Shown: piece after piece, positions 1 to 64,000 of the stretch
Layout: every line of letters begins with the position of its first letter
How positions within the stretch are numbered: position 1 is the stretch's first letter
Origin: Auanema rhodensis
Lineage: Eukaryota > Animalia > Nematoda
Direction: 5' to 3'
DNA: 64,000 bases
NCBI GenBank assembly: GCA_964057225.1
Contig: OZ059895.1
Coordinates: 17,360,001-17,424,000, forward strand
Notes under the pieces: generated by a model
The model's input: the letters and a program-made list of their open reading frames with translations, nothing else
Told to the model about the DNA's origin: nothing
Databases searched by the model: none
Program-made: the position numbers and the translations under genes

Positions 1-363
1 AATTCGTGCTTCTTGAAGCTTTTACTTCAGGTTACATCTTCTCTTATTCATTCGAATGAAATATTTTATTTCAACACGGAGCAGTATTGTTAAAAGTGAC
101 AAAGTGATTTATATCGACAAATGAAAACAACTTATCAAGCCTCATTGGATCAGGAGCAGAGCGTCTGTCTAGTCGATTCCAGCATGAGGCATCGTTTTAG
201 ACTTTCTCAAACTATTTTGAGGATTAATTCGTGCTTCTTGAAGCTTTTACTTCAGGTTACATCTTCTCTTATTCATTCGAATGAAATATTTTACTTCAAT
301 ACGGAGCAGTATTGTTGAAAGTGACTAAGAGATTATTATCGACAAATGAAAACAACTTATCAA

Positions 364-418
364 GCCTCATTGGCTCAGGGGCAGAGCGTCTGTCTAGTAA
401 ACATTCCAGCATGAGGCA
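364..418 (+). pseudogene. tRNA-Thr pseudogene, 17-nt deletion variant (representative; others near 3007, 3459, 48843)
   Basis: Reads CTAGTAAACA|TTCCAGC; GAAGGTCGCTGGTTCGA (end of anticodon stem, variable loop, B box) is missing. Confidence 0.9.
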
Positions 419-590
419 TCTTTTTAGACTTTCTCAAACTATTTTTAGGATTCATTCGTGCTTCTCGAAGCTTTTACTTCAGGTTACATCTTCTGTTATT
501 CATTCGAATGAAATATTTTACTTCAATACGGAGCAGTATTGTTAAAAGTGACTAAGAGATTATAATAGAGAAATGAGAATAACTTATCAA

Positions 591-662
591 GCCTCATTGG
601 CTCAGGGGCAGAGCGTCTGTCTAGTAAACAGAAGGTCGCTGGTTCGATTCCAGCATGAGGCA
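591..662 (+). tRNA. tRNA-Thr(AGT), representative of roughly 120 full-length copies
   Basis: GCCTCAT TG GCTC AGGGGCA GAGC G TCTGT CT-AGT-AA ACAGA AGGTC GCTGG TTCGATT CCAGC ATGAGGC A folds into a perfect cloverleaf. Anticodon AGT, B box GGTTCGATTCC, no encoded CCA (eukaryotic). The copy number is an estimate from array length. Confidence 0.97.
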
Positions 663-665
663 TCG

Positions 666-678
666 TTTTAGACTTTTT
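666..678 (+). terminator. Pol III oligo-T terminator (representative; present after each tRNA copy)
   Basis: TTTT at 666-669 and TTTTT at 674-678, directly after the discriminator base. Confidence 0.75.
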
Positions 679-2279
679 CAAACTATTTTGAGGATTAATT
701 CGTGCTTCTCGAAGCTTTTACTTCAGGTTACATCTTCTCTTATTCATTCAAATGAAATTTTTCAATTGAATATGTAAACGCATTGTTGAAAGTGACTAAG
801 AGATTATAATCGAGAAATGAGAATAACTTTTTAAGCCTCATTGGCTCAGGGGCAGAGCGTCTGTCTAGTAAACAGAAGGTCGCTGGTTCGATTCCAGCAT
901 GAGGCATTGTTTTAGACTTTTTCAAAATATTTTGAAGATTAATTCGTGCTTCTTGAAGCTTTTACTTCAGGTTACATCTTCTCTTATTCATTCGAATGAA
1001 ATATTTTACTTCAATACGGAGCAGTATTGTTAAAAGTGACAAAGTGATTATTATCGACAAATGAAAACAATTTATCAAGCCTCATTGGCTCAGGGGCAGA
1101 GCGTCTGTCTAGTAAACAGAAGGTCGCTGGTTCGATTCCAGCATGAGGCATCGTTTTAGACTTCTTCAAACTATTTTGAGGATTAATTCGTGCTTCTTGA
1201 AGCTTTTACTTCAGGTTACATCTTCTCTTATTCATTCGAATGAAATATTTTACTTCAATACGGAGCAGTATTGTTAAAAGTGACAAAGTGATTATTATCG
1301 ACAAATGAAAACAACTTATCAAGCCTCATTCGCTCAGGGGCAGAGCGTCTGTCTAGTAAACAGAAGGTCGCTGGTTCGATTCCAGCATGAGGCATCGTTT
1401 TAGACTTTTTCAAACTATTTTGAGGATTAATTCGTGCTTCTTGAAGCTTTTACTTCAGGTTACATCTTCTCTTATTCATTCGAATGAAATATTTTACTTC
1501 AATACGGAGCAGTATTGTTAAAAGTGACAAAGTGATTTATATCGACAAATGAAAACAACTTATCAAGCCTTATTGGCTCAGGAGCAGAGCGTCTGTCTAG
1601 TCGATTCCAGCATGAGGCATCGTTTTAGACTTTCTCAAACTATTTTTAGGATTCATTCGTGCTTCTCAAAGCTTTTACTTCAGGTTACATCTTCTCTTAT
1701 TCATTCGAATGAAATATTTTACTTCAATACGGAGCAGTATTGTTAAAAGTGACAAAATGATTATTATCGACAAATGAAAACAACTTATCAAGCCTCATTG
1801 GCTCAGGGGCAGAGCGTCTGTCTAGTAAACAGAAGGTCGCTGGTTCGATTCCAGCATGAGGCATCGTTTTAGACTTTTTCAAACTATTTTGAGGATTAAT
1901 TCGTGCTTCTTGAAGCTTTTACTTCAGGTTACATCTTCTCTTATTCATTCGAATGAAATATTTTACTTCAATACGGAGCAGTATTGTTAAAAGTGACAAA
2001 GTGATTATTATCGACAAATGAAAACAACTTATCAAGCCTCATTGGCTCAGGGGCAGAGCGTCTGTCTAGTAAACAGAAGGTCGCTGGTTCGATTCCAGCA
2101 TGAGGCATCGTTTTAGACTTTTTCAAACTATTTTGAGGATTAATTCGTGCTTCTTGAAGCTTTTACTTCAGGTTACATCTTCTCTTATTCATTCGAATGA
2201 AATATTTTACTTCAATACGGAGCAGTATTGTTAAAAGTGACAAAGTGATTTATATCGACAAATGAAAACAACTTATCAA

Positions 2280-2332
2280 GCCTCATTGGCTCAGGAGCAG
2301 AGCGTCTGTCTAGTCGATTCCAGCATGAGGCA
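2280..2332 (+). pseudogene. tRNA-Thr pseudogene, 19-nt deletion variant (representative of about 35 copies)
   Basis: Reads GTCTAGT|CGATTCC; AAACAGAAGGTCGCTGGTT is missing, giving a 225-bp unit. These units generate the recurrent MKTTYQ... ORFs. Confidence 0.92.
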
Positions 2333-5300
2333 TCGTTTTAGACTTTCTCAAACTATTTTTAGGATTCATTCGTGCTTCTCAAAGCTTTTACTTCAGGTTA
2401 CATCTTCTCTTATTCATTCGAATGAAATATTTTACTTCAATACGGAGCAGTATTGTTAAAAGTGACAAAATGATTATTATCGACAAATGAAAACAACTTA
2501 TCAAGCCTCATTGGCTCAGGAGCAGAGCGTCTGTCTAGTCGATTCCAGCATGAGGCATCTTTTTAGACTTTCTCAAACTATTTTTAGGATTCATTCGTGC
2601 TTCTCGAAGCTTTTACTTCAGGTTACATCTTCTCTTATTCATTCGAATGAAATATTTTACTTCAATATCAATATTCACAAATGAAAACAACTTATCAAGC
2701 CTCATTGGAATGAAATATTTTACTTCAATATTCAATATTCACAAATGAAAACAACTTATCAAGCCTCATTGGCTCAGAGGCAGAGCGTCTGTCTAGTAAA
2801 CAGAAGGTCGCTGGTTCGATTCCAGCATGAGGCATCGTTTTAGACTTTTTCAAACTATTTTGAGGATTAATTCGTGCTTCTTGAAGCTTTTACTTCAGGT
2901 TACATCTTCTCTTATTCATTCGAATGAAATATTTTACTTCAATACGGAGCAGTATTGTTGAAAGTGACTAAGAGATTATTATCGACAAATGAAAATAACT
3001 TATCAAGCCTCATTGGCTCAGGGGCAGAGCGTCTGTCTAGTAAACATTCCAGCATGAGGCATCTTTTTAGACTTTCTCAAACTATTTTTAGGATTAATTC
3101 GTGCTTCTTGAAGGTTTTACTTCAGGTTACATCTTCTCTTATTCATTCGAATGAAATATTTTATTTCAACACGGAGCAGTATTGTTAAAAGTGACAAAGT
3201 GATTTATATCGACAAATGAAAACAACTTATCAAGCCTCATTGGATCAGGAGCAGAGCGTCTGTCTAGTCGATTCCAGCATGAGGCATCTTTTTAGACTTT
3301 CTCAAACTATTTTTAGGATTCATTCGTGCTTCTCGAAGCTTTTACTTCAGGTTACATCTTCTGTTATTCATTCGAATGAAATATTTTACTTCAATACGGA
3401 GCAGTATTATTGAAAGTGACTAAGAGATTATTATCGACAAATGAAAACAACTTATCAAGCCTCATTGGCTCAGGGGCAGAGCGTCTGTCTAGTAAACATT
3501 CCAGCTTGAGGCATCTTTTTAGACTTTCTCAAACTATTTTGGAATTAATTCGTGCTTCTTGAAGCTTTTACTTCAGGTTACATCTTCTCTTATTCATTAG
3601 AATGAAATGTTTCAATTGAATATGTAAACGCATTGTTGAAAGTGACTAAGAGATTATAATCGAGAAATGAGAATAACTTTTTAAGCCTCATTGGCTCAGG
3701 ATCAGAGCGTCTGTCTAGTAAACAGAAGGTCGCTGGTTCGATTCCAGCATGAGGCATCGTTTTAGACTTTTTCAAAATATTTTGAAGATTAATTCGTGCT
3801 TCTTGAAGCTTTTACTTCAGGTTACATCTTCTCTTATTCATTCGAATGAAATATTTTACTTCAATACGGAGCAGTATTGTTAAAAGTGACAAAGTGATTA
3901 TTATCGACAAATGAAAACAATTTATCAAGCCTCATTGGCTCAGGGGCAGAGCGTCTGTCTAGTAAACAGAAGGTCGCTGGTTCGATTCCAGCATGAGGCA
4001 TCGTTTTAGACTTCTTCAAACTATTTTGAGGATTAATTCGTGCTTCTTGAAGCTTTTACTTCAGGTTACATCTTCTCTTATTCATTCGAATGAAATATTT
4101 TACTTCAATACGGAGCAGTATTGTTAAAAGTGACAAAGTGATTATTATCGACAAATGAAAACAACTTATCAAGCCTCATTCGCTCAGGGGCAGAGCGTCT
4201 GTCTAGTAAACAGAAGGTCGCTGGTTCGATTCCAGCATGAGGCATCGTTTTAGACTTTTTCAAACTATTTTGAGGATTAATTCGTGCTTCTTGAAGCTTT
4301 TACTTCAGGTTACATCTTCTCTTATTCATTCGAATGAAATATTTTACTTCAATACGGAGCAGTATTGTTAAAAGTGACAAAGTGATTTATATCGACAAAT
4401 GAAAACAACTTATCAAGCCTTATTGGCTCAGGAGCAGAGCGTCTGTCTAGTCGATTCCAGCATGAGGCATCGTTTTAGACTTTCTCAAACTATTTTTAGG
4501 ATTCATTCGTGCTTCTCAAAGCTTTTACTTCAGGTTACATCTTCTCTTATTCATTCGAATGAAATATTTTACTTCAATACGGAGCAGTATTGTTAAAAGT
4601 GACAAAATGATTATTATCGACAAATGAAAACAACTTATCAAGCCTCATTGGCTCAGGGGCAGAGCGTCTGTCTAGTAAACAGAAGGTCGCTGGTTCGATT
4701 CCAGCATGAGGCATCGTTTTAGACTTTTTCAAACTATTTTGAGGATTAATTCGTGCTTCTTGAAGCTTTTACTTCAGGTTACATCTTCTCTTATTCATTC
4801 GAATGAAATATTTTACTTCAATACGGAGCAGTATTGTTAAAAGTGACAAAGTGATTATTATCGACAAATGAAAACAACTTATCAAGCCTCATTGGCTCAG
4901 GGGCAGAGCGTCTGTCTAGTAAACAGAAGGTCGCTGGTTCGATTCCAGCATGAGGCATCGTTTTAGACTTTTTCAAACTATTTTGAGGATTAATTCGTGC
5001 TTCTTGAAGCTTTTACTTCAGGTTACATCTTCTCTTATTCATTCGAATGAAATATTTTACTTCAATATGGAGCAGTATTGTTAAAAGTGACAAAGTGATT
5101 ATTATCGACAAATGAAAACAATTTATCAAGCCTCATTGGCTCAGGGGCAGAGCGTCTGTCTAGTAAACAGAAGGTCGCTGGTTCGATTCCAGCATGAGGC
5201 ATCGTTTTAGACTTTTTCAAACTATTTTGAGGATTAATTCGTGCTTCTTGAAGCTTTTACTTCAGGTTACATCTTCTCTTATTCATTCGAATGAAATATT

Positions 5301-6527
5301 TTACTTCAATATGGAGCAGTATTGTTAAAAGTGACAAAGTGATTATTATCGACAAATGAAAACAACTTATCAAGCCTCATTGGCTCAGGGGCAGAGCGTC
5401 TGTCTAGTAAACAGAAGGTCGCTGGTTCGATTCCAGCATGAGGCATCGTTTTAGACTTTTTCAAACTATTTTGAGGATTAATTCGTGCTTCTTGAAGCTT
5501 TTACTTCAGGTTACATCTTCTCTTATTCATTCGAATGAAATATTTTACTTCAATACGGAGCAGTATTGTTAAAAGTGACAAAGTGATTATTATCGACAAA
5601 TGAAAACAACTTATCAAGCCTCATTGGCTCAGGGGCAGAGCGTCTGTCTAGTAAACAGAAGGTCGCTGGTTCGATTCCAGCATGAGGCATCGTTTTAGAC
5701 TTTTTCAAACTATTTTGAGGATTAATTCGTGCTTCTTGAAGCTTTTACTTCAGGTTACATCTTCTCTTATTCATTCGAATGAAATATTTTACTTCAATAT
5801 GGAGCAGTATTGTTAAAAGTGACAAAGTGATTATTATCGACAAATGAAAACAACTTATCAAGCCTCATTGGCTCAGGGGCAGAGCGTCTGTCTAGTAAAC
5901 AGAAGGTCGCTGGTTCGATTCCAGCATGAGGCATCGTTTTAGACTTTTTCAAACTATTTTGAAGATTAATTCGTGCTTCTTGAAGCTTTTACTTCAGGTT
6001 ACATCTTCTCTTGTTCATTCGAATGAAATATTTTACTTCAATACGGAGCAGTATTGTTAAAAGTGACAAAGTGATTATTATCGACAAATGAAAACAATTT
6101 ATCAAGCCTCATTGGCTCAGGGGCAGAGCGTCTGTCTAGTAAACAGAAGGTCGCTGGTTCGATTCCAGCATGAGGCATCGTTTTAGACTTCTTCAAACTA
6201 TTTTGAGGATTAATTCGTGCTTCTTGAAGCTTTTACTTCAGGTTACATCTTCTCTTATTCATTCGAATGAAATATTTTACTTCAATACGGAGCAGTATTG
6301 TTAAAAGTGACAAAGTGATTATTATCGACAAATGAAAACAACTTATCAAGCCTCATTCGCTCAGCGGCAGAGCGTCTGTCTAGTAAACAGAAGGTCGCTG
6401 GTTCGATTCCAGCATGAGGCATCGTTTTAGACTTTTTCAAACTATTTTGAGGATTAATTCGTGCTTCTTGAAGCTTTTACTTCAGGTTACATCTTCTCTT
6501 ATTCATTCGAATGAAATATTTTACTTC

Positions 6528-6908
6528 TGTCACATCTGCAAGCACATGGTAAACATGTGCGCGCTATTCAAATAGCGGGAGCCTGAACAATCCCCGCCCA
6601 CAACATGGGACACACATGGCACTCTTGCTTCTGGCCTAACCCAGATAGGTTGTCTTATAGCCATGTGAGTCTCATCTCTATATCATCTATATATATACTC
6701 TATTTAATACTTTATTATATCTCTTTATATTCTTTCTTAATGTAATTCTTATATTGTATTTTCTTGTTATCTGATAATGAATCCTTTTCTCTTTGAGTAT
6801 TTGTCTTAATAAGGAAATCGGGGCGTTCGGGTCTGCCTACCTAAGGAACAAGGTAGAAGTACATATATCTTCCGACCATGAAAAGACGGGAAGAAACAAT
6901 ATGTAACG
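6528..6908 (+). mobile_element. Solo LTR (381 bp) of a third LTR-retrotransposon family
   Basis: Unique insert flanked by TSD CTTC (6524-6527, 6909-6912), with imperfect terminal inverted repeats TGTCACAT...ATGTAACG. Same GC-rich / AT-rich / structured layout as the E1 and E2 LTRs; strand is inferred from that layout. Confidence 0.8.
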
Positions 6909-9516
6909 CTTCAATACGGAGCAGTATTGTTAAAAGTGACAAAGTGATTTATATCGACAAATGAAAACAACTTATCAAGCCTTATTGGCTCAGGAACAGA
7001 GCGTCTGTCTAGTCGATTCCAGCATGAGGCATCGTTTTAGACTTTCTCAAACTATTTTTAGGATTCATTCGTGCTTCTCAAAGCTTTTACTTCAGGTTAC
7101 ATCTTCTCTTATTCATTCGAATGAAATATTTTACTTCAATACGGAGCAGTATTGTTAAAAGTGACAAAATGATTATTATCGACAAATGAAAACAACTTAT
7201 CAAGCCTCATTGGCTCAGGGGCAGAGCGTCTGTCTAGTAAACAGAAGGTCGCTGGTTCGATTCCAGCATGAGGCATCGTTTTAGACTTTTTCAAACTATT
7301 TTGAGGATTAATTCGTGCTTCTTGAAGCTTTTACTTCAGGTTACATCTTCTCTTATTCATTCGAATGAAATATTTTACTTCAATACGGAGCAGTATTGTT
7401 AAAAGTGACAAAGTGATTATTATCGACAAATGAAAACAACTTATCAAGCCTCATTGGCTCAGGGGCAGAGCGTCTGTCTAGTAAACAGAAGGTCGCTGGT
7501 TCGATTCCAGCATGAGGCATCGTTTTAGACTTTTTCAAACTATTTTGAGGATTAATTCGTGCTTCTTGAAGCTTTTACTTCAGGTTACATCTTCTCTTAT
7601 TCATTCGAATGAAATATTTTACTTCAATATTTAGCAGTATTGTTAAAAGTGACAAAGTGATTATTATCGACAAATGAAAACAACTTATCAAGCCTCATTG
7701 GCTCAGGGGCAGAGCGTCTGTCTAGTAAACAGAAGGTCGCTGGTTCGATTCCAGCATGAGGCATCGTTTTAGACTTTTTCAAACTATTTTGAGGATTAAT
7801 TCGTGCTTCTTGAAGCTTTTACTTCAGGTTACATCTTCTCTTATTCATTCGAATGAAATATTTTACTTCAATACGGAGCAGTATTGTTAAAAGTGACAAA
7901 GTGATTTATATCGACAAATGAAAACAACTTATCAAGCCTTATTGGCTCAGGAACAGAGCGTCTGTCTAGTCGATTCCAGCATGAGGCATCGTTTTAGACT
8001 TTCTCAAACTATTTTTAGGATTCATTCGTGCTTCTCAAAGCTTTTACTTCAGGTTACATCTTCTCTTATTCATTCGAATGAAATATTTTACTTCAATACG
8101 GAGCAGTATTGTTAAAAGTGACAAAATGATTATTATCGACAAATGAAAACAACTTATCAAGCCTCATTGGCTCAGGGGCAGAGCGTCTGTCTAGTAAACA
8201 GAAGGTCGCTGGTTCGATTCCAGCATGAGGCATCGTTTTAGACTTTTTCAAACTATTTTGAGGATTAATTCGTGCTTCTTGAAGCTTTTACTTCAGGTTA
8301 CATCTTCTCTTATTCATTCGAATGAAATATTTTACTTCAATACGGAGCAGTATTGTTAAAAGTGACAAAGTGATTATTATCGACAAATGAAAACAACTTA
8401 TCAAGCCTCATTGGCTCAGGGGCAGAGCGTCTGTCTAGTAAACAGAAGGTCGCTGGTTCGATTCCAGCATGAGGCATCGTTTTAGACTTTTTCAAACTAT
8501 TTTGAGGATTAATTCGTGCTTCTTGAAGCTTTTACTTCAGGTTACATCTTCTCTTATTCATTCGAATGAAATATTTTACTTCAATATTTAGCAGTATTGT
8601 TAAAAGTGACAAAGTGATTATTATCGACAAATGAAAACAACTTATCAAGCCTCATTGGCTCAGGGGCAGAGCGTCTGTCTAGTAAACAGAAGGTCGCTGG
8701 TTCGATTCCAGCATGAGGCATCGTTTTAGACTTTTTCAAACTATTTTGAGGATTAATTCGTGCTTCTTGAAGCTTTTACTTCAGGTTACATCTTCTCTTA
8801 TTCATTCGAATGAAATATTTTACTTCAACACGGAGCAGTATTGTTAAAAGTGACAAAGTGATTTATATCGACAAATGAAAACAACTTATCAAGCCTCATT
8901 GGCTCAGGAGCAGAGCGTCTGTCTAGTAAACAGAAGGTCGCTGGTTCGATTCCAGCATGAGGCATCGTTTTAGACTTTTTCAAACTATTTTGAGGATTAA
9001 TTCGTGCTTCTTGAAGCTTTTACTTCAGGTTACATCTTCTCTTATTCATTCGAATGAAATATTTTACTTCAATACGGAGCAGTATTGTTAAAAGTGACAA
9101 AGTGATTTATATCGACAAATGAAAACAACTTATCAAGCCTTATTGGCTCAGGAGCAGAGCGTCTGTCTAGTCGATTCCAGCATGAGGCATCGTTTTAGAC
9201 TTTCTCAAACTATTTTTAGGATTCATTCGTGCTTCTCAAAGCTTTTACTTCAGGTTACATCTTCTCTTATTCATTCGAATGAAATATTTTACTTCAATAC
9301 GGAGCAGTATTGTTAAAAGTGACAAAATGATTATTATCGACAAATGAAAACAACTTATCAAGCCTCATTGGCTCAGGGGCAGAGCGTCTGTCTAGTAAAC
9401 AGAAGGTCGCTGGTTCGATTCCAGCATGAGGCATCGTTTTAGACTTTTTCAAACTATTTTGAGGATTAATTCGTGCTTCTTGAAGCTTTTACTTCAGGTT
9501 ACATCTTCTCTTATTC
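6909..9516 (+). repeat. Tandem tRNA-Thr(AGT) array, segment 2
   Basis: Same 244/225-bp units; 957-bp higher-order duplication (6961 vs 7918). Confidence 0.97.
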
Positions 9517-9853
9517 CGTTCCGTTATGCTCTCACGTCGATCCTATAGACCAATAAAGCCTACAAGATGAGTGTGATAGTATTCCAGATGTAGCGGTAGA
9601 TAAAGAGCATAATGGATAAACATAAGACTCGAGAAAGAAAGGTTTATTATGTCTACATGATTACAATAAGTTATATAAGTCTACATAAGGATATAAAGTG
9701 AAAGAGAGCTAAGAAAGGAAGACCAACCATCCATAGTCATTCCATAAGGCAAAGCTGAAGTCTGTGTTCCATATGAAGGGCGTGTCGTCCTCTCTCAGCC
9801 TCATGTCGTCTGATTCTAACCCGCCTGCTACGTATTGATTTCCGAATGGAACG
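9517..9853 (-). repeat. E1 3' LTR (337 bp)
   Basis: Direct repeat of 20644-20980; element-sense ends CGTTCCATT...AACGGAACG; contains AATAAA. Confidence 0.96.
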
Positions 9854-9865
9854 TGCCATTTTTTC
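9854..9865 (-). other. E1 polypurine tract (GAAAAAATGGCA)
   Basis: Purine-rich run abutting the 3' LTR; positionally equivalent to GAAAAAGGGCA in E2. Confidence 0.7.
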
Positions 9866-10549
9866 GAGTTTATGTCGCGTCCTCGCGAATAGCAAAATAT
9901 GTGGCTTATTCCAATCGTAGCAGAAGGTTTAGTTTTAAAAAATAAAAATTACAATGTTAACATAAAAATAGTAAAGATAAATTACAATATAATGTTAAAC
10001 AATATTATCTGAAAAGAATTTAATAAAAATTATTTGAAAATACATGAATATTAAGGAATAAAACAATCTTTTTGAATACCAGGGCTATATTTTGTCAGCG
10101 AGAGTGCGCAAAATAGCTTTTTAGGCACGACGCTGCATGTCTAACTTGTTTGAGTATAGAGAAACGAGAGTCATGCTATATTATCGATGGAGCTAGCATG
10201 TTTCTTCAGCGTATTCAAAGCGAATTGTAATAATAAAAAAAATTAAACTAAATCCCATATAATTTCCGGAATTGAATCATTAACTACTTGATAAGGACTG
10301 TTGTTCAGATGAATATGCAATATAATGTCTCTTATCTTTCATTTCTTCTTTATTTACGGGAAATTATTTGAAATTGATGAAGTTTTATAATCATATATGC
10401 TTTGAAACTGAAATGCTTTTTGATTATTAGCTTACATCTCGTCTTACTCAAGTTTTTCAATGATATAATAATATGAATAGCTCTGGTTTTTTAAAAGAGA
10501 GTTGATACAAGGTTTTACAATAATTTTATCAATCTCGAAGTTATTTCTT

Positions 10550-13500
10550 TCATCGTCTTCTTCTTGGTGGTAGCCAATTTTGGTCCGATGGGTCTTCTGG
10601 TTCTGTTTCTTCAGTAGAGTCATAGTTATCGTTACCATTTATGACTTTTATGATCTCAATATCGCTGTCGTCGTCCGTGTCATAAGTCGTTGTATTTGAT
10701 CGCGTGTTTTGAGCGATTGTATGGTCCATTTTGCGTTCAAAAAGTTTGAGATTGTCTTTGTGTACGTCTTGAATTTTTCCAAATTGATTCTTGAGTTGTA
10801 CCATGTTTCCTTCAACGTTGATGACTTCAAATGGTCCATCATATGATTTGCGAAGCTTTTGACCTGGTTTATGCGCTTTAATTGCTAACATAACTTGGTC
10901 TCCTTTTCGGATATCTCTTTCTTCTATTCGTTGTCGTCCATCATGTTTTCTCTTCGCGGTTTCTTGATGTTTTGCAAGATTTTCTTGAATGATGGTTCTT
11001 CTTTCTCCTCTGATATATTCGGTATTCTCAATTTCTTCCAAGATCTCTGGTTGTAATGTCTCGGGGAATAATTCTTTGTCTAATCTCATACGACTTTCTT
11101 TTCCGAATAATGCTATGTATGGAGAGATTCCTGTGGTTGCGTGTGTTATTGTATTTAACGCAAAAGTAATTTTTGGTAAATACATGTCCCAATCAGTTAC
11201 GTCTTCGTTGAGATAGTGTGTTAATCCTTCTTCTAGCGTTCTGTGTAGTCTTTCGACTTGTCCATTAGAGTTTTTCTGATGAGGGAGTGTTGGCTCGTGT
11301 TTACTGCCGAGTTTTTCACACATTTCTTCAAATTTCTTTGATACAAAATTAGATCCACGATCGGTTATTAAACGATTTGGTGGTCCAAAAATATATACGA
11401 AATTCCTGAGGAATCTATCAATGATGACATCGGTGACAATTGTTGGTATAGCGATGGTTGTCGCCCATTTGGAGAATGAATCTTGTATTGTTAGGACATA
11501 ATTGTTGTTTCTTTTTGAAGTAGGGAATGGTCCCATAATATCCATATGTATTCTCTCAAATGGTTTTGATGGTATTTCAAATTGACCCATAGGCTGAACG
11601 GTCATAGCGTGAGGATCTTTCTTCCTTTGTGCGCATTTAACGCATTGTTTCACAAAAATTGCTATGTCCGTTTGCATATTTGTCCAGCAAAATCTTCGTA
11701 GTATGGCTTCTTTAGTTTTGTTAATTCCTTGATGTGCTCCAATTGCTGGGTCTTCGTGAAATTCTTCGATAACCTTGTTGATAAGTTCGCTTTCCCTTGG
11801 TAAAATCAAAGCTGGGTGTGGTCGTTTTCTGCTTGGTTTTGTGTATAACATGTTGTCAATAACACAATAACGATCATTAGAAAGCATGTTCTTTTTCGCT
11901 CTGTATTCTATTTCGGCGATAGTTCTCTTTATCCAAGGTGTATCCTCTTGAATTGCTCTAATGTCAGGTACATTAACGAAATTAATTTGAGCTTTCGGAA
12001 TTTCTTTTGTTTTCTTTTTCTTTTCCGGTTTAGGATCGTTTGCTTCATCTCCAATGTATCGTGAGAGAGCATCACAGACTTTGTTTAGTCTGCCTTCTCG
12101 GTATCTTATCTCGATATCATATTCCTGTATGACTAATTGAAATTTTGCTAGTCTTCCAAAAAGGTCTCTACGAGTCAATAAGCTTGTTAATGGTCGATGG
12201 TCTGTGATACAGATTGTATGTGATCCAAGTATATATGTTCGAAACTGAGCTAAAGCGTATACGAGTCCTAACGCTTCTATTTCAATAGGAGCATAGTTAC
12301 GTTCTGCTTTTACAAGTTTACGGCTTGCAAATGCAATTGGATGTAAGTTTTTGAGTGGTTCATTGGGATCTTCAGGTTGTAATAACACTGCTCCCACTGC
12401 GATATTACTACCGTCACTTTCTATAATGAACATACGGTCTGATCTTGGTGGTTTTAAGACCGGTGCTTGGATCAATTTTCTTTTTAGTGTATCAACAGCT
12501 TGTTGACTTTTGTCATTCCATTGAAATTCCACATCAAGTTTTGTAAGGTCGTATAAAGGGCTTGCGATGTGTGCAAAATCTTTAATAAATTTCCGAAAGA
12601 ATCCTACCATTCCCAAAAATGCTCTTACTCCTGTAGGTGACTTTGGAGCAGGATAGTCTTGAATGGCGGAGACTTTCTGTGGATCTGGTTTGACCCCATC
12701 TCTTCCGACAATTAAACCAAGAAATTTTACTTCAGGTCTTGCAAAAGCGCATTTCTTCAGTTTTATTTTCATGCCTAATTTCTTTACTTCTCTGAGAATC
12801 TCAGCTATATCGTCAAGATGTTGTTCTGCAGTATCTGATATAACGAGTAAATCATCCAAATAAACAAAGAGTCGGCATTTACATCTGCTTTGAAGGTATC
12901 GTACTGCTGTTTGAAAGGTATGTGGCGCTCCACATAACCCCATAGGCATCCTTCTATATTGATAAGTACCGGTGTTTGTTGTAAATGCTGTTAATGGTCG
13001 ATCTGATTTCTTTAATGCTATTTGGAAGAATCCGGATACTAAATCAAAGTTAGAAAAATATTGTGATCCGGCTGCCATATCGACAATGTCAGAGATGTTA
13101 GGTATGATGTACGTTTGCTTGCGAGTGACGTTATTTAGAGCACGGAAATCGGTTACGAAACGGAATGTTTCATCTTTCTTTTTGACTAAAACTACAGGAC
13201 TATTGAAAAGAGATGTGGATGGTTCAATTATATTTTGCTTCAGCATCTCCTGTACCTGTCTTTCGACTTCTTCTTGTTTGCCTATAGGGATACGCGTTAT
13301 ACGCGGTCTAGGCATGTCCATATCTGTTCTTAGAGGTATTGAATGCTCTACAGGTCCTTTAAATAGTCCTATTTGTTTATCCTCATTTAAAAATGCATCT
13401 CTATTACGGAGAATACAAAGCTGAAGTAGATCTTTTTGTTCTTTAGTTAGGTCGGCGTCTTTCAAATCAAGATCGTTCATGAAGTCCTGAGGAAAATGAG

Positions 13501-16500
13501 GTAATTTATTTTCCCAATCCGCTTCAGGTGGTATATAGTCTGGATTGTGTTCGGTCGTAAAGATCTCGTATTGTGGCAGTACGCCTATTTTTGCTTTGTC
13601 AATAATGTTTCCGGGTGATAGATCTATAGGATGATCAGTGTTGTTTTTGAATGTCATGGTAATTGAATTGACGTCTCGAAATGCTGTTTCGTAGGTGGTA
13701 GATATCGTCTTTTCTTCATCGGGTTGTAGCATGGCGACTTCGTTGTGTGATATGGGTTCAGCTAACCTTACTGGTATTCTACAGGTCTGATGAGGAAAGA
13801 TACATTGTGGATTTAAATTTATCAAATTAATGACAAATGATGTTTTTCTGATATTCCCGTTATTTCCATTGGCTAACGGTACTACGCGGTTTCCGATTTC
13901 TAACGTTTGTTTGAATGGTCGAAGTTTCATACCGATATTTTGACGATCGAGTGTTTTCATAAAATCTAATCCAATCAATGCTGGTGATGGACAGTCTTCA
14001 TCTCTTGAAATGAAGAATGTATGATCTATTTCATATCCAGCGATTTCTACGGTTAAATCAATTGTTCCCAGAAATCGAAATTCTGATCCGTTTGCTGTCG
14101 TTGCAACTGATTTATCCTTTTTTACAAAATCATTCAAAGTTAAGTAATGTAATGTCGAGAGTCTGATATAACTAATCGATGATCCTGAATCCCAAAGAGT
14201 TAGGATTAGTCTATCGTTAACAGTCATCAATAGCAATGGTAGAGTTTGGTCTTTGCGATTGGAAACTGAACAAACTATGGGCATAGCTAGTGGAACTAAA
14301 GTGAGAAACGATGGATAGTACTGTTTCATTATATTCTTTGGTATTGGCTGATCAGGTTGACTTACTAGCTCTAATGTTTCTTCATATGTGGGAAGATCGT
14401 TGGTTTGATCTCGGAGTTCGATATGCATGACTTGCATGCCAATTGGTTTGAAGAAATATATTTTCGCAACGAAGGCTAGTACGATCAGTATAACTACAAT
14501 AATTGTAATTGCTCCGATAGTGATGAGTGTTCGTTCAATCGTTCCTGCTATTGTATCGACAAATGAATTCCATGTACTTTTGGTGAATTCATTGGCTTTG
14601 GAGATGTAATCACTACTTGTCTTCAATATGCTGAATGCTGATGATATTTTTGGATCATGATGAATTGTGTGAAGCACGTGATTTTGACGAATCGATGCTA
14701 AACTAGCACCATAAGCAATGGCTGTTGTCATTGAGTACACTCGAGATGATAAGTTGGTGTATAAGTGTGCTCCGGTGAATTTTAATGGCGTGATCTTTTC
14801 ATGATGAAGTCCGTCCCACATGGATATAAGACTGACGTCTACAGTACCATTAATTCCTTTCCATTCACCGTCTGTTGACCATACGTCTGTTGGTACGTGA
14901 TCACAGTTAATTTCTTTACCATGAGGTAATAGGTCTTTCGATCCTGGTGCGGCAAACAGTAATTGTCCTTCTTGTGTTAATACTGGGGTTTCGAGATAAC
15001 ATGTGCCATTCACAGTGTGATTGTGATATATAGTCTTTTGTAATACTACCGGGCAAACGTGTATATGTAATATCTCGCTGCCTACAAATCTTGCGGCTAT
15101 ATCTTCTCTTCCCAGTATTGTACGCATAGCTATTGTTGGTTCAATTTGTAAAATTGATCTCCATAATTCAAGATACCTATTTTGGATCTCACATATTGAT
15201 TCGTATGACTCTTTAAAATGTTTCTGCAGTTCTTCTTGAATCATAGTTGTAGCATATTGCAAATGATCTTGTGCAATTCTGCTTGTTATGTTTTGGCGAA
15301 ACTGTTGTTCAGAGTCAACTTTTGTGGCAATGTATTGAGCATTAGCCTGTACAGACTCTATATCGGTGGCTGTAGGCGTTGATGATGCTCTATGTTTACG
15401 AATCAAAGATATTGGTGTATATGTAGTTTCTTCCATTATTGGAATTTGTTGATCTTGATGAACAGCGTAGAGAATAGTCGTTGGCGGCGTGCGGGTCGAT
15501 ATTGTTGCGCGCGCGGTTGTCGTTGCGGTTGTATGGCGCGCCGTTGTTTCGGGCTGGCCCATCGATGAGGGCGCGCGCGCGGTAGTTGCTGCGGCTGCCC
15601 GAGGGCTTGTAGATGTTTGCGGCAGTATTGCGGGATCTGTTGTGATCGGCGCCTCACGATCGATTATAGGGAGGGTTGCCATCTCGGCCGCGCCGCCTGC
15701 CGCGTTGCTTGGTGCACGCGTCGTGGTTTGCAACGATTTAAGTTGGATTTTCTCTGTCATTAATCTTTTTAACTGTTCTGATGATATTCTACTAGATGTA
15801 TTAGGCAAAATATTATCGTTTAGTAGTGGTAAAAATATTTCCAATAATAAGTCCTTAGAGATGTTGTTGGGCTCTATGAGCTTGGGATGTGGTCCAATTG
15901 GTATTCCAAAATTATTCTTGATGTCATAGAACAATTTATCAGTATCAAGTACAAACATTCGTGAAGATGGAAGGTTTATAAATTTTATGTCATCAATATC
16001 AGCTGCTGTTTTATTTCTTCTAAGCGTAACGAGAGTTTTTAGCTCATGTACAAGGTCAATTGTATCTTTTATAAATTTGCTGTTTCTTTCTTCTTGATCA
16101 GTTAATAATTGTTTCCTTATTGGTGGCATTTTTACGAATGCTTTCAATATTTCTTGTCTTGATGGAACTGTTAATTTGTCTTCAATTATAACTGGTGTAT
16201 TGGCTAAATCAAGAGCAATAGTTTCAGCACGCTCTCGATAAGTGCCTTCTTTTGTACGAATTAACCGATCAAATTCAATAACGGTCAAACGATCTGATAT
16301 TTGTTGAAGAAGTTGCCTGGATGTTAAATAAGATATTCCAGCTTTAGTAGCTAAAGCTAATTCTCTTTGAGCAACATATTGTAAAATGGCTTCGTCTTTA
16401 TCACGGAAATCATATTGTTTGAGAAAATGTCTTAAAGATTTCTCATAAATTTGAATTTTAAAGAAAAATTCAAAATTTTCACGATGGGCTATTATCCATT

Positions 16501-19288
16501 CTTTCAAGGAATATGTAGGGTCTACCATACGTCTTCCTTTAATTAGAGGAATAATTTGTGTAATTCCTGGATTACTCATAAGTGGTCTTAAAAATGGATA
16601 TGGGCAAATTCGAAGCGTGTACGTTTCAAAATCTTCAACATCATTTATTCTATCCTGATCGAATGGGAATGAGCATTTTGTAGAAGTTGCGCGTTTAGGT
16701 CTTTTGAACGGCAATTTCTTAAATTCTCGTTCAATTAGGAGTGTGATATTGTTATCATTAGGATATTTGGGGAATGTTATATAATTTCCTGATGTTGTAT
16801 GGAATGCTGGTTGTCTAAAGCAGGATGCAATTGGTTTTGGTGTTATTTTACTCGAAAGGATAAGCGCTGATTGTGTACTTGGAATCAAAATAGTTTCTTT
16901 GCTTATTATAGCATCGTAGTAATGCATATCGATATAATTACAACGGGAATCCGATGTTTGGGGATCCCATATAATTATTGATGTATTTGATTTGCAATTA
17001 CCATGATGAGAACTACAACCTTCAGTGTTTAGTATTAAATTGGATAATATTGTATCATCGGGCATGCGGGTCATGACTCCGCGCTCTAGTACTAAACGCG
17101 GCCGCTCCTCGCACTCGTCGCGGCTAAACGCGCGCGCCGGATCATAGGAGGGCTCTGGGGTTGCTTGTGCTATACTATCGATTCTCTCCAGCTCCATGTT
17201 ATTCCATTTGCGATCGCGAATCGCCTGCCTGCACTCGTGCGCCGCTATAGGCTGCACCCTATCGATTGTTCTGTTTGTGTCGCGGAGGAATAACAAATCG
17301 CGTACACACAGCTTGTGTACTTCCTTCGAGCAGCGCCACGCGTCCCACTCGTGAGCCGTGTGGTTTCGCGTGTATAGATGGATTTGTGTACGTAGCACAT
17401 GATTTGTTTCTGTTAATTTACATTTCTTTACTACTGGTGGAACTAATAAGGCTCCTCCAGTTGCTTTTGTGCAAATTTGATATGAAGTTACACATGGCAG
17501 GAAAATTGCTACTGTGATTGCCATTACAACCGTTAGTGATAACGGTGAAAGGGTCACAGAGTTAATTCGTGGTGTGCTTCTATCTCGTCCTCTTGATTGA
17601 TCTCTTTGATTGTTAAAATGGACTCTTCTTTGTCCGTTATGTTCATTAGTCCTTCCTCTTCTACTATTGTTTGAAGGATTAAAATTGTTTGAATGCCAGT
17701 TGTTATTAAATCGTCCCGAATTTCGTTCATAATTATTGTTACGGCGATAATTAGCAAAAGAGCCGTTACGATTTTGGTTGTTATTATATTTTGAAAAGTT
17801 TTTATTTTTCTGATAATTTTGATAATTATGATAATTTTTATTGTTTTGGTTATCACGTGGATAATTACGGTCGAAATTTCGGTTATCTCGTCTCTCGTTT
17901 GTGCGCGCGAAAGGAGCTAGTGCTTTGTTTACAGCATTGACTAGCATGGACTGCGTGTCTGTTGTCTGGTTCATTATCGATTCTTCCCAGCGAGCGGCCT
18001 CAATCGCATCCGTGAAGGATTTTGGCTTCGCTCGAATCACAGCTGGTTTCAGAGTATTTTTCAATCCTCTGAGGAAAGTTGATCTTAATATGTGATCTTT
18101 GTGAGGGTCATCCGTGGCAAAAGCGCTTAGTGCAATCGTTCTCAGTGATTGAGCGTAAGCGTCAATTGTCAGATCCCCTTGGGTTGTATTTTGGAGATTG
18201 ATCAGCGCGGGGTCCTGATTATATTCAGGACACAGCTTAGATGTTAAAGCTCTTAACAGGTCATTCCATGAACCGGTGGTTTTTAATTGTTCAGGTACTT
18301 GTCTGTACGCTTCTTCCGCTGCTTCGTTTTTAAGAAGCAAAGGTAGAAGGGCTAATCTCTCCGGGATTACCAGACCTACAGCGTTGGCAAATAGGTTGAA
18401 TTTAGCCGTGAAATCTCGAAAGTTGCGACTGCCATCATAAGTTGGGCAGTAGGGTGATAACAAGGCTTGCGCTATGGTAGTTTTCCCTGCCCCAGGTAAA
18501 GAGGGTTCAGTTGCCATATTACTTGTACGGGCAGATGGCATTTTTATCACTCTGCCTGTTGTTAATGAGTTCTCAGACACAGGGGTTGTGTGTACTGAGC
18601 GGCTGGGTTGGTTTGGTGCTTTTGAACTTCCTGTTGTTGTATTTGGTAAAATTGGGGTTGAAGTTTGGTTATCAGTAATAGCAAGATGTGTATGTTCGGG
18701 TGGTTGTATGGGAGATAAATTAATGTTTGGAACCGACGAGTATCTGTTTGTGTGGCTGGTGTTCAAGTTTCGATCTTTTGGTGAACGATTGAAGAGATCA
18801 GAAACTATGTTTTTAAAAGTTTGTAAACCGCCTGCACTAGTAGTGGCTACTGAAGGTGAAACTGTTGGTTCAAGGATGGACAGAGAGAGAGATGCGTCCG
18901 ATTTGCTTGAGTTTTTATTTTTATTTTTCTTATTTTTATTTGAATTAGAGGAGCGTACCTTTTTAGCAGTAACTGGTGTTTGTTCTTCCACTATGACGGA
19001 TGTTTCTTCTCCTCCTGGTGGTACGTAATCCTCGTCGCTTAATCGTTCAGTAGGTGAATAAGTGCCTGCACGAGGAGTAAAGAATTTGTCGGTTTTGTGC
19101 TCGGCTTTCTGCTCGTCTTCGATTATAGCGATGCTCTGTGCGCGAGCTCGGCTTCTGGTGAGTGGAGCTGAGTCTCGCAGATCAAAATCAGTTTGTGTAC
19201 TGAGAGGTACAGCTGATCGGAATCGCTTATCCACTTTGGTAGCGCTCTTGGTTTGGAAAAACCTTGAGTGTTTAGTAACGTGGGGGAT
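10550..19288 (-). CDS. E1 Gag-Env-Pol polyprotein (probable AUC start at 19288; ORF-track GTG at 19234; first AUGs at 18541 and 18517)
   Basis: Capsid-like Gag and N/R-rich region; signal peptide (VVMAITVAIFLPCVTS|YQIC, mature Env from 17482); gB-like ectodomain; TM ~14449-14527; protease LWDSGS (~14190); RT YLDD (12851-12862); RNase H ESDGS..E..TDH..DALSR; integrase HHCC, D-D-E and GPF. No stop codon or frameshift. The start position is inferred. Confidence 0.95.
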   Translation of the reverse strand: MPHVTKHSRFFQTKSATKVDKRFRSAVPLSTQTDFDLRDSAPLTRSRARAQSIAIIEDEQKAEHKTDKFFTPRAGTYSPTERLSDEDYVPPGGEETSVIVEEQTPVTAKKVRSSNSNKNKKNKNKNSSKSDASLSLSILEPTVSPSVATTSAGGLQTFKNIVSDLFNRSPKDRNLNTSHTNRYSSVPNINLSPIQPPEHTHLAITDNQTSTPILPNTTTGSSKAPNQPSRSVHTTPVSENSLTTGRVIKMPSARTSNMATEPSLPGAGKTTIAQALLSPYCPTYDGSRNFRDFTAKFNLFANAVGLVIPERLALLPLLLKNEAAEEAYRQVPEQLKTTGSWNDLLRALTSKLCPEYNQDPALINLQNTTQGDLTIDAYAQSLRTIALSAFATDDPHKDHILRSTFLRGLKNTLKPAVIRAKPKSFTDAIEAARWEESIMNQTTDTQSMLVNAVNKALAPFARTNERRDNRNFDRNYPRDNQNNKNYHNYQNYQKNKNFSKYNNNQNRNGSFANYRRNNNYERNSGRFNNNWHSNNFNPSNNSRRGRTNEHNGQRRVHFNNQRDQSRGRDRSTPRINSVTLSPLSLTVVMAITVAIFLPCVTSYQICTKATGGALLVPPVVKKCKLTETNHVLRTQIHLYTRNHTAHEWDAWRCSKEVHKLCVRDLLFLRDTNRTIDRVQPIAAHECRQAIRDRKWNNMELERIDSIAQATPEPSYDPARAFSRDECEERPRLVLERGVMTRMPDDTILSNLILNTEGCSSHHGNCKSNTSIIIWDPQTSDSRCNYIDMHYYDAIISKETILIPSTQSALILSSKITPKPIASCFRQPAFHTTSGNYITFPKYPNDNNITLLIEREFKKLPFKRPKRATSTKCSFPFDQDRINDVEDFETYTLRICPYPFLRPLMSNPGITQIIPLIKGRRMVDPTYSLKEWIIAHRENFEFFFKIQIYEKSLRHFLKQYDFRDKDEAILQYVAQRELALATKAGISYLTSRQLLQQISDRLTVIEFDRLIRTKEGTYRERAETIALDLANTPVIIEDKLTVPSRQEILKAFVKMPPIRKQLLTDQEERNSKFIKDTIDLVHELKTLVTLRRNKTAADIDDIKFINLPSSRMFVLDTDKLFYDIKNNFGIPIGPHPKLIEPNNISKDLLLEIFLPLLNDNILPNTSSRISSEQLKRLMTEKIQLKSLQTTTRAPSNAAGGAAEMATLPIIDREAPITTDPAILPQTSTSPRAAAATTARAPSSMGQPETTARHTTATTTARATISTRTPPTTILYAVHQDQQIPIMEETTYTPISLIRKHRASSTPTATDIESVQANAQYIATKVDSEQQFRQNITSRIAQDHLQYATTMIQEELQKHFKESYESICEIQNRYLELWRSILQIEPTIAMRTILGREDIAARFVGSEILHIHVCPVVLQKTIYHNHTVNGTCYLETPVLTQEGQLLFAAPGSKDLLPHGKEINCDHVPTDVWSTDGEWKGINGTVDVSLISMWDGLHHEKITPLKFTGAHLYTNLSSRVYSMTTAIAYGASLASIRQNHVLHTIHHDPKISSAFSILKTSSDYISKANEFTKSTWNSFVDTIAGTIERTLITIGAITIIVVILIVLAFVAKIYFFKPIGMQVMHIELRDQTNDLPTYEETLELVSQPDQPIPKNIMKQYYPSFLTLVPLAMPIVCSVSNRKDQTLPLLLMTVNDRLILTLWDSGSSISYIRLSTLHYLTLNDFVKKDKSVATTANGSEFRFLGTIDLTVEIAGYEIDHTFFISRDEDCPSPALIGLDFMKTLDRQNIGMKLRPFKQTLEIGNRVVPLANGNNGNIRKTSFVINLINLNPQCIFPHQTCRIPVRLAEPISHNEVAMLQPDEEKTISTTYETAFRDVNSITMTFKNNTDHPIDLSPGNIIDKAKIGVLPQYEIFTTEHNPDYIPPEADWENKLPHFPQDFMNDLDLKDADLTKEQKDLLQLCILRNRDAFLNEDKQIGLFKGPVEHSIPLRTDMDMPRPRITRIPIGKQEEVERQVQEMLKQNIIEPSTSLFNSPVVLVKKKDETFRFVTDFRALNNVTRKQTYIIPNISDIVDMAAGSQYFSNFDLVSGFFQIALKKSDRPLTAFTTNTGTYQYRRMPMGLCGAPHTFQTAVRYLQSRCKCRLFVYLDDLLVISDTAEQHLDDIAEILREVKKLGMKIKLKKCAFARPEVKFLGLIVGRDGVKPDPQKVSAIQDYPAPKSPTGVRAFLGMVGFFRKFIKDFAHIASPLYDLTKLDVEFQWNDKSQQAVDTLKRKLIQAPVLKPPRSDRMFIIESDGSNIAVGAVLLQPEDPNEPLKNLHPIAFASRKLVKAERNYAPIEIEALGLVYALAQFRTYILGSHTICITDHRPLTSLLTRRDLFGRLAKFQLVIQEYDIEIRYREGRLNKVCDALSRYIGDEANDPKPEKKKKTKEIPKAQINFVNVPDIRAIQEDTPWIKRTIAEIEYRAKKNMLSNDRYCVIDNMLYTKPSRKRPHPALILPRESELINKVIEEFHEDPAIGAHQGINKTKEAILRRFCWTNMQTDIAIFVKQCVKCAQRKKDPHAMTVQPMGQFEIPSKPFERIHMDIMGPFPTSKRNNNYVLTIQDSFSKWATTIAIPTIVTDVIIDRFLRNFVYIFGPPNRLITDRGSNFVSKKFEEMCEKLGSKHEPTLPHQKNSNGQVERLHRTLEEGLTHYLNEDVTDWDMYLPKITFALNTITHATTGISPYIALFGKESRMRLDKELFPETLQPEILEEIENTEYIRGERRTIIQENLAKHQETAKRKHDGRQRIEERDIRKGDQVMLAIKAHKPGQKLRKSYDGPFEVINVEGNMVQLKNQFGKIQDVHKDNLKLFERKMDHTIAQNTRSNTTTYDTDDDSDIEIIKVINGNDNYDSTEETEPEDPSDQNWLPPRRRR

Positions 19289-20630
19289 TTTGAGACGTTA
19301 ATGAGTGTTATGGATAAGGAGTTTTGGAAAAGGGGTGAGAAAGCTGTGAGTAACTGGTTTGTATAGTCGGCGTTAAGGAATGAATCTAAGTTGTGGCCTT
19401 TAACAGAGATCCGCCTACTACCGTATGAAAATTTGGACTTTGTTCGCTTTCCAATTTAATATTCTTAAATGTATATAATTCAACCAGTTTGTATATGTTC
19501 AAAAATGTTCAGTGCTCACTTGATTGATGCCTGAGCAATCTCATTAGTCCTTATTCCCATTTTTTTTTCTTTTTCTGACGATTCTGATCTTCTTGGACTC
19601 ACGAGTGATCGAAAATGCCACGAAAATGGACTTTGGTAAATGTTCAAAGGATTTTAGCGGTTTTCATAATGTACATTCGTAATAGCATTACTCTTTTAAG
19701 GAAGCAATTTGGAAAACGAATGAGTACCGTAGTCCCATCATGATCAGAAATCTAGTTTTAAAATTATGGCTAGGAATAGATGACTAAAGATTACAATAAC
19801 TATATTTAAAGAATTATGGTGTTTAGGAATGAGTCTTATGCTTCAAAACAACAATAACGGTATGAGGAAGGTGACATATAGTAAGGGGAGAAAATCCAAA
19901 CTGATATGCTTAAGCCAACACGACCTGATAGACAATCACTAATAATAATTCAGTTCGTAAAATTGTACAGGATTTTTCGGACTATAGCGATCTTAAAATT
20001 CACTTTTCATAATATTCCTCCCATTTAGGTGAGGTTTCCCGTGTAAATTCAATGCGTTATCAAAATATTTTTGGATGTTAATGGCAAAAAGTTGTCTGAA
20101 CAGAAATGTAACGCAAAATAAAATAGTCCTGATCGCAAAATATGAAATAATCTCAATTTGGTGCGCAAAATTGTTTCATCCACAAAAAACAAAGAAATAA
20201 CCGTGGCTATTCTTTCCTCGAAGCCAAAATCAATCCTTAAAAGGAGAAAGTGTGGGCATAAATCTCAATAAAAATTATCCTTGGGTGAATTTGTTCACTA
20301 ATTCATCCTAGGGTCCTCAAAAATGCTTCGAGTTCGGGTAACAGAGTATTTGATGTTAACAGCAAGGATATAAAAATTGTTGGGTTCAGACAGACAGAAA
20401 ATTGTGAACAAACGGGAAAATATAACTTCAGTTTCAAAAAATATAAAATCCATCTCCAAAAGGAGTGGTCCTTGCATCTGTTCCCTTTTAAACGTTGTTG
20501 GCCCCACCGTATTGTGTTAAGACATGGAGTAGATGGTTTAGAGATATAAGAGAATTCAGATTCAATGAATTGTATTAAAAATAACGAAATATAAGAGAAA
20601 ATAGTCAAGAAATCAAGATAAAATGTTCGA

Positions 20631-20643
20631 GGTGGAACCTCCA
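20631..20643 (-). other. E1 primer binding site, tRNA-Gln (TGGAGGTTCCACC)
   Basis: Abuts the 5' LTR; complementary to the conserved metazoan tRNA-Gln 3' end ...GGUGGAACCU-CCA. Confidence 0.88.
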
Positions 20644-20980
20644 CGTTCCGTTATGCTCTCACGTCGATCCTATAGACCAATAAAGCCTACAAGATGAGTG
20701 TGATAGTATTCCAGATGTAGCGGTAGATAAAGAGCATAATGGATAAACATAAGACTCGAGAAAGAAAGGTTTATTATGTCTACATGATTACAATAAGTTA
20801 TATAAGTCTACATAAGGATATAAAGTGAAAGAGAGCTAAGAAAGGAAGACCAACCATCCATAGTCATTCCATAAGGCAAAGCTGAAGTCTGTGTTCCATA
20901 TGAAGGGCGTGTCGTCCTCTCTCAGCCTCATGTCGTCTGATTCTAACCCGCCTGCTACGTATTGATTTCCGAATGGAACG
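20644..20980 (-). repeat. E1 5' LTR (337 bp)
   Basis: Direct repeat of 9517-9853, followed in element sense by the PBS. Confidence 0.96.
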
Positions 20981-23546
20981 ATTCATTCGAATGAAATATT
21001 TTACTTCAATACGGAGCAGTATTGTTAAAAGTGACAAAGTGATTATTATCGACAAATGAAAACAACTTATCAAGCCTCATTGGCTCAGGGGCAGAGCGTC
21101 TGTCTAGTAAACAGAAGGTCGCTGGTTCGATTCCAGCATGAGGCATCGTTTTAGACTTTTTCAAACTATTTTGAGGATTAATTCGTGCTTCTTGAAGCTT
21201 TTACTTCAGGTTACATCTTCTCTTATTCATTCGAATGAAATATTTTACTTCAATATGGAGCAGTATTGTTAAAAGTGACAAAGTGATTATTATCGACAAA
21301 TGAAAACAACTTATCAAGCCTCATTGGCTCAGGGGCAGAGCGTCTGTCTAGTAAACAGAAGGTCGCTGGTTCGATTCCAGCATGAGGCATCGTTTTAGAC
21401 TTCTTCAAACTATTTTGAGGATTAATTCGTGCTTCTTGAAGCTTTTACTTCAGGTTACATCTTCTGTTATTCATTCGAATGAAATATTTTACTTCAATAC
21501 GGAGCAGTATTGTTAAAAGTGACTAAGAGATTATAATAGAGAAATGAGAATAACTTATCAAGCCTCATTGGCTCAGGGGCAGAGCGTCTGTCTAGTAAAC
21601 AGAAGGTCGCTGGTTCGATTCCAGCATGAGGCATCGTTTTAGACTTTTTCAAACTATTTTGAGGATTAATTCGTGCTTCTCGAAGCTTTTACTTCAGGTT
21701 ACATCTTCTCTTATTCATTCAAATGAAATATTTTACTTCAATACGGAGCAGTATTGTTAAAAGTTACAAAGTGATTATTATCGACAAATGAAAACAACTT
21801 ATCAAGCCTCATTGGCTCAGGGGCAGAGCGTCTGTCTAGTAAACAGAAGGTCGCTGGTTCGATTCCAGCATGAGGCATCGTTTTAGACTTTTTCAAAATA
21901 TTTTGAAGATTAATTCGTGCTTCTTGAAGCTTTTACTTCAGGTTACATCTTCTCTTATTCATTCGAATGAAATATTTTACTTCAATACGGAGCAGTATTG
22001 TTAAAAGTGATAAAGTGATTATTATCGACAAATGAAAACAACTTATCAAGCCTCATTGGCTCAGGGGCAGAGCGTCTGTCTAGTAAACAGAAGGTCGCTG
22101 GTTCGATTCCAGCATGAGGCATCGTTTTAGACTTCTTCAAACTATTTTGAAGATTAATTCGTGCTTCTTGAAGCTTTTACTTCAGGTTACATCTTCTCTT
22201 ATTCATTCGAATGAAATATTTTACTTCAATACGGAGCAGTATTGTTAAAAGTTACAAAGTGATTACTATCGACAAATGAAAACAACTTATCAAGCCTCAT
22301 TGGCTCAGGGGCAGAGCGTCTGTCTAGTCGATTCCAGCATGAGGCATCGTTTTAGACTTTCTCAAACTATTTTTAGGATTCATTCGTGCTTCTCAAAGCT
22401 TTTACTTCAGGTTACATCTTCTCTTATTCATTCGAATGAAATATTTTACTTCAATACGGAGCAGTATTGTTAAAAGTGACAAAGTGATTATTATCGACAA
22501 ATGAAAACAACTTATCAAGCCTCATTGGCTCAGGGGCAGAGCGTCTGTCTAGTAAACAGAAGGTCGCTGGTTCGATTCCAGCATGAGGCATCGTTTTAGA
22601 CTTTTTCAAAATATTTTGAAGATTAATTCGTGCTTCTTGAAGCTTTTACTTCAGGTTACATCTTCTCTTAATCATTCAAATGAAATGTTTCAATTGAATA
22701 TGTAAACGCATTGTTGAAAGTGACTAAGAGATTATAATCGAGAAATGAGAATAACTTTTTAAGCCTCATTGGCTCAGGGGCAGAGCGTCTGTCTAGTAAA
22801 CAGAAGGTCGCTGGTTCGATTCCAGCATGAGGCATCGTTTTAGACTTTTTCAAAATATTTTGAAGATTAATTCGTGCTTCTTGAAGCTTTTACATCAGGT
22901 TACATCTTCTCTTATTCATTCGAATGAAATATTTTACTTCAATACGGAGCAGTATTGTTAAAAGTGACAAAGTGATTATTATCGACAAATGAAAACAACT
23001 TATCAAGCCTCATTGGCTCAGGGGCAGAGCGTCTGTCTAGTAAACAGAAGGTCGCTGGTTCGATTCCAGCATGAGGCATCGTTTTAGACTTCTTCAAACT
23101 ATTTTGAGGATTAATTCGTGCTTCTTGAAGCTTTTACTTCAGGTTACATCTTCTCTTATTCATTCGAATGAAATATTTTACTTCAATACGGAGCAGTATT
23201 GTTAAAAGTGACAAAGTGATTATTATCGACAAATGAAAACAACTTATCAAGCCTCATTGGCTCAGGGGCAGAGCGTCTGTCTAGTAAACAGAAGGTCGTT
23301 GGTTCGATTCCAGCATGAGGCATCGTTTTAGACTTTTTCAAACTATTTTGAGGATTAAATCGTGCTTCTTGAAGCTTTTACTTCAGGTTACATCTTCTCT
23401 TATTCATTCGAATGAAATATTTTACTTCAACACGGAGCAGTATTGTTAAAAGTGACAAAGTGATTTATATCGACAAATGAAAACAACTTATCAAGCCTCA
23501 TTGGCTCAGGAGCAGAGCGTCTGTCTAGTCGATTCCAGCATGAGGC
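20981..23546 (+). repeat. Tandem tRNA-Thr(AGT) array, segment 3
   Basis: Same units; the order of variants matches blocks at ~38.3-39.8 kb and ~40.9-43.1 kb. Confidence 0.97.
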
Positions 23547-23912
23547 CGTTCCATTCGGAGACTCTATATATGTAACTGCAGGGTTAGAGCCAGACCGACT
23601 AGAGGAATGAGGAATGGCACCGCCTTCCCTCATGCCCCTATTCGGGAGTTCGCCCCTTTGCAAGCCCATGGACGGTTTGCATCTAACTTAGTTAATCTTA
23701 TATATTAGTCTTTGTCTTGTAAATGTAGTTTACTTTATCCTTGTGTTAATGTATTGTAATGATATTGTATTGTGTATAATAAACCTATATATTTCCTTAT
23801 CTTATGTAATCCTTATGCTCTGTTTCCATACCGCTACACTTATGGAATACTATACGCGTAGTTGAGCAGACTACAATGGTCTGTTCAATATACGTAGGAG
23901 CATAATGGAACG
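23547..23912 (+). repeat. E2 5' LTR (366 bp)
   Basis: Perfect 9-bp terminal inverted repeat CGTTCCATT...AATGGAACG; AATAAA at ~23778; direct repeat of 35255-35620. Confidence 0.96.
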
Positions 23913-23925
23913 TGGAGGTTCCACC
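23913..23925 (+). other. E2 primer binding site, tRNA-Gln (TGGAGGTTCCACC)
   Basis: Identical to the E1 and E3 PBS; abuts the LTR. Confidence 0.88.
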
Positions 23926-24895
23926 TCGAACTCATTTTTGTCGCAAAAACTCGCATAAAAAGTCCATATTTTGATATCTAAATTAAAACTTCCTCCACGG
24001 TTAGCAACATAATGAGGGCGCCAACTTGTATAAGGTGCAGGTACAAGGGATCTCTCTTTTAGAGAGCTAGGACTACATAATTTTGAAATTTCACCCGCTG
24101 TCCCCACTCATAAAACCGTCTGAGTGTCCACCCTTATAATACCGTATCCTGCACCGCTTCTCTTGCATTTTTTTTTGAGGACGTTTGGATCGAAATAGGG
24201 GACAATTTCACCAAACGAAATTTTGATTACATTATTATTTGGCAACGAGGAGTTAGAATGAAATTTTGAAAGCGCACAAAGTTTAATATTTTATTGTGGT
24301 CAGGACTAGAGATTTGAAAGTTAAATTCAGGCGTAAAAGAGCATGCTAACTAAATATTTTTGCGGGAGCCGTTATTCGGTTTTTATTTTTTTTTTGATTG
24401 TGAGAATAGACCACACTAGTCCGAAAAATCCTGGCACAAATTTTATTGCCTGTCAGGTCATTTTGGCGAAAGCACATGGGCTACGGATGTTTTCTTCTCC
24501 GTAGAATGTGTCACCTTCCTCAGCTCATTTTTGTTGCTAACATCATAAGATATTCCCACACACCTACCGTAGTATTCATATTGTAATATTCTATAAATTA
24601 GTAGAATGGTTTAAAGAAAAAAATTGCGTTTTATAAACGAGCTTTGGTCTCAGTCCATTAGTAAAATGAGCAATCTTTTTAAATATTCTCGGAATCTCAT
24701 TAGCATGCCAAAATCATTCCGAAAAAGAATCGCCCACGGCTTTTAATAATAACGTGCACATGAGCCATTTTCCCAAGGCGCACGCACTCCTTCTTTATTA
24801 ATAAGCTCGACCAAAGTTTGTGTTATGGAAAAAAAAAAAAAAGAGAGAGAGAACAAATGAGTGAAATTAAGTATTTATTATATATGAAACAATTG

Positions 24896-25429
24896 TTAAA
24901 AGCCCCATTTAAAATGCAACTGTCTCACAAATTCTATAGGCTGTGAGATGGGCTCATCGCTAGGCTCTAAATACTGCGAATACACCGAATCCGCAGAGGT
25001 CCTTAGCAATAAGCCCATAGGAGACTGTTCATAAAATAAATAAATTTTAAACAAAATTTTAGACATATAATCATAAAAATCATGAGACTTATGCTCATAC
25101 CAATTCCAAGGGGATGCGACCAGATTTGGGTTTTCATACCAATGCGCGCACAAGTCGGTGAGGCACCATCGCCGGATAGCTGCAACCTCATCCGCTATTT
25201 CCTGCATTAGGGAGAAGTTTACTAATCCCCTTCCCAGATAATGCATCTTTAAATCCTCAATAAACTAAAAATTCTTATTAAGATAACATGTTTCTTTGTT
25301 TTAACCAACCATCTTAATTATGTCTGGGTGCGGCCTATAAGCTAACACTTCGTCTTGATCATACAAGACGAGGTCAGCGTACAGCTTCCTCAAGACAAAA
25401 GTCATTCCCGATAGACCTTCATAAGCCAT
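24896..25429 (-). CDS. Candidate two-exon antisense accessory gene in the E2 leader (~162 aa; exons 25429-25310 and 25264-24896)
   Basis: Two adjacent minus-strand ORFs join in frame (…DIIKM|FIEDLKMHYLG…) across a 45-nt GTTGGT…TTTTTAG intron. No homologue recognised. Confidence 0.55.
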
Positions 25430-25789
25430 TCTTTGATTTATTTTTTTTTTTTCAGCTCTACAAATATAAAGATTCTTATGCATAAAAAGGGGACATAAAA
25501 CGACTGAAAATCTCTCTCATACTTTCAAGAATTCAATTAGAGTAAAGTATTAAGATTGAGGCTAGAAAGAGCGAAGACCAAAAAAAATTTATAATTGATG
25601 AACATCTGTGAAATAGAATAAAGAAAAGAGAATACGGTAGATAGGCGGAGCCAGATCTCAGGCCAAGATTTTAAAACTCTTTCTCATCTAATAACGATTC
25701 TCGGCGAAAGACGCCACGTCTCAATCTTCAAACGTTTCTTACTTTTCCTATAACCGACCCGAATTTCTTGTCACTCATTCAACGTCAAC

Positions 25790-28700
25790 ATCCCCCATAT
25801 AACGAAACACTCGCGGTTTTTCCGAACCAAGAGTGATTCCAAAGTGGCACGAAGATACTCTTCGGCCGTCCCTGCTCTATACCCTTCTGAGTCCAGTGAC
25901 GACATCGCAGTCGCCAGTCGAACCAGAAGCCGCACTCGACTCCTCAGTGTTCAGATTGAAGAGCCTGAACAAGAGGTAAAACCCAAAGTCGAGAAAACCT
26001 TCATTCCTCGAGAAGGCACGTATTCACCTCCGGACAACACCGAGGAGGACCCTGATTTCTATATTCAGGACTACAATATTCAAACTTCAGCTTCAACTCC
26101 AAAGGTACACTCTTTTAAAAGTAATAAAAAGATTCAAAAAATTCAAAAACCAAAACAAATAACCTCTAATACTTCACCAGCCACTCCCCACCTAAACTTA
26201 TCAACTTTATCAGTTAATACTGATAACGATCTTGCATCTTCTTTTGAACTAACTCTAACACCGCAGGCATTTTCCACTCCGATAGAAAACTCACAACTTA
26301 ATAAAACCTCATCTCTCACTATTCGCAAATCACCCTTATCAGTTATCACTGATAAGCTTGATTCGAAAAAGCTTGATTCTAAAAAAATTAATAAAAGAAA
26401 AACTAATACACCGCGTAGGCGCTCAACCTCTAATAATCCCGTAGAACCAAATCAGGAAATTACCGAAGTTTTGCCCTTATCACTAACTACTGATAAGTTC
26501 AAAAGTAAGAAATCTTTAACAGCTCGCTTAATAAAAGTTTTGAATTTGTCTCCAGGGGAGGTAACAACAGAACAAGTTGATAACTCTCTTCACGTATCCT
26601 CCAACCCAACCCTTAATAAGTCAGATAGCGCTATACCCAGCTCAAGCGTATCAATACATTCGACGCCTCAGGCAACGAGTCGAATTATCAAACTCCCAGG
26701 GAAGCGGTTCTCCTCAGCCGCCCCTACCATTAGTTATCCAACATCTGGTAACTCGAAAAAGGGAGGTAAGAATTTAACGGCGAGAAGCTCAGGCAGTAAA
26801 GGGATTACGTCATCTCGCACATACCCTGAGGATATACCAACCATGACGGAGACACCACGTCTTCCGGGAGCTGGTAAATCTACCATTGCGCACGCATTAA
26901 GCTCACCTTATTGCCCCATATACGACGGAAGTCGTAACTTTAGAGATTTCGTGGCAAAGTTTAATACCTTTTCTAACGCCTTAGGCTTAGTGATGCCCGA
27001 AAGACTAACTATTTTACCATTACTATTGAAAAATGATAGAGCAGAGGAAGCTTATTTAGAGCTACCTGACAAGGTCAGAACTGCTGGACCTTGGGTTACC
27101 CTAATAGAAGAGTTAACATCCAAGCTGTGTCCCGAATACAATCAAGACCCTGCCCTTATCACACTTCAAAACAGCACTCAAGGCGATTTATCAATTGATG
27201 GTTTTGCACAAACGTTAAGAAACCTCAGCTTAAATGCTTTCTCTAATAGTGATACTCATAAAGATCACATTCTGAGGTCCACATTTTTGAGAGGCTTGAA
27301 AAATACGATACGCCCAGGGGTAATTCGAGCAAAACCCAAAACTTTTGCTGAGGCTGTTGATAGTGCTCGCTGGGAGGAATCAATTGCAAACCAAGTAGCA
27401 GACCCTCAGGCGCTATTGGTTAACGCAATTGAAAGAACTTTCCCCCCGCGCAGAAACAATGGTGGGAGAGGTATGGCAAGAGGTTATCAATCTTTTAATA
27501 ATAAAAATTATCAAAATTATAATAATTATAACAATTATCATCCAAACTTTCAAAACAATCAAAATTATCATAAATTTTCAAAAAATCAAAAAGGCTGGAA
27601 TTTCCAAAACCCATTTGCTAGGAACCGCAATTTTGGTGACCGCGGTCGAAATTATCAGAATCAAAATCAAAATGGGTATCAAAGAAGCCATAATGCATCA
27701 CAAAATCAAGAAATGAGCAATAATAGACAGAGAAATAACAGTACCTTTAGGGGAAATAACAACAATAGAGGCAGAGGTAGAGGCTCAAGAGTCAATAATT
27801 TGACTCTGATATCTCCTTTGACTTTAGCCGTAGCTTTATCAGTAATCTTATCACTGGTTACAACAGCTGAAGCATACCAGCTATGTACTAAAGCTACTGG
27901 AGGAGCCCTTCTCCGTCCCCCATCTCTCCGAAAATGCTTATTACCACCAATAAAGCATATCTTACGAACAAAAGTTCATCTTTATACAAGGAATCAAACG
28001 GCACATGAATGGGATGCATGGAGATGCTCCAAAGAAATTCATAAAATGTGTATCAGAGACCTTTTGTTCCTTAGAGATACCAATACAACGATAGCGAGAA
28101 TTGAAAAGATACCAGCTGCAGAATGCAGACTGGCAGTGAGAGATAGAAGATGGAATTGGAGTGAATTAAAGAAGATCGACAGCATAACATATGCAACTGA
28201 CGAGCCTTCCTTCTCGCCAGGCCGATCTTTTAATAATGAACTATGTGAAGAGAAAGCCAGATTGGTTATCGAAAGAGGGGTTATGACACGGATGCCAGAT
28301 GAAACTATAATCTCCAATTTAATACTAAATACTGAAGGATGCTTAGCGCATCATGGAGAATGTGCATCAGATACCTCAATCATCATATGGGAGAAACAGC
28401 CTTATGAATATCGATGCAACTATATCGACATGAGTGAATATGATGTGATAATTGGAGACGGCATTATTCTGTTACCAACCACTCAATCAGCCCTTGTAAT
28501 CGATCAAAAAGAGATACCGAAGCAAATATCTTCTTGTTTTAAACAGCCAATCTTCCACACCACAACTGGCAATTACATTCTCTTACCACAGTACCCAAAT
28601 GACACCAATATCCATGTTTTAATAGAGAGAGAATATAAGAAACTTCCGGCGAAAAGAGATAAAAGAGCAATTGCGGAATGCACGGTTGAATTAAACAAGG

Positions 28701-31700
28701 AGTGGATACAAAAACAGGAAGATTTTGAAACTTTAATATTAAATATTTGTCCTTATCCTTTCTTACGACCGGTGATGAGTAATCCTGGTATTTATCAGAT
28801 AATACCGCTTATAAAGGCCAGACGAGCTGTCAACCCTTCATATTCAATTATTGACTGGGTTTCAGCACATCCCGAGAAGTTTTATTTCTTCTTAAGAAGT
28901 CCCGTATCTGATAAATCCATACAACGTTTCCTTCAAACATACGAAATACACGACCCTGAGGAAGCAATACTTTATTTTCTTGCGCAAAAGGAACTGGCAG
29001 CAACCACTCGCGGCGCTATACGGTATTTAACCTCACAACAATTATTAGAACAGATAGGTGACAGATTAACAGCACACGAATTTGACGAAAAACTGCTAGA
29101 AAAAGACGGATCCTACCGTGAAAGAGCCGAAAGCATAGCGATGGAGTTAGCTTATACACCGGTAATATTTGAAAACAATCTGTCGGTACCATCAAGGCAA
29201 GAGGTTTTAAAATCCTTTGTGAACATGCCGCCGATCCGACCAACTCTAACAACTGACAATGCTGATGAGCGTATAGTACTTAGAAACACTCTTTACTTAT
29301 ACCATAACTTGATGACATTGCGAGTAATAAGGCCAAATAAAACAGCAGCAGCCGTAGATGATGAAAAGTTCCGACAATTAACAATCAATGTGCCAGATAC
29401 CAACAAATTATATCGAGATAAAGATTCTAACTACGGTATATCGATAGGGCCCCACCCTCGCATTCAAAACCCAAGCGCAGATACACGCCAGCTACTTATA
29501 AAAACATTTTTACCACTGTTAGAGGATATTGAAACACCGCCTTATCTGACTAGAAGACTGTCATTAACGACAACAACGGACAAACCCGCTTCACTAGTTC
29601 AGGAGACAACTAAAAGCCATACGACTCGGATTCCGACGACAACCACAGTTGAGACGACAACAGCCGCGATAACTACGACTCTCTCGCCAACAACATTAGC
29701 AACAGTCACTGACACGGCGTCACGAATCTTAAGGAAACAAAGAACATCATCTCCACCCGTAGAAACCAGAGAAATTCAGGCTCAGGCAACGTATACAGCG
29801 TCAAAAGTGAACAACGAAATACAATTCAACCTCAACGTATCTCGCAGAATAGCTCAAGATCATCTACAATATACAACAACACTCATACAAGAAGAGCTAC
29901 AGAAACATTTCATGGAATCTTATGAATCCATATGTGAGATTCAAAATAGATACCTCGAGCTATGGCGTTCTATTTTACACATAGAACCTACAATAGCAAT
30001 GAGGACTATTTTAGGAAGAGAGGATATTGCAGCCCGTTTCGTAGGCAGCGATATAGTTCATGTTCATATATGCCTACCTCTTCAACCTAAAGCTGTTTAT
30101 CATAATCATAAGATCAATGATACATGCTATTTGGAAACACCAGTAATAACAGAAGATGAGAGATTATATTTTGCTGCTCCAGGATCAAGAGACTTATTAA
30201 CACATGGAAAAGAGATAGATTGCGAACATGTACCCACAGATGTATACTATCAAAATGGAGAATGGATAAATATAAATGGATCGGTTGAAGTAAAACCAAT
30301 ATCACTCTTTGATAAAGCGCAATACCACCAATTAACACCTTTAAAGTTCACAGGCGCTAACTTATACACCAATTTATCATTGAGAGTTTACTCAATGTCA
30401 ACAGCTATTGCATATGGAGCAAGTTTAGCATCCATACGACAGAACCATGTTTTACATACTATTCACAACGATCCAAAAATTACGTCCGCCTTTAATCTTT
30501 TGAAAAAGGGCAGTGACTATATCTCTAAAGCAGCTGAGTTCACAACTTCCGCCTGGACTAGCGTAAAGCAATTTCTAATAGGATCAATTGAGAGAACACT
30601 CATCTTCATAGGATCAATGGTTACGATTGCCGCAGTATTAATAATTCTTTTCGTTGTTGCTAAATTTTGGTTCTTCAGAGCCACTCCACTAACCGTAATG
30701 CATGTCCACGAAATAGATAATGAGCCCCCAAGCTATGAAGAAACATTGGAACTTGTAAGCCGCCCAGACCAACAGATGCCAGATAACATCATGAAGCAAT
30801 ACTATCCTGCTTTAGTAACATTTATTCCAATCGCAATACCATTTGTTGCTTCTATTGTATCAGCGGAAACAAAGTTACCATTAATATATATATCAGTTGA
30901 AGATAAACTGATTTTAGCTTTATGGGATTCAGGCTCATCAGTGTCATATGTTAGGCTCTCCACCCTCAAATATCTGAACATGGCCGAAAATGTCAAGAAG
31001 AGACATTTAGTAGCGATGGCAGCCAACAAGTCCACTTTCACATTTTATGGAAAGATAAATCTTGTAATTGAAATTGCCGGTTACGAGATCGAACACACCT
31101 TTTTGGTCTCAAACGATCATGACTGTCCTGCTCCCGCTTTAATTGGACTAGATTTCATGAAAGCGCTTGACAGCGAAAACATCGACGTCAGCCTTAAACC
31201 ATCCAAGAAGAGGTTGGAGATTGGAAACAATGCCATCCCATTAATAGGAAACGAATCTATTAAGCATACGGAGATAACTGTGAATATCATTAATTTAAGA
31301 ACAAAAACATTAAAGCCTGATGAAGAGGCACCTATCCCAATAAAGACAGATAAACCACTAGAATCTAACGAAGTGGTTGTCTTAGGGGATAGTGGAAGCG
31401 CATTAAAATCATTATATCCAACTGCGTTTCGTGATACCAGTGGAGTATATGTTATGTTCCGTAACAATACCGATGAAACAATAGCTATGGAAGCTAATTC
31501 AGTCATCGGACAGGCAATAATTGGAGAAATTCCGGCTTGTGAACCCTTTAAGCATAAGCCAATTCTACCATATGTTCCGCCAGAGGCCGATTGGGAGAGT
31601 AAACTACCATATTTTCCAAGAGACTTCATAAAAGATCTTGATCTAGAGAATGCTGATCTCACGAAAGAAGAAAAACATGAGCTTACAAAAATAATTGAAA

Positions 31701-34549
31701 GCCATCGTGAGGCATTTCTTAACGAGGACAGGAAAATAGGCTTATTTAAAGGTCCTATAGAGCATACCATACCATTGAGAACAGATATGGATATGCCAAA
31801 GCCGAGAATAACACGTATTCCCTTAGGAAAACAGGAAGAAATTGAAAAACAAGTCAAAGAAATGCTTGAGCAAGGCATAATAGAGCCTTCTACATCTCTA
31901 TTTAATAGCCCTGTAGTACTAGTTAAGAAGAAAGATGACACGTATAGGTTTGTGACAGATTTTCGAGCTTTAAATAATGTCACACGCAAGCAAACTTATG
32001 TCATTCCAAGCATTTCTGACATAGTTGATTTGGCAGCAGGCGCCCAATTTTTCTCAAACTTCGATTTAGTGTCAGGATTTTTTCAAATATCCTTGAGAAA
32101 ATCAGATCGACCACTAACAGCATTTACGACCACATCCGGCACATACCAGTACAAACGGATGCCGATGGGCCTTTGTGGAGCCCCTCATACCTTTCAAACA
32201 GCAGTAAGGTATTTGCAAAGTAAATGTTCTTGTAAACTATTTGTTTATTTGGACGATCTATTAGTTATATCTGATACAAGAGAACAACATCTCAAAGATA
32301 TCGATGATTTACTGCAAGCAGTAGAAGAATTGGGAATGAAGATAAAGCTTAAGAAATGCGCTTTTGCTCAACCAGAAGTGAAATTTCTAGGACTTATTGT
32401 AGGACGTCAAGGTATAAAACCTGACCCTCAAAAAGTCGCCGCCATACAAGATTATCCGGCACCAAAGAATGCAACAGGTGTACGAGCATTCTTGGGAATG
32501 GTTGGATTCTTTCGCAAATTCATGAAAGATTTTGCACGTATCGCAAGCCCTTTATACGATCTGACAAAGGCAGATACTGAATTCAAATGGGAAAACAAAC
32601 ATCAAGAAGCTTTAGACCTCCTTAAAAGAAGTTTAATACAGGCACCCGTTTTAAGCCCACCTAAATCGGACCGCTTGTTTATAGTTGAAAGCGACGGTAG
32701 TAACATCGCCATAGGTGCTGTATTATTACAACCGGAAGATCCAAAACAACCTCTGAAAAATCTACACCCTATCGCATTTGCAAGCAGAAAACTAGTTAAA
32801 GCCGAACGTAACTACGCACCAATCGAGATAGAAGCATTAGGCCTTGTATATGCATTAAATCAATTCCGTACATACATTCTTGGAACTCATACTATATGTA
32901 TTACGGACCATCGACCTCTTACCAGCTTAATGACACGCAGAGACTTATTTGGTCGTCTTGCGAAGTTCCAGCTGGTCATCCAAGAATATGATATTGAAAT
33001 AAAATATCGCGCAGGCCAATTAAATAAAGTATGCGATGCTCTATCTCGATATATAGGTGAAGAAGCTAACGATGCTAAGCCGGAAACAAAGAAGAAGAAA
33101 ATGGAAGAAATTCACATTAACGCCATAAATACACCAACAATAAAGGAAATTCAACTAAGCACCCCTTGGATTAAACGGACGATAGCGGAGATTGAATATA
33201 GAGCACAAAAGAACATGACAGCTAATGACAGATATTGTGTCATAAATGACTTGCTCTATACAAAACCAACAGACAAAAAGCCACAACCCGCTATCGTAAT
33301 ACCACAAGAACACCCCATAATTGAGGAAATAATCAAAGTTTTTCATGAGGATCCTACAATTGCAGCACATCAAGGAATTATTAAAACAAAAGAAGCAATT
33401 CTAAGAAGATTCTATTGGACAAATATGCAGAACGACATTACTATATTCATCAAGAACTGCATTAAATGTGCTCAAAGAAAAAAAGATCCACATTCCATGA
33501 CGGTACAACCAATAGGTCATTTTGAGATACCAAGCAAGCCATTTGAACGAGTCCACATGGACGTAATGGGACCATTTCCCCCTTCAAAAAGAAACTGTAC
33601 CTACGTCATTACCATGCAAGACGCATTTACAAAATGGTCAACAACAATTGCTGTACCACAAATAACAACGGAAATCACAATTGATCGATTTCTAAGACAT
33701 TTCGTTTACATTTTTGGACCACCCCATCGCTTGATCACCGATAGAGGTTCAAACTTTGTATCTAAAAAGTTCGAAGAAATGTGTACTAAACTTGGAATCA
33801 AACATGAACCAACACTACCACACCAAAAGAACTCAAATGGACAAGTGGAAAGACTTCACCGAACCCTCGAAGAAGGATTAACCCACTACTTAAAAGAGGA
33901 CCTTAGTGACTGGGATACTGTATTACCAAAAATCACTTTTGCTATTAACAATATTCAGCACGCGACTACAGGGATTGCGCCATACATTGCATTATTCGGT
34001 AAAGAATGCAGAATGTCAATGGACGCTGAATTACCAGAAACGATCACCAAAATTCAAGAAATTTCTGAAGAATTACTCCAAAGAAGACCAGATATGGACA
34101 AGAGAGACGAAATAATAAAGAACCGCATAGCTAAAAATCAAGAAAATGCGAAAAAGAAGAAAGATAGAACGCAAAGAGCACACCATAGAGACATTCAACC
34201 GGGCGACATGGTGATGACGACTATAAAATCACACCAAATCGGCCAAAAGCTTCGGAAAAGCTATGATGGACCATGCGAAGTCATCAACGTAGAAGGATCA
34301 AAAGTTCAAATCAGAAATTCATCAGGAAAACTACAAGATATCCACAAAGATAACTTGAAAATCTTCTCTCCTGCTTCACAAAACATCTCTTACAACACTC
34401 GCGCAAGGTTTCGAGAAAGTCAAGCAGAAGAAGATAGCGACATCGAAATAATAGAAGTGATCAACAGGAACAACAAGGATAGCATAGATACAGAGCCAGA
34501 AGATGAAAATGAAGACGAAATATGGCTTCCGAGGAATGAAGAAGAATAA
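25790..34549 (+). CDS. E2 Gag-Env-Pol polyprotein (probable AUC start at 25790; ORF-track GTG at 25844; first in-frame AUG at 26843)
   Basis: Gag; signal peptide (LAVALSVILSLVTTAEA|YQLC, mature Env from 27875); gB-like Env; TM ~30599-30676; PPSY at 30725; protease LWDSGS (30926); RT YLDD (32246-32257); RNase H; integrase HHCC (~33344-33469) and DDE. Single open frame. The start position is inferred. Confidence 0.95.
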   Translation: MPHITKHSRFFRTKSDSKVARRYSSAVPALYPSESSDDIAVASRTRSRTRLLSVQIEEPEQEVKPKVEKTFIPREGTYSPPDNTEEDPDFYIQDYNIQTSASTPKVHSFKSNKKIQKIQKPKQITSNTSPATPHLNLSTLSVNTDNDLASSFELTLTPQAFSTPIENSQLNKTSSLTIRKSPLSVITDKLDSKKLDSKKINKRKTNTPRRRSTSNNPVEPNQEITEVLPLSLTTDKFKSKKSLTARLIKVLNLSPGEVTTEQVDNSLHVSSNPTLNKSDSAIPSSSVSIHSTPQATSRIIKLPGKRFSSAAPTISYPTSGNSKKGGKNLTARSSGSKGITSSRTYPEDIPTMTETPRLPGAGKSTIAHALSSPYCPIYDGSRNFRDFVAKFNTFSNALGLVMPERLTILPLLLKNDRAEEAYLELPDKVRTAGPWVTLIEELTSKLCPEYNQDPALITLQNSTQGDLSIDGFAQTLRNLSLNAFSNSDTHKDHILRSTFLRGLKNTIRPGVIRAKPKTFAEAVDSARWEESIANQVADPQALLVNAIERTFPPRRNNGGRGMARGYQSFNNKNYQNYNNYNNYHPNFQNNQNYHKFSKNQKGWNFQNPFARNRNFGDRGRNYQNQNQNGYQRSHNASQNQEMSNNRQRNNSTFRGNNNNRGRGRGSRVNNLTLISPLTLAVALSVILSLVTTAEAYQLCTKATGGALLRPPSLRKCLLPPIKHILRTKVHLYTRNQTAHEWDAWRCSKEIHKMCIRDLLFLRDTNTTIARIEKIPAAECRLAVRDRRWNWSELKKIDSITYATDEPSFSPGRSFNNELCEEKARLVIERGVMTRMPDETIISNLILNTEGCLAHHGECASDTSIIIWEKQPYEYRCNYIDMSEYDVIIGDGIILLPTTQSALVIDQKEIPKQISSCFKQPIFHTTTGNYILLPQYPNDTNIHVLIEREYKKLPAKRDKRAIAECTVELNKEWIQKQEDFETLILNICPYPFLRPVMSNPGIYQIIPLIKARRAVNPSYSIIDWVSAHPEKFYFFLRSPVSDKSIQRFLQTYEIHDPEEAILYFLAQKELAATTRGAIRYLTSQQLLEQIGDRLTAHEFDEKLLEKDGSYRERAESIAMELAYTPVIFENNLSVPSRQEVLKSFVNMPPIRPTLTTDNADERIVLRNTLYLYHNLMTLRVIRPNKTAAAVDDEKFRQLTINVPDTNKLYRDKDSNYGISIGPHPRIQNPSADTRQLLIKTFLPLLEDIETPPYLTRRLSLTTTTDKPASLVQETTKSHTTRIPTTTTVETTTAAITTTLSPTTLATVTDTASRILRKQRTSSPPVETREIQAQATYTASKVNNEIQFNLNVSRRIAQDHLQYTTTLIQEELQKHFMESYESICEIQNRYLELWRSILHIEPTIAMRTILGREDIAARFVGSDIVHVHICLPLQPKAVYHNHKINDTCYLETPVITEDERLYFAAPGSRDLLTHGKEIDCEHVPTDVYYQNGEWININGSVEVKPISLFDKAQYHQLTPLKFTGANLYTNLSLRVYSMSTAIAYGASLASIRQNHVLHTIHNDPKITSAFNLLKKGSDYISKAAEFTTSAWTSVKQFLIGSIERTLIFIGSMVTIAAVLIILFVVAKFWFFRATPLTVMHVHEIDNEPPSYEETLELVSRPDQQMPDNIMKQYYPALVTFIPIAIPFVASIVSAETKLPLIYISVEDKLILALWDSGSSVSYVRLSTLKYLNMAENVKKRHLVAMAANKSTFTFYGKINLVIEIAGYEIEHTFLVSNDHDCPAPALIGLDFMKALDSENIDVSLKPSKKRLEIGNNAIPLIGNESIKHTEITVNIINLRTKTLKPDEEAPIPIKTDKPLESNEVVVLGDSGSALKSLYPTAFRDTSGVYVMFRNNTDETIAMEANSVIGQAIIGEIPACEPFKHKPILPYVPPEADWESKLPYFPRDFIKDLDLENADLTKEEKHELTKIIESHREAFLNEDRKIGLFKGPIEHTIPLRTDMDMPKPRITRIPLGKQEEIEKQVKEMLEQGIIEPSTSLFNSPVVLVKKKDDTYRFVTDFRALNNVTRKQTYVIPSISDIVDLAAGAQFFSNFDLVSGFFQISLRKSDRPLTAFTTTSGTYQYKRMPMGLCGAPHTFQTAVRYLQSKCSCKLFVYLDDLLVISDTREQHLKDIDDLLQAVEELGMKIKLKKCAFAQPEVKFLGLIVGRQGIKPDPQKVAAIQDYPAPKNATGVRAFLGMVGFFRKFMKDFARIASPLYDLTKADTEFKWENKHQEALDLLKRSLIQAPVLSPPKSDRLFIVESDGSNIAIGAVLLQPEDPKQPLKNLHPIAFASRKLVKAERNYAPIEIEALGLVYALNQFRTYILGTHTICITDHRPLTSLMTRRDLFGRLAKFQLVIQEYDIEIKYRAGQLNKVCDALSRYIGEEANDAKPETKKKKMEEIHINAINTPTIKEIQLSTPWIKRTIAEIEYRAQKNMTANDRYCVINDLLYTKPTDKKPQPAIVIPQEHPIIEEIIKVFHEDPTIAAHQGIIKTKEAILRRFYWTNMQNDITIFIKNCIKCAQRKKDPHSMTVQPIGHFEIPSKPFERVHMDVMGPFPPSKRNCTYVITMQDAFTKWSTTIAVPQITTEITIDRFLRHFVYIFGPPHRLITDRGSNFVSKKFEEMCTKLGIKHEPTLPHQKNSNGQVERLHRTLEEGLTHYLKEDLSDWDTVLPKITFAINNIQHATTGIAPYIALFGKECRMSMDAELPETITKIQEISEELLQRRPDMDKRDEIIKNRIAKNQENAKKKKDRTQRAHHRDIQPGDMVMTTIKSHQIGQKLRKSYDGPCEVINVEGSKVQIRNSSGKLQDIHKDNLKIFSPASQNISYNTRARFRESQAEEDSDIEIIEVINRNNKDSIDTEPEDENEDEIWLPRNEEE

Positions 34550-35243
34550 CAACAAGATAATGCTACGTTATTTAAATTATTGTAACAAAATAACGATGAA
34601 TTAAAAAAAAAAAAAAAAAATTAATGCTAAATAACATTCAAAATAAAAATAGCATTTAATAGAGATTGAGAAAGGAAAAATAAGGCAAATTCTAAACGAG
34701 GAGATGTTATGACTAATGGTTCCAAGTTACCGTAATCCTATGCGGACTAGAGGACATTTTGACAACCATCCGAGCTCCATGTGCCTCTCCAAATAAGATG
34801 AGATGAACACTGGTAGGCGTATCAACCACAATTTCATCTTAAGTGGTAGTCTCCATTAGTAATCAAGGATTCACTCTGGGAGACATATGGAGACACATTA
34901 TTAAATCATAATCTCGGTTCAATTTAGAAATGAGTACTTCTTGAGACCATTAGTCAAAATAATAACATATTCCCATTCATTACTAGCCCCTTTATTCTAC
35001 AATCTCTATTAGGAAATGCTTGAATATTAAGATAATTAATTTATGAAATTAATAATATTCTAATTCATCGTCCCTTCATATTATATTGAACCCTTCTTAT
35101 AAATTATTGTAATTTTGTTTGTATACTAACTAAAACTCTATCATACTATAGTTATTGTGAAGCTAAAACAATTGAACTCTAAAACTCAGTTACATATAAG
35201 CCCAAATTTTTGTTTAAAATATCGCGAGGTCGCGACAATCTTT

Positions 35244-35254
35244 GAAAAAGGGCA
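35244..35254 (+). other. E2 polypurine tract (GAAAAAGGGCA)
   Basis: Purine run abutting the 3' LTR. Confidence 0.75.
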
Positions 35255-35620
35255 CGTTCCATTCGGAGACTCTATATATGTAACTGCAGGGTTAGAGCCA
35301 GACCGACTAGAGGAATGAGGAATGGCACCGCCTTCCCTCATGCCCCTATTCGGGAGTTCGCCCCTTTGCAAGCCCATGGACGGTTTGCATCTAACTTAGT
35401 TAATCTTATATATTAGTCTTTGTCTTGTAAATGTAGTTTACTTTATCCTTGTGTTAATGTATTGTAATGATATTGTATTGTGTATAATAAACCTATATAT
35501 TTCCTTATCTTATGTAATCCTTATGCTCTGTTTCCATACCGCTACACTTATGGAATACTATACGCGTAGTTGAGCAGACTACAATGGTCTGTTCAATATA
35601 CGTAGGAGCATAATGGAACG
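35255..35620 (+). repeat. E2 3' LTR (366 bp)
   Basis: Direct repeat of 23547-23912. Confidence 0.96.
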
Positions 35621-38600
35621 AGGCATCGTTTTAGACTTTCTCAAACTATTTTTAGGATTCATTCGTGCTTCTCAAAGCTTTTACTTCAGGTTACATCTTC
35701 TCTTATTCATTCGAATGAAATATTTTACTTCAATACGGAGCAGTATTTTTAAAAGTGACAAAGTGATTATTATCGACAAATGAAAACAACTTATCAAGCC
35801 TCATTGGCTCAGGGGCAGAGCGTCTGTCTAGTAAACAGAAGGTCGCTGGTTCGATTCCAGCATGAGGCATCGTTTTAGACTTTTTCAAAATATTTTGAAG
35901 ATTAATTCGTGCTTCTTGAAGCTTTTACTTCAGGTTACATCTTCTCTTATTCATTCAAATGAAATGTTTTACTTCAACACGGAGCAGTATTGTTAAAAGT
36001 GACAAAGTGATTATTATCGACAAATGAAAATAACTTATCAAGCCTCATTGGCTCAGGGGCAGAGCGTCTGTCTAGTCGATTCCAGCATGAGGCATCGTTT
36101 TAGACTTCTTCAAACTATTTTGAGGATTAATTCGTGCTTCTTGAAGCTTTTACTTCAGGTTACATCTTCTCTTATTCATTCGAATGAAATGTTTTACTTC
36201 AACACGGAGCAGTATTGTTAAAAGTGACAAAGTGATTATTATCGACAAATGAAAATAACTTATCAAGCCTCATTGGCTCAGGGGCAGAGCGTCTGTCTAG
36301 TAAACAGAAGGTCGCTGGTTCGATTCCAGCATGAGGCATCGTTTTAGACTTTTTCAAACTATTTTGAGGATTAATTCGTGCTTCTTGAAGCTTTTACTTC
36401 AGGTTACATCTTCTCTTATTCATTCGAATGAAATATTTTACTTCAACACGGAGCAGTATTGTTAAAAGTGACAAAGTGATTATTATCGACAAATGAAAAT
36501 AACTTATCAAGCCTCATTGGCTCAGGGGCAGAGCGTCTGTCTAGTAAACAGAAGGTCGCTGGTTCGATTCCAGCATGAGGCATCGTTTTAGACTTCTTCA
36601 AACTATTTTGAAGATTAATTCGTGCTTCTTGAAGCTTTTACTTCAGGTTACATCTTCTCTTATTCATTCAAATGAAATGTTTTACTTCAACACGGAGCAG
36701 TATTGTTAAAAGTGACAAAGTGATTATTATCGACAAATGAAAATAACTTATCAAGCCTCATTGGCTCAGGGGCAGAGCGTCTGTCTAGTCGATTCCAGCA
36801 TGAGGCATCGTTTTAGACTTCTTCAAACTATTTTGAGGATTAATTCGTGCTTCTTGAAGCTTTTACTTCAGGTTACATCTTCTCTTATTCATTCGAATGA
36901 AATGTTTTACTTCAACACGGAGCAGTATTGTTAAAAGTGACAAAGTGATTATTATCGACAAATGAAAATAACTTATCAAGCCTCATTGGCTCAGGGGCAG
37001 AGCGTCTGTCTAGTAAACAGAAGGTCGCTGGTTCGATTCCAGCATGAGGCATCGTTTTAGACTTTTTCAAACTATTTTGAGGATTAATTCGTGCTTCTTG
37101 AAGCTTTTACTTCAGGTTACATCTTCTCTTATTCATTCGAATGAAATATTTTACTTCAACACGGAGCAGTATTGTTAAAAGTGACAAAGTGATTATTATC
37201 GACAAATGAAAATAACTTATCAAGCCTCATTGGCTCAGGGGCAGAGCGTCTGTCTAGTAAACAGAAGGTCGCTGGTTCGATTCCAGCATGAGGCATCGTT
37301 TTAGACTTCTTCAAACTATTTTGAGGATTAATTCGTGCTTCTTGAAGCTTTTACTTCAGGTTACATCTTCTGTTATTCATTCGAATGAAATATTTTACTT
37401 CAATACGGAGCAGTATTGTTAAAAGTGACTAAGAGATTATAATAGAGAAATGAGAATAACTTATCAAGCCTCATTGGCTCAGGGGCAGAGCGTCTGTCTA
37501 GTAAACAGAAGGTCGCTGGTTCGATTCCAGCATGAGGCATCGTTTTAGACTTTTTCAAACTATTTTGAGGATTAATTCGTGCTTCTTGAAGCTTTTACTT
37601 CAGGTTACATCTTCTCTTATTCATTCGAATGAAATATTTTACTTCAACACGAAGCAGTATTGTTAAAAGTGACAAAGTGATTTATATCGACAAATGAAAA
37701 CAACTTATCAAGCCTCATTGGCTCAGGAGCAGAGCGTCTGTCTAGTCGATTCCAGCATGAGGCATCGTTTTAGACTTCTTCAAACTATTTTGAGGATTAA
37801 TTCGTGCTTCTTGAAGCTTTTACTTCAGGTTACATCTTCTCTTATTCATTCGAATGAAATATTTTACTTCAATACGGAGCAGTATTGTTAAAAGTGACAA
37901 AGTGATTATTATCGACAAATGAAAACAACTTATCAAGCCTCATTGGCTCAGGGGCAGAGCGTCTGTCTAGTAAACAGAAGGTCGCTGGTTCGATTCCAGC
38001 ATGAGGCATCGTTTTAGACTTTTTCAAACTATTTTGAGGATTAAATCGTGCTTCTTGAAGCTTTTACTTCAGGTTACATCTTCTCTTATTCATTCGAATG
38101 AAATATTTTACTTCAACACGGAGCAGTATTGTTAAAAGTGACAAAGTGATTATTATCGACAAATGAAAATAACTTATCAAGCCTCATTGGCTCAGGGGCA
38201 GAGCGTCTGTCTAGTAAACAGAAGGTCGCTGGTTCGATTCCAGCATGAGGCATCGTTTTAGACTTCTTCAAACTATTTTGAGGATTAATTCGTGCTTCTT
38301 GAAGCTTTTACTTCAGGTTACATCTTCTGTTATTCATTCGAATGAAATATTTTACTTCAATACGGAGCAGTATTGTTAAAAGTGACTAAGAGATTATAAT
38401 AGAGAAATGAGAATAACTTATCAAGCCTCATTGGCTCAGGGGCAGAGCGTCTGTCTAGTAAACAGAAGGTCGCTGGTTCGATTCCAGCATGAGGCATCGT
38501 TTTAGACTTTTTCAAACTATTTTGAGGATTAATTCGTGCTTCTCGAAGCTTTTACTTCAGGTTACATCTTCTCTTATTCATTCAAATGAAATATTTTACT

Positions 38601-41600
38601 TCAATACGGAGCAGTATTGTTAAAAGTTACAAAGTGATTATTATCGACAAATGAAAACAACTTATCAAGCCTCATTGGCTCAGGGGCAGAGCGTCTGTCT
38701 AGTAAACAGAAGGTCGCTGGTTCGATTCCAGCATGAGGCATCGTTTTAGACTTTTTCAAAATATTTTGAAGATTAATTCGTGCTTCTTGAAGCTTTTACT
38801 TCAGGTTACATCTTCTCTTATTCATTCGAATGAAATATTTTACTTCAATACGGAGCAGTATTGTTAAAAGTGATAAAGTGATTATTATCGACAAATGAAA
38901 ACAACTTATCAAGCCTCATTGGCTCAGGGGCAGAGCGTCTGTCTAGTAAACAGAAGGTCGCTGGTTCGATTCCAGCATGAGGCATCGTTTTAGACTTCTT
39001 CAAACTATTTTGAAGATTAATTCGTGCTTCTTGAAGCTTTTACTTCAGGTTACATCTTCTCTTATTCATTCGAATGAAATATTTTACTTCAATACGGAGC
39101 AGTATTGTTAAAAGTTACAAAGTGATTACTATCGACAAATGAAAACAACTTATCAAGCCTCATTGGCTCAGGGGCAGAGCGTCTGTCTAGTCGATTCCAG
39201 CATGAGGCATCGTTTTAGACTTTCTCAAACTATTTTTAGGATTCATTCGTGCTTCTCAAAGCTTTTACTTCAGGTTACATCTTCTCTTATTCATTCGAAT
39301 GAAATATTTTACTTCAATACGGAGCAGTATTGTTAAAAGTGACAAAGTGATTATTATCGACAAATGAAAACAACTTATCAAGCCTCATTGGCTCAGGGGC
39401 AGAGCGTCTGTCTAGTAAACAGAAGGTCGCTGGTTCGATTCCAGCATGAGGCATCGTTTTAGACTTTTTCAAAATATTTTGAAGATTAATTCGTGCTTCT
39501 TGAAGCCTTTACTTCAGGTTACATCTTCTCTTATTCATTCAAATGAAATGTTTCAATTGAATATGTAAACGCATTGTTGAAAGTGACTAAGAGATTATAA
39601 TCGAGAAATGAGAATAACTTTTTAAGCCTCATTGGCTCAGGGGCAGAGCGTCTGTCTAGTAAACAGAAGGTCGCTGGTTCGATTCCAGCATGAGGCATCG
39701 TTTTAGACTTTTTCAAAATATTTTGAAGATTAATTCGTGCTTCTTGAAGCTTTTACATCAGGTTACATCTTCTCTTATTCATTCGAATGAAATATTTTAC
39801 TTCAATACGGAGCAGTATTGTTAAAAGTGACAAAGTGATTATTATCGACAAATGAAAATAACTTATCAAGCCTCATTGGCTCAGGGGCAGAGCGTCTGTC
39901 TAGTAAACAGAAGGTCGCTGGTTCGATTCCAGCATGAGGCATCGTTTTAGACTTCTTCAAACTATTTTGAGGATTAATTCGTGCTTCTTGAAGCTTTTAC
40001 TTCAGGTTACATCTTCTGTTATTCATTCGAATGAAATATTTTACTTCAATACGGAGCAGTATTGTTAAAAGTGACTAAGAGATTATAATAGAGAAATGAG
40101 AATAACTTATCAAGCCTCATTGGCTCAGGGGCAGAGCGTCTGTCTAGTAAACAGAAGGTCGCTGGTTCGATTCCAGCATGAGGCATCGTTTTAGACTTTT
40201 TCAAACTATTTTGAGGATTAATTCGTGCTTCTTGAAGCTTTTACTTCAGGTTACATCTTCTCTTATTCATTCGAATGAAATATTTTACTTCAACACGAAG
40301 CAGTATTGTTAAAAGTGACAAAGTGATTTATATCGACAAATGAAAACAACTTATCAAGCCTCATTGGCTCAGGAGCAGAGCGTCTGTCTAGTCGATTCCA
40401 GCATGAGGCATCGTTTTAGACTTCTTCAAACTATTTTGAGGATTAATTCGTGCTTCTTGAAGCTTTTACTTCAGGTTACATCTTCTCTTATTCATTCGAA
40501 TGAAATATTTTACTTCAATACGGAGCAGTATTGTTAAAAGTGACAAAGTGATTATTATCGACAAATGAAAACAACTTATCAAGCCTCATTGGCTCAGGGG
40601 TAGAGCGTCTGTCTAGTAAACAGAAGGTCGCTGGTTCGATTCCAGCATGAGGCATCGTTTTAGACTTTTTCAAACTATTTTGAGGATTAAATCGTGCTTC
40701 TTGAAGCTTTTACTTCAGGTTACATCTTCTCTTATTCATTCGAATGAAATATTTTACTTCAACACGGAGCAGTATTGTTAAAAGTGACAAAGTGATTATT
40801 ATCGACAAATGAAAATAACTTATCAAGCCTCATTGGCTCAGGGGCAGAGCGTCTGTCTAGTAAACAGAAGGTCGCTGGTTCGATTCCAGCATGAGGCATC
40901 GTTTTAGACTTCTTCAAACTATTTTGAGGATTAATTCGTGCTTCTTGAAGCTTTTACTTCAGGTTACATCTTCTGTTATTCATTCGAATGAAATATTTTA
41001 CTTCAATACGGAGCAGTATTGTTAAAAGTGACTAAGAGATTATAATAGAGAAATGAGAATAACTTATCAAGCCTCATTGGCTCAGGGGCAGAGCGTCTGT
41101 CTAGTAAACAGAAGGTCGCTGGTTCGATTCCAGCATGAGGCATCGTTTTAGACTTTTTCAAACTATTTTGAGGATTAATTCGTGCTTCTCGAAGCTTTTA
41201 CTTCAGGTTACATCTTCTCTTATTCATTCAAATGAAATATTTTACTTCAATACGGAGCAGTATTGTTAAAAGTTACAAAGTGATTATTATCGACAAATGA
41301 AAACAACTTATCAAGCCTCATTGGCTCAGGGGCAGAGCGTCTGTCTAGTAAACAGAAGGTCGCTGGTTCGATTCCAGCATGAGGCATCGTTTTAGACTTT
41401 TTCAAAATATTTTGAAGATTAATTCGTGCTTCTTGAAGCTTTTACTTCAGGTTACATCTTCTCTTATTCATTCGAATGAAATATTTTACTTCAATACGGA
41501 GCAGTATTGTTAAAAGTGATAAAGTGATTATTATCGACAAATGAAAACAACTTATCAAGCCTCATTGGCTCAGGGGCAGAGCGTCTGTCTAGTAAACAGA

Positions 41601-44600
41601 AGGTCGCTGGTTCGATTCCAGCATGAGGCATCGTTTTAGACTTCTTCAAACTATTTTGAAGATTAATTCGTGCTTCTTGAAGCTTTTACTTCAGGTTACA
41701 TCTTCTCTTATTCATTCGAATGAAATATTTTACTTCAATACGGAGCAGTATTGTTAAAAGTTACAAAGTGATTACTATCGACAAATGAAAACAACTTATC
41801 AAGCCTCATTGGCTCAGGGGCAGAGCGTCTGTCTAGTCGATTCCAGCATGAGGCATCGTTTTAGACTTTCTCAAACTATTTTTAGGATTCATTCGTGCTT
41901 CTCAAAGCTTTTACTTCAGGTTACATCTTCTCTTATTCATTCGAATGAAATATTTTACTTCAATACGGAGCAGTATTGTTAAAAGTGACAAAGTGATTAT
42001 TATCGACAAATGAAAACAACTTATCAAGCCTCATTGGCTCAGGGGCAGAGCGTCTGTCTAGTAAACAGAAGGTCGCTGGTTCGATTCCAGCATGAGGCAT
42101 CGTTTTAGACTTTTTCAAAATATTTTGAAGATTAATTCGTGCTTCTTGAAGCTTTTACTTCAGGTTACATCTTCTCTTATTCATTCAAATGAAATGTTTC
42201 AATTGAATATGTAAACGCATTGTTGAAAGTGACTAAGAGATTATAATCGAGAAATGAGAATAACTTTTTAAGCCTCATTGGCTCAGGGGCAGAGCGTCTG
42301 TCTAGTAAACAGAAGGTCGCTGGTTCGATTCCAGCATGAGGCATCGTTTTAGACTTTTTCAAAATATTTTGAAGATTAATTCGTGCTTCTTGAAGCTTTT
42401 ACATCAGGTTACATCTTCTCTTATTCATTCGAATGAAATATTTTACTTCAATACGGAGCAGTATTGTTAAAAGTGACAAAGTGATTATTATCGACAAATG
42501 AAAACAACTTATCAAGCCTCATTGGCTCAGGGGCAGAGCGTCTGTCTAGTAAACAGAAGGTCGCTGGTTCGATTCCAGCATGAGGCATCGTTTTAGACTT
42601 CTTCAAACTATTTTGAGGATTAATTCGTGCTTCTTGAAGCTTTTACTTCAGGTTACATCTTCTCTTATTCATTCGAATGAAATATTTTACTTCAATACGG
42701 AGCAGTATTGTTAAAAGTGACAAAGTGATTATTATCGACAAATGAAAACAACTTATCAAGCCTCATTGGCTCAGGGGCAGAGCGTCTGTCTAGTAAACAG
42801 AAGGTCGCTGGTTCGATTCCAGCATGAGGCATCGTTTTAGACTTTTTCAAACTATTTTGAGGATTAAATCGTGCTTCTTGAAGCTTTTACTTCAGGTTAC
42901 ATCTTCTCTTATTCATTCGAATGAAATATTTTACTTCAACACGGAGCAGTATTGTTAAAAGTGACAAAGTGATTTATATCGACAAATGAAAACAACTTAT
43001 CAAGCCTCATTGGCTCAGGAGCAGAGCGTCTGTCTAGTCGATTCCAGCATGAGGCATCGTTTTAGACTTTCTCAAACTATTTTTAGGATTCATTCGTGCT
43101 TCTCAAAGCTTTTACTTCAGGTTACATCTTCTCTTATTCATTCGAATGAAATATTTTACTTCAATACGGAGCAGTATTGTTAAAAGTGACAAAGTGATTA
43201 TTATCGACAAATGAAAACAACTTATCAAGCCTCATTGGCTCAGGGGCAGAGCGTCTGTCTAGTAAACAGAAGGTCGCTGGTTCGATTCCAGCATGAGGCA
43301 TCGTTTTAGACTTTTTCAAAATATTTTGAAGATTAATTCGTGCTTCTTGAAGCTTTTACTTCAGGTTACATCTTCTCTTATTCATTCAAATGAAATGTTT
43401 TACTTCAACACGGAGCAGTATTGTTAAAAGTGACAAAGTGATTGTTATCGACAAATGAAAATAACTTATCAAGCCTCATTGGCTCAGGGGCAGAGCGTCT
43501 GTCTAGTCGATTCCAGCATGAGGCATCGTTTTAGACTTCTTCAAACTATTTTGAGGATTAATTCGTGCTTCTTGAAGCTTTTACTTCAGGTTACATCTTC
43601 TCTTATTCATTCGAATGAAATATTTTACTTCAATACGGAGCAGTATTGTTAAAAGTGACAAAGTGATTATTATCGACAAATGAAAACAACTTATCAAGCC
43701 TCATTGGCTCAGGGGCAGAGCGTCTGTCTAGTAAACAGAAGGTCGCTGGTTCGATTCCAGCATGAGGCATCGTTTTAGACTTTTTCAAACTATTTTGAGG
43801 ATTAATTCGTGCTTCTTGAAGCTTTTACTTCAGGTTACATCTTCTGTTATTCATTCGAATGAAATATTTTACTTCAATACGGAGCAGTATTGTTAAAAGT
43901 GACTAAGAGATTATAATAGAGAAATGAGAATAACTTATCAAGCCTCATTGGCTCAGGGGCAGAGCGTCTGTCTAGTAAACAGAAGGTCGCTGGTTCGATT
44001 CCAGCATGAGGCATCGTTTTAGACTTTTTCAAAATATTTTGAAGATTAATTCGTGCTTCTTGAAGCTTTTACTTCAGGTTACATCTTCTCTTATTCATTC
44101 GAATGAAATATTTTACTTCAATACGGAGCAGTATTGTTAAAAGTGACAAAGTGATTATTATCGACAAATGAAAACAACTTATCAAGCCTCATTGGCTCAG
44201 GGGCAGAGCGTCTGTCTAGTCGATTCCAGTATGAGGCATTGTTTTAGACTTTCTCAAACTATTTTGAGGATTAAATCGTGCTTCTCGAAGCTTTTACTTC
44301 AGGTTACATCTTCTCTTATTCATTCAAATGAATTGTTTCAATTGAATATGTAAACGCATTGTTGAAAGTGACTAAGAGATTATAATAGAGAAATGAGAAT
44401 AACTTATCAAGCCTCATTGGCTCAGGGGCAGAGCGTCTGTCTAGTAAACAGAAGGTCGCTGGTTCGATTCCAGCATGAGGCATCGTTTTAGACTTTTTCA
44501 AACTATTTTGAGGATTAATTCGTGCTTCTTGAAGCTTTTACTTCAGGTTACATCTTCTCTTATTCATTCGAATGAAATATTTTACTTCAATACGGAGCAG

Positions 44601-46955
44601 TATTGTTAAAAGTGACAAAGTGATTATTATCGACAAATGAAAACAACTTATCAAGCCTCATTGGCTCAGGGGCAGAGCGTCTGTCTAGTCGATTCCAGCA
44701 TGAGGCATCGTTTTAGACTTTCTCAAACTATTTTGAGGATTAATTCGTGCTTCTCGAAGCTTTTACTTCAGGTTACATCTTCTCTTATTCATTCAAATGA
44801 ATTGTTTCAATTGAATATGTAAACGCATTGTTGAAAGTGACTAAGAGATTATAATCGAGAAATGAGAATAACTTTTTAAGCCTCATTGGCTCAGGGGCAG
44901 AGCGTCTGTCTAGTAAACAGAAGGTCGCTGGTTCGATTCCAGCATGAGGCATCGTTTTAGACTTTTTCAAACTATTTTGAGGATTAATTCGTGCTTCTCG
45001 AAGCTTTTACTTCAGGTTACATCTTCTCTTATTCATTCAAATGAATTGTTTCAATTGAATATGTAAACGCATTGTTGAAAGTGACTAAGAGATTATAATC
45101 GAGAAATGAGAATAACTTTTTAAGCCTCATTGGCTCAGGGGCAGAGCGTCTGTCTAGTAAACAGAAGGTCGCTGGTTCGATTCCAGCATGAGGCATCGTT
45201 TTAGACTTTTTCAAAATATTTTGAAGATTAATTCGTGCTTCTTGAAGCTTTTACTTCAGGTTACATCTTCTCTTATTCATTCGAATGAAATATTTTACTT
45301 CAATACGGAGCAGTATTGTTAAAAGTGACAAAGTGATTATTATCGACAAATGAAAACAACTTATCAAGCCTCATTGGCTCAGGGGCAGAGCGTCTGTCTA
45401 GTAAACAGAAGGTCGCTGGTTCGATTCCAGCATGAGGCATCGTTTTAGACTTCTTCAAACTATTTTTAGGATTCATTCGTGCTTCTCGAAGCTTTTACTT
45501 CAGGTTACATCTTCTCTTATTCATTCAAATGAATTGTTTCAATTGAATATGTAAACGCATTGTTGAAAGTGACTAAGAGATTATAATCGAGAAATGAGAA
45601 TAACTTTTCAAGCCTCATTGGCTCAGGGGCAGAGCGTCTGTCTAGTAAACAGAAGGTCGCTGGTTCGATTCCAGCATGAGGCATCGTTTTAGACTTTCTC
45701 AAACTATTTTTAGGATTCATTCGTGCTTCTCGAAGCTTTTACTTCAGGTTACATCTTCTCTTATTCATTCAAATGAATTGTTTCAATTGAATATGTAAAC
45801 GCATTGTTGAAAGTGACTAAGAGATTATAATCGAGAAATGAGAATAACTTTTTAAGCCTCATTGGCTCAGGGGCAGAGCGTCTGTCTAGTAAACAGTAGG
45901 TCGCTGGTTTGATTCCAGCATGAGGCATCGTTTTAGACTTTTTCAAAATATTTTGAAGATTAATTCGTGCTTCTTGAAGCTTTTACTTCAGGTTACATCT
46001 TCTCTTATTCATTCGAATGAAATATTTTACTTCAATCCGGAGCAGTATTGTTAAAAGTGACAAAGTGATTATTATCGACAAATGAAAACAACTTATCAAG
46101 CCTCATTGGCTCAGGGGCAGAGCGTCTGTCTAGTCGATACCAGCATGAGGCATTGTTTTAGACTTTCTCAAACTATTTTGAGGATTAAATCGTGCTTCTC
46201 GAAGCTTTTACTTCAGGTTACATCTTCTCTTATTCATTCAAATGAATTGTTTCGATTGAATATGTAAACGCATTGTTGAAAGTGACTAAGAGATTATAAT
46301 CGAGAAATGAAAATAACTTTTTAAGCCTCATTGGCTCAGGGGCAGAGCGTCTGTCTAGTAAACAGAAGGTCGCTGGTTCGATTCCAGCATGAGGCATCTT
46401 TTTAGACTTTCTCAAACTATTTTTAGGATTCATTCGTGCTTCTCGAAGCATTTACTTCAGGTTACATCTTCTCTTATTCATTCGAATGAAATATTTTACT
46501 TCAATACGGAGCAGTATTGTTAAAAGTGACAAAGTGATTATTATCGACAAATGAAAACAACTTATCAAGCCTCATTGGCTCAGGGGCAGAGCGTCTGTCT
46601 AGTAAACAGAAGGTCGCTGGTTCGATTCCAGCATGAGGCATCGTTTTAGACTTTTTCAAACTATTTTGAGGATTAATTCGTGCTTCTTGAAGCTTTTACT
46701 TCAGGTTACATCTTCTCTTATTCATTCGAATGAAATATTTTACTTCAATACGGAGCAGTATTGTTAAAAGTGACAAAGTGATTATTATCGACAAATGAAA
46801 ACAACTTATCAAGCCTCATTGGCTCAGGGGCAGAGCGTCTGTCTAGTAAACAGAAGGTCGCTGGTTCGATTCCAGCATGAGGCATCGTTTTAGACTTTTT
46901 CAAACTATTTTGAGGATTAATTCGTGCTTCTTGAAGCTTTTACTTCAGGTTACAT
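35621..46955 (+). repeat. Tandem tRNA-Thr(AGT) array, segment 4
   Basis: Same units; 713-bp and 2646-bp higher-order repeats. Confidence 0.97.
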
Positions 46956-48268
46956 CGTTCCATTCGGAAATCAATACGTAGCAGGCGGGTTAGAATCAGA
47001 CGACATGAGGCTGAGAGAGGACGACACGCCCTTCATATGGAACACAGACTTCAGCTTTGCCTTATGGAATGACTATGGATGGTTGGTCTTCCTTTCTTAG
47101 CTCTCTTTCACTTTATATCTTTATGTAGACTTATATAACTTATTGTAATCATGTAGACAAAATAAACCTTTCTTTCTCGAGTCTTATGTTTACCCATTAT
47201 GCTCTTTATCTACCGCTACATCTGGAATACTATCACACTCATCTTGTAGGCTTTATTGGTCTATAGGATCGACGTGAGAGCATAACGGAACGTGGAGGTT
47301 CCACCTCGAACATTTTATCTTGATTTCTTGACTATTTTCTCTTATATTTCGTTATTTTCAATATTTCATTGAATCTGAATTCTCTTTTATCTCTAAACCA
47401 TCTACTCCATGTCTTAACACAATACGGTGGGGCCAACAACGTTTAAAAGGGAACAGATGCAAGGACCACTCCTTTTGGAGATGGATATTTTATATTTTTT
47501 GAAACTGAAGTTATATTTTCCCGTTTGTTCACAATTTTCTGTCTGTCTGAACCCAACAATTTTTATACCCTTGCTGTTAACATCGATTACTCTGTTACCC
47601 GAACTCGAAGCATTTTTGAGGACCCTAGGATGAATTAGTGAACAAATTCACCTAAGGATATTTTTATTGAGATTTATGCCCACACTTTCTCCTTTTAAGG
47701 ATTGATTTTGGCTTCGAGGAAAGAATAGCCACGGTTATTTCTTTATTTTTGTGGATGAAACAATTTTGTGCACCAAATTGAGTTTATTTCATATTTTGCG
47801 ATCCGAACTATTTTATTTTGCGTTACATTTCTGTTCAGACAACTTTTTGCCATTAACATCCAAAAATATTTTGATAACGCATTGAATTTACACGGGAAAC
47901 CTCACCTAAATGGGAGGAATATTATGAAAATTGGAATTTAAGATCGCTATAGTCCGAAAAATCCTGTACAATTTTACGAACTGAATTATTATTAGTGATT
48001 GTCTATCAGGTCGTGTTGCACAGACTTCAGCTTTGCCTTATGGAATGACTATGGATGGTTGGTCTTCCTTTCTTAGCTCTCTTTCACTTTATATCTTTAT
48101 GTAGACTTATATAACTTATTGTAATCATGTAGACAAAATAAACCTTTCTTTCTCGAGTCTTATGTTTACCCATTATGCTCTTTATCTACCGCTACATCTG
48201 GAATACTATCACACTCATCTTGTAGGCTTTATTGGTCTATAGGATCGACGTGAGAGCATAACGGAACG
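46956..48268 (+). mobile_element. E3: internally deleted E1-family element (1,313 bp), non-coding
   Basis: Full 5' LTR 46956-47292, PBS 47293-47305 and leader to 48018, fused to a 3' LTR (48019-48268) lacking its first 87 nt. TSD ACAT (46952-46955, 48269-48272). Confidence 0.95.
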
Positions 48269-51200
48269 ACATCTTCTCTTATTCATTCGAATGAAATATT
48301 TTACTTCAATACGAAGCAGTATTGTTAAAAGTGACAAAGTGATTATTATCGACAAATGAAAACAACTTATCAAGCCTCATTGGCTCAGGGGCAGAGCGTC
48401 TGTCTAGTCGATTCCAGCATGAGGCATCGTTTTAGACTTTCTCAAACTATTTTGAGGATTAATTCGTGCTTCTCGAAGCTTTTACTTCAGGTTACATCTT
48501 CTCTTATTCATTCAAATGAATTGTTTCAATTGAATATGTAAACGCATTGTTGAAAGTGACTAAGAGATTATTATCGACAAATGAAAACAACTTATCAAGC
48601 CTCATTGGCTCAGGGGCAGAGCGTCTGTCTAGTAAACAGAAGGTCGCTGGTTCGATTCCAGCATGAGGCATCGTTTTAGACTTTTTCAAACTATTTTGAG
48701 GATTAATTCGTGCTTCTTGAAGCTTTTACTTCAGGTTACATCTTCTCTTATTCATTCGAATGAAATATTTTACTTCAATACGGAGCAGTATTGTTAAAAG
48801 TGACAAAGTGATTATTATCGAGAAATGAGAATAACTTTTTAAGCCTCATTGGCTCAGGGGCAGAGCGTCTGTCTAGTAAACATTCCAGCATGAGGCATCT
48901 TTTTAGACTTTCTCAAACTATTTTTAGGATTCATTCGTGCTTCTCGAAGCTTTTACTTCAGGTTACATCTTCTCTTATTCATTCAAATGAATTGTTTCAA
49001 TTGAATATGTAAACGCATTGTTGAAAGTGACTAAGAGATTATAATCGAGAAATGAAAACAACTTATCAAGCCTCATTGGCTCAGGGGCAGAGCGTCTGTC
49101 TAGTAAACAGAAGGTCGCTGGTTCGATTCCAGCATGAGGCATCGTTTTAGACTTTTTCAAACTATTTTGAGGATTAATTCGTGCTTCTTGAAGCTTTTAC
49201 TTCAGGTTACATCTTCTCTTATTCATTCGAATGAAATATTTTACTTCAATACGGAGCAGTATTGTTAAAAGTGACAAAGTGATTATTATCGAGAAATGAG
49301 AATAACTTTTTAAGCCTCATTGGCTCAGGGGCAGAGCGTCTGTCTAGTAAACAGAAGGTCGCTGGTTCGATTCCAGCATGAGGCATCGTTTTAGACTTTT
49401 TCAAACTATTTTGAGGATTAATTCGTGCTTCTTGAAGCTTTTACTTCAGGTTACATCTTCTCTTATTCATTCGAATGAAATATTTTACTTCAATACGGAG
49501 CAGTATTGTTAAAAGTGACAAAGTGATTATTATCGAGAAATGAGAATAACTTTTTAAGCCTCATTGGCTCAGGGGCAGAGCGTCTGTCTAGTAAACAGAA
49601 GGTCGCTGGTTCGATTCCAGCATGAGGCATCGTTTTAGACTTTTTCAAACTATTTTGAGGATTAATTCGTGCTTCTTGAAGCTTTTACTTCAGGTTACAT
49701 CTTCTCTTATTCATTCGAATGAAATATTTTACTTCAATACGGAGCAGTATTGTTAAAAGTGACAAAGTGATTATTATCGACAAATGAAAACAACTTATCA
49801 AGCCTCATTGGCTCAGGGGCAGAGCGTCTGTCTAGTAAACAGAAGGTCGCTGGTTCGATTCCAGCATGAGGCATCGTTTTAGACTTTTTCAAACTATTTT
49901 GAGGATTAATTCGTGCTTCTTGAAGCTTTTACTTCAGGTTACATCTTCTCTTATTCATTCGAATGAAATATTTTACTTCAATACGAAGCAGTATTGTTAA
50001 AAGTGACAAAGTGATTATTATCGACAAAAGAAAACAACTTATCAAGCCTCATTGGCTCAGGGGCAGAGCGTCTGTCTAGTCGATTCCAGCATGAGGCATC
50101 GTTTTAGACTTTCTCAAACTATTTTGAGGATTAATTCGTGCTTCTCGAAGCTTTTACTTCAGGTTACATCTTCTCTTATTCATTCAAATGAATTGTTTCA
50201 ATTGAATATGTAAACGCATTGTTGAAAGTGACTAAGAGATTATAATCGAGAAATGAGAATAACTTTTTAAGCCTCATTGGCTCAGGGGCAGAGCGTCTGT
50301 CTAGTAAACAGAAGGTCGCTGGTTCGATTCCAGCATGAGGCATCGTTTTAGACTTTTTCAAAATATTTTGAAGATTAATTCGTGCTTCTTGAAGCTTTTA
50401 CTTCAGGTTACATCTTCTCTTATTCATTCGAATGAAATATTTTACTTCAATACGGAGCAGTATTGTTAAAAGTGACAAAGTGATTATTATCGACAAATGA
50501 AAACAACTTATCAAGCCTCATTGGCTCAGGGGCAGAGCGTCTGTCTAGTCGATTCCAGCATGAGGCATTGTTTTAGACTTTCTCAAACTATTTTGAGGAT
50601 TAAATCGTGCTTCTCGAAGCTTTTACTTCAGGTTACATCTTCTCTTATTCATTCAAATGAATTGTTTCAATTGAATATGTAAACGCATTGTTGAAAGTGA
50701 CTAAGAGATTATAATCGAGAAATGAAAATAACTTTTTAAGCCTCATTGGCTCAGGGGCAGAGCGTCTGTCTAGTAAACAGAAGGTCGCTGGTTCGATTCC
50801 AGCATGAGGCATCTTTTTAGACTTTCTCAAACTATTTTTAGGATTCATTCGTGCTTCTCGAAGCTTTTACTTCAGGTTACATCTTCTCTTATTCATTCGA
50901 ATGAAATATTTTACTTCAATACGGAGCAGTATTGTTAAAAGTGACAAAGTGATTATTATCGACAAATGAAAACAACTTATCAAGCCTCATTGGCTCAGGG
51001 GCAGAGCGTCTGTCTAGTAAACAGAAGGTCGCTGGTTCGATTCCAGCATGAGGCATCGTTTTAGACTTTTTCAAACTATTTTGAGGATTAATTCGTGCTT
51101 CTTGAAGCTTTTACTTCAGGTTACATCTTCTCTTATTCATTCGAATGAAATATTTTACTTCAATACGGAGCAGTATTGTTAAAAGTGACAAAGTGATTAT

Positions 51201-54200
51201 TATCGAGAAATGAAAACAACTTATCAAGCCTCATTGGCTCAGGGGCAGAGCGTCTGTCTAGTAAACAGAAGGTCGCTGGTTCGATTCCAGCATGAGGCAT
51301 CGTTTTAGACTTTTTCAAACTATTTTGAGGATTAATTCGTGCTTCTTGAAGCTTTTACTTCAGGTTACATCTTCTCTTATTCATTCGAATGAAATATTTT
51401 ACTTCAATACGGAGCAGTATTGTTAAAAGTGACAAAGTGATTATTATCGACAAATGAAAACAACTTATCAAGCCTCATTGGCTCAGGGGCAGAGCGTCTG
51501 TATAGTCGATTCCAGCATGAGACATCGTTTTAGACTTTCTCAAACTATTTTGAGGATTAATTCGTGCTTCTCGAAGCTTTTACTTCAGGTTACATCTTCT
51601 CTTATTCATTCAAATGAATTGTTTCAATTGAATATGTAAACGCATTGTTGAAAGTGACTAAGAGATTATAATCGAGAAATGAGAATAACTTTTTAAGCCT
51701 CATTGGCTCAGGGGCAGAGCGTCTGTCTAGTAAACAGAAGGTCGCTGGTTCGATTCCAGCATGAGGCATCGTTTTAGACTTTTTCAAAATATTTCGAAGA
51801 TTAATTCGTGCTTCTTGAAGCTTTTACTTCAGGTTACATCTTCTCTTATTCATTCGAATGAAATATTTTACTTCAATACGGAGCAGTATTGTTAAAAGTG
51901 ACAAAGTGATTATTATCGACAAATGAAAACAACTTATCAAGCCTCATTGGCTCAGGGGCAGAGCGTCTGTCTAGTAAACAGAAGGTCGCTGGTTCGATTC
52001 CAGCATGAGGCATCGTTCTAGACTTTTTCAAACTATTTTGAGGATTAATTCGTGCTTCTCGAAGCTTTTACTTCAGGTTACATCTTCTCTTATTCATTCA
52101 AATGAATTGTTTCAATTGAATATGTAAACGCATTGTTGAAAGTGACTAAGAGATTATAATCGAGAAATGAGAATAACTTTTTAAGCCTCATTGGCTCAGG
52201 GGCAGAGCGTCTGTCTAGTAAACAGTAGGTCGCTGGTTTGATTCCAGCATGAGGCATCGTTTTAGACTTCTTCAAACTATTTTGAGGATTAATTCGTGCT
52301 TCTTGAAGCTTTTACTTCAGGTTACATCTTCTGTTATTCATTCGAATGAAATATTTTACTTCAATACGGAGCAGTATTGTTAAAAGTGACTAAGAGATTA
52401 TAATAGAGAAATGAGAATAACTTATCAAGCCTCATTGGCTCAGGGGCAGAGCGTCTGTCTAGTAAACAGAAGGTCGCTGGTTCGATTCCAGCATGAGGCA
52501 TCGTTTTAGACTTTTTCAAACTATTTTGAGGATTAATTCGTGCTTCTTGAAGCTTTTACTTCAGGTTACATCTTCTCTTATTCATTCGAATGAAATATTT
52601 TACTTCAATACGGAGCAGTATTGTTAAAAGTGACAAAGTGATTATTATCGACAAATGAAAACAACTTATCAAGCCTCATTGGCTCAGGGGCAGAGCGTCT
52701 GTCTAGTCGATTCCAGCATGAGGCATCGTTTTAGACTTTCTCAAACTATTTTGAGGATTAATTCGTGCTTCTCGAAGCTTTTACTTCAGGTTACATCTTC
52801 TCTTATTCATTCAAATGAATTGTTTCAATTGAATATGTAAACGCATTGTTGAAAGTGACTAAGAGATTATAATCGAGAAATGAGAATAACTTTTTAAGCC
52901 TCATTGGCTCAGGGGCAGAGCGTCTGTCTAGTAAACAGAAGGTCGCTGGTTCGATTCCAGCATGAGGCATCTTTTTAGACTTTCTCAAACTATTTTTAGG
53001 ATTCATTCGTGCTTCTCGAAGCTTTTACTTCAGGTTACATCTTCTCTTATTCATTCGAATGAAATATTTTACTTCAATACGGAGCAGTATTGTTAAAAGT
53101 GACAAAGTGATTATTATCGACAAATGAAAACAACTTATCAAGCCTCATTGGCTCAGGGGCAGAGCGTCTGTCTAGTAAACAGAAGGTCGCTGGTTCGATT
53201 CCAGCATGAGGCATCGTTTTAGACTTTTTCAAACTATTTTGAGGATTAATTCGTGCTTCTCGAAGCTTTTACTTCAGGTTACATCTTCTCTTATTCATTC
53301 AAATGAAATGTTTCAATTGAATATGTAAACGCATTGTTGAAAGTGACTAAGAGATTATAATCGAGAAATGAGAATAACTTTTTAAGCCTCATTGGCTCAG
53401 GATCAGAGCGTCTGTCTAGTAAACAGAAGGTCGCTGGTTCGATTCCAGCATGAGGCATCGTTTTAGACTTTTTCAAAATATTTTGAAGATTAATTCGTGC
53501 TTCTTGAAGCTTTTACTTCAGGTTACATCTTCTCTTATTCATTCGAATGAAATATTTTACTTCAATACGGAGCAGTATTGTTAAAAGTGACAAAGTGATT
53601 ATTATCGACAAATGAAAACAACTTATCAAGCCTCATTGGCTCAGGGGCAGAGCGTCTGTCTAGTAAACAGAATGTCGCTGGTTCGATTCCAGCATGAGGC
53701 ATCGTTTTAGACTTTTTCAAACTATTTTGAGGATTAATTCGTGCTTCTTGAAGCTTTTACTTCAGGTTACATCTTCTCTTATTCATTCGAATGAAATATT
53801 TTACTTCAATACGGAGCAGTATTGTTAAAAGTGACAAAGTGATTATTATCGAGAAATGAGAATAACTTTTTAAGCCTCATTGGCTCAGGGGCAGAGCGTC
53901 TGTCTAGTAAACAGAAGGTCGCTGGTTCGATTCCAGCATGAGGCATCGTTTTAGACTTTTTCAAACTATTTTGAGGATTAATTCGTGCTTCTTGAAGCTT
54001 TTACTTCAGGTTACATCTTCTCTTATTCATTCGAATAAAATATTTTACTTCAATACGGAGCAGTATTGTTAAAAGTGACAAAGTGATTATTATCGACAAA
54101 TGAAAACAACTTATCAAGCCTCATTGGCTCAGGGGCAGAGCGTCTGTCTAGTCGATTCCAGCATGAGGCATCGTTTTAGACTTTCTCAAACTATTTTGAG

Positions 54201-57200
54201 GATTAATTCGTGCTTCTCGAAGCTTTTACTTCAGGTTACATCTTCTCTTATTCATTCAAATGAATTGTTTCAATTGAATATGTAAACGCATTGTTGAAAG
54301 TGACTAAGAGATTATAATCGAGAAATGAGAATAACTTTTCAAGCCTCATTGGCTCAGGGGCAGAGCGTCTGTCTAGTAAACAGAAGGTCGCTGGTTCGAT
54401 TCCAGCATGAGGCATCGTTTTAGACTTTCTCAAACTATTTTTAGGATTCATTCGTGCTTCTCGAAGCTTTTACTTCAGGTTACATCTTCTCTTATTCATT
54501 CAAATGAATTGTTTCAATTGAATATGTAAACGCATTGTTGAAAGTGACTAAGAGATTATAATCGAGAAATGAGAATAACTTTTTAAGCCTCATTGGCTCA
54601 GGGGCAGAGCGTCTGTCTAGTAAACAGAAGGTCGCTGGTTCGATTCCAGCATGAGGCATCTTTTTAGACTTTCTCAAACTATTTTTAGGATTCATTCGTG
54701 CTTCTCGAAGCTTTTACTTCAGGTTACATCTTCTCTTATTCATTCGAATGAAATATTTTACTTCAATACGGAGCAGTATTGTTAAAAGTGACAAAGTGAT
54801 TATTATCGACAAATGAAAACAACTTATCAAGCCTCATTGGCTCAGGGGCAGAGCGTCTGTCTAGTAAACAGAAGGTCGCTGGTTCGATTCCAGCATGAGG
54901 CATCGTTTTAGACTTTTTCAAACTATTTTGAGGATTAATTCGTGCTTCTCGAAGCTTTTACTTCAGGTTACATCTTCTCTTATTCATTCAAATGAAATGT
55001 TTCAATTGAATATGTAAACGCATTGTTGAAAGTGACTAAGAGATTATAATCGAGAAATGAGAATAACTTTTTAAGCCTCATTGGCTCAGGATCAGAGCGT
55101 CTGTCTAGTAAACAGAAGGTCGCTGGTTCGATTCCAGCATGAGGCATCGTTTTAGACTTTTTCAAAATATTTTGAAGATTAATTCGTGCTTCTTGAAGCT
55201 TTTACTTCAGGTTACATCTTCTCTTATTCATTCGAATGAAATATTTTACTTCAATACGGAGCAGTATTGTTAAAAGTGACAAAGTGATTATTATCGACAA
55301 ATGAAAACAACTTATCAAGCCTCATTGGCTCAGGGGCAGAGCGTCTGTCTAGTAAACAGAATGTCGCTGGTTCGATTCCAGCATGAGGCATCGTTTTAGA
55401 CTTTTTCAAACTATTTTGAGGATTAATTCGTGCTTCTTGAAGCTTTTACTTCAGGTTACATCTTCTCTTATTCATTCGAATGAAATATTTTACTTCAATA
55501 CGGAGCAGTATTGTTAAAAGTGACAAAGTGATTATTATCGAGAAATGAGAATAACTTTTTAAGCCTCATTGGCTCAGGGGCAGAGCGTCTGTCTAGTAAA
55601 CAGAAGGTCGCTGGTTCGATTCCAGCATGAGGCATCGTTTTAGACTTTTTCAAACTATTTTGAGGATTAATTCGTGCTTCTTGAAGCTTTTACTTCAGGT
55701 TACATCTTCTCTTATTCATTCGAATAAAATATTTTACTTCAATACGGAGCAGTATTGTTAAAAGTGACAAAGTGATTATTATCGACAAATGAAAACAACT
55801 TATCAAGCCTCATTGGCTCAGGGGCAGAGCGTCTGTCTAGTCGATTCCAGCATGAGGCATCGTTTTAGACTTTCTCAAACTATTTTGAGGATTAATTCGT
55901 GCTTCTCGAAGCTTTTACTTCAGGTTACATCTTCTCTTATTCATTCAAATGAATTGTTTCAATTGAATATGTAAACGCATTGTTGAAAGTGACTAAGAGA
56001 TTATAATCGAGAAATGAGAATAACTTTTCAAGCCTCATTGGCTCAGGGGCAGAGCGTCTGTCTAGTAAACAGAAGGTCGCTGGTTCGATTCCAGCATGAG
56101 GCATCGTTTTAGACTTTCTCAAACTATTTTTAGGATTCATTCGTGCTTCTCGAAGCTTTTACTTCAGGTTACATCTTCTCTTATTCATTCAAATGAATTG
56201 TTTCAATTGAATATGTAAACGCATTGTTGAAAGTGACTAAGAGATTATAATCGAGAAATGAGAATAACTTTTTAAGCCTCATTGGCTCAGGGGCAGAGCG
56301 TCTGTCTAGTAAACAGTAGGTCGCTGGTTTGATTCCAGCATGAGGCATCGTTTTAGACTTCTTCAAACTATTTTGAGGATTAATTCGTGCTTCTTGAAGC
56401 TTTTACTTCAGGTTACATCTTCTGTTATTCATTCGAATGAAATATTTTACTTCAATACGGAGCAGTATTGTTAAAAGTGACTAAGAGATTATAATAGAGA
56501 AATGAGAATAACTTATCAAGCCTCATTGGCTCAGGGGCAGAGCGTCTGTCTAGTAAACAGAAGGTCGCTGGTTCGATTCCAGCATGAGGCATCGTTTTAG
56601 ACTTTTTCAAACTATTTTGAGGATTAATTCGTGCTTCTCGAAGCTTTTACTTCAGGTTACATCTTCTGTTATTCATTCGAATGAAATATTTTACTTCAAT
56701 ACGGAGCAGTATTGTTAAAAGTGACAAAGTGATTATTATCGACAAATGAAAACAACTTATCAAGCCTCATTGGCTCAGGGGCAGAGCGTCTGTCTAGTAA
56801 ACAGAAGGTCGCTGGTTCGATTCCAGCATGAGGCATCGTTTTAGACTTTTTCAAACTATTTTGAGGATTAATTCGTGCTTCTCGAAGCTTTTACTTCAGG
56901 TTACATCTTCTCTTATTCATTCAAATGAATTGTTTCAATTGAATATGTAAACGCATTGTTGAAAGTGACTAAGAGATTATAATCGAGAAATGAGAATAAC
57001 TTTTTAAGCCTCATTGGCTCAGGGGCAGAGCGTCTGTCTAGTAAACAGAAGGTCGCTGGTTCGATTCCAGCATGAGGCATCGTTTTAGACTTTTTCAAAA
57101 TATTTTGAAAATTAATTCGTGCTTCTTGAAGCTTTTACTTCAGGTTACATCTTCTCTTATTCATTCGAATGAAATATTTTACTTCAATACGGAGCAGTAT

Positions 57201-60200
57201 TGTTAAAAGTGACAAAGTGATTATTATCGACAAATGAAAACAACTTATCAAGCCTCATTGGCTCAGGGGCAGAGCGTCTGTCTAGTCGATTCCAGTATGA
57301 GGCATTGTTTTAGACTTTCTCAAACTATTTTGAGGATTAAATCGTGCTTCTCGAAGCTTTTACTTCAGGTTACATCTTCTCTTATTCATTCAAATGAATT
57401 GTTTCAATTGAATATGTAAACGCATTGTTGAAAGTGACTAAGAGATTATAATCGAGAAATGAGAATAACTTTTTAAGCCTCATTGGCTCAGGGGCAGAGC
57501 GTCTGTCTAGTAAACAGAAGGTCGCTGGTTCGATTCCAGCATGAGGCATCTTTTTAGACTTTCTCAAACTATTTTTAGGATTCATTCGTGCTTCTCGAAG
57601 CTTTTACTTCAGGTTACATCTTCTCTTATTCATTCGAATGAAATATTTTACTTCAATACGGAGCAGTATTGTTAAAAGTGACAAAGTGATTATTATCGAC
57701 AAATGAAAACAACTTATCAAGCCTCATTGGCTCAGGGGCAGAGCGTCTGTCTAGTAAACAGAAGGTCGCTGGTTCCATTCCAGCATGAGGCATCGTTTTA
57801 GACTTTTTCAAACTATTTTGAGGATTAATTCGTGCTTCTCGAAGCTTTTACTTCAGGTTACATCTTCTCTTATTCATTCAAATGAAATGTTTCAATTGAA
57901 TATGTAAACGCATTGTTGAAAGTGACTAAGAGATTATAATCGAGAAATGAGAATAACTTTTTAAGCCTCATTGGCTCAGGATCAGAGCGTCTGTCTAGTA
58001 AACAGAAGGTCGCTGGTTCGATTCCAGCATGAGGCATCGTTTTAGACTTTTTCAAAATATTTTGAAGATTAATTCGTGCTTCTTGAAGCTTTTACTTCAG
58101 GTTACATCTTCTCTTATTCATTCGAATGAAATATTTTACTTCAATACGGAGCAGTATTGTTAAAAGTGACAAAGTGATTATTATCGACAAATGAAAACAA
58201 CTTATCAAGCCTCATTGGCTCAGGGGCAGAGCGTCTGTCTAGTAAACAGAATGTCGCTGGTTCGATTCCAGCATGAGGCATCGTTTTAGACTTTTTCAAA
58301 CTATTTTGAGGATTAATTCGTGCTTCTTGAAGCTTTTACTTCAGGTTACATCTTCTCTTATTCATTCGAATGAAATATTTTACTTCAATACGGAGCAGTA
58401 TTGTTAAAAGTGACAAAGTGATTATTATCGAGAAATGAGAATAACTTTTTAAGCCTCATTGGCTCAGGGGCAGAGCGTCTGTCTAGTAAACAGAAGGTCG
58501 CTGGTTCGATTCCAGCATGAGGCATCGTTTTAGACTTTTTCAAACTATTTTGAGGATTAATTCGTGCTTCTTGAAGCTTTTACTTCAGGTTACATCTTCT
58601 CTTATTCATTCGAATAAAATATTTTACTTCAATACGGAGCAGTATTGTTAAAAGTGACAAAGTGATTATTATCGACAAATGAAAACAACTTATCAAGCCT
58701 CATTGGCTCAGGGGCAGAGCGTCTGTCTAGTCGATTCCAGCATGAGGCATCGTTTTAGACTTTCTCAAACTATTTTGAGGATTAATTCGTGCTTCTCGAA
58801 GCTTTTACTTCAGGTTACATCTTCTCTTATTCATTCAAATGAATTGTTTCAATTGAATATGTAAACGCATTGTTGAAAGTGACTAAGAGATTATAATCGA
58901 GAAATGAGAATAACTTTTCAAGCCTCATTGGCTCAGGGGCAGAGCGTCTGTCTAGTAAACAGAAGGTCGCTGGTTCGATTCCAGCATGAGGCATCGTTTT
59001 AGACTTTCTCAAACTATTTTTAGGATTCATTCGTGCTTCTCGAAGCTTTTACTTCAGGTTACATCTTCTCTTATTCATTCAAATGAATTGTTTCAATTGA
59101 ATATGTAAACGCATTGTTGAAAGTGACTAAGAGATTATAATCGAGAAATGAGAATAACTTTTTAAGCCTCATTGGCTCAGGGGCAGAGCGTCTGTCTAGT
59201 AAACAGTAGGTCGCTGGTTTGATTCCAGCATGAGGCATCGTTTTAGACTTCTTCAAACTATTTTGAGGATTAATTCGTGCTTCTTGAAGCTTTTACTTCA
59301 GGTTACATCTTCTGTTATTCATTCGAATGAAATATTTTACTTCAATACGGAGCAGTATTGTTAAAAGTGACTAAGAGATTATAATAGAGAAATGAGAATA
59401 ACTTATCAAGCCTCATTGGCTCAGGGGCAGAGCGTCTGTCTAGTAAACAGAAGGTCGCTGGTTCGATTCCAGCATGAGGCATCGTTTTAGACTTTTTCAA
59501 ACTATTTTGAGGATTAATTCGTGCTTCTCGAAGCTTTTACTTCAGGTTACATCTTCTGTTATTCATTCGAATGAAATATTTTACTTCAATACGGAGCAGT
59601 ATTGTTAAAAGTGACAAAGTGATTATTATCGACAAATGAAAACAACTTATCAAGCCTCATTGGCTCAGGGGCAGAGCGTCTGTCTAGTAAACAGAAGGTC
59701 GCTGGTTCGATTCCAGCATGAGGCATCGTTTTAGACTTTTTCAAACTATTTTGAGGATTAATTCGTGCTTCTCGAAGCTTTTACTTCAGGTTACATCTTC
59801 TCTTATTCATTCAAATGAATTGTTTCAATTGAATATGTAAACGCATTGTTGAAAGTGACTAAGAGATTATAATCGAGAAATGAGAATAACTTTTTAAGCC
59901 TCATTGGCTCAGGGGCAGAGCGTCTGTCTAGTAAACAGAAGGTCGCTGGTTCGATTCCAGCATGAGGCATCGTTTTAGACTTTTTCAAAATATTTTGAAA
60001 ATTAATTCGTGCTTCTTGAAGCTTTTACTTCAGGTTACATCTTCTCTTATTCATTCGAATGAAATATTTTACTTCAATACGGAGCAGTATTGTTAAAAGT
60101 GACAAAGTGATTATTATCGACAAATGAAAACAACTTATCAAGCCTCATTGGCTCAGGGGCAGAGCGTCTGTCTAGTCGATTCCAGTATGAGGCATTGTTT

Positions 60201-63200
60201 TAGACTTTCTCAAACTATTTTGAGGATTAAATCGTGCTTCTCGAAGCTTTTACTTCAGGTTACATCTTCTCTTATTCATTCAAATGAATTGTTTCAATTG
60301 AATATGTAAACGCATTGTTGAAAGTGACTAAGAGATTATAATCGAGAAATGAGAATAACTTTTTAAGCCTCATTGGCTCAGGGGCAGAGCGTCTGTCTAG
60401 TAAACAGTAGGTCGCTGGTTTGATTCCAGCATGAGGCATCGTTTTAGACTTCTTCAAACTATTTTGAGGATTAATTCGTGCTTCTTGAAGCTTTTACTTC
60501 AGGTTACATCTTCTGTTATTCATTCGAATGAAATATTTTACTTCAATACGGAGCAGTATTGTTAAAAGTGACTAAGAGATTATAATAGAGAAATGAGAAT
60601 AACTTATCAAGCCTCATTGGCTCAGGGGCAGAGCGTCTGTCTAGTAAACAGAAGGTCGCTGGTTCGATTCCAGCATGAGGCATCGTTTTAGACTTTTTCA
60701 AACTATTTTGAGGATTAATTCGTGCTTCTCGAAGCTTTTACTTCAGGTTACATCTTCTGTTATTCATTCGAATGAAATATTTTACTTCAATACGGAGCAG
60801 TATTGTTAAAAGTGACAAAGTGATTATTATCGACAAATGAAAACAACTTATCAAGCCTCATTGGCTCAGGGGCAGAGCGTCTGTCTAGTAAACAGAAGGT
60901 CGCTGGTTCGATTCCAGCATGAGGCATCGTTTTAGACTTTTTCAAACTATTTTGAGGATTAATTCGTGCTTCTCGAAGCTTTTACTTCAGGTTACATCTT
61001 CTCTTATTCATTCAAATGAAATGTTTCAATTGAATATGTAAACGCATTGTTGAAAGTGACTAAGAGATTATAATCGAGAAATGAGAATAACTTTTTAAGC
61101 CTCATTGGCTCAGGATCAGAGCGTCTGTCTAGTAAACAGAATGTCGCTGGTTCGATTCCAGCATGAGGCATCGTTTTAGACTTTTTCAAACTATTTTGAG
61201 GATTAATTCGTGCTTCTTGAAGCTTTTACTTCAGGTTACATCTTCTCTTATTCATTCGAATGAAATATTTTACTTCAATACGGAGCAGTATTGTTAAAAG
61301 TGACAAAGTGATTATTATCGAGAAATGAGAATAACTTTTTAAGCCTCATTGGCTCAGGGGCAGAGCGTCTGTCTAGTAAACAGAAGGTCGCTGGTTCGAT
61401 TCCAGCATGAGGCATCGTTTTAGACTTTTTCAAACTATTTTGAGGATTAATTCGTGCTTCTTGAAGCTTTTACTTCAGGTTACATCTTCTCTTATTCATT
61501 CGAATGAAATATTTTACTTCAATACGGAGCAGTATTGTTAAAAGTGACAAAGTGATTATTATCGACAAATGAAAACAACTTATCAAGCCTCATTGGCTCA
61601 GGGGCAGAGCGTCTGTCTAGTCGATTCCAGCATGAGGCATCGTTTTAGACTTTCTCAAACTATTTTGAGGATTAATTCGTGCTTCTCGAAGCTTTTACTT
61701 CAGGTTACATCTTCTCTTATTCATTCAAATGAATTGTTTCAATTGAATATGTAAACGCATTGTTGAAAGTGACTAAGAGATTATAATCGAGAAATGAGAA
61801 TAACTTTTCAAGCCTCATTGGCTCAGGGGCAGAGCGTCTGTCTAGTAAACAGAAGGTCGCTGGTTCGATTCCAGCATGAGGCATCGTTTTAGACTTTCTC
61901 AAACTATTTTTAGGATTCATTCGTGCTTCTCGAAGCTTTTACTTCAGGTTACATCTTCTCTTATTCATTCAAATGAATTGTTTCAATTGAATATGTAAAC
62001 GCATTGTTGAAAGTGACTAAGAGATTATAATCGAGAAATGAGAATAACTTTTTAAGCCTCATTGGCTCAGGGGCAGAGCGTCTGTCTAGTAAACAGTAAG
62101 TCGCTGGTTTGATTCCAGCATGAGGCATCGTTTTAGACTTCTTCAAACTATTTTGAGGATTAATTCGTGCTTCTTGAAGCTTTTACTTCAGGTTACATCT
62201 TCTGTTATTCATTCGAATGAAATATTTTACTTCAATACGGAGCAGTATTGTTAAAAGTGACTAAGAGATTATAATAGAGAAATGAGAATAACTTATCAAG
62301 CCTCATTGGCTCAGGGGCAGAGCGTCTGTCTAGTAAACAGAAGGTCGCTGGTTCGATTCCAGCATGAGGCATCGTTTTAGACTTTTTCAAACTATTTTGA
62401 GGATTAATTCGTGCTTCTTGAAGCTTTTACTTCAGGTTACATCTTCTCTTATTCATTCGAATGAAATATTTTACTTCAATACGGAGCAGTATTGTTAAAA
62501 GTGACAAAGTGATTATTATCGACAAATGAAAACAACTTATCAAGCCTCATTGGCTCAGGGGCAGAGCGTCTATCTAGTCGATTCCAGCATGAGGCATCGT
62601 TTTAGACTTTCTCAAACTATTTTGAGGATTAATTCGTGCTTCTCGAAGCTTTTACTTCAGGTTACATCTTCTCTTATTCATTCAAATGAATTGTTTCAAT
62701 TGAATATGTAAACGCATTGTTGAAAGTGACTAAGAGATTATAATCGAGAAATGAGAATAACTTTTTAAGCCTCATTGGCTCAGGGGCAGAGCGTCTGTCT
62801 AGTAAACAGAAGGTCGCTGGTTCGATTCCAGCATGAGGCATCGTTTTAGACTTTTTCAAAATATTTTGAAGATTAATTCGTGCTTCTTGAAGCTTTTACT
62901 TCAAGTTACATCTTCTCTTATTCATTCGAATGAAATATTTTACTTCAATACGGAGCAGTATTGTTAAAAGTGACAAAGTGATTATTATCGACAAATGAAA
63001 ACAACTTATCAAGCCTCATTGGCTCAGGGGCAGAGCGTCTGTCTAGTAAACAGAAGGTCGCTGGTTCGATTCCAGCATGAGGCATCGTTTTAGACTTTTT
63101 CAAACTATTTTGAGGATTAATTCGTGCTTCTCGAAGCTTTTACTTCAGGTTACATCTTCTCTTATTCATTCAAATGAATTGTTTCAATTGAATATGTAAA

Positions 63201-64000
63201 CGCATTGTTGAAAGTGACTAAGAGATTATAATCGAGAAATGAGAATATCTTTTTAAGCCTCATTGGCTCAGGGGCAGAGCGTCTGTCTAGTAAACAGAAG
63301 GTCGCTGGTTCGATTCCAGCATGAGGCATCTTTTTAGACTTTCTCAAACTATTTTTAGGATTCATTCGTGCTTCTCGAAGCTTTTACTTCAGGTTACATC
63401 TTCTCTTATTCATTCGAATGAAATATTTTACTTCAATACGGAGCAGTATTGTTAAAAGTGACAAAGTGATTATTATCGACAAATGAAAACAACTTATCAA
63501 GCCTCATTGGCTCAGGGGCAGAGCGTCTGTCTAGTCGATTCCAGCATGAGGCATTGTTTTAGACTTTCTCAAACTATTTTGAGGATTAAATCGTGCTTCT
63601 CGAAGCTTTTACTTCAGGTTACATCTTCTCTTATTCATTCAAATGAATTGTTTCAATTGAATATGTAAACGCATTGTTGAAAGTGACTAAGAGATTATAA
63701 TCGAGAAATGAAAATAACTTTTTAAGCCTCATTGGCTCAGGGGCAGAGCGTCTGTCTAGTAAACAGAAGGTCGCTGGTTCGATTTCAGCATGAGGCATCT
63801 TTTTAGACTTTCTCAAACTATTTTTAGGATTCATTCGTGCTTCTCGAAGCTTTTACTTCAGGTTACATCTTCTCTTATTCATTCGAATGAAATATTTTAC
63901 TTCAATACGGAGCAGTATTGTTAAAAGTGACAAAGTGATTATTATCGACAAATGAAAACAACTTATCAAGCCTCATTGGCTCAGGGGCAGAGCGTCTGTC
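48269..64000 (+). repeat. Tandem tRNA-Thr(AGT) array, segment 5
   Basis: Same units, enriched in the second spacer haplotype; 1689-bp and 2890-bp higher-order repeats; runs off the right edge. Confidence 0.97.

Follow-up and report, generated by a model that had tools for sequence, protein, structure and literature searches.

Three recent insertions (E1, E2 and E3) of two nematode-type gag-env-pro-pol Ty3/gypsy families, lying in a window of 64,000 nucleotides from Auanema rhodensis, carry LTRs that run CG…CG and are flanked by 4-bp target-site duplications (TSDs). This terminal motif is real and precisely bounded, it occurs in an element family that is already known, and the integrase of these elements likely joins a CG-3'OH and not a CA-3'OH; to this reading as a whole we assign a probability of about 0.72. 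TG…CA termini are usual for LTR elements, and no cis feature of retroviral and LTR-retrotransposon integration is more conserved than the terminal CA. These usual termini are absent from E1, E2 and E3 (CG…CG) and likewise from S (TG…CG), a solo LTR of a third family in the same window. The conclusions cover a single genome window and the two families with CG…CG ends in it, and the course of end processing is read from the layout of the elements, whose features are collected in Table 1.

Table 1. Positions of the elements and their parts in the window (PFV, prototype foamy virus)
Feature	Position	Strand	Description
S, solo LTR of third family	6528..6908	+	381 bp, TG…CG; TSD CTTC 6524-6527, 6909-6912
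E1 whole element	9517-20980	-	
E1 3' LTR	9517..9853	-	337/337 identical to 5' LTR; PPT + CA 9854-9865; TSD ATTC 9513-9516
E1 ORF	10550..19297	-	single, 2915 aa; gag, gB-like env, protease, RT, RNase H, integrase
E1 5' LTR	20644..20980	-	337 bp, CG…CG; PBS 20631-20643; TSD ATTC 20981-20984
E2 left TSD AGGC	23543..23546		right copy 35621-35624; in 3' acceptor stem of 19-nt-deleted tRNA-Thr copy
E2 5' LTR	23547..23912	+	366 bp, CG…CG; 366/366 identical to 3' LTR
E2 PBS for tRNA-Gln	23913..23925	+	flush with LTR
E2 ORF	25754..34549	+	single, 2931 aa stop to stop; gB-like env, protease, RT, RNase H, integrase
E2 integrase end-contacting loop and catalytic Glu2699	33821..33859	+	HQKN where PFV has YHPQ
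E2 polypurine tract and 2-nt CA spacer	35244..35254	+	ahead of 3' LTR
E2 3' LTR	35255..35620	+	CG…CG
E3	46956..48268	+	internally deleted E1-family copy with PBS and 5' leader; TSD ACAT
E3 LTRs	46956-47292; 48019-48268		full 5' LTR; 3' LTR without first 87 nt; 250/250 common bases identical

The ends were read directly at the junctions in the window. All three elements are bounded by CGTTCC…GGAACG, each with its own 4-bp TSD: ATTC/CGTTCC…GGAACG/ATTC in E1 (9517/20980), AGGC/…/AGGC in E2 (23547/35620) and ACAT/…/ACAT in E3 (46956/48268). In an empty-site test, wherein k nucleotides were taken off the right flank, the flanks were joined and matches to uninterrupted monomers of the surrounding array were counted, k = 4 recovered 96 (E1), 138 (E2) and 138 (E3) intact monomers, and k = 0-3 and 5-8 recovered 0. 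The first base (C) and the last base (G) are pinned by comparison of the two LTRs within each element, in which the base 5' of the LTR is C versus A and the base 3' of it T versus A. The CGTTCC hexamer is not enriched in the window (12 seen versus 12.18 expected), and 11 of its 12 matches lie at LTR ends; at the left end of E1 and of E3, no TG occurs within 8 nt. The CG…CG ends with 4-bp TSDs reported in a preliminary description of this DNA, whose interval of 23543-23925 comprises the E2 TSD, 5' LTR and PBS, are borne out by these junctions and by the restoration of monomers at k = 4 only. Its count of three independent insertions holds as a count of insertions, but only two families are represented, E3 being a copy of the E1 family.

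The same ends recur in other sequencing runs. The first 4 kb of E2 are present in 15 runs from four studies (2 flagged as a possible source), with no RNA run on record as carrying them, and 4 of the 15 were compared with the E2 5' LTR. In run X4, one unitig begins exactly at 23547 and another stops exactly at 23912, each with 0 differences, and contigs of run X8 cross both the PPT-LTR and the LTR-PBS junctions of E2, again with 0 differences. Contigs of runs X2, X6 and X8 at the U5-PBS region of E2 (23892-23939) show 2 differences in 36-42 nt before passing into unlike sequence, which suggests further sister LTR families with E2's U5-PBS junction region. The Logan contigs showed no new flanks for E2; as these contigs drop branches, this has no bearing on copy number. 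That the termini have simply been misread, because the assembly is wrong, because TG…CA mutated after insertion or because the boundary is shifted and the TSD is 5 bp long, is hardly credible. A 5-bp TSD is formally possible for E2 taken alone (with a GGAAC end) or for E3 taken alone (with a GTTCC start), but the two shifts run in opposite directions and E1 rules out both; moreover, the same termini are found in every E-family LTR and in the contigs of other runs. A TSD-shifted boundary was the very observation named beforehand as fatal to the claim of CG ends; with E1 excluding the shifted readings and a 4-bp TSD obtained at k = 4 only, the ends of E1, E2 and E3 are precisely fixed. As a separate observation, DNA runs X1-X11, under five organism codes, carry 0.84-0.98 of the E2 words, for which synonyms, mixtures or horizontal transfer are possible explanations.

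The solo LTR S, which the preliminary description missed and which has neither coding nor internal sequence in the window, yielded 98 empty monomers in the empty-site test, at k = 4 only. It was compared with contigs of four runs, among which X4, X5 and X8 were informative. Contigs of these three match S up to 6908 and diverge immediately 3' of 6908 and immediately 5' of 6528; those of high depth in X4 and X8 that stop at 6908 show 0 differences to S, and the sole difference in X5 lies at 6795. A point mutation of one solo LTR is ruled out as the source of the CG end by the presence of the same end in X4, X5 and X8, and its fixation there makes TG…CG a trait of the S family. The last 8 U5 bases of S match those of E2 at 7 of 8 positions, and the overall LTR similarity is weak, exceeding 500 of 500 block shuffles against E3 and not significant against E2 (87/500). 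Past 6908, the loose ends (identical in X4 and X5; also X8) fit the tRNA-Gln PBS of E1 and E2 at 13 of 13 positions, provided that ties are printed alphabetically; this presumed tie-break rule accounts for 30 of 30 positions on the opposite side, against 0.0002 for random 30-mers. Under it, chance PBS compatibility of both loose-end read-outs is ~0.005, and the second X4 contig on each side gives a single degenerate pattern of 4 bases that is the same on both flanks, which is what a 4-bp TSD would produce. In run X8, a G-rich purine tract abuts the TG start of the S family; the spacer between PPT and LTR seems shorter here, and hence the 2-nt U3 layout would not be universal in the group. In its sequence, S looks like an asymmetric intermediate between TG…CA and CG…CG: as the two ends are templated separately and CG…CG lies one transition per end from TG…CA, an intermediate of this kind is expected, and S has such a form.

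Assignment of the elements to Ty3/gypsy (Metaviridae) accords with direct LTRs and a TSD, the order PR-RT-RH-IN with D,D(35)E, and a PBS and PPT in place. The LTRs of E1 and E2 are 66% identical, and E3 is 97.8-99.1% identical to E1; the deletion in E3, which spans the coding region and the PPT and reaches 87 nt into the 3' LTR, probably followed insertion, since the 5' LTR is complete. In E1, the domains run gag (322-413), gB-like (1343-1605), PR (1691-1781) and RT (2038-2196), with env placed between gag and pol in one ORF. The gag Pfam match was obtained in E1 only, not in its E2 paralogue; the gB-type env is indicated by PF24664, above its cut-off in E1 and E2, and by PF00606, which at an E of 1e-8 lies below its own. 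The ten best of 85 pol-region homologues come from Caenorhabditis and Diploscapter, with 44-52% identity and the same gB-type domains, and the domain order of E1 and E2 recurred in 3 of 3 relatives checked. These nearest named proteins make a nematode host, and more narrowly a rhabditid, likely; the window has no host gene. In a quick, midpoint-rooted RT-RNase H tree of 79 of 87 rows (8 left out for short coverage; published named elements are not among the rows), E1 and E2 pair with each other (support 100); together with six Caenorhabditis proteins they make up a group of 8 rows (95), which lies inside a 21-row clade (SH-aLRT 99) that contains all 16 gB-bearing rows.

Judged from these sequence comparisons, E1 and E2 nest in the nematode env-bearing GAG-ENV-POL (NERV) clade, and the family is thus already known. 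According to the accessible part of the source, nematode GAG-ENV-POL elements with an HSV/gB env were described, as Nematoda HSV/gB-type 'errantiviruses', by Chary and Hayashi, who credit Sacco et al. 2022 (PMC13524379; PMID 35550022). These elements resemble E1 and E2 in having gag-env-pro-pol in one ORF with a gB-like env and a tRNA-Gln PBS flush with a 300-400 bp LTR, and in pol E1 and E2 are ~50% identical to Caenorhabditis and Diploscapter proteins of the same domain order, whereas the CG…CG termini of E1 and E2 and the TG…CG termini of S set the present elements apart from them. In the portion of supplement file 2 available, a Gln PBS is given for 8 of 36 nematode rows, being flush with the LTR in 6 and overlapping it by one base in 2; the reverse complement of the E1/E2 PBS is the 12-mer listed there as Gln_UUG_CUG and is exact in 2 Gln rows (PMC13524379). 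The main text of the same paper, in its accessible part, contains neither 'dinucleotide' nor 'target site'. Metagenome contigs scanned for the U5-PBS junction gave 2 loci, neither with a polyprotein match, and protein scans gave 0 and then 1 locus in viral contigs and 16 in genome contigs, with no env-region match in any of the 17. All 17 are gypsy elements of distant kinship, with 21-36% identity in the genome contigs and 31% in the viral one, and yielded no relative's LTR ends. A gypsy-type element at L011:8688-15714, with TG…CA ends and a 5-bp TSD, sits on a contig filed under a bacterial MAG; the contig is probably eukaryotic contamination, and several other loci of the genome-contig scan look alike.

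The integrases of E1 and E2 have intact HHCC and D,D(35)E motifs, and their best solved relatives are those of Ty3 (PDB 7q5b) and prototype foamy virus (PFV; 3l2q), with E of 3e-22 and 2e-20, respectively. Around the catalytic Glu the alignment to both is gap-free: PFV Y-H-P-Q at 212-215 corresponds to H-Q-K-N in E1 and E2, such that the HPQ of the PFV and Ty3 end-contacting loop stands against QKN, and PFV has Asn three residues past the catalytic Glu where E1 and E2 have His. Among the 80 of 85 matches aligned at the Pro position, Pro is missing in 13 of 15 gB-bearing relatives (7 His, 6 Lys) versus 10 of 65 others; the loss among gB-bearing relatives is one clade-level change, not many. The available text on PFV states that residues 212-214 touch the scissile dinucleotide through van der Waals contacts only (PMC3395085), and that on RSV states that the Gln at the position of PFV Gln215 stacks against the pairing partner, a G, of the penultimate C (PMC7955051). 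According to the latter source, RSV integrase has Ser at the Pro position yet uses CA ends, and the loop change hence need not explain the CG ends; a link between the two may be put forward as a hypothesis.

CG is also present at the internal U5-PBS and PPT-U3 junctions, which template the progeny ends, and the LTR pairs of E1 and E2 are 100% identical; integrase must consequently have received CG ends, and the four clean 4-bp duplications argue strongly for ordinary integrase action. In E1 and E2, the joined strand very probably ends in G-3'OH, and the CG-3' joined end given in the preliminary description is the most likely one in view of the CG…CG ends and 4-bp TSDs. In retroviruses, the PPT is followed by 2 nt and then the LTR, a layout that provides a 2-nt extension for trimming by integrase. 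Both families have a purine tract, CA and then the LTR at U3, and by this likeness the plus strand would start 2 nt before the LTR and integrase would remove TG from the 3' end opposite, which would leave CG exposed. At U5, the end is probably blunt or carries one tRNA-derived base, full 2-nt symmetry being less likely; the TG that follows the LTR at U5 is uninformative because a flush PBS is the complement of the tRNA CCA end. Both ends would then be joined over a 4-bp stagger, with CG presumably tolerated because the penultimate C:G pair and the 3' purine are kept and because the end-contacting loop of the clade is without the Pro/Gln pair. The ends likely arose by two single transitions, from TG…CA to TG…CG (as in S) to CG…CG.

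Symmetric processing, in which a TG extension on both cDNA ends is trimmed from both and RNase H must leave rC-rA at U5, had been suggested earlier and is rather doubtful as a whole. The suggestion remains plausible at U3, where both families have PPT, CA and LTR, and is doubtful at U5, where TG begins any flush PBS. It draws on GGAACG-TG, found internally at both ends of E1 and E2, which with the two internal bases included gives perfect terminal inverted repeats of 11 nt in E2 and 8 nt in E1, and on the retention of the CA spacer in both families; nevertheless, any flush PBS yields TG at U5, and most elements of the clade with a Gln PBS have it flush, as tabulated in supplement file 2. Retroviral RNase H, furthermore, usually leaves 0 or 1 ribonucleotide of the tRNA primer, two being unusual, and asymmetric end processing exists in foamy virus. 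At the opposite extreme, 3' processing may be dispensed with altogether: in Ty1, the PBS is flush and blunt ends are joined without 3' processing, and E1 and E2 could likewise start their plus strand at the first C of the LTR, lose the tRNA flush and have blunt CG joined. This is improbable, for although the flush PBS is as in Ty1 and the purine tract of S seems almost to abut TG, a pyrimidine-containing CA between purine run and LTR in both families is the layout of 2-nt trimmers.

A further alternative concerns the enzyme and not the substrate. Integrase may have lost its specificity for the last base, with CG the product of neutral drift and the loop change unrelated, and this deserves serious consideration even though we lean against it. 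The solely van der Waals nature of the base contacts at the PFV scissile dinucleotide, as given in the available text (PMC3395085), is in keeping with such relaxation, as is S, which combines a CA-type U3 end with a CG-type U5 end and whose integrase hence accepts both. The occurrence of CG at all four att ends of families with 66% LTR identity points instead to constraint, for which shared ancestry would also account. The reading preferred here remains that integrase joins CG-3'OH ends, trimmed at U3 and probably blunt or nearly so at U5.

The 'satellite' that fills the window (1..64000) is a tandem array of tRNA-Thr(AGT) genes, of which ARAGORN called 122, all Thr. The array unit is mostly 244 bp, or 225 bp where 19 nt of the anticodon arm are deleted, a recurrent event, and an identical 72-mer follows 99 of 152 tRNA starts. 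Tandem tRNA arrays have been published for one rhabditid nematode species, as stated in the accessible part of the source (10.64898/2026.08.27.747507). The preliminary description lacked both the tRNA-gene nature of the array and the identity of the element family. The four LTR insertions (6524, 20981, 23543, 48269) lie in under 40 kb of tRNA array at four different array phases, three of them 71-106 bp upstream of the next tRNA and one (E2) inside a deleted tRNA copy. The distances to the next tRNA start (71, 94, 106 and 178) do not cluster significantly with four sites (P 0.20); targeting of tRNA genes at a fixed distance, of the Ty3 or Ty1 type, and use of the array as a safe harbour are both possible. 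The array, E1 and E2 show no CpG depletion (observed/expected 0.89-1.06; 0.73 in the short S), and CG ends should therefore escape strong erosion by methyl-C deamination. A broader proposal, which we advance tentatively and consider rather unlikely, is that a nematode sub-clade (E1, E2 and the Caenorhabditis relatives with Lys at PFV Pro214) switched specificity from CA to CG, stepwise through an S-like TG…CG form, coupled to remodelling of the loop and enabled by a host in which CpG does not decay. If this is true, no retro-integrase would have been shown earlier to favour a G-3'OH, and LTR annotation that relies on motifs would have overlooked the class.

That some LTR elements depart from TG…CA had been acknowledged in the preliminary description, and this precedent stands, although the animal gypsy case was left out: according to the available text, Drosophila errantiviruses end AGT/AnT (PMC5408687). 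The errantiviruses (gypsy, ZAM and Idefix subgroups) are, like E1 and E2, env-bearing Ty3/gypsy elements with both ends off TG/CA, but they join T whereas E1 and E2 most likely join G with the penultimate C kept, and they have an F-type env after pol and Ser or Lys primers where E1 and E2 have a gB-like env before pol and a Gln primer. In the accessible part of a survey of 50 plant genomes, TG..GA, TA..TA, TA..CA, TG..CT, TACT, TGTA and TCCA are listed, 89% of the elements being Copia and the first T being called invariable (10.1101/137141); TGTT and AACA ends are given for Rosaceae, with integrase divergence suggested for TGTT, in the available text of PMC5659011. These plant elements (Tos17 with TG..GA, AtRE1 with TA..TA, TARE1 with TA..CA) share odd terminal dinucleotides and normal TSDs with E1 and E2, but in the portions available they are mostly Copia and, unlike in E1 and E2, none of the motifs seen has G as its last base or C as its first. 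No report of CG…CG or TG…CG LTR ends was found in the literature available, in which short motifs search poorly, and the accessible parts of PMC3315495, PMC10309623, PMC7084138 and 10.1101/2021.07.27.453949 contain nothing on terminal dinucleotides. The terminal motif, with its apparent half-way form, appears to be new in a known element family, a prior description being possible. E1, E2 and S are recently active natural elements one transition off CA at one end (S) or both (E1, E2), with a visibly altered loop, and together they offer a clean natural series in which to study recognition of the last base by integrase and the co-evolution of ends and enzyme. In practical terms, filters for TG…CA or for listed motifs would drop or mis-trim such nematode elements; the earlier warning that TG/CA-motif LTR finders would miss the E1 and E2 families is supported by their CG…CG ends.

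Lastly, two minor features are common to E1 and E2. Both ORFs are open upstream of the first Met, which lies at codon 364 in E2 (25754-26842) and at codon 253 in E1 (19297-18542), and the N-terminal ORF region is alignable between them, with 47% identity across 1285 columns; translation may thus begin at a codon other than AUG, or a leader exon may be joined on by splicing. The PBS of both families lies inside a short hairpin with a 5-bp stem and a 3-nt loop (23915-23927).

Follow-up and report, generated by a model that had tools for sequence, protein, structure and literature searches.

Two gag-env-pol LTR elements of Auanema rhodensis carry a methionine-free Gag extension with a candidate AUC start codon

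The window analyzed, 64,000 nucleotides of the Auanema rhodensis contig OZ059895.1 (positions 17,360,001 to 17,424,000), consists of tRNA-Thr genes in a 244-bp tandem array, into which two intact LTR elements are set head to head. One of them, E1, occupies positions 20980-9517 on the minus strand, and the other, E2, occupies positions 23547-35620 on the plus strand. The two LTRs of each element are 100% (E1) and 99.7% (E2) identical. The main features of the elements are as follows.

23547 to 23912, plus strand: 5' LTR of E2, 366 bp, with ends that form a 6-bp inverted repeat, not TG..CA, and a 4-bp target duplication
35255 to 35620, plus strand: 3' LTR of E2
20644 to 20980, minus strand: 5' LTR of E1, 337 bp, with no difference from its partner, the 3' LTR at 9517-9853
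23913 to 23924, plus strand: E2 primer-binding site of the tRNA-Gln type, the same in E1 at 20643-20632
25790 to 34549, plus strand: single frame of E2 (extension, capsid, Asn/Arg-rich region, gB-like Env, protease, RT, RNase H, integrase)
10550 to 19288, minus strand: single gag-env-pol frame of E1

Both elements are intact and belong to the Ty3/gypsy group (Metaviridae) of LTR elements, with a gag-env(gB-like)-pol arrangement read in one frame of about 2,920 codons each. The Ty3/gypsy traits found were paired LTRs, a target duplication and a tRNA primer site, with termini other than TG..CA. The pol order is protease-RT-RNase H-integrase in both, the protease matches being under the Pfam cut-off. 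Retrotrans_gag scored above its cut-off in E1 (25.5 vs 24.1), Ty3_capsid stayed under the cut-off in both elements, and no solved relative was found. Between gag and pol lies a class III fusion protein that matched Monjiviricetes_fusion with 54.7 and 48 bits in the two elements (cut-off 27) and Glycoprotein_B with E values of 6e-9 and 3e-8, although the latter matches scored under the cut-off. A GAG-ENV-POL layout with an HSV/gB-type Env has been reported in nematodes, bryozoans and flatworms (PMC13524379), and E1 and E2 resemble those elements in gene order, gB-like fusion protein and LTRs. They also share the tRNA-Gln primer site with 8 of 30 nematode elements compared, out of 36 listed there, and the reverse complement of their site is the tRNA-Gln 12-mer given for two of 15 nematode elements from the supplement. 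Six peptide motifs of E1 and E2 were absent from the supplements of that paper, where gaps could hide matches. Further relatives did not appear in word-based protein searches, which were crowded by low-complexity sequence and are weak evidence; viral contigs yielded none by protein or by pattern, and prokaryote genomes yielded none. The single metagenome locus that turned up is a bacterial off-frame match. Since E1 and E2 share about 64-73% DNA identity over their coding blocks and their synonymous sites are near saturation, features common to both are informative.

The amino-terminal part of the frame is organized as follows.

25790 to 26104, plus strand: conserved N-terminal block of E2, 105 codons without Met, ending at a phase-0 donor-like site between 26104 and 26105
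18959 to 19288, minus strand: first coding exon of E1, 110 codons without Met
26105 to 26842, plus strand: Ser/Thr/Lys/Pro-rich linker of E2, weakly conserved and ATG-free throughout

The sequence-only reading had proposed that protein conservation between the two elements reaches above the GTG of the open reading frame track, that it begins at an ATC codon, and that this gives a methionine-free N-terminal extension of 250-350 residues. Both peptides and all five synonymous codon pairs cited in its favor are present, and the ATC codons are located at 25790 in E2 (AAC-ATC) and at 19288 on the minus strand in E1 (AAA-ATC). Gap-free in-frame similarity does begin at the ATC; nucleotide similarity begins about 19 nt higher, in an 8-nt block. 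Two landmarks sit just above this codon. One is an indel, described earlier as 2 nt long, which is present and measures 2 nt or a net 1 nt depending on the anchor. The other is an in-frame TAA in E1 (19300-19298), four codons above the ATC, with no AG in between and the nearest upstream AG at -55. The first common Met is codon 352 in E2 (26843) and codon 258 in E1 (18517), as had been stated; E1 has, in addition, an earlier Met at codon 250 (18541) that is absent from E2.

The first 28 codons from the ATC diverge like protein (P about 0.001). Between E1 and E2, pS was 0.63 and pN 0.16 in these codons, compared to 0.82 and 0.19 in the capsid. Twenty of the 28 residues are identical, while 14 would be expected if the same 23 substitutions were placed randomly (P 0.0005-0.0009). 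In the other five frames, 13-15 of 27 residues are identical vs 19 of 27 in the coding frame, and four of the five contain stops. The signal is weak in codons 1-18 taken alone (14 of 18 identical vs about 11.4 expected, P 0.04-0.05, or 0.02-0.06 at the widest), and codons 1-13 show a synonymous bias (P 0.02-0.06). Identity fades over about 85 codons (51%), is 31% in the gapped Ser/Thr-rich linker and reaches 69% in the capsid. A third, apparently expressed copy of the E1 family has seven differing sites in this exon, four of them synonymous (one in codon 17) and none at the ATC; the codon-level comparison consists of two lineages, E1 and E2, plus this near-copy. The extension is hydrophilic, with 26-27% Ser+Thr, a basic tip of net charge +5 in 35 residues and Arg-Ser repeats. 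Judged from translation and composition only, no signal peptide was evident in it and there was no long hydrophobic run. No Pfam family, Atlas match or fold match was found for the extension, and an AlphaFold model that joined the extension to the capsid gave no usable information (mean pLDDT 37.5).

The low identity and many gaps of the linker, together with the lack of a family or fold, would suit an extension that is untranslated, either an RNA signal or a relic, with Gag starting at the AUG. We consider this very improbable: the frame is open and in phase across many indels over 250-350 codons, pN is far under pS both in codons 1-28 and over codons 1-85 (0.35 vs 0.74), and the donor-like site that ends the block is in phase 0 in both elements.

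If the block is translated, the position of the start codon becomes the question, and the following features bear on it.

25790 to 25792, plus strand: candidate AUC start of E2, context AAC-ATC-C
19286 to 19288, minus strand: candidate AUC start of E1, context AAA-ATC-C
25844 to 25846, plus strand: GUG at codon 19 of E2, rival or second start, with A at -3 and G at +4, common to E1 at 19234-19232
25810 to 25833, plus strand: hairpin core predicted in both elements, starting 17 nt past the AUC codon

Within the first 30 codons, the near-cognate in-frame codons common to both elements are AUC (codon 1), AAG (codon 14) and GUG (codon 19). Besides the indel and the E1 stop directly above it, the AUC has in its favor an A at -3, and MuLV ribosomes are reported to initiate at aaaAUCc, which is identical to the E1 context (PMC5778647). 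A spacing of about 14 nt has been described as helpful for a hairpin downstream of a near-cognate start (PMC5902531). The predicted hairpin has z values of -3.2 in E2 and -1.95 in E1; none of its 13 pairs shows a compensatory change and two show one-sided changes. The earlier proposal of a long isoform started at the AUC and a short capsid isoform started at the AUG fits everything tested, with the GUG as a live alternative to the AUC. A near-cognate start at the AUC plus leaky scanning to the capsid AUG is, in our view, the best reading and a probable one.

The long form might start instead at the GUG of codon 19, codons 1-18 being kept as an RNA hairpin and not as protein, with the rest of the scheme unchanged. 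This GUG, the same GTG that the sequence-only reading had passed over, is found in both elements in a better context than the AUC, and an in-frame GUG is also used by MuLV (PMC5778647). The common hairpin spans codons 7-15, where two of the changes fall in an internal loop and two keep a wobble pair, so that several changes in codons 1-18 that the AUC reading takes as protein constraint fit the hairpin as well; synonymous divergence in codons 1-19 is 0.47, under the 0.73-0.82 of capsid, RT and integrase. On the other hand, codons 1-18 still lean synonymous (P 0.04-0.05) and are gap-free, codon 17 carries a further synonymous change in the third copy, and the indel lies directly above the ATC. 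The hairpin, moreover, would be upstream of the GUG and of no aid to its recognition, and its predicted outer stem pairs with the GUG itself. The absence of any compensatory change in the hairpin counts against the AUC reading. We regard the GUG as main start as unlikely, although still worth serious attention, and the AUC and the GUG may both be used.

Contigs from four runs of one study (X1 to X4) cover this region. They are RNA-like; that they are RNA is a guess suggested by their GT-AG joints, and contig depth and ends were excluded as evidence for starts or levels. In E2, one contig (X2 25310-25859) crosses the ATC unbroken. Contigs of the E1 family do so in all four runs (X1 18963-19363, X2 19187-19448, X3 19187-20389 and X4 19187-19664), the longest extending from -1101 to +102. 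An upstream AUG exon and RNA editing had been named earlier as possible sources of a conventional start. Among the joints listed for contigs that span the start, none lies upstream, and no difference is listed at either ATC; in the X1 contig, all eight differences over the start region were accounted for, none of them at the ATC.

These contigs also bear on the idea that the start codon is supplied elsewhere, by an upstream AUG exon or by a trans-spliced leader that provides an AUG (flatworm type) or a UUG (nematode type), joined at an AG inside the conserved block. Spliced leaders can provide start codons (PMC9851317), the spliced mRNA of Cer1 is SL1 trans-spliced (PMC3315495), and both E1 and E2 have AGs at +42 (phase 0) and +44 (phase 2) after a short pyrimidine run. 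However, E1-family contigs of all four runs cross +42 and +44 with no joint or loose end there among those listed, these AGs are not in the TTTCAG acceptor form (PMC10309623), and the E1 stop blocks acceptors above the ATC. Nor would this reading account for the synonymous bias seen in codons 1-13. We consider a supplied start quite improbable.

The sequence-only reading was largely right about an AUG-less extension and overlooked a conserved splice donor at the end of the conserved block. Two further features of E1 would make up the putative spliced form.

10825 to 18958, minus strand: predicted GT..AG intron of E1, 8,134 nt, matching the length skipped in the contigs
10648 to 10824, minus strand: second exon frame of E1, 58 codons and a stop, overlapping the tail of the integrase in the +1 frame

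E1-family contigs join 18963 to 10828 in all four runs, skipping 8,134 nt. When this skip is slid by 4 nt, at the cost of one mismatch, it becomes an exact GT..AG intron after codon 110; random skips reach GT..AG 0.5% of the time, and 0.015% of the time with an AG/GTA donor. E2 has the identical donor 8-mer after its codon 105, in phase 0 as in E1 and in surroundings that are otherwise diverged; the count of AGGTA is 3 in E1 and 9 in E2. The first in-frame Met of the spliced E1 frame is found only near the end of the second exon. The conserved stretch of about 105-110 codons looks like an AUG-less first exon common to a long Gag and a small spliced protein. The E1-family contig copy is about 2% diverged from E1 and has a second skip of 36 nt that is not GT-AG, and for these reasons it may be a deleted DNA copy. 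For the E2 family, the contigs contain no sense joint and one contig crosses the donor unspliced; the homologous acceptor of E2 would lead to a stop after three codons. The only joint in E2 is an antisense GT..AG intron of 45 nt with a T-rich acceptor, seen in three of the four runs. This short intron and its acceptor, like the Gln primer site, would be in keeping with a nematode host. The antisense protein had no Pfam family and no fold match, and its Atlas matches were under 0.8. Two of the runs have E1-family contigs that stop at -75 and -160, while those of the other two continue, and the deeper E2 3' contigs begin at differing places.

Downstream of the candidate start, both elements lack AUG codons over a long distance.

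25601 to 26842, plus strand: ATG-free run of E2, 1,242 nt in all three frames, -189 to +1053
18542 to 19541, minus strand: ATG-free run of E1, 1,000 nt in all three frames, -253 to +747
26843 to 26845, plus strand: first AUG of E2, at the start of the capsid-like domain
18515 to 18541, minus strand: first two AUGs of E1 (codons 250 and 258), the second aligned with the E2 AUG

After these, the longest stretches without ATG measure 524 and 248 nt. The extension has no ATG in 1,053 nt (E2) or in 747 nt (E1), while windows of equal length elsewhere in the same frames contain at least 8 in E2 (222 windows, median 20) and at least 7 in E1 (242 windows, median 13). Codon shuffles predicted 5.9 out-of-frame ATGs in E2 (P 0.001) and 4.3 in E1 (P 0.005), where none occurs. 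When the protein was held fixed and synonymous codons were resampled, the expectation was 1.9 in E2 (P 0.06) and 3.2 in E1 (P 0.008). Composition accounts for part of the ATG absence; ATG ranks first and second among the 64 out-of-frame trimers in depletion in the two elements. The run extends beyond the donor to the capsid AUG (P 0.01 in E2, 0.08 in E1). Position 92 of the Ty3_capsid profile corresponds to residue 98 after the AUG in a sub-threshold match, which extrapolates the start of the profile to about 7 residues past the common AUG. The AUG-free run ends at or just before the capsid AUG. By analogy with RTBV (PMC5902531) and with the glyco-Gag extension (PMC5778647), a run of this kind up to the capsid is a putative signature of leaky scanning.

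Upstream of the candidate start, the leaders are long and rich in AUGs.

23913 to 25789, plus strand: leader of E2, about 1.9 kb, with 24 ATGs, of which the one nearest to the AUC is at -192
19289 to 20643, minus strand: leader of E1, 1,355 nt, 16 ATGs, the last at -256

With 16-24 ATGs in the leader, plain scanning from the LTR to the start is unlikely. Short leader blocks are common to both elements (E2 positions -1373, -1281, -158/-148 and -18), and the 100 nt above the ATC are G-poor and weakly folded. It is a guess that the conserved motifs at about -140 to -160 and the nearby antisense gene mark an internal promoter or an entry site. Such leaders, along with the IRES sequences reported in some errantiviruses (PMC3383448), also raise the idea that ribosomes are placed directly at or near the AUC, or shift into its frame from an ORF further up, so that scanning would not decide between AUC and AUG. 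No AUG-started ORF reaches the start in E1 or E2, and a frameshift was rejected on these grounds. There was no conserved fold or Rfam match upstream of the start, tRNAs being all that Rfam recovered, nor a common long-range helix near the start that could act as a shunt stem (approximate fold, 5' end assumed). Direct placement would, in addition, leave the absence of AUGs over 0.75-1.05 kb downstream unexplained, and we hold it to be quite improbable.

Under the reading that we favor, an AUC start followed by leaky scanning, ribosomes would enter within about 200 nt of the AUC, through an internal 5' end or internal entry, as is required by a leader that holds 16-24 AUGs above this point. They would start inefficiently at the common AUC, whose recognition the weak predicted hairpin 17 nt downstream could aid, and most would probably continue scanning until the first AUG, where the capsid domain begins. 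From unspliced RNA, the AUC would yield a minor long Gag-Env-Pol that bears a basic tip and a disordered linker, and the AUG would yield the major, capsid-first form. Spliced RNA would produce a protein of about 160 residues with no Met until near its end, which would therefore need the same non-AUG start. This small basic/acidic protein could bind or export unspliced RNA as CERV of Cer1 does; the basic tip, the Arg-Ser repeats and the analogy with CERV suggest such an RNA-binding, export-type role only tentatively. A whole program could be run from one AUC behind a leader of 1.4-1.9 kb filled with uORFs: spliced RNA would give a Rev-like regulator, unspliced RNA a matrix-like long Gag-Env-Pol, and scanning of an AUG-purged kilobase the capsid form, with the ribosomes entering internally at conserved leader motifs. 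Taken in full, this program is possible but doubtful.

The element type and each single mechanism are already known (PEG10, glyco-Gag, RTBV). PEG10 uses CUG and AUG starts (PMC2800197), and gammaretroviruses generally keep the glyco-Gag extension AUG-free (PMC5778647). Like MuLV glyco-Gag and PEG10, E1 and E2 have, in their sequence, an in-frame near-cognate codon above the Gag AUG that would yield a longer Gag. The start is CUG or GUG in MuLV and PEG10 and likely AUC in E1 and E2, and the extension, about 10 kDa in MuLV and 34 residues in PEG10, has 250-350 residues in these elements. In contrast to glyco-Gag, it is hydrophilic, has no evident signal peptide and contains a splice donor. RTBV combines an AUU start with 900 nt of AUG-free scanning (PMC5902531). 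E1 and E2 resemble RTBV and the badnaviruses in a long uORF-rich leader, in a U-rich zone of weak folding that precedes an AUN near-cognate codon, and in about 1 kb free of AUG before the capsid-pol AUG (PMC5902531). However, the upstream ORFs of RTBV encode separate proteins whereas E1 and E2 have one frame, and ribosomes are delivered in RTBV by a shunt stem, of which no common counterpart was predicted here.

In Cer1 of C. elegans, a spliced RNA encodes the export factor CERV, which shares the Gag N-terminus (PMC10309623, PMC3315495). E1 and Cer1 both have a single gag-pol frame, and the spliced RNA of Cer1, like the putative one of E1, connects the N-terminus of Gag with a 3' exon that is partly in another frame. 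For CERV, an initiator ATG is predicted; it has five exons, 517 residues, folded domains and a demonstrated role in the export of genomic RNA (PMC10309623, PMC3315495), while the predicted spliced product of E1 has one intron, about 160 residues and no AUG start. Our literature search turned up neither a report of a near-cognate extension of Gag in LTR retrotransposons nor one of non-AUG Gag in errantiviruses, Sacco et al. 2022, which may discuss the start, being outside the search. The main text of PMC13524379 makes no mention of non-AUG, methionine, translation or splicing.

In elements of this kind Gag is usually called from the first AUG, a practice that would overlook a conserved domain of 100 residues as well as a putative spliced accessory protein. 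Neither a frameshift nor a stop is available in a single gag-env-pol frame to set the ratios of its proteins, and a weak start combined with scanning and splicing could do so. If the reading is true, these elements would offer an invertebrate example of an AUC start that is natural and under selection, with leaky scanning over 1 kb, and would suggest a second origin of pararetrovirus-style translation, in animal Metaviridae.

The two intact Ty3/gypsy elements, E1 (minus strand) and E2 (plus strand), lie among tandemly repeated tRNA-Thr(AGU) genes, of which 122 were called in the window. The array and the features discussed below are as follows.

403-9516, 20981-23529 and 35620-64000: tandem tRNA-Thr(AGU) gene array with a 244-bp repeat, from tRNA calls
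46956-48268: internally deleted E1-family copy, 1,313 bp, from sequence comparison
23547-23552 and 23907-23912, plus strand: E2 LTR termini, a 6-bp inverted repeat bounded by CG, from sequence
25429-25310 joined to 25264-24896, minus strand: antisense spliced gene within the E2 leader, from contigs and translation

In some of the 244-bp units the tRNA carries an internal deletion. The array contains four insertions, no two at the same point of the unit: E1 (window position 9517), E2 (23547), the deleted E1-family copy (46956) and a piece resembling a solo LTR (6528). Three of them are located in the spacer, at most about 110 nt past a tRNA gene. The deleted copy consists, in this order, of a 5′ LTR, a primer site, a leader of about 730 nt and a 3′ LTR truncated at its 5′ side. 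LTRs usually end in TG..CA. Here the CG-bounded inverted repeat takes its place, at the LTR ends of E2 and likewise of E1 and the deleted copy, and these LTRs are accompanied by 4-bp target duplications.

The antisense gene in the E2 leader comprises 40 codons beginning with an AUG, a 45-nt GT..AG intron and 122 further in-frame codons, for a total of 162 residues. The intron is skipped in the RNA-like contigs of three of the four runs. Family and fold searches with the protein returned no match, and the E1 leader, which is shorter, contains no ORF as large. At two homopolymer runs in the E2 leader, window positions 25441 and 25580, the RNA-like contigs are one letter shorter; these differences, which are either allelic or sequencing errors, fall outside the E2 main frame.

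In the putative spliced RNA of the E1 family, the first AUG past the joint (10808-10806, minus strand) is in the pol frame and in a strong context. Translation from it would produce the acidic tail of the integrase. At the matching position, E2 lacks a Met.

In the translated E2 polyprotein, Env is flanked by a signal-like internal hydrophobic run (residues ~685-710) on one side and two later ones (~1620-1710) on the other. Directly past the Env membrane anchor, both elements encode a PPxY / LPxY motif (codon 1646 in E2 and 1632 in E1, counted from the candidate AUC start), which we take to resemble a budding late domain. As judged from the translation alone, with Env enclosed by hydrophobic runs in a single frame, the protease, RT and integrase would have to return to the cytosol.

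Follow-up and report, generated by a model that had tools for sequence, protein, structure and literature searches.

Retroelements in which env lies between gag and pol have been described before. Chary and Hayashi (eLife 2026, PMC13524379) reported GAG-ENV-POL 'ancient errantiviruses' with an HSV/gB-type env in Nematoda, Bryozoa and Platyhelminthes; 'Nematoda' occurs 72 times in the table of that paper, twice per row in the rows examined, which corresponds to about 36 elements. In the available portions of its text, the entry mechanism of gB-type errantiviruses is called unknown, the word 'polyprotein' is absent and no processing model was found for the GAG-ENV-POL elements; nematode ERVs with flipped ENV and POL are credited to Sacco et al. 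2022. In planarians, the Burro / GYPSM1 elements (PMC6431247, 2019) carry env in frame between gag and pol within one polyprotein, called the first such case, and matches of Burro Env to mononegavirus fusion glycoproteins are reported. The Gag-Env-Pol layout of the two elements treated here, E1 and E2, is thus already published (2019, 2022, 2026), and the novelty that the original prediction had presumed for it falls away, given the in-frame env of PMC6431247 and the nematode GAG-ENV-POL elements of PMC13524379. What this study adds is a set of specific, likely protease sites next to both membrane segments, within a proposed processing model.

E1 and E2 lie in the window, which is the whole 64-kb stretch of Auanema rhodensis DNA that was analysed. 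Judged from their sequences, they are probably young Ty3/gypsy LTR insertions that belong to the published GAG-ENV-POL kind; each encodes a single Gag-Env-PR-RT-RH-IN chain, which is likely to cross the ER membrane twice. The ORF list of the window holds a frame without stops of 2931 aa in E2 (25754-34549, plus strand) and one of 2915 aa in E1 (10550-19297, minus strand); the third-longest frame has just 292 aa, far below these two. The uninterrupted Gag-Env-Pol ORF first proposed for both elements is therefore present, and the proposed domain order agrees with Pfam, which sets gB/Monjiviricetes-fusion matches between Gag and PR-RT-RH-IN in each. The nematode ERVs of Sacco et al. 2022 reportedly have a continuous gag-env-pro-pol ORF, a metavirus-like RT, a nyamivirus-glycoprotein-like env and sometimes a small extra ORF; E1 and E2 share the continuous ORF. 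The features of the window are as follows.

6528-6908: insert, likely of a third family, 381 bp, TG...CG ends, 4-bp duplication CTTC, unlike the E1/E2 LTRs
9517..20980, minus strand: E1, whole element; LTRs at 20644-20980 and 9517-9853, 337 bp, identical, CG...CG ends; primer-binding site as in E2; 4-bp target duplication
10550..19297, minus strand: Gag-Env-Pol frame of E1, 2915 aa
23547-35620, plus strand: E2, whole element
23547..23912, plus strand: 5' LTR of E2, 366 bp, CG...CG ends, flanked upstream by target duplication AGGC; sequence the same as that of the 3' LTR
23913..23924, plus strand: primer-binding site (PBS) of E2, tRNA-Gln type, abutting the LTR without a gap
24896..25483, minus strand: candidate spliced antisense ORF in the E2 leader, with a 45-nt GT..AG intron at 25265-25309
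25790..26842, plus strand: N-terminal extension of E2, aa 13-363, starting at ATC without a Met; 38% identity to E1, pN/pS 0.64
26843..27433, plus strand: Gag capsid of E2, aa 364-560, 69% identical to that of E1, which itself matches Retrotrans_gag / Ty3_capsid
27434..27790, plus strand: NC-like region of E2, Asn/Arg-rich, without a CCHC finger
27791..27877, plus strand: likely protease site of E2, aa 680-683 (predicted cleavage), then internal signal sequence, aa 684-708
27878..30583, plus strand: predicted gB-type class III fusogen ectodomain of E2, aa 709-1610; it includes a furin motif (aa 968-971), a helical insert of about 290 aa and a Ser/Thr-rich stretch
30584..30664, plus strand: transmembrane helix of E2, aa 1611-1637
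30665..30865, plus strand: predicted cytosolic tail of E2, with motifs resembling PPxY and YPxL and a hydrophobic stretch rich in proline
30866..34549, plus strand: Pol of E2, with PR (DSG, aa 1725), RT (YLDD, aa 2165), RNase H, integrase, acidic C-terminus and stop
35255..35620, plus strand: 3' LTR of E2, with a short purine run before and target duplication AGGC after
46956..48268, plus strand: E3, a copy of the E1 family with an internal deletion, consisting of the 5' LTR, a leader of about 725 nt and the last 250 nt of the 3' LTR; target duplication ACAT

In each of the two intact elements the LTRs are identical and the target duplication is 4 bp long, indicating that both are young. The errantiviruses of PMC13524379 have multiple nearly identical intact copies in one genome; in the window, the E1 family has a deleted second copy, E3, which is 97.7% identical to E1 over 1066 nt. 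The LTR ends are CG...CG (inverted CGTTCC / GGAACG) in E1, E2 and E3, that is, in three insertions of two families, and are fixed by the 4-bp duplications. LTR ends are usually TG...CA, a feature that is common, not strictly defining, for Ty3/gypsy. With such ends, the 3' end joined by the integrase would be CG; no paper on CG LTR termini was found in a literature search. The PBS 12-mer, of tRNA-Gln type, directly follows the LTR in E1 and E2 and equals the tRNA-Gln 12-mer of Clat_errantivirus_4 and Ctro_errantivirus_1 from Caenorhabditis (PMC13524379, supplement 1). By Pfam, Pol has gypsy-type domains in the order PR-RT-RH-IN, and its best solved relative is Ty3 Gag-Pol (E 4.6e-107), well ahead of caulimoviral and retroviral RTs. 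Paired LTRs, a PBS, a target duplication and the Pol order are thus Ty3/gypsy (Metaviridae) traits of E1 and E2, which lack TG...CA ends. An assignment to the Belpaoviridae with env (Atlas, Cer13, Tas) was rejected in view of env before PR, the YLDD motif, the lack of any BEL-type Pfam family and Ty3 as the best solved relative.

The host DNA around the elements is a 244-bp tandem array in which 122 tRNA-Thr(AGT) genes were called, making up about 60% of the window; in a 225-bp variant of the unit, 19 bp of the tRNA are missing. Four LTR-element insertions (at 6528, 9517, 23547 and 46956) lie within about 39 kb of tRNA array, and the insertion site of E2 is the 3' end of a tRNA copy that carries a deletion. 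The insert at 6528-6908 is likely a solo LTR of the third family. Precise targeting of tRNA genes in the manner of Ty3 was rejected, the four insertions being at different places of the 244-bp unit.

The proteins of E1 and E2 are 62% identical across 2800 aligned residues, with 69% identity in the capsid, 67% and 71% in the two Env halves, 85% in RT and 71% in the integrase. For the gB halves of Env, pN/pS between E1 and E2 is 0.24-0.28 (uncorrected, pS being near saturation), and at the level of this comparison purifying selection is shown to act on Env. Contigs from four public runs of one study contain the ORF of E2 with 0 letter differences and 0 indels where it is covered, and one of them (27735-27935) crosses the Gag-signal-Env junction; an assembly error is therefore unlikely. 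The view that the layout did not arise from a chance fusion is upheld by the pN/pS of Env and by the same order in relatives, and these observations, together with the contig agreement, led to the rejection of both chance fusion and assembly error as the origin of the frame.

The distribution of the layout was investigated with an Env profile search, which returned 327 representatives at E <= 0.001, 150 of them among the matches listed. Domain maps were drawn for 185 proteins (183 plus E1 and E2), and an Env match was present in 163. The full order CA-env-PR-RT-IN in one chain was found in 24 of the 185 (E1, E2 and 22 others, among the matches listed); the 163 Env-bearing proteins also include 65 more partial or variant chains of env-before-pol order, 11 with env after the integrase and 63 with env alone. 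These relatives are partly gene models that may contain predicted joins, and two, P0011 and P0014, visibly fuse unrelated parts. The nearest named relatives of E1 and E2 are from Auanema and Caenorhabditis. A quick, midpoint-rooted RT tree of 55 rows, built on a set with neither env-after-IN RTs nor the sequences of PMC13524379 itself, groups the RTs of E1 and E2 with nematode env-before-pol RTs, Caenorhabditis proteins among them. The group has 12 members (SH-aLRT 100), eight of which are named Caenorhabditis proteins, and the label for env position needs five changes on this tree, which is compatible with one origin of the layout as well as with several. P0064, one CA-env-PR-RT chain, falls in an enclosing group of 24 with a support of only 89; by eye, it matches the Env of Cbre_errantivirus_2 over about 100 residues (PMC13524379).

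The middle region of the chain is a class III fusogen as judged by Pfam, PDB profile and predicted fold, in agreement with the fusogen similarity that had been anticipated. The Pfam matches, Glycoprotein_B / Monjiviricetes_fusion, have E values of 5.7e-15 and 6.3e-13 and lie upstream of PR in both elements. A three-sequence Env profile gave 40 matches in the PDB at E <= 1, the best at E 3e-4, and every one of them was to gB of a herpesvirus or to a homologue of it. An AF2 monomer model of Env, made from a 41-row alignment (pLDDT 68, pTM 0.39), matched gB in Foldseek at E 8e-13, yet with a whole-chain TM-score of only about 0.18-0.26; its N-terminal domains aligned with HCMV gB (7yrn) in VIA-align at Z 11.2 and an rmsd of 4.8 A over 218 residues. 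The best BFVD matches of the model are rhabdo-like, nyamivirus and herpesvirus glycoproteins. The gB-type errantiviruses of PMC13524379 have a five-domain trimeric gB fold and a cysteine-bridge class, C1 or C2; the fold was checked with this monomer (pTM 0.39), in which the N-terminal domains match gB and the whole-chain arrangement does not. In the model, therefore, the domains of Env are gB-like and their whole-chain arrangement is unreliable.

The ectodomain measures 902 aa in E2 and 978 aa in E1, with 10 and 12 sequons, matching the N-glycosylatable ectodomain of about 900-1000 aa first described. The description 'Cys-rich' was overstated, since the 16 Cys make up 1.6-1.8% of the ectodomain against 1.3-1.4% in Pol; the spacing of all 16 is kept between E1 and E2. 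Fifteen of the 24 full-length chains, E1 and E2 among them, carry a furin motif between the two gB halves. The gap between the halves is 425-501 aa in E1 and E2 versus 35-385 aa in 22 relatives, which gives the former a longer ectodomain. Behind the furin motif, at 28667-29533, is a predicted helical insert of about 290 aa, common to E1 and the Auanema protein and absent from the Caenorhabditis relatives; it has a phmmer match in only nine of the 185 proteins and a pLDDT of 38 when modelled alone. As a guess, this insert could be an attachment module.

A Gag match was scored by Pfam in E1 (Retrotrans_gag, E 1.6e-05), and the assignment is extended to E2 because its capsid is 69% identical to that of E1; a sequence search with the capsid found no solved relative. 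At the NC position of E2 (27434-27790), the sequence is of low complexity, rich in Asn, Gln and Arg, and lacks a zinc knuckle; a CCHC motif is found there in six of 24 full-length relatives. The start of the chain had been placed at 25790, where the codon is ATC, not ATG. E2 has its first Met at aa 364 and E1 at aa 253, so that 250-350 aa come before it; Met 364 of E2, at the start of the capsid, aligns with Met 261 of E1. ATC begins the conserved coding N-terminus in both elements (25790, plus strand, in E2; 19288, minus strand, in E1). About two-thirds of the first 30 codons from 25790 are identical between the two, a stop lies four codons upstream in E1, and sequence comparison found no AUG and no common AG upstream of the conserved N-terminus. 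The simplest reading of these features is that translation of the full chain begins at AUC, and the Met before the capsid could initiate a shorter form.

Membrane topology was called by Kyte-Doolittle hydropathy scans. A signal-like segment lies at aa 684-708 of E2, ending A-E-A, and at aa 582-607 of E1, ending V-T-S; the ectodomain is followed by a single TM helix (KD19 2.95 and 3.18 in the two elements). Four basic residues stand ahead of the signal segment in both E1 and E2, as expected for N-in / C-out insertion. Among the 24 full-length CA-env-PR-RT-IN proteins (E1 and E2 included), the signal-like segment is present in 22, the TM helix in 23 and an extra TM segment in the ectodomain in none. 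With two membrane crossings, Pol would therefore be returned to the cytosol. The original prediction of a signal with an A-x-A / V-x-S cleavage site and of a TM helix, together flanking the middle region, is matched by these scans; the threading through the ER that it proposed is supported by the hydropathy of E1 and E2 and by conservation in relatives.

Possible sites for the processing of such a chain were found at the domain borders. In both E1 and E2, the motif [VI]-N-x-[VIL] occurs at the CA/NC, NC/signal, PR/RT and RH/IN borders. Per 1000 aa of the 24 chains it occurs 11.9 times upstream of the signal, 8.1 times in the tail and 0.58 times in the ectodomain, with none in RT, which corresponds to an enrichment over the ectodomain of about 20-fold before the signal and about 14-fold in the tail; each of these two positions carries it in 11 of the 24. 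The motif was picked after inspection of E1, E2 and 13 relatives; in the 13 full-length proteins unseen at that choice, it occurs before the signal in five and in the tail in four, one being a near-copy of a seen protein. The tails of E1 and E2 have looser variants only and no strict [VI]-N-x-[VIL]. The distribution suggests that the motif is likely the cut site of the element's own protease. Motifs like PPxY, PTAP or YPxL occur in 13 of 65 tails, compared with 3.3 expected from shuffles, the rows not being independent; they are found in E1, E2 and the Auanema protein and are missing from most Caenorhabditis relatives.

These features can be combined in a processing model. Gag would be made in the cytosol, and the internal signal sequence, with basic residues ahead of it, would direct the ectodomain into the lumen. 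Host signal peptidase may then release the N-terminus of Env, the signal segment keeping Gag anchored, and the TM helix would stop transfer, leaving the tail and Pol on the cytosolic side, tethered to Env. Furin may cut Env at R-x-K-R along the secretory route, and the element's own protease may cut [VI]-N-x-[VIL]-like sites in the tail, ahead of the signal segment and at the CA/NC, PR/RT and RH/IN borders. Because likely sites adjoin both membrane segments, we infer that the signal segment would at first anchor Gag and the TM helix of Env would anchor Pol, and that the protease would free both. The idea that Gag stays cytosolic is refined accordingly: once signal peptidase has cut, Gag would remain bound to the membrane through the signal segment, pending a protease cut immediately ahead of that segment. 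Capsid, envelope and enzymes would begin in equal numbers at a shared membrane, an arrangement that would favour an enveloped particle moving between cells; Pol packaging may also be coupled to the envelope, as first suggested.

One genomic frame could also serve several messages, in which case spliced or subgenomic RNAs would be the main source of Gag-Pol and of Env, and the full chain would be rare. Splicing has a precedent in Cer1 of C. elegans (PMC10309623), and Gag equal to Pol in number would be wasteful for a capsid. The transcript view available for E2 consists of shallow contigs from four runs of one study, the RNA nature of which is a guess, with the tail-PR junction outside their cover. 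In three of the four runs, the long contigs cover RT-IN and the 3' end, with little cover of env; a 3' bias would give the same picture, and depth and gaps cannot rank the parts. Splice forms that skip env had been proposed as a check, and no env-skipping joint occurs among these shallow contigs. No in-frame sense acceptor able to skip env is common to E1 and E2 (0 of nine TTnYAG acceptors of the E2 frame are shared), and the sole E2 TTnYAG acceptor between TM and RT sits within PR, out of phase. Comparison of the two ORFs found no slippery heptamer common to both. In addition, one Gag-Env-Pol frame is kept across 24 proteins, which is hard to explain without read-through. Expression through several messages is thus unlikely, and the single threaded chain is preferred.

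The E2 leader shows further features of its own. In contigs of three of the four runs (one study, RNA nature guessed), a 45-nt minus-strand GT..AG skip joins two minus-strand ORFs in frame to give about 160-180 aa. Searches with the antisense ORF gave no match in Pfam, no homologue in a set of proteins 67-214 aa long and only sub-0.8 Atlas matches, and no counterpart was found in the E1 leader; it is possibly an accessory gene, or the 45-nt skip is possibly a DNA deletion allele. One-base homopolymer differences occur at 25441 and 25580, in contigs of two runs and one run, respectively, both outside the main ORF. Two non-coding blocks of the leader (24172-24228 and 24445-24536) are 73-79% alike between E1 and E2, the rest having diverged, and are possibly packaging or export signals.

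The chain may be threaded as proposed and Env still serve assembly inside the cell, as an anchor or a scaffold at the ER, and not cell-to-cell transfer. No fusion or particle has been reported for any gB-type errantivirus in the portions of PMC13524379 available, where the entry mechanism is given as unknown, and late-domain-like motifs are limited to 13 of 65 tails. Such a role is nevertheless improbable, since the gB halves equal capsid and integrase in their conservation (67-71% identity, pN/pS 0.24-0.28) and all 16 Cys and the furin motif are kept, which fits a working fusogen. Least probable is that the second, proline-rich hydrophobic stretch just ahead of PR is a third membrane segment that anchors PR monotopically or sends it into the lumen: the stretch reaches a KD19 of 2.2 in E2 and is kept in 11 of 15 aligned tails with small residues at its end, but it contains three prolines, scores 1.5 in E1, reaches 1.9 or more in only two of 65 tails, is absent in a sister group and ends where relatives align an INSV / VNAV motif, and a lumenal Pol could not reverse-transcribe.

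If the twice-threaded chain is correct, it would be a second route to an enveloped retroelement without a separate env message. A tentative extension, which we regard as possible though doubtful, is a flavivirus-like assembly, in which Gag and Pol both begin anchored in the ER-threaded chain, signal peptidase and the element's own protease cut on opposite faces at conserved sites, budding signals lie in the Env tail and not in Gag, and an AUC start gives the full chain and a downstream AUG a shorter form. If true, this would be a mode of particle assembly for a retroelement that was not found described in the portions of the literature compared. Two intact neighbours that are 62% identical give conserved predictions: cut sites on both membrane faces, an anchored Gag, budding motifs in the tail and a non-AUG start.

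In sum, E1 and E2 resemble the gB-type GAG-ENV-POL errantiviruses (PMC13524379) in gene order, in a gB-type env between signal peptide and TM helix and in a Ty3/gypsy Pol. Burro (PMC6431247), at 25-30 kb, has an ORF of about 4,900 aa with CCHC knuckles, BCL2, BIR, RING and other domains, whereas E1 and E2 measure 11.5-12 kb, encode about 2,900 aa and are without CCHC, BCL2, BIR and RING; membership of Burro was rejected for the want of giant size, a CCHC Gag and apoptosis/ubiquitin domains. Atlas virus of Ancylostoma ceylanicum (Belpaoviridae; PMC9094657) is likewise a nematode element with identical LTRs and one stop-free polyprotein that includes Env; it differs in its Gag-Pol-Env order, its class II phlebovirus-like Env and its BEL/Pao RT with YVDN, and this order spares its Pol the need to re-emerge after a TM helix, as that of E1 and E2 would have to. 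The structural polyproteins of flaviviruses and alphaviruses share with the proposed model a capsid followed by an internal signal, with signal peptidase acting in the lumen and the viral protease in the cytosol; they are not homologous to E1 and E2, which belong to reverse-transcribing elements with a predicted class III fusogen and an aspartic protease.
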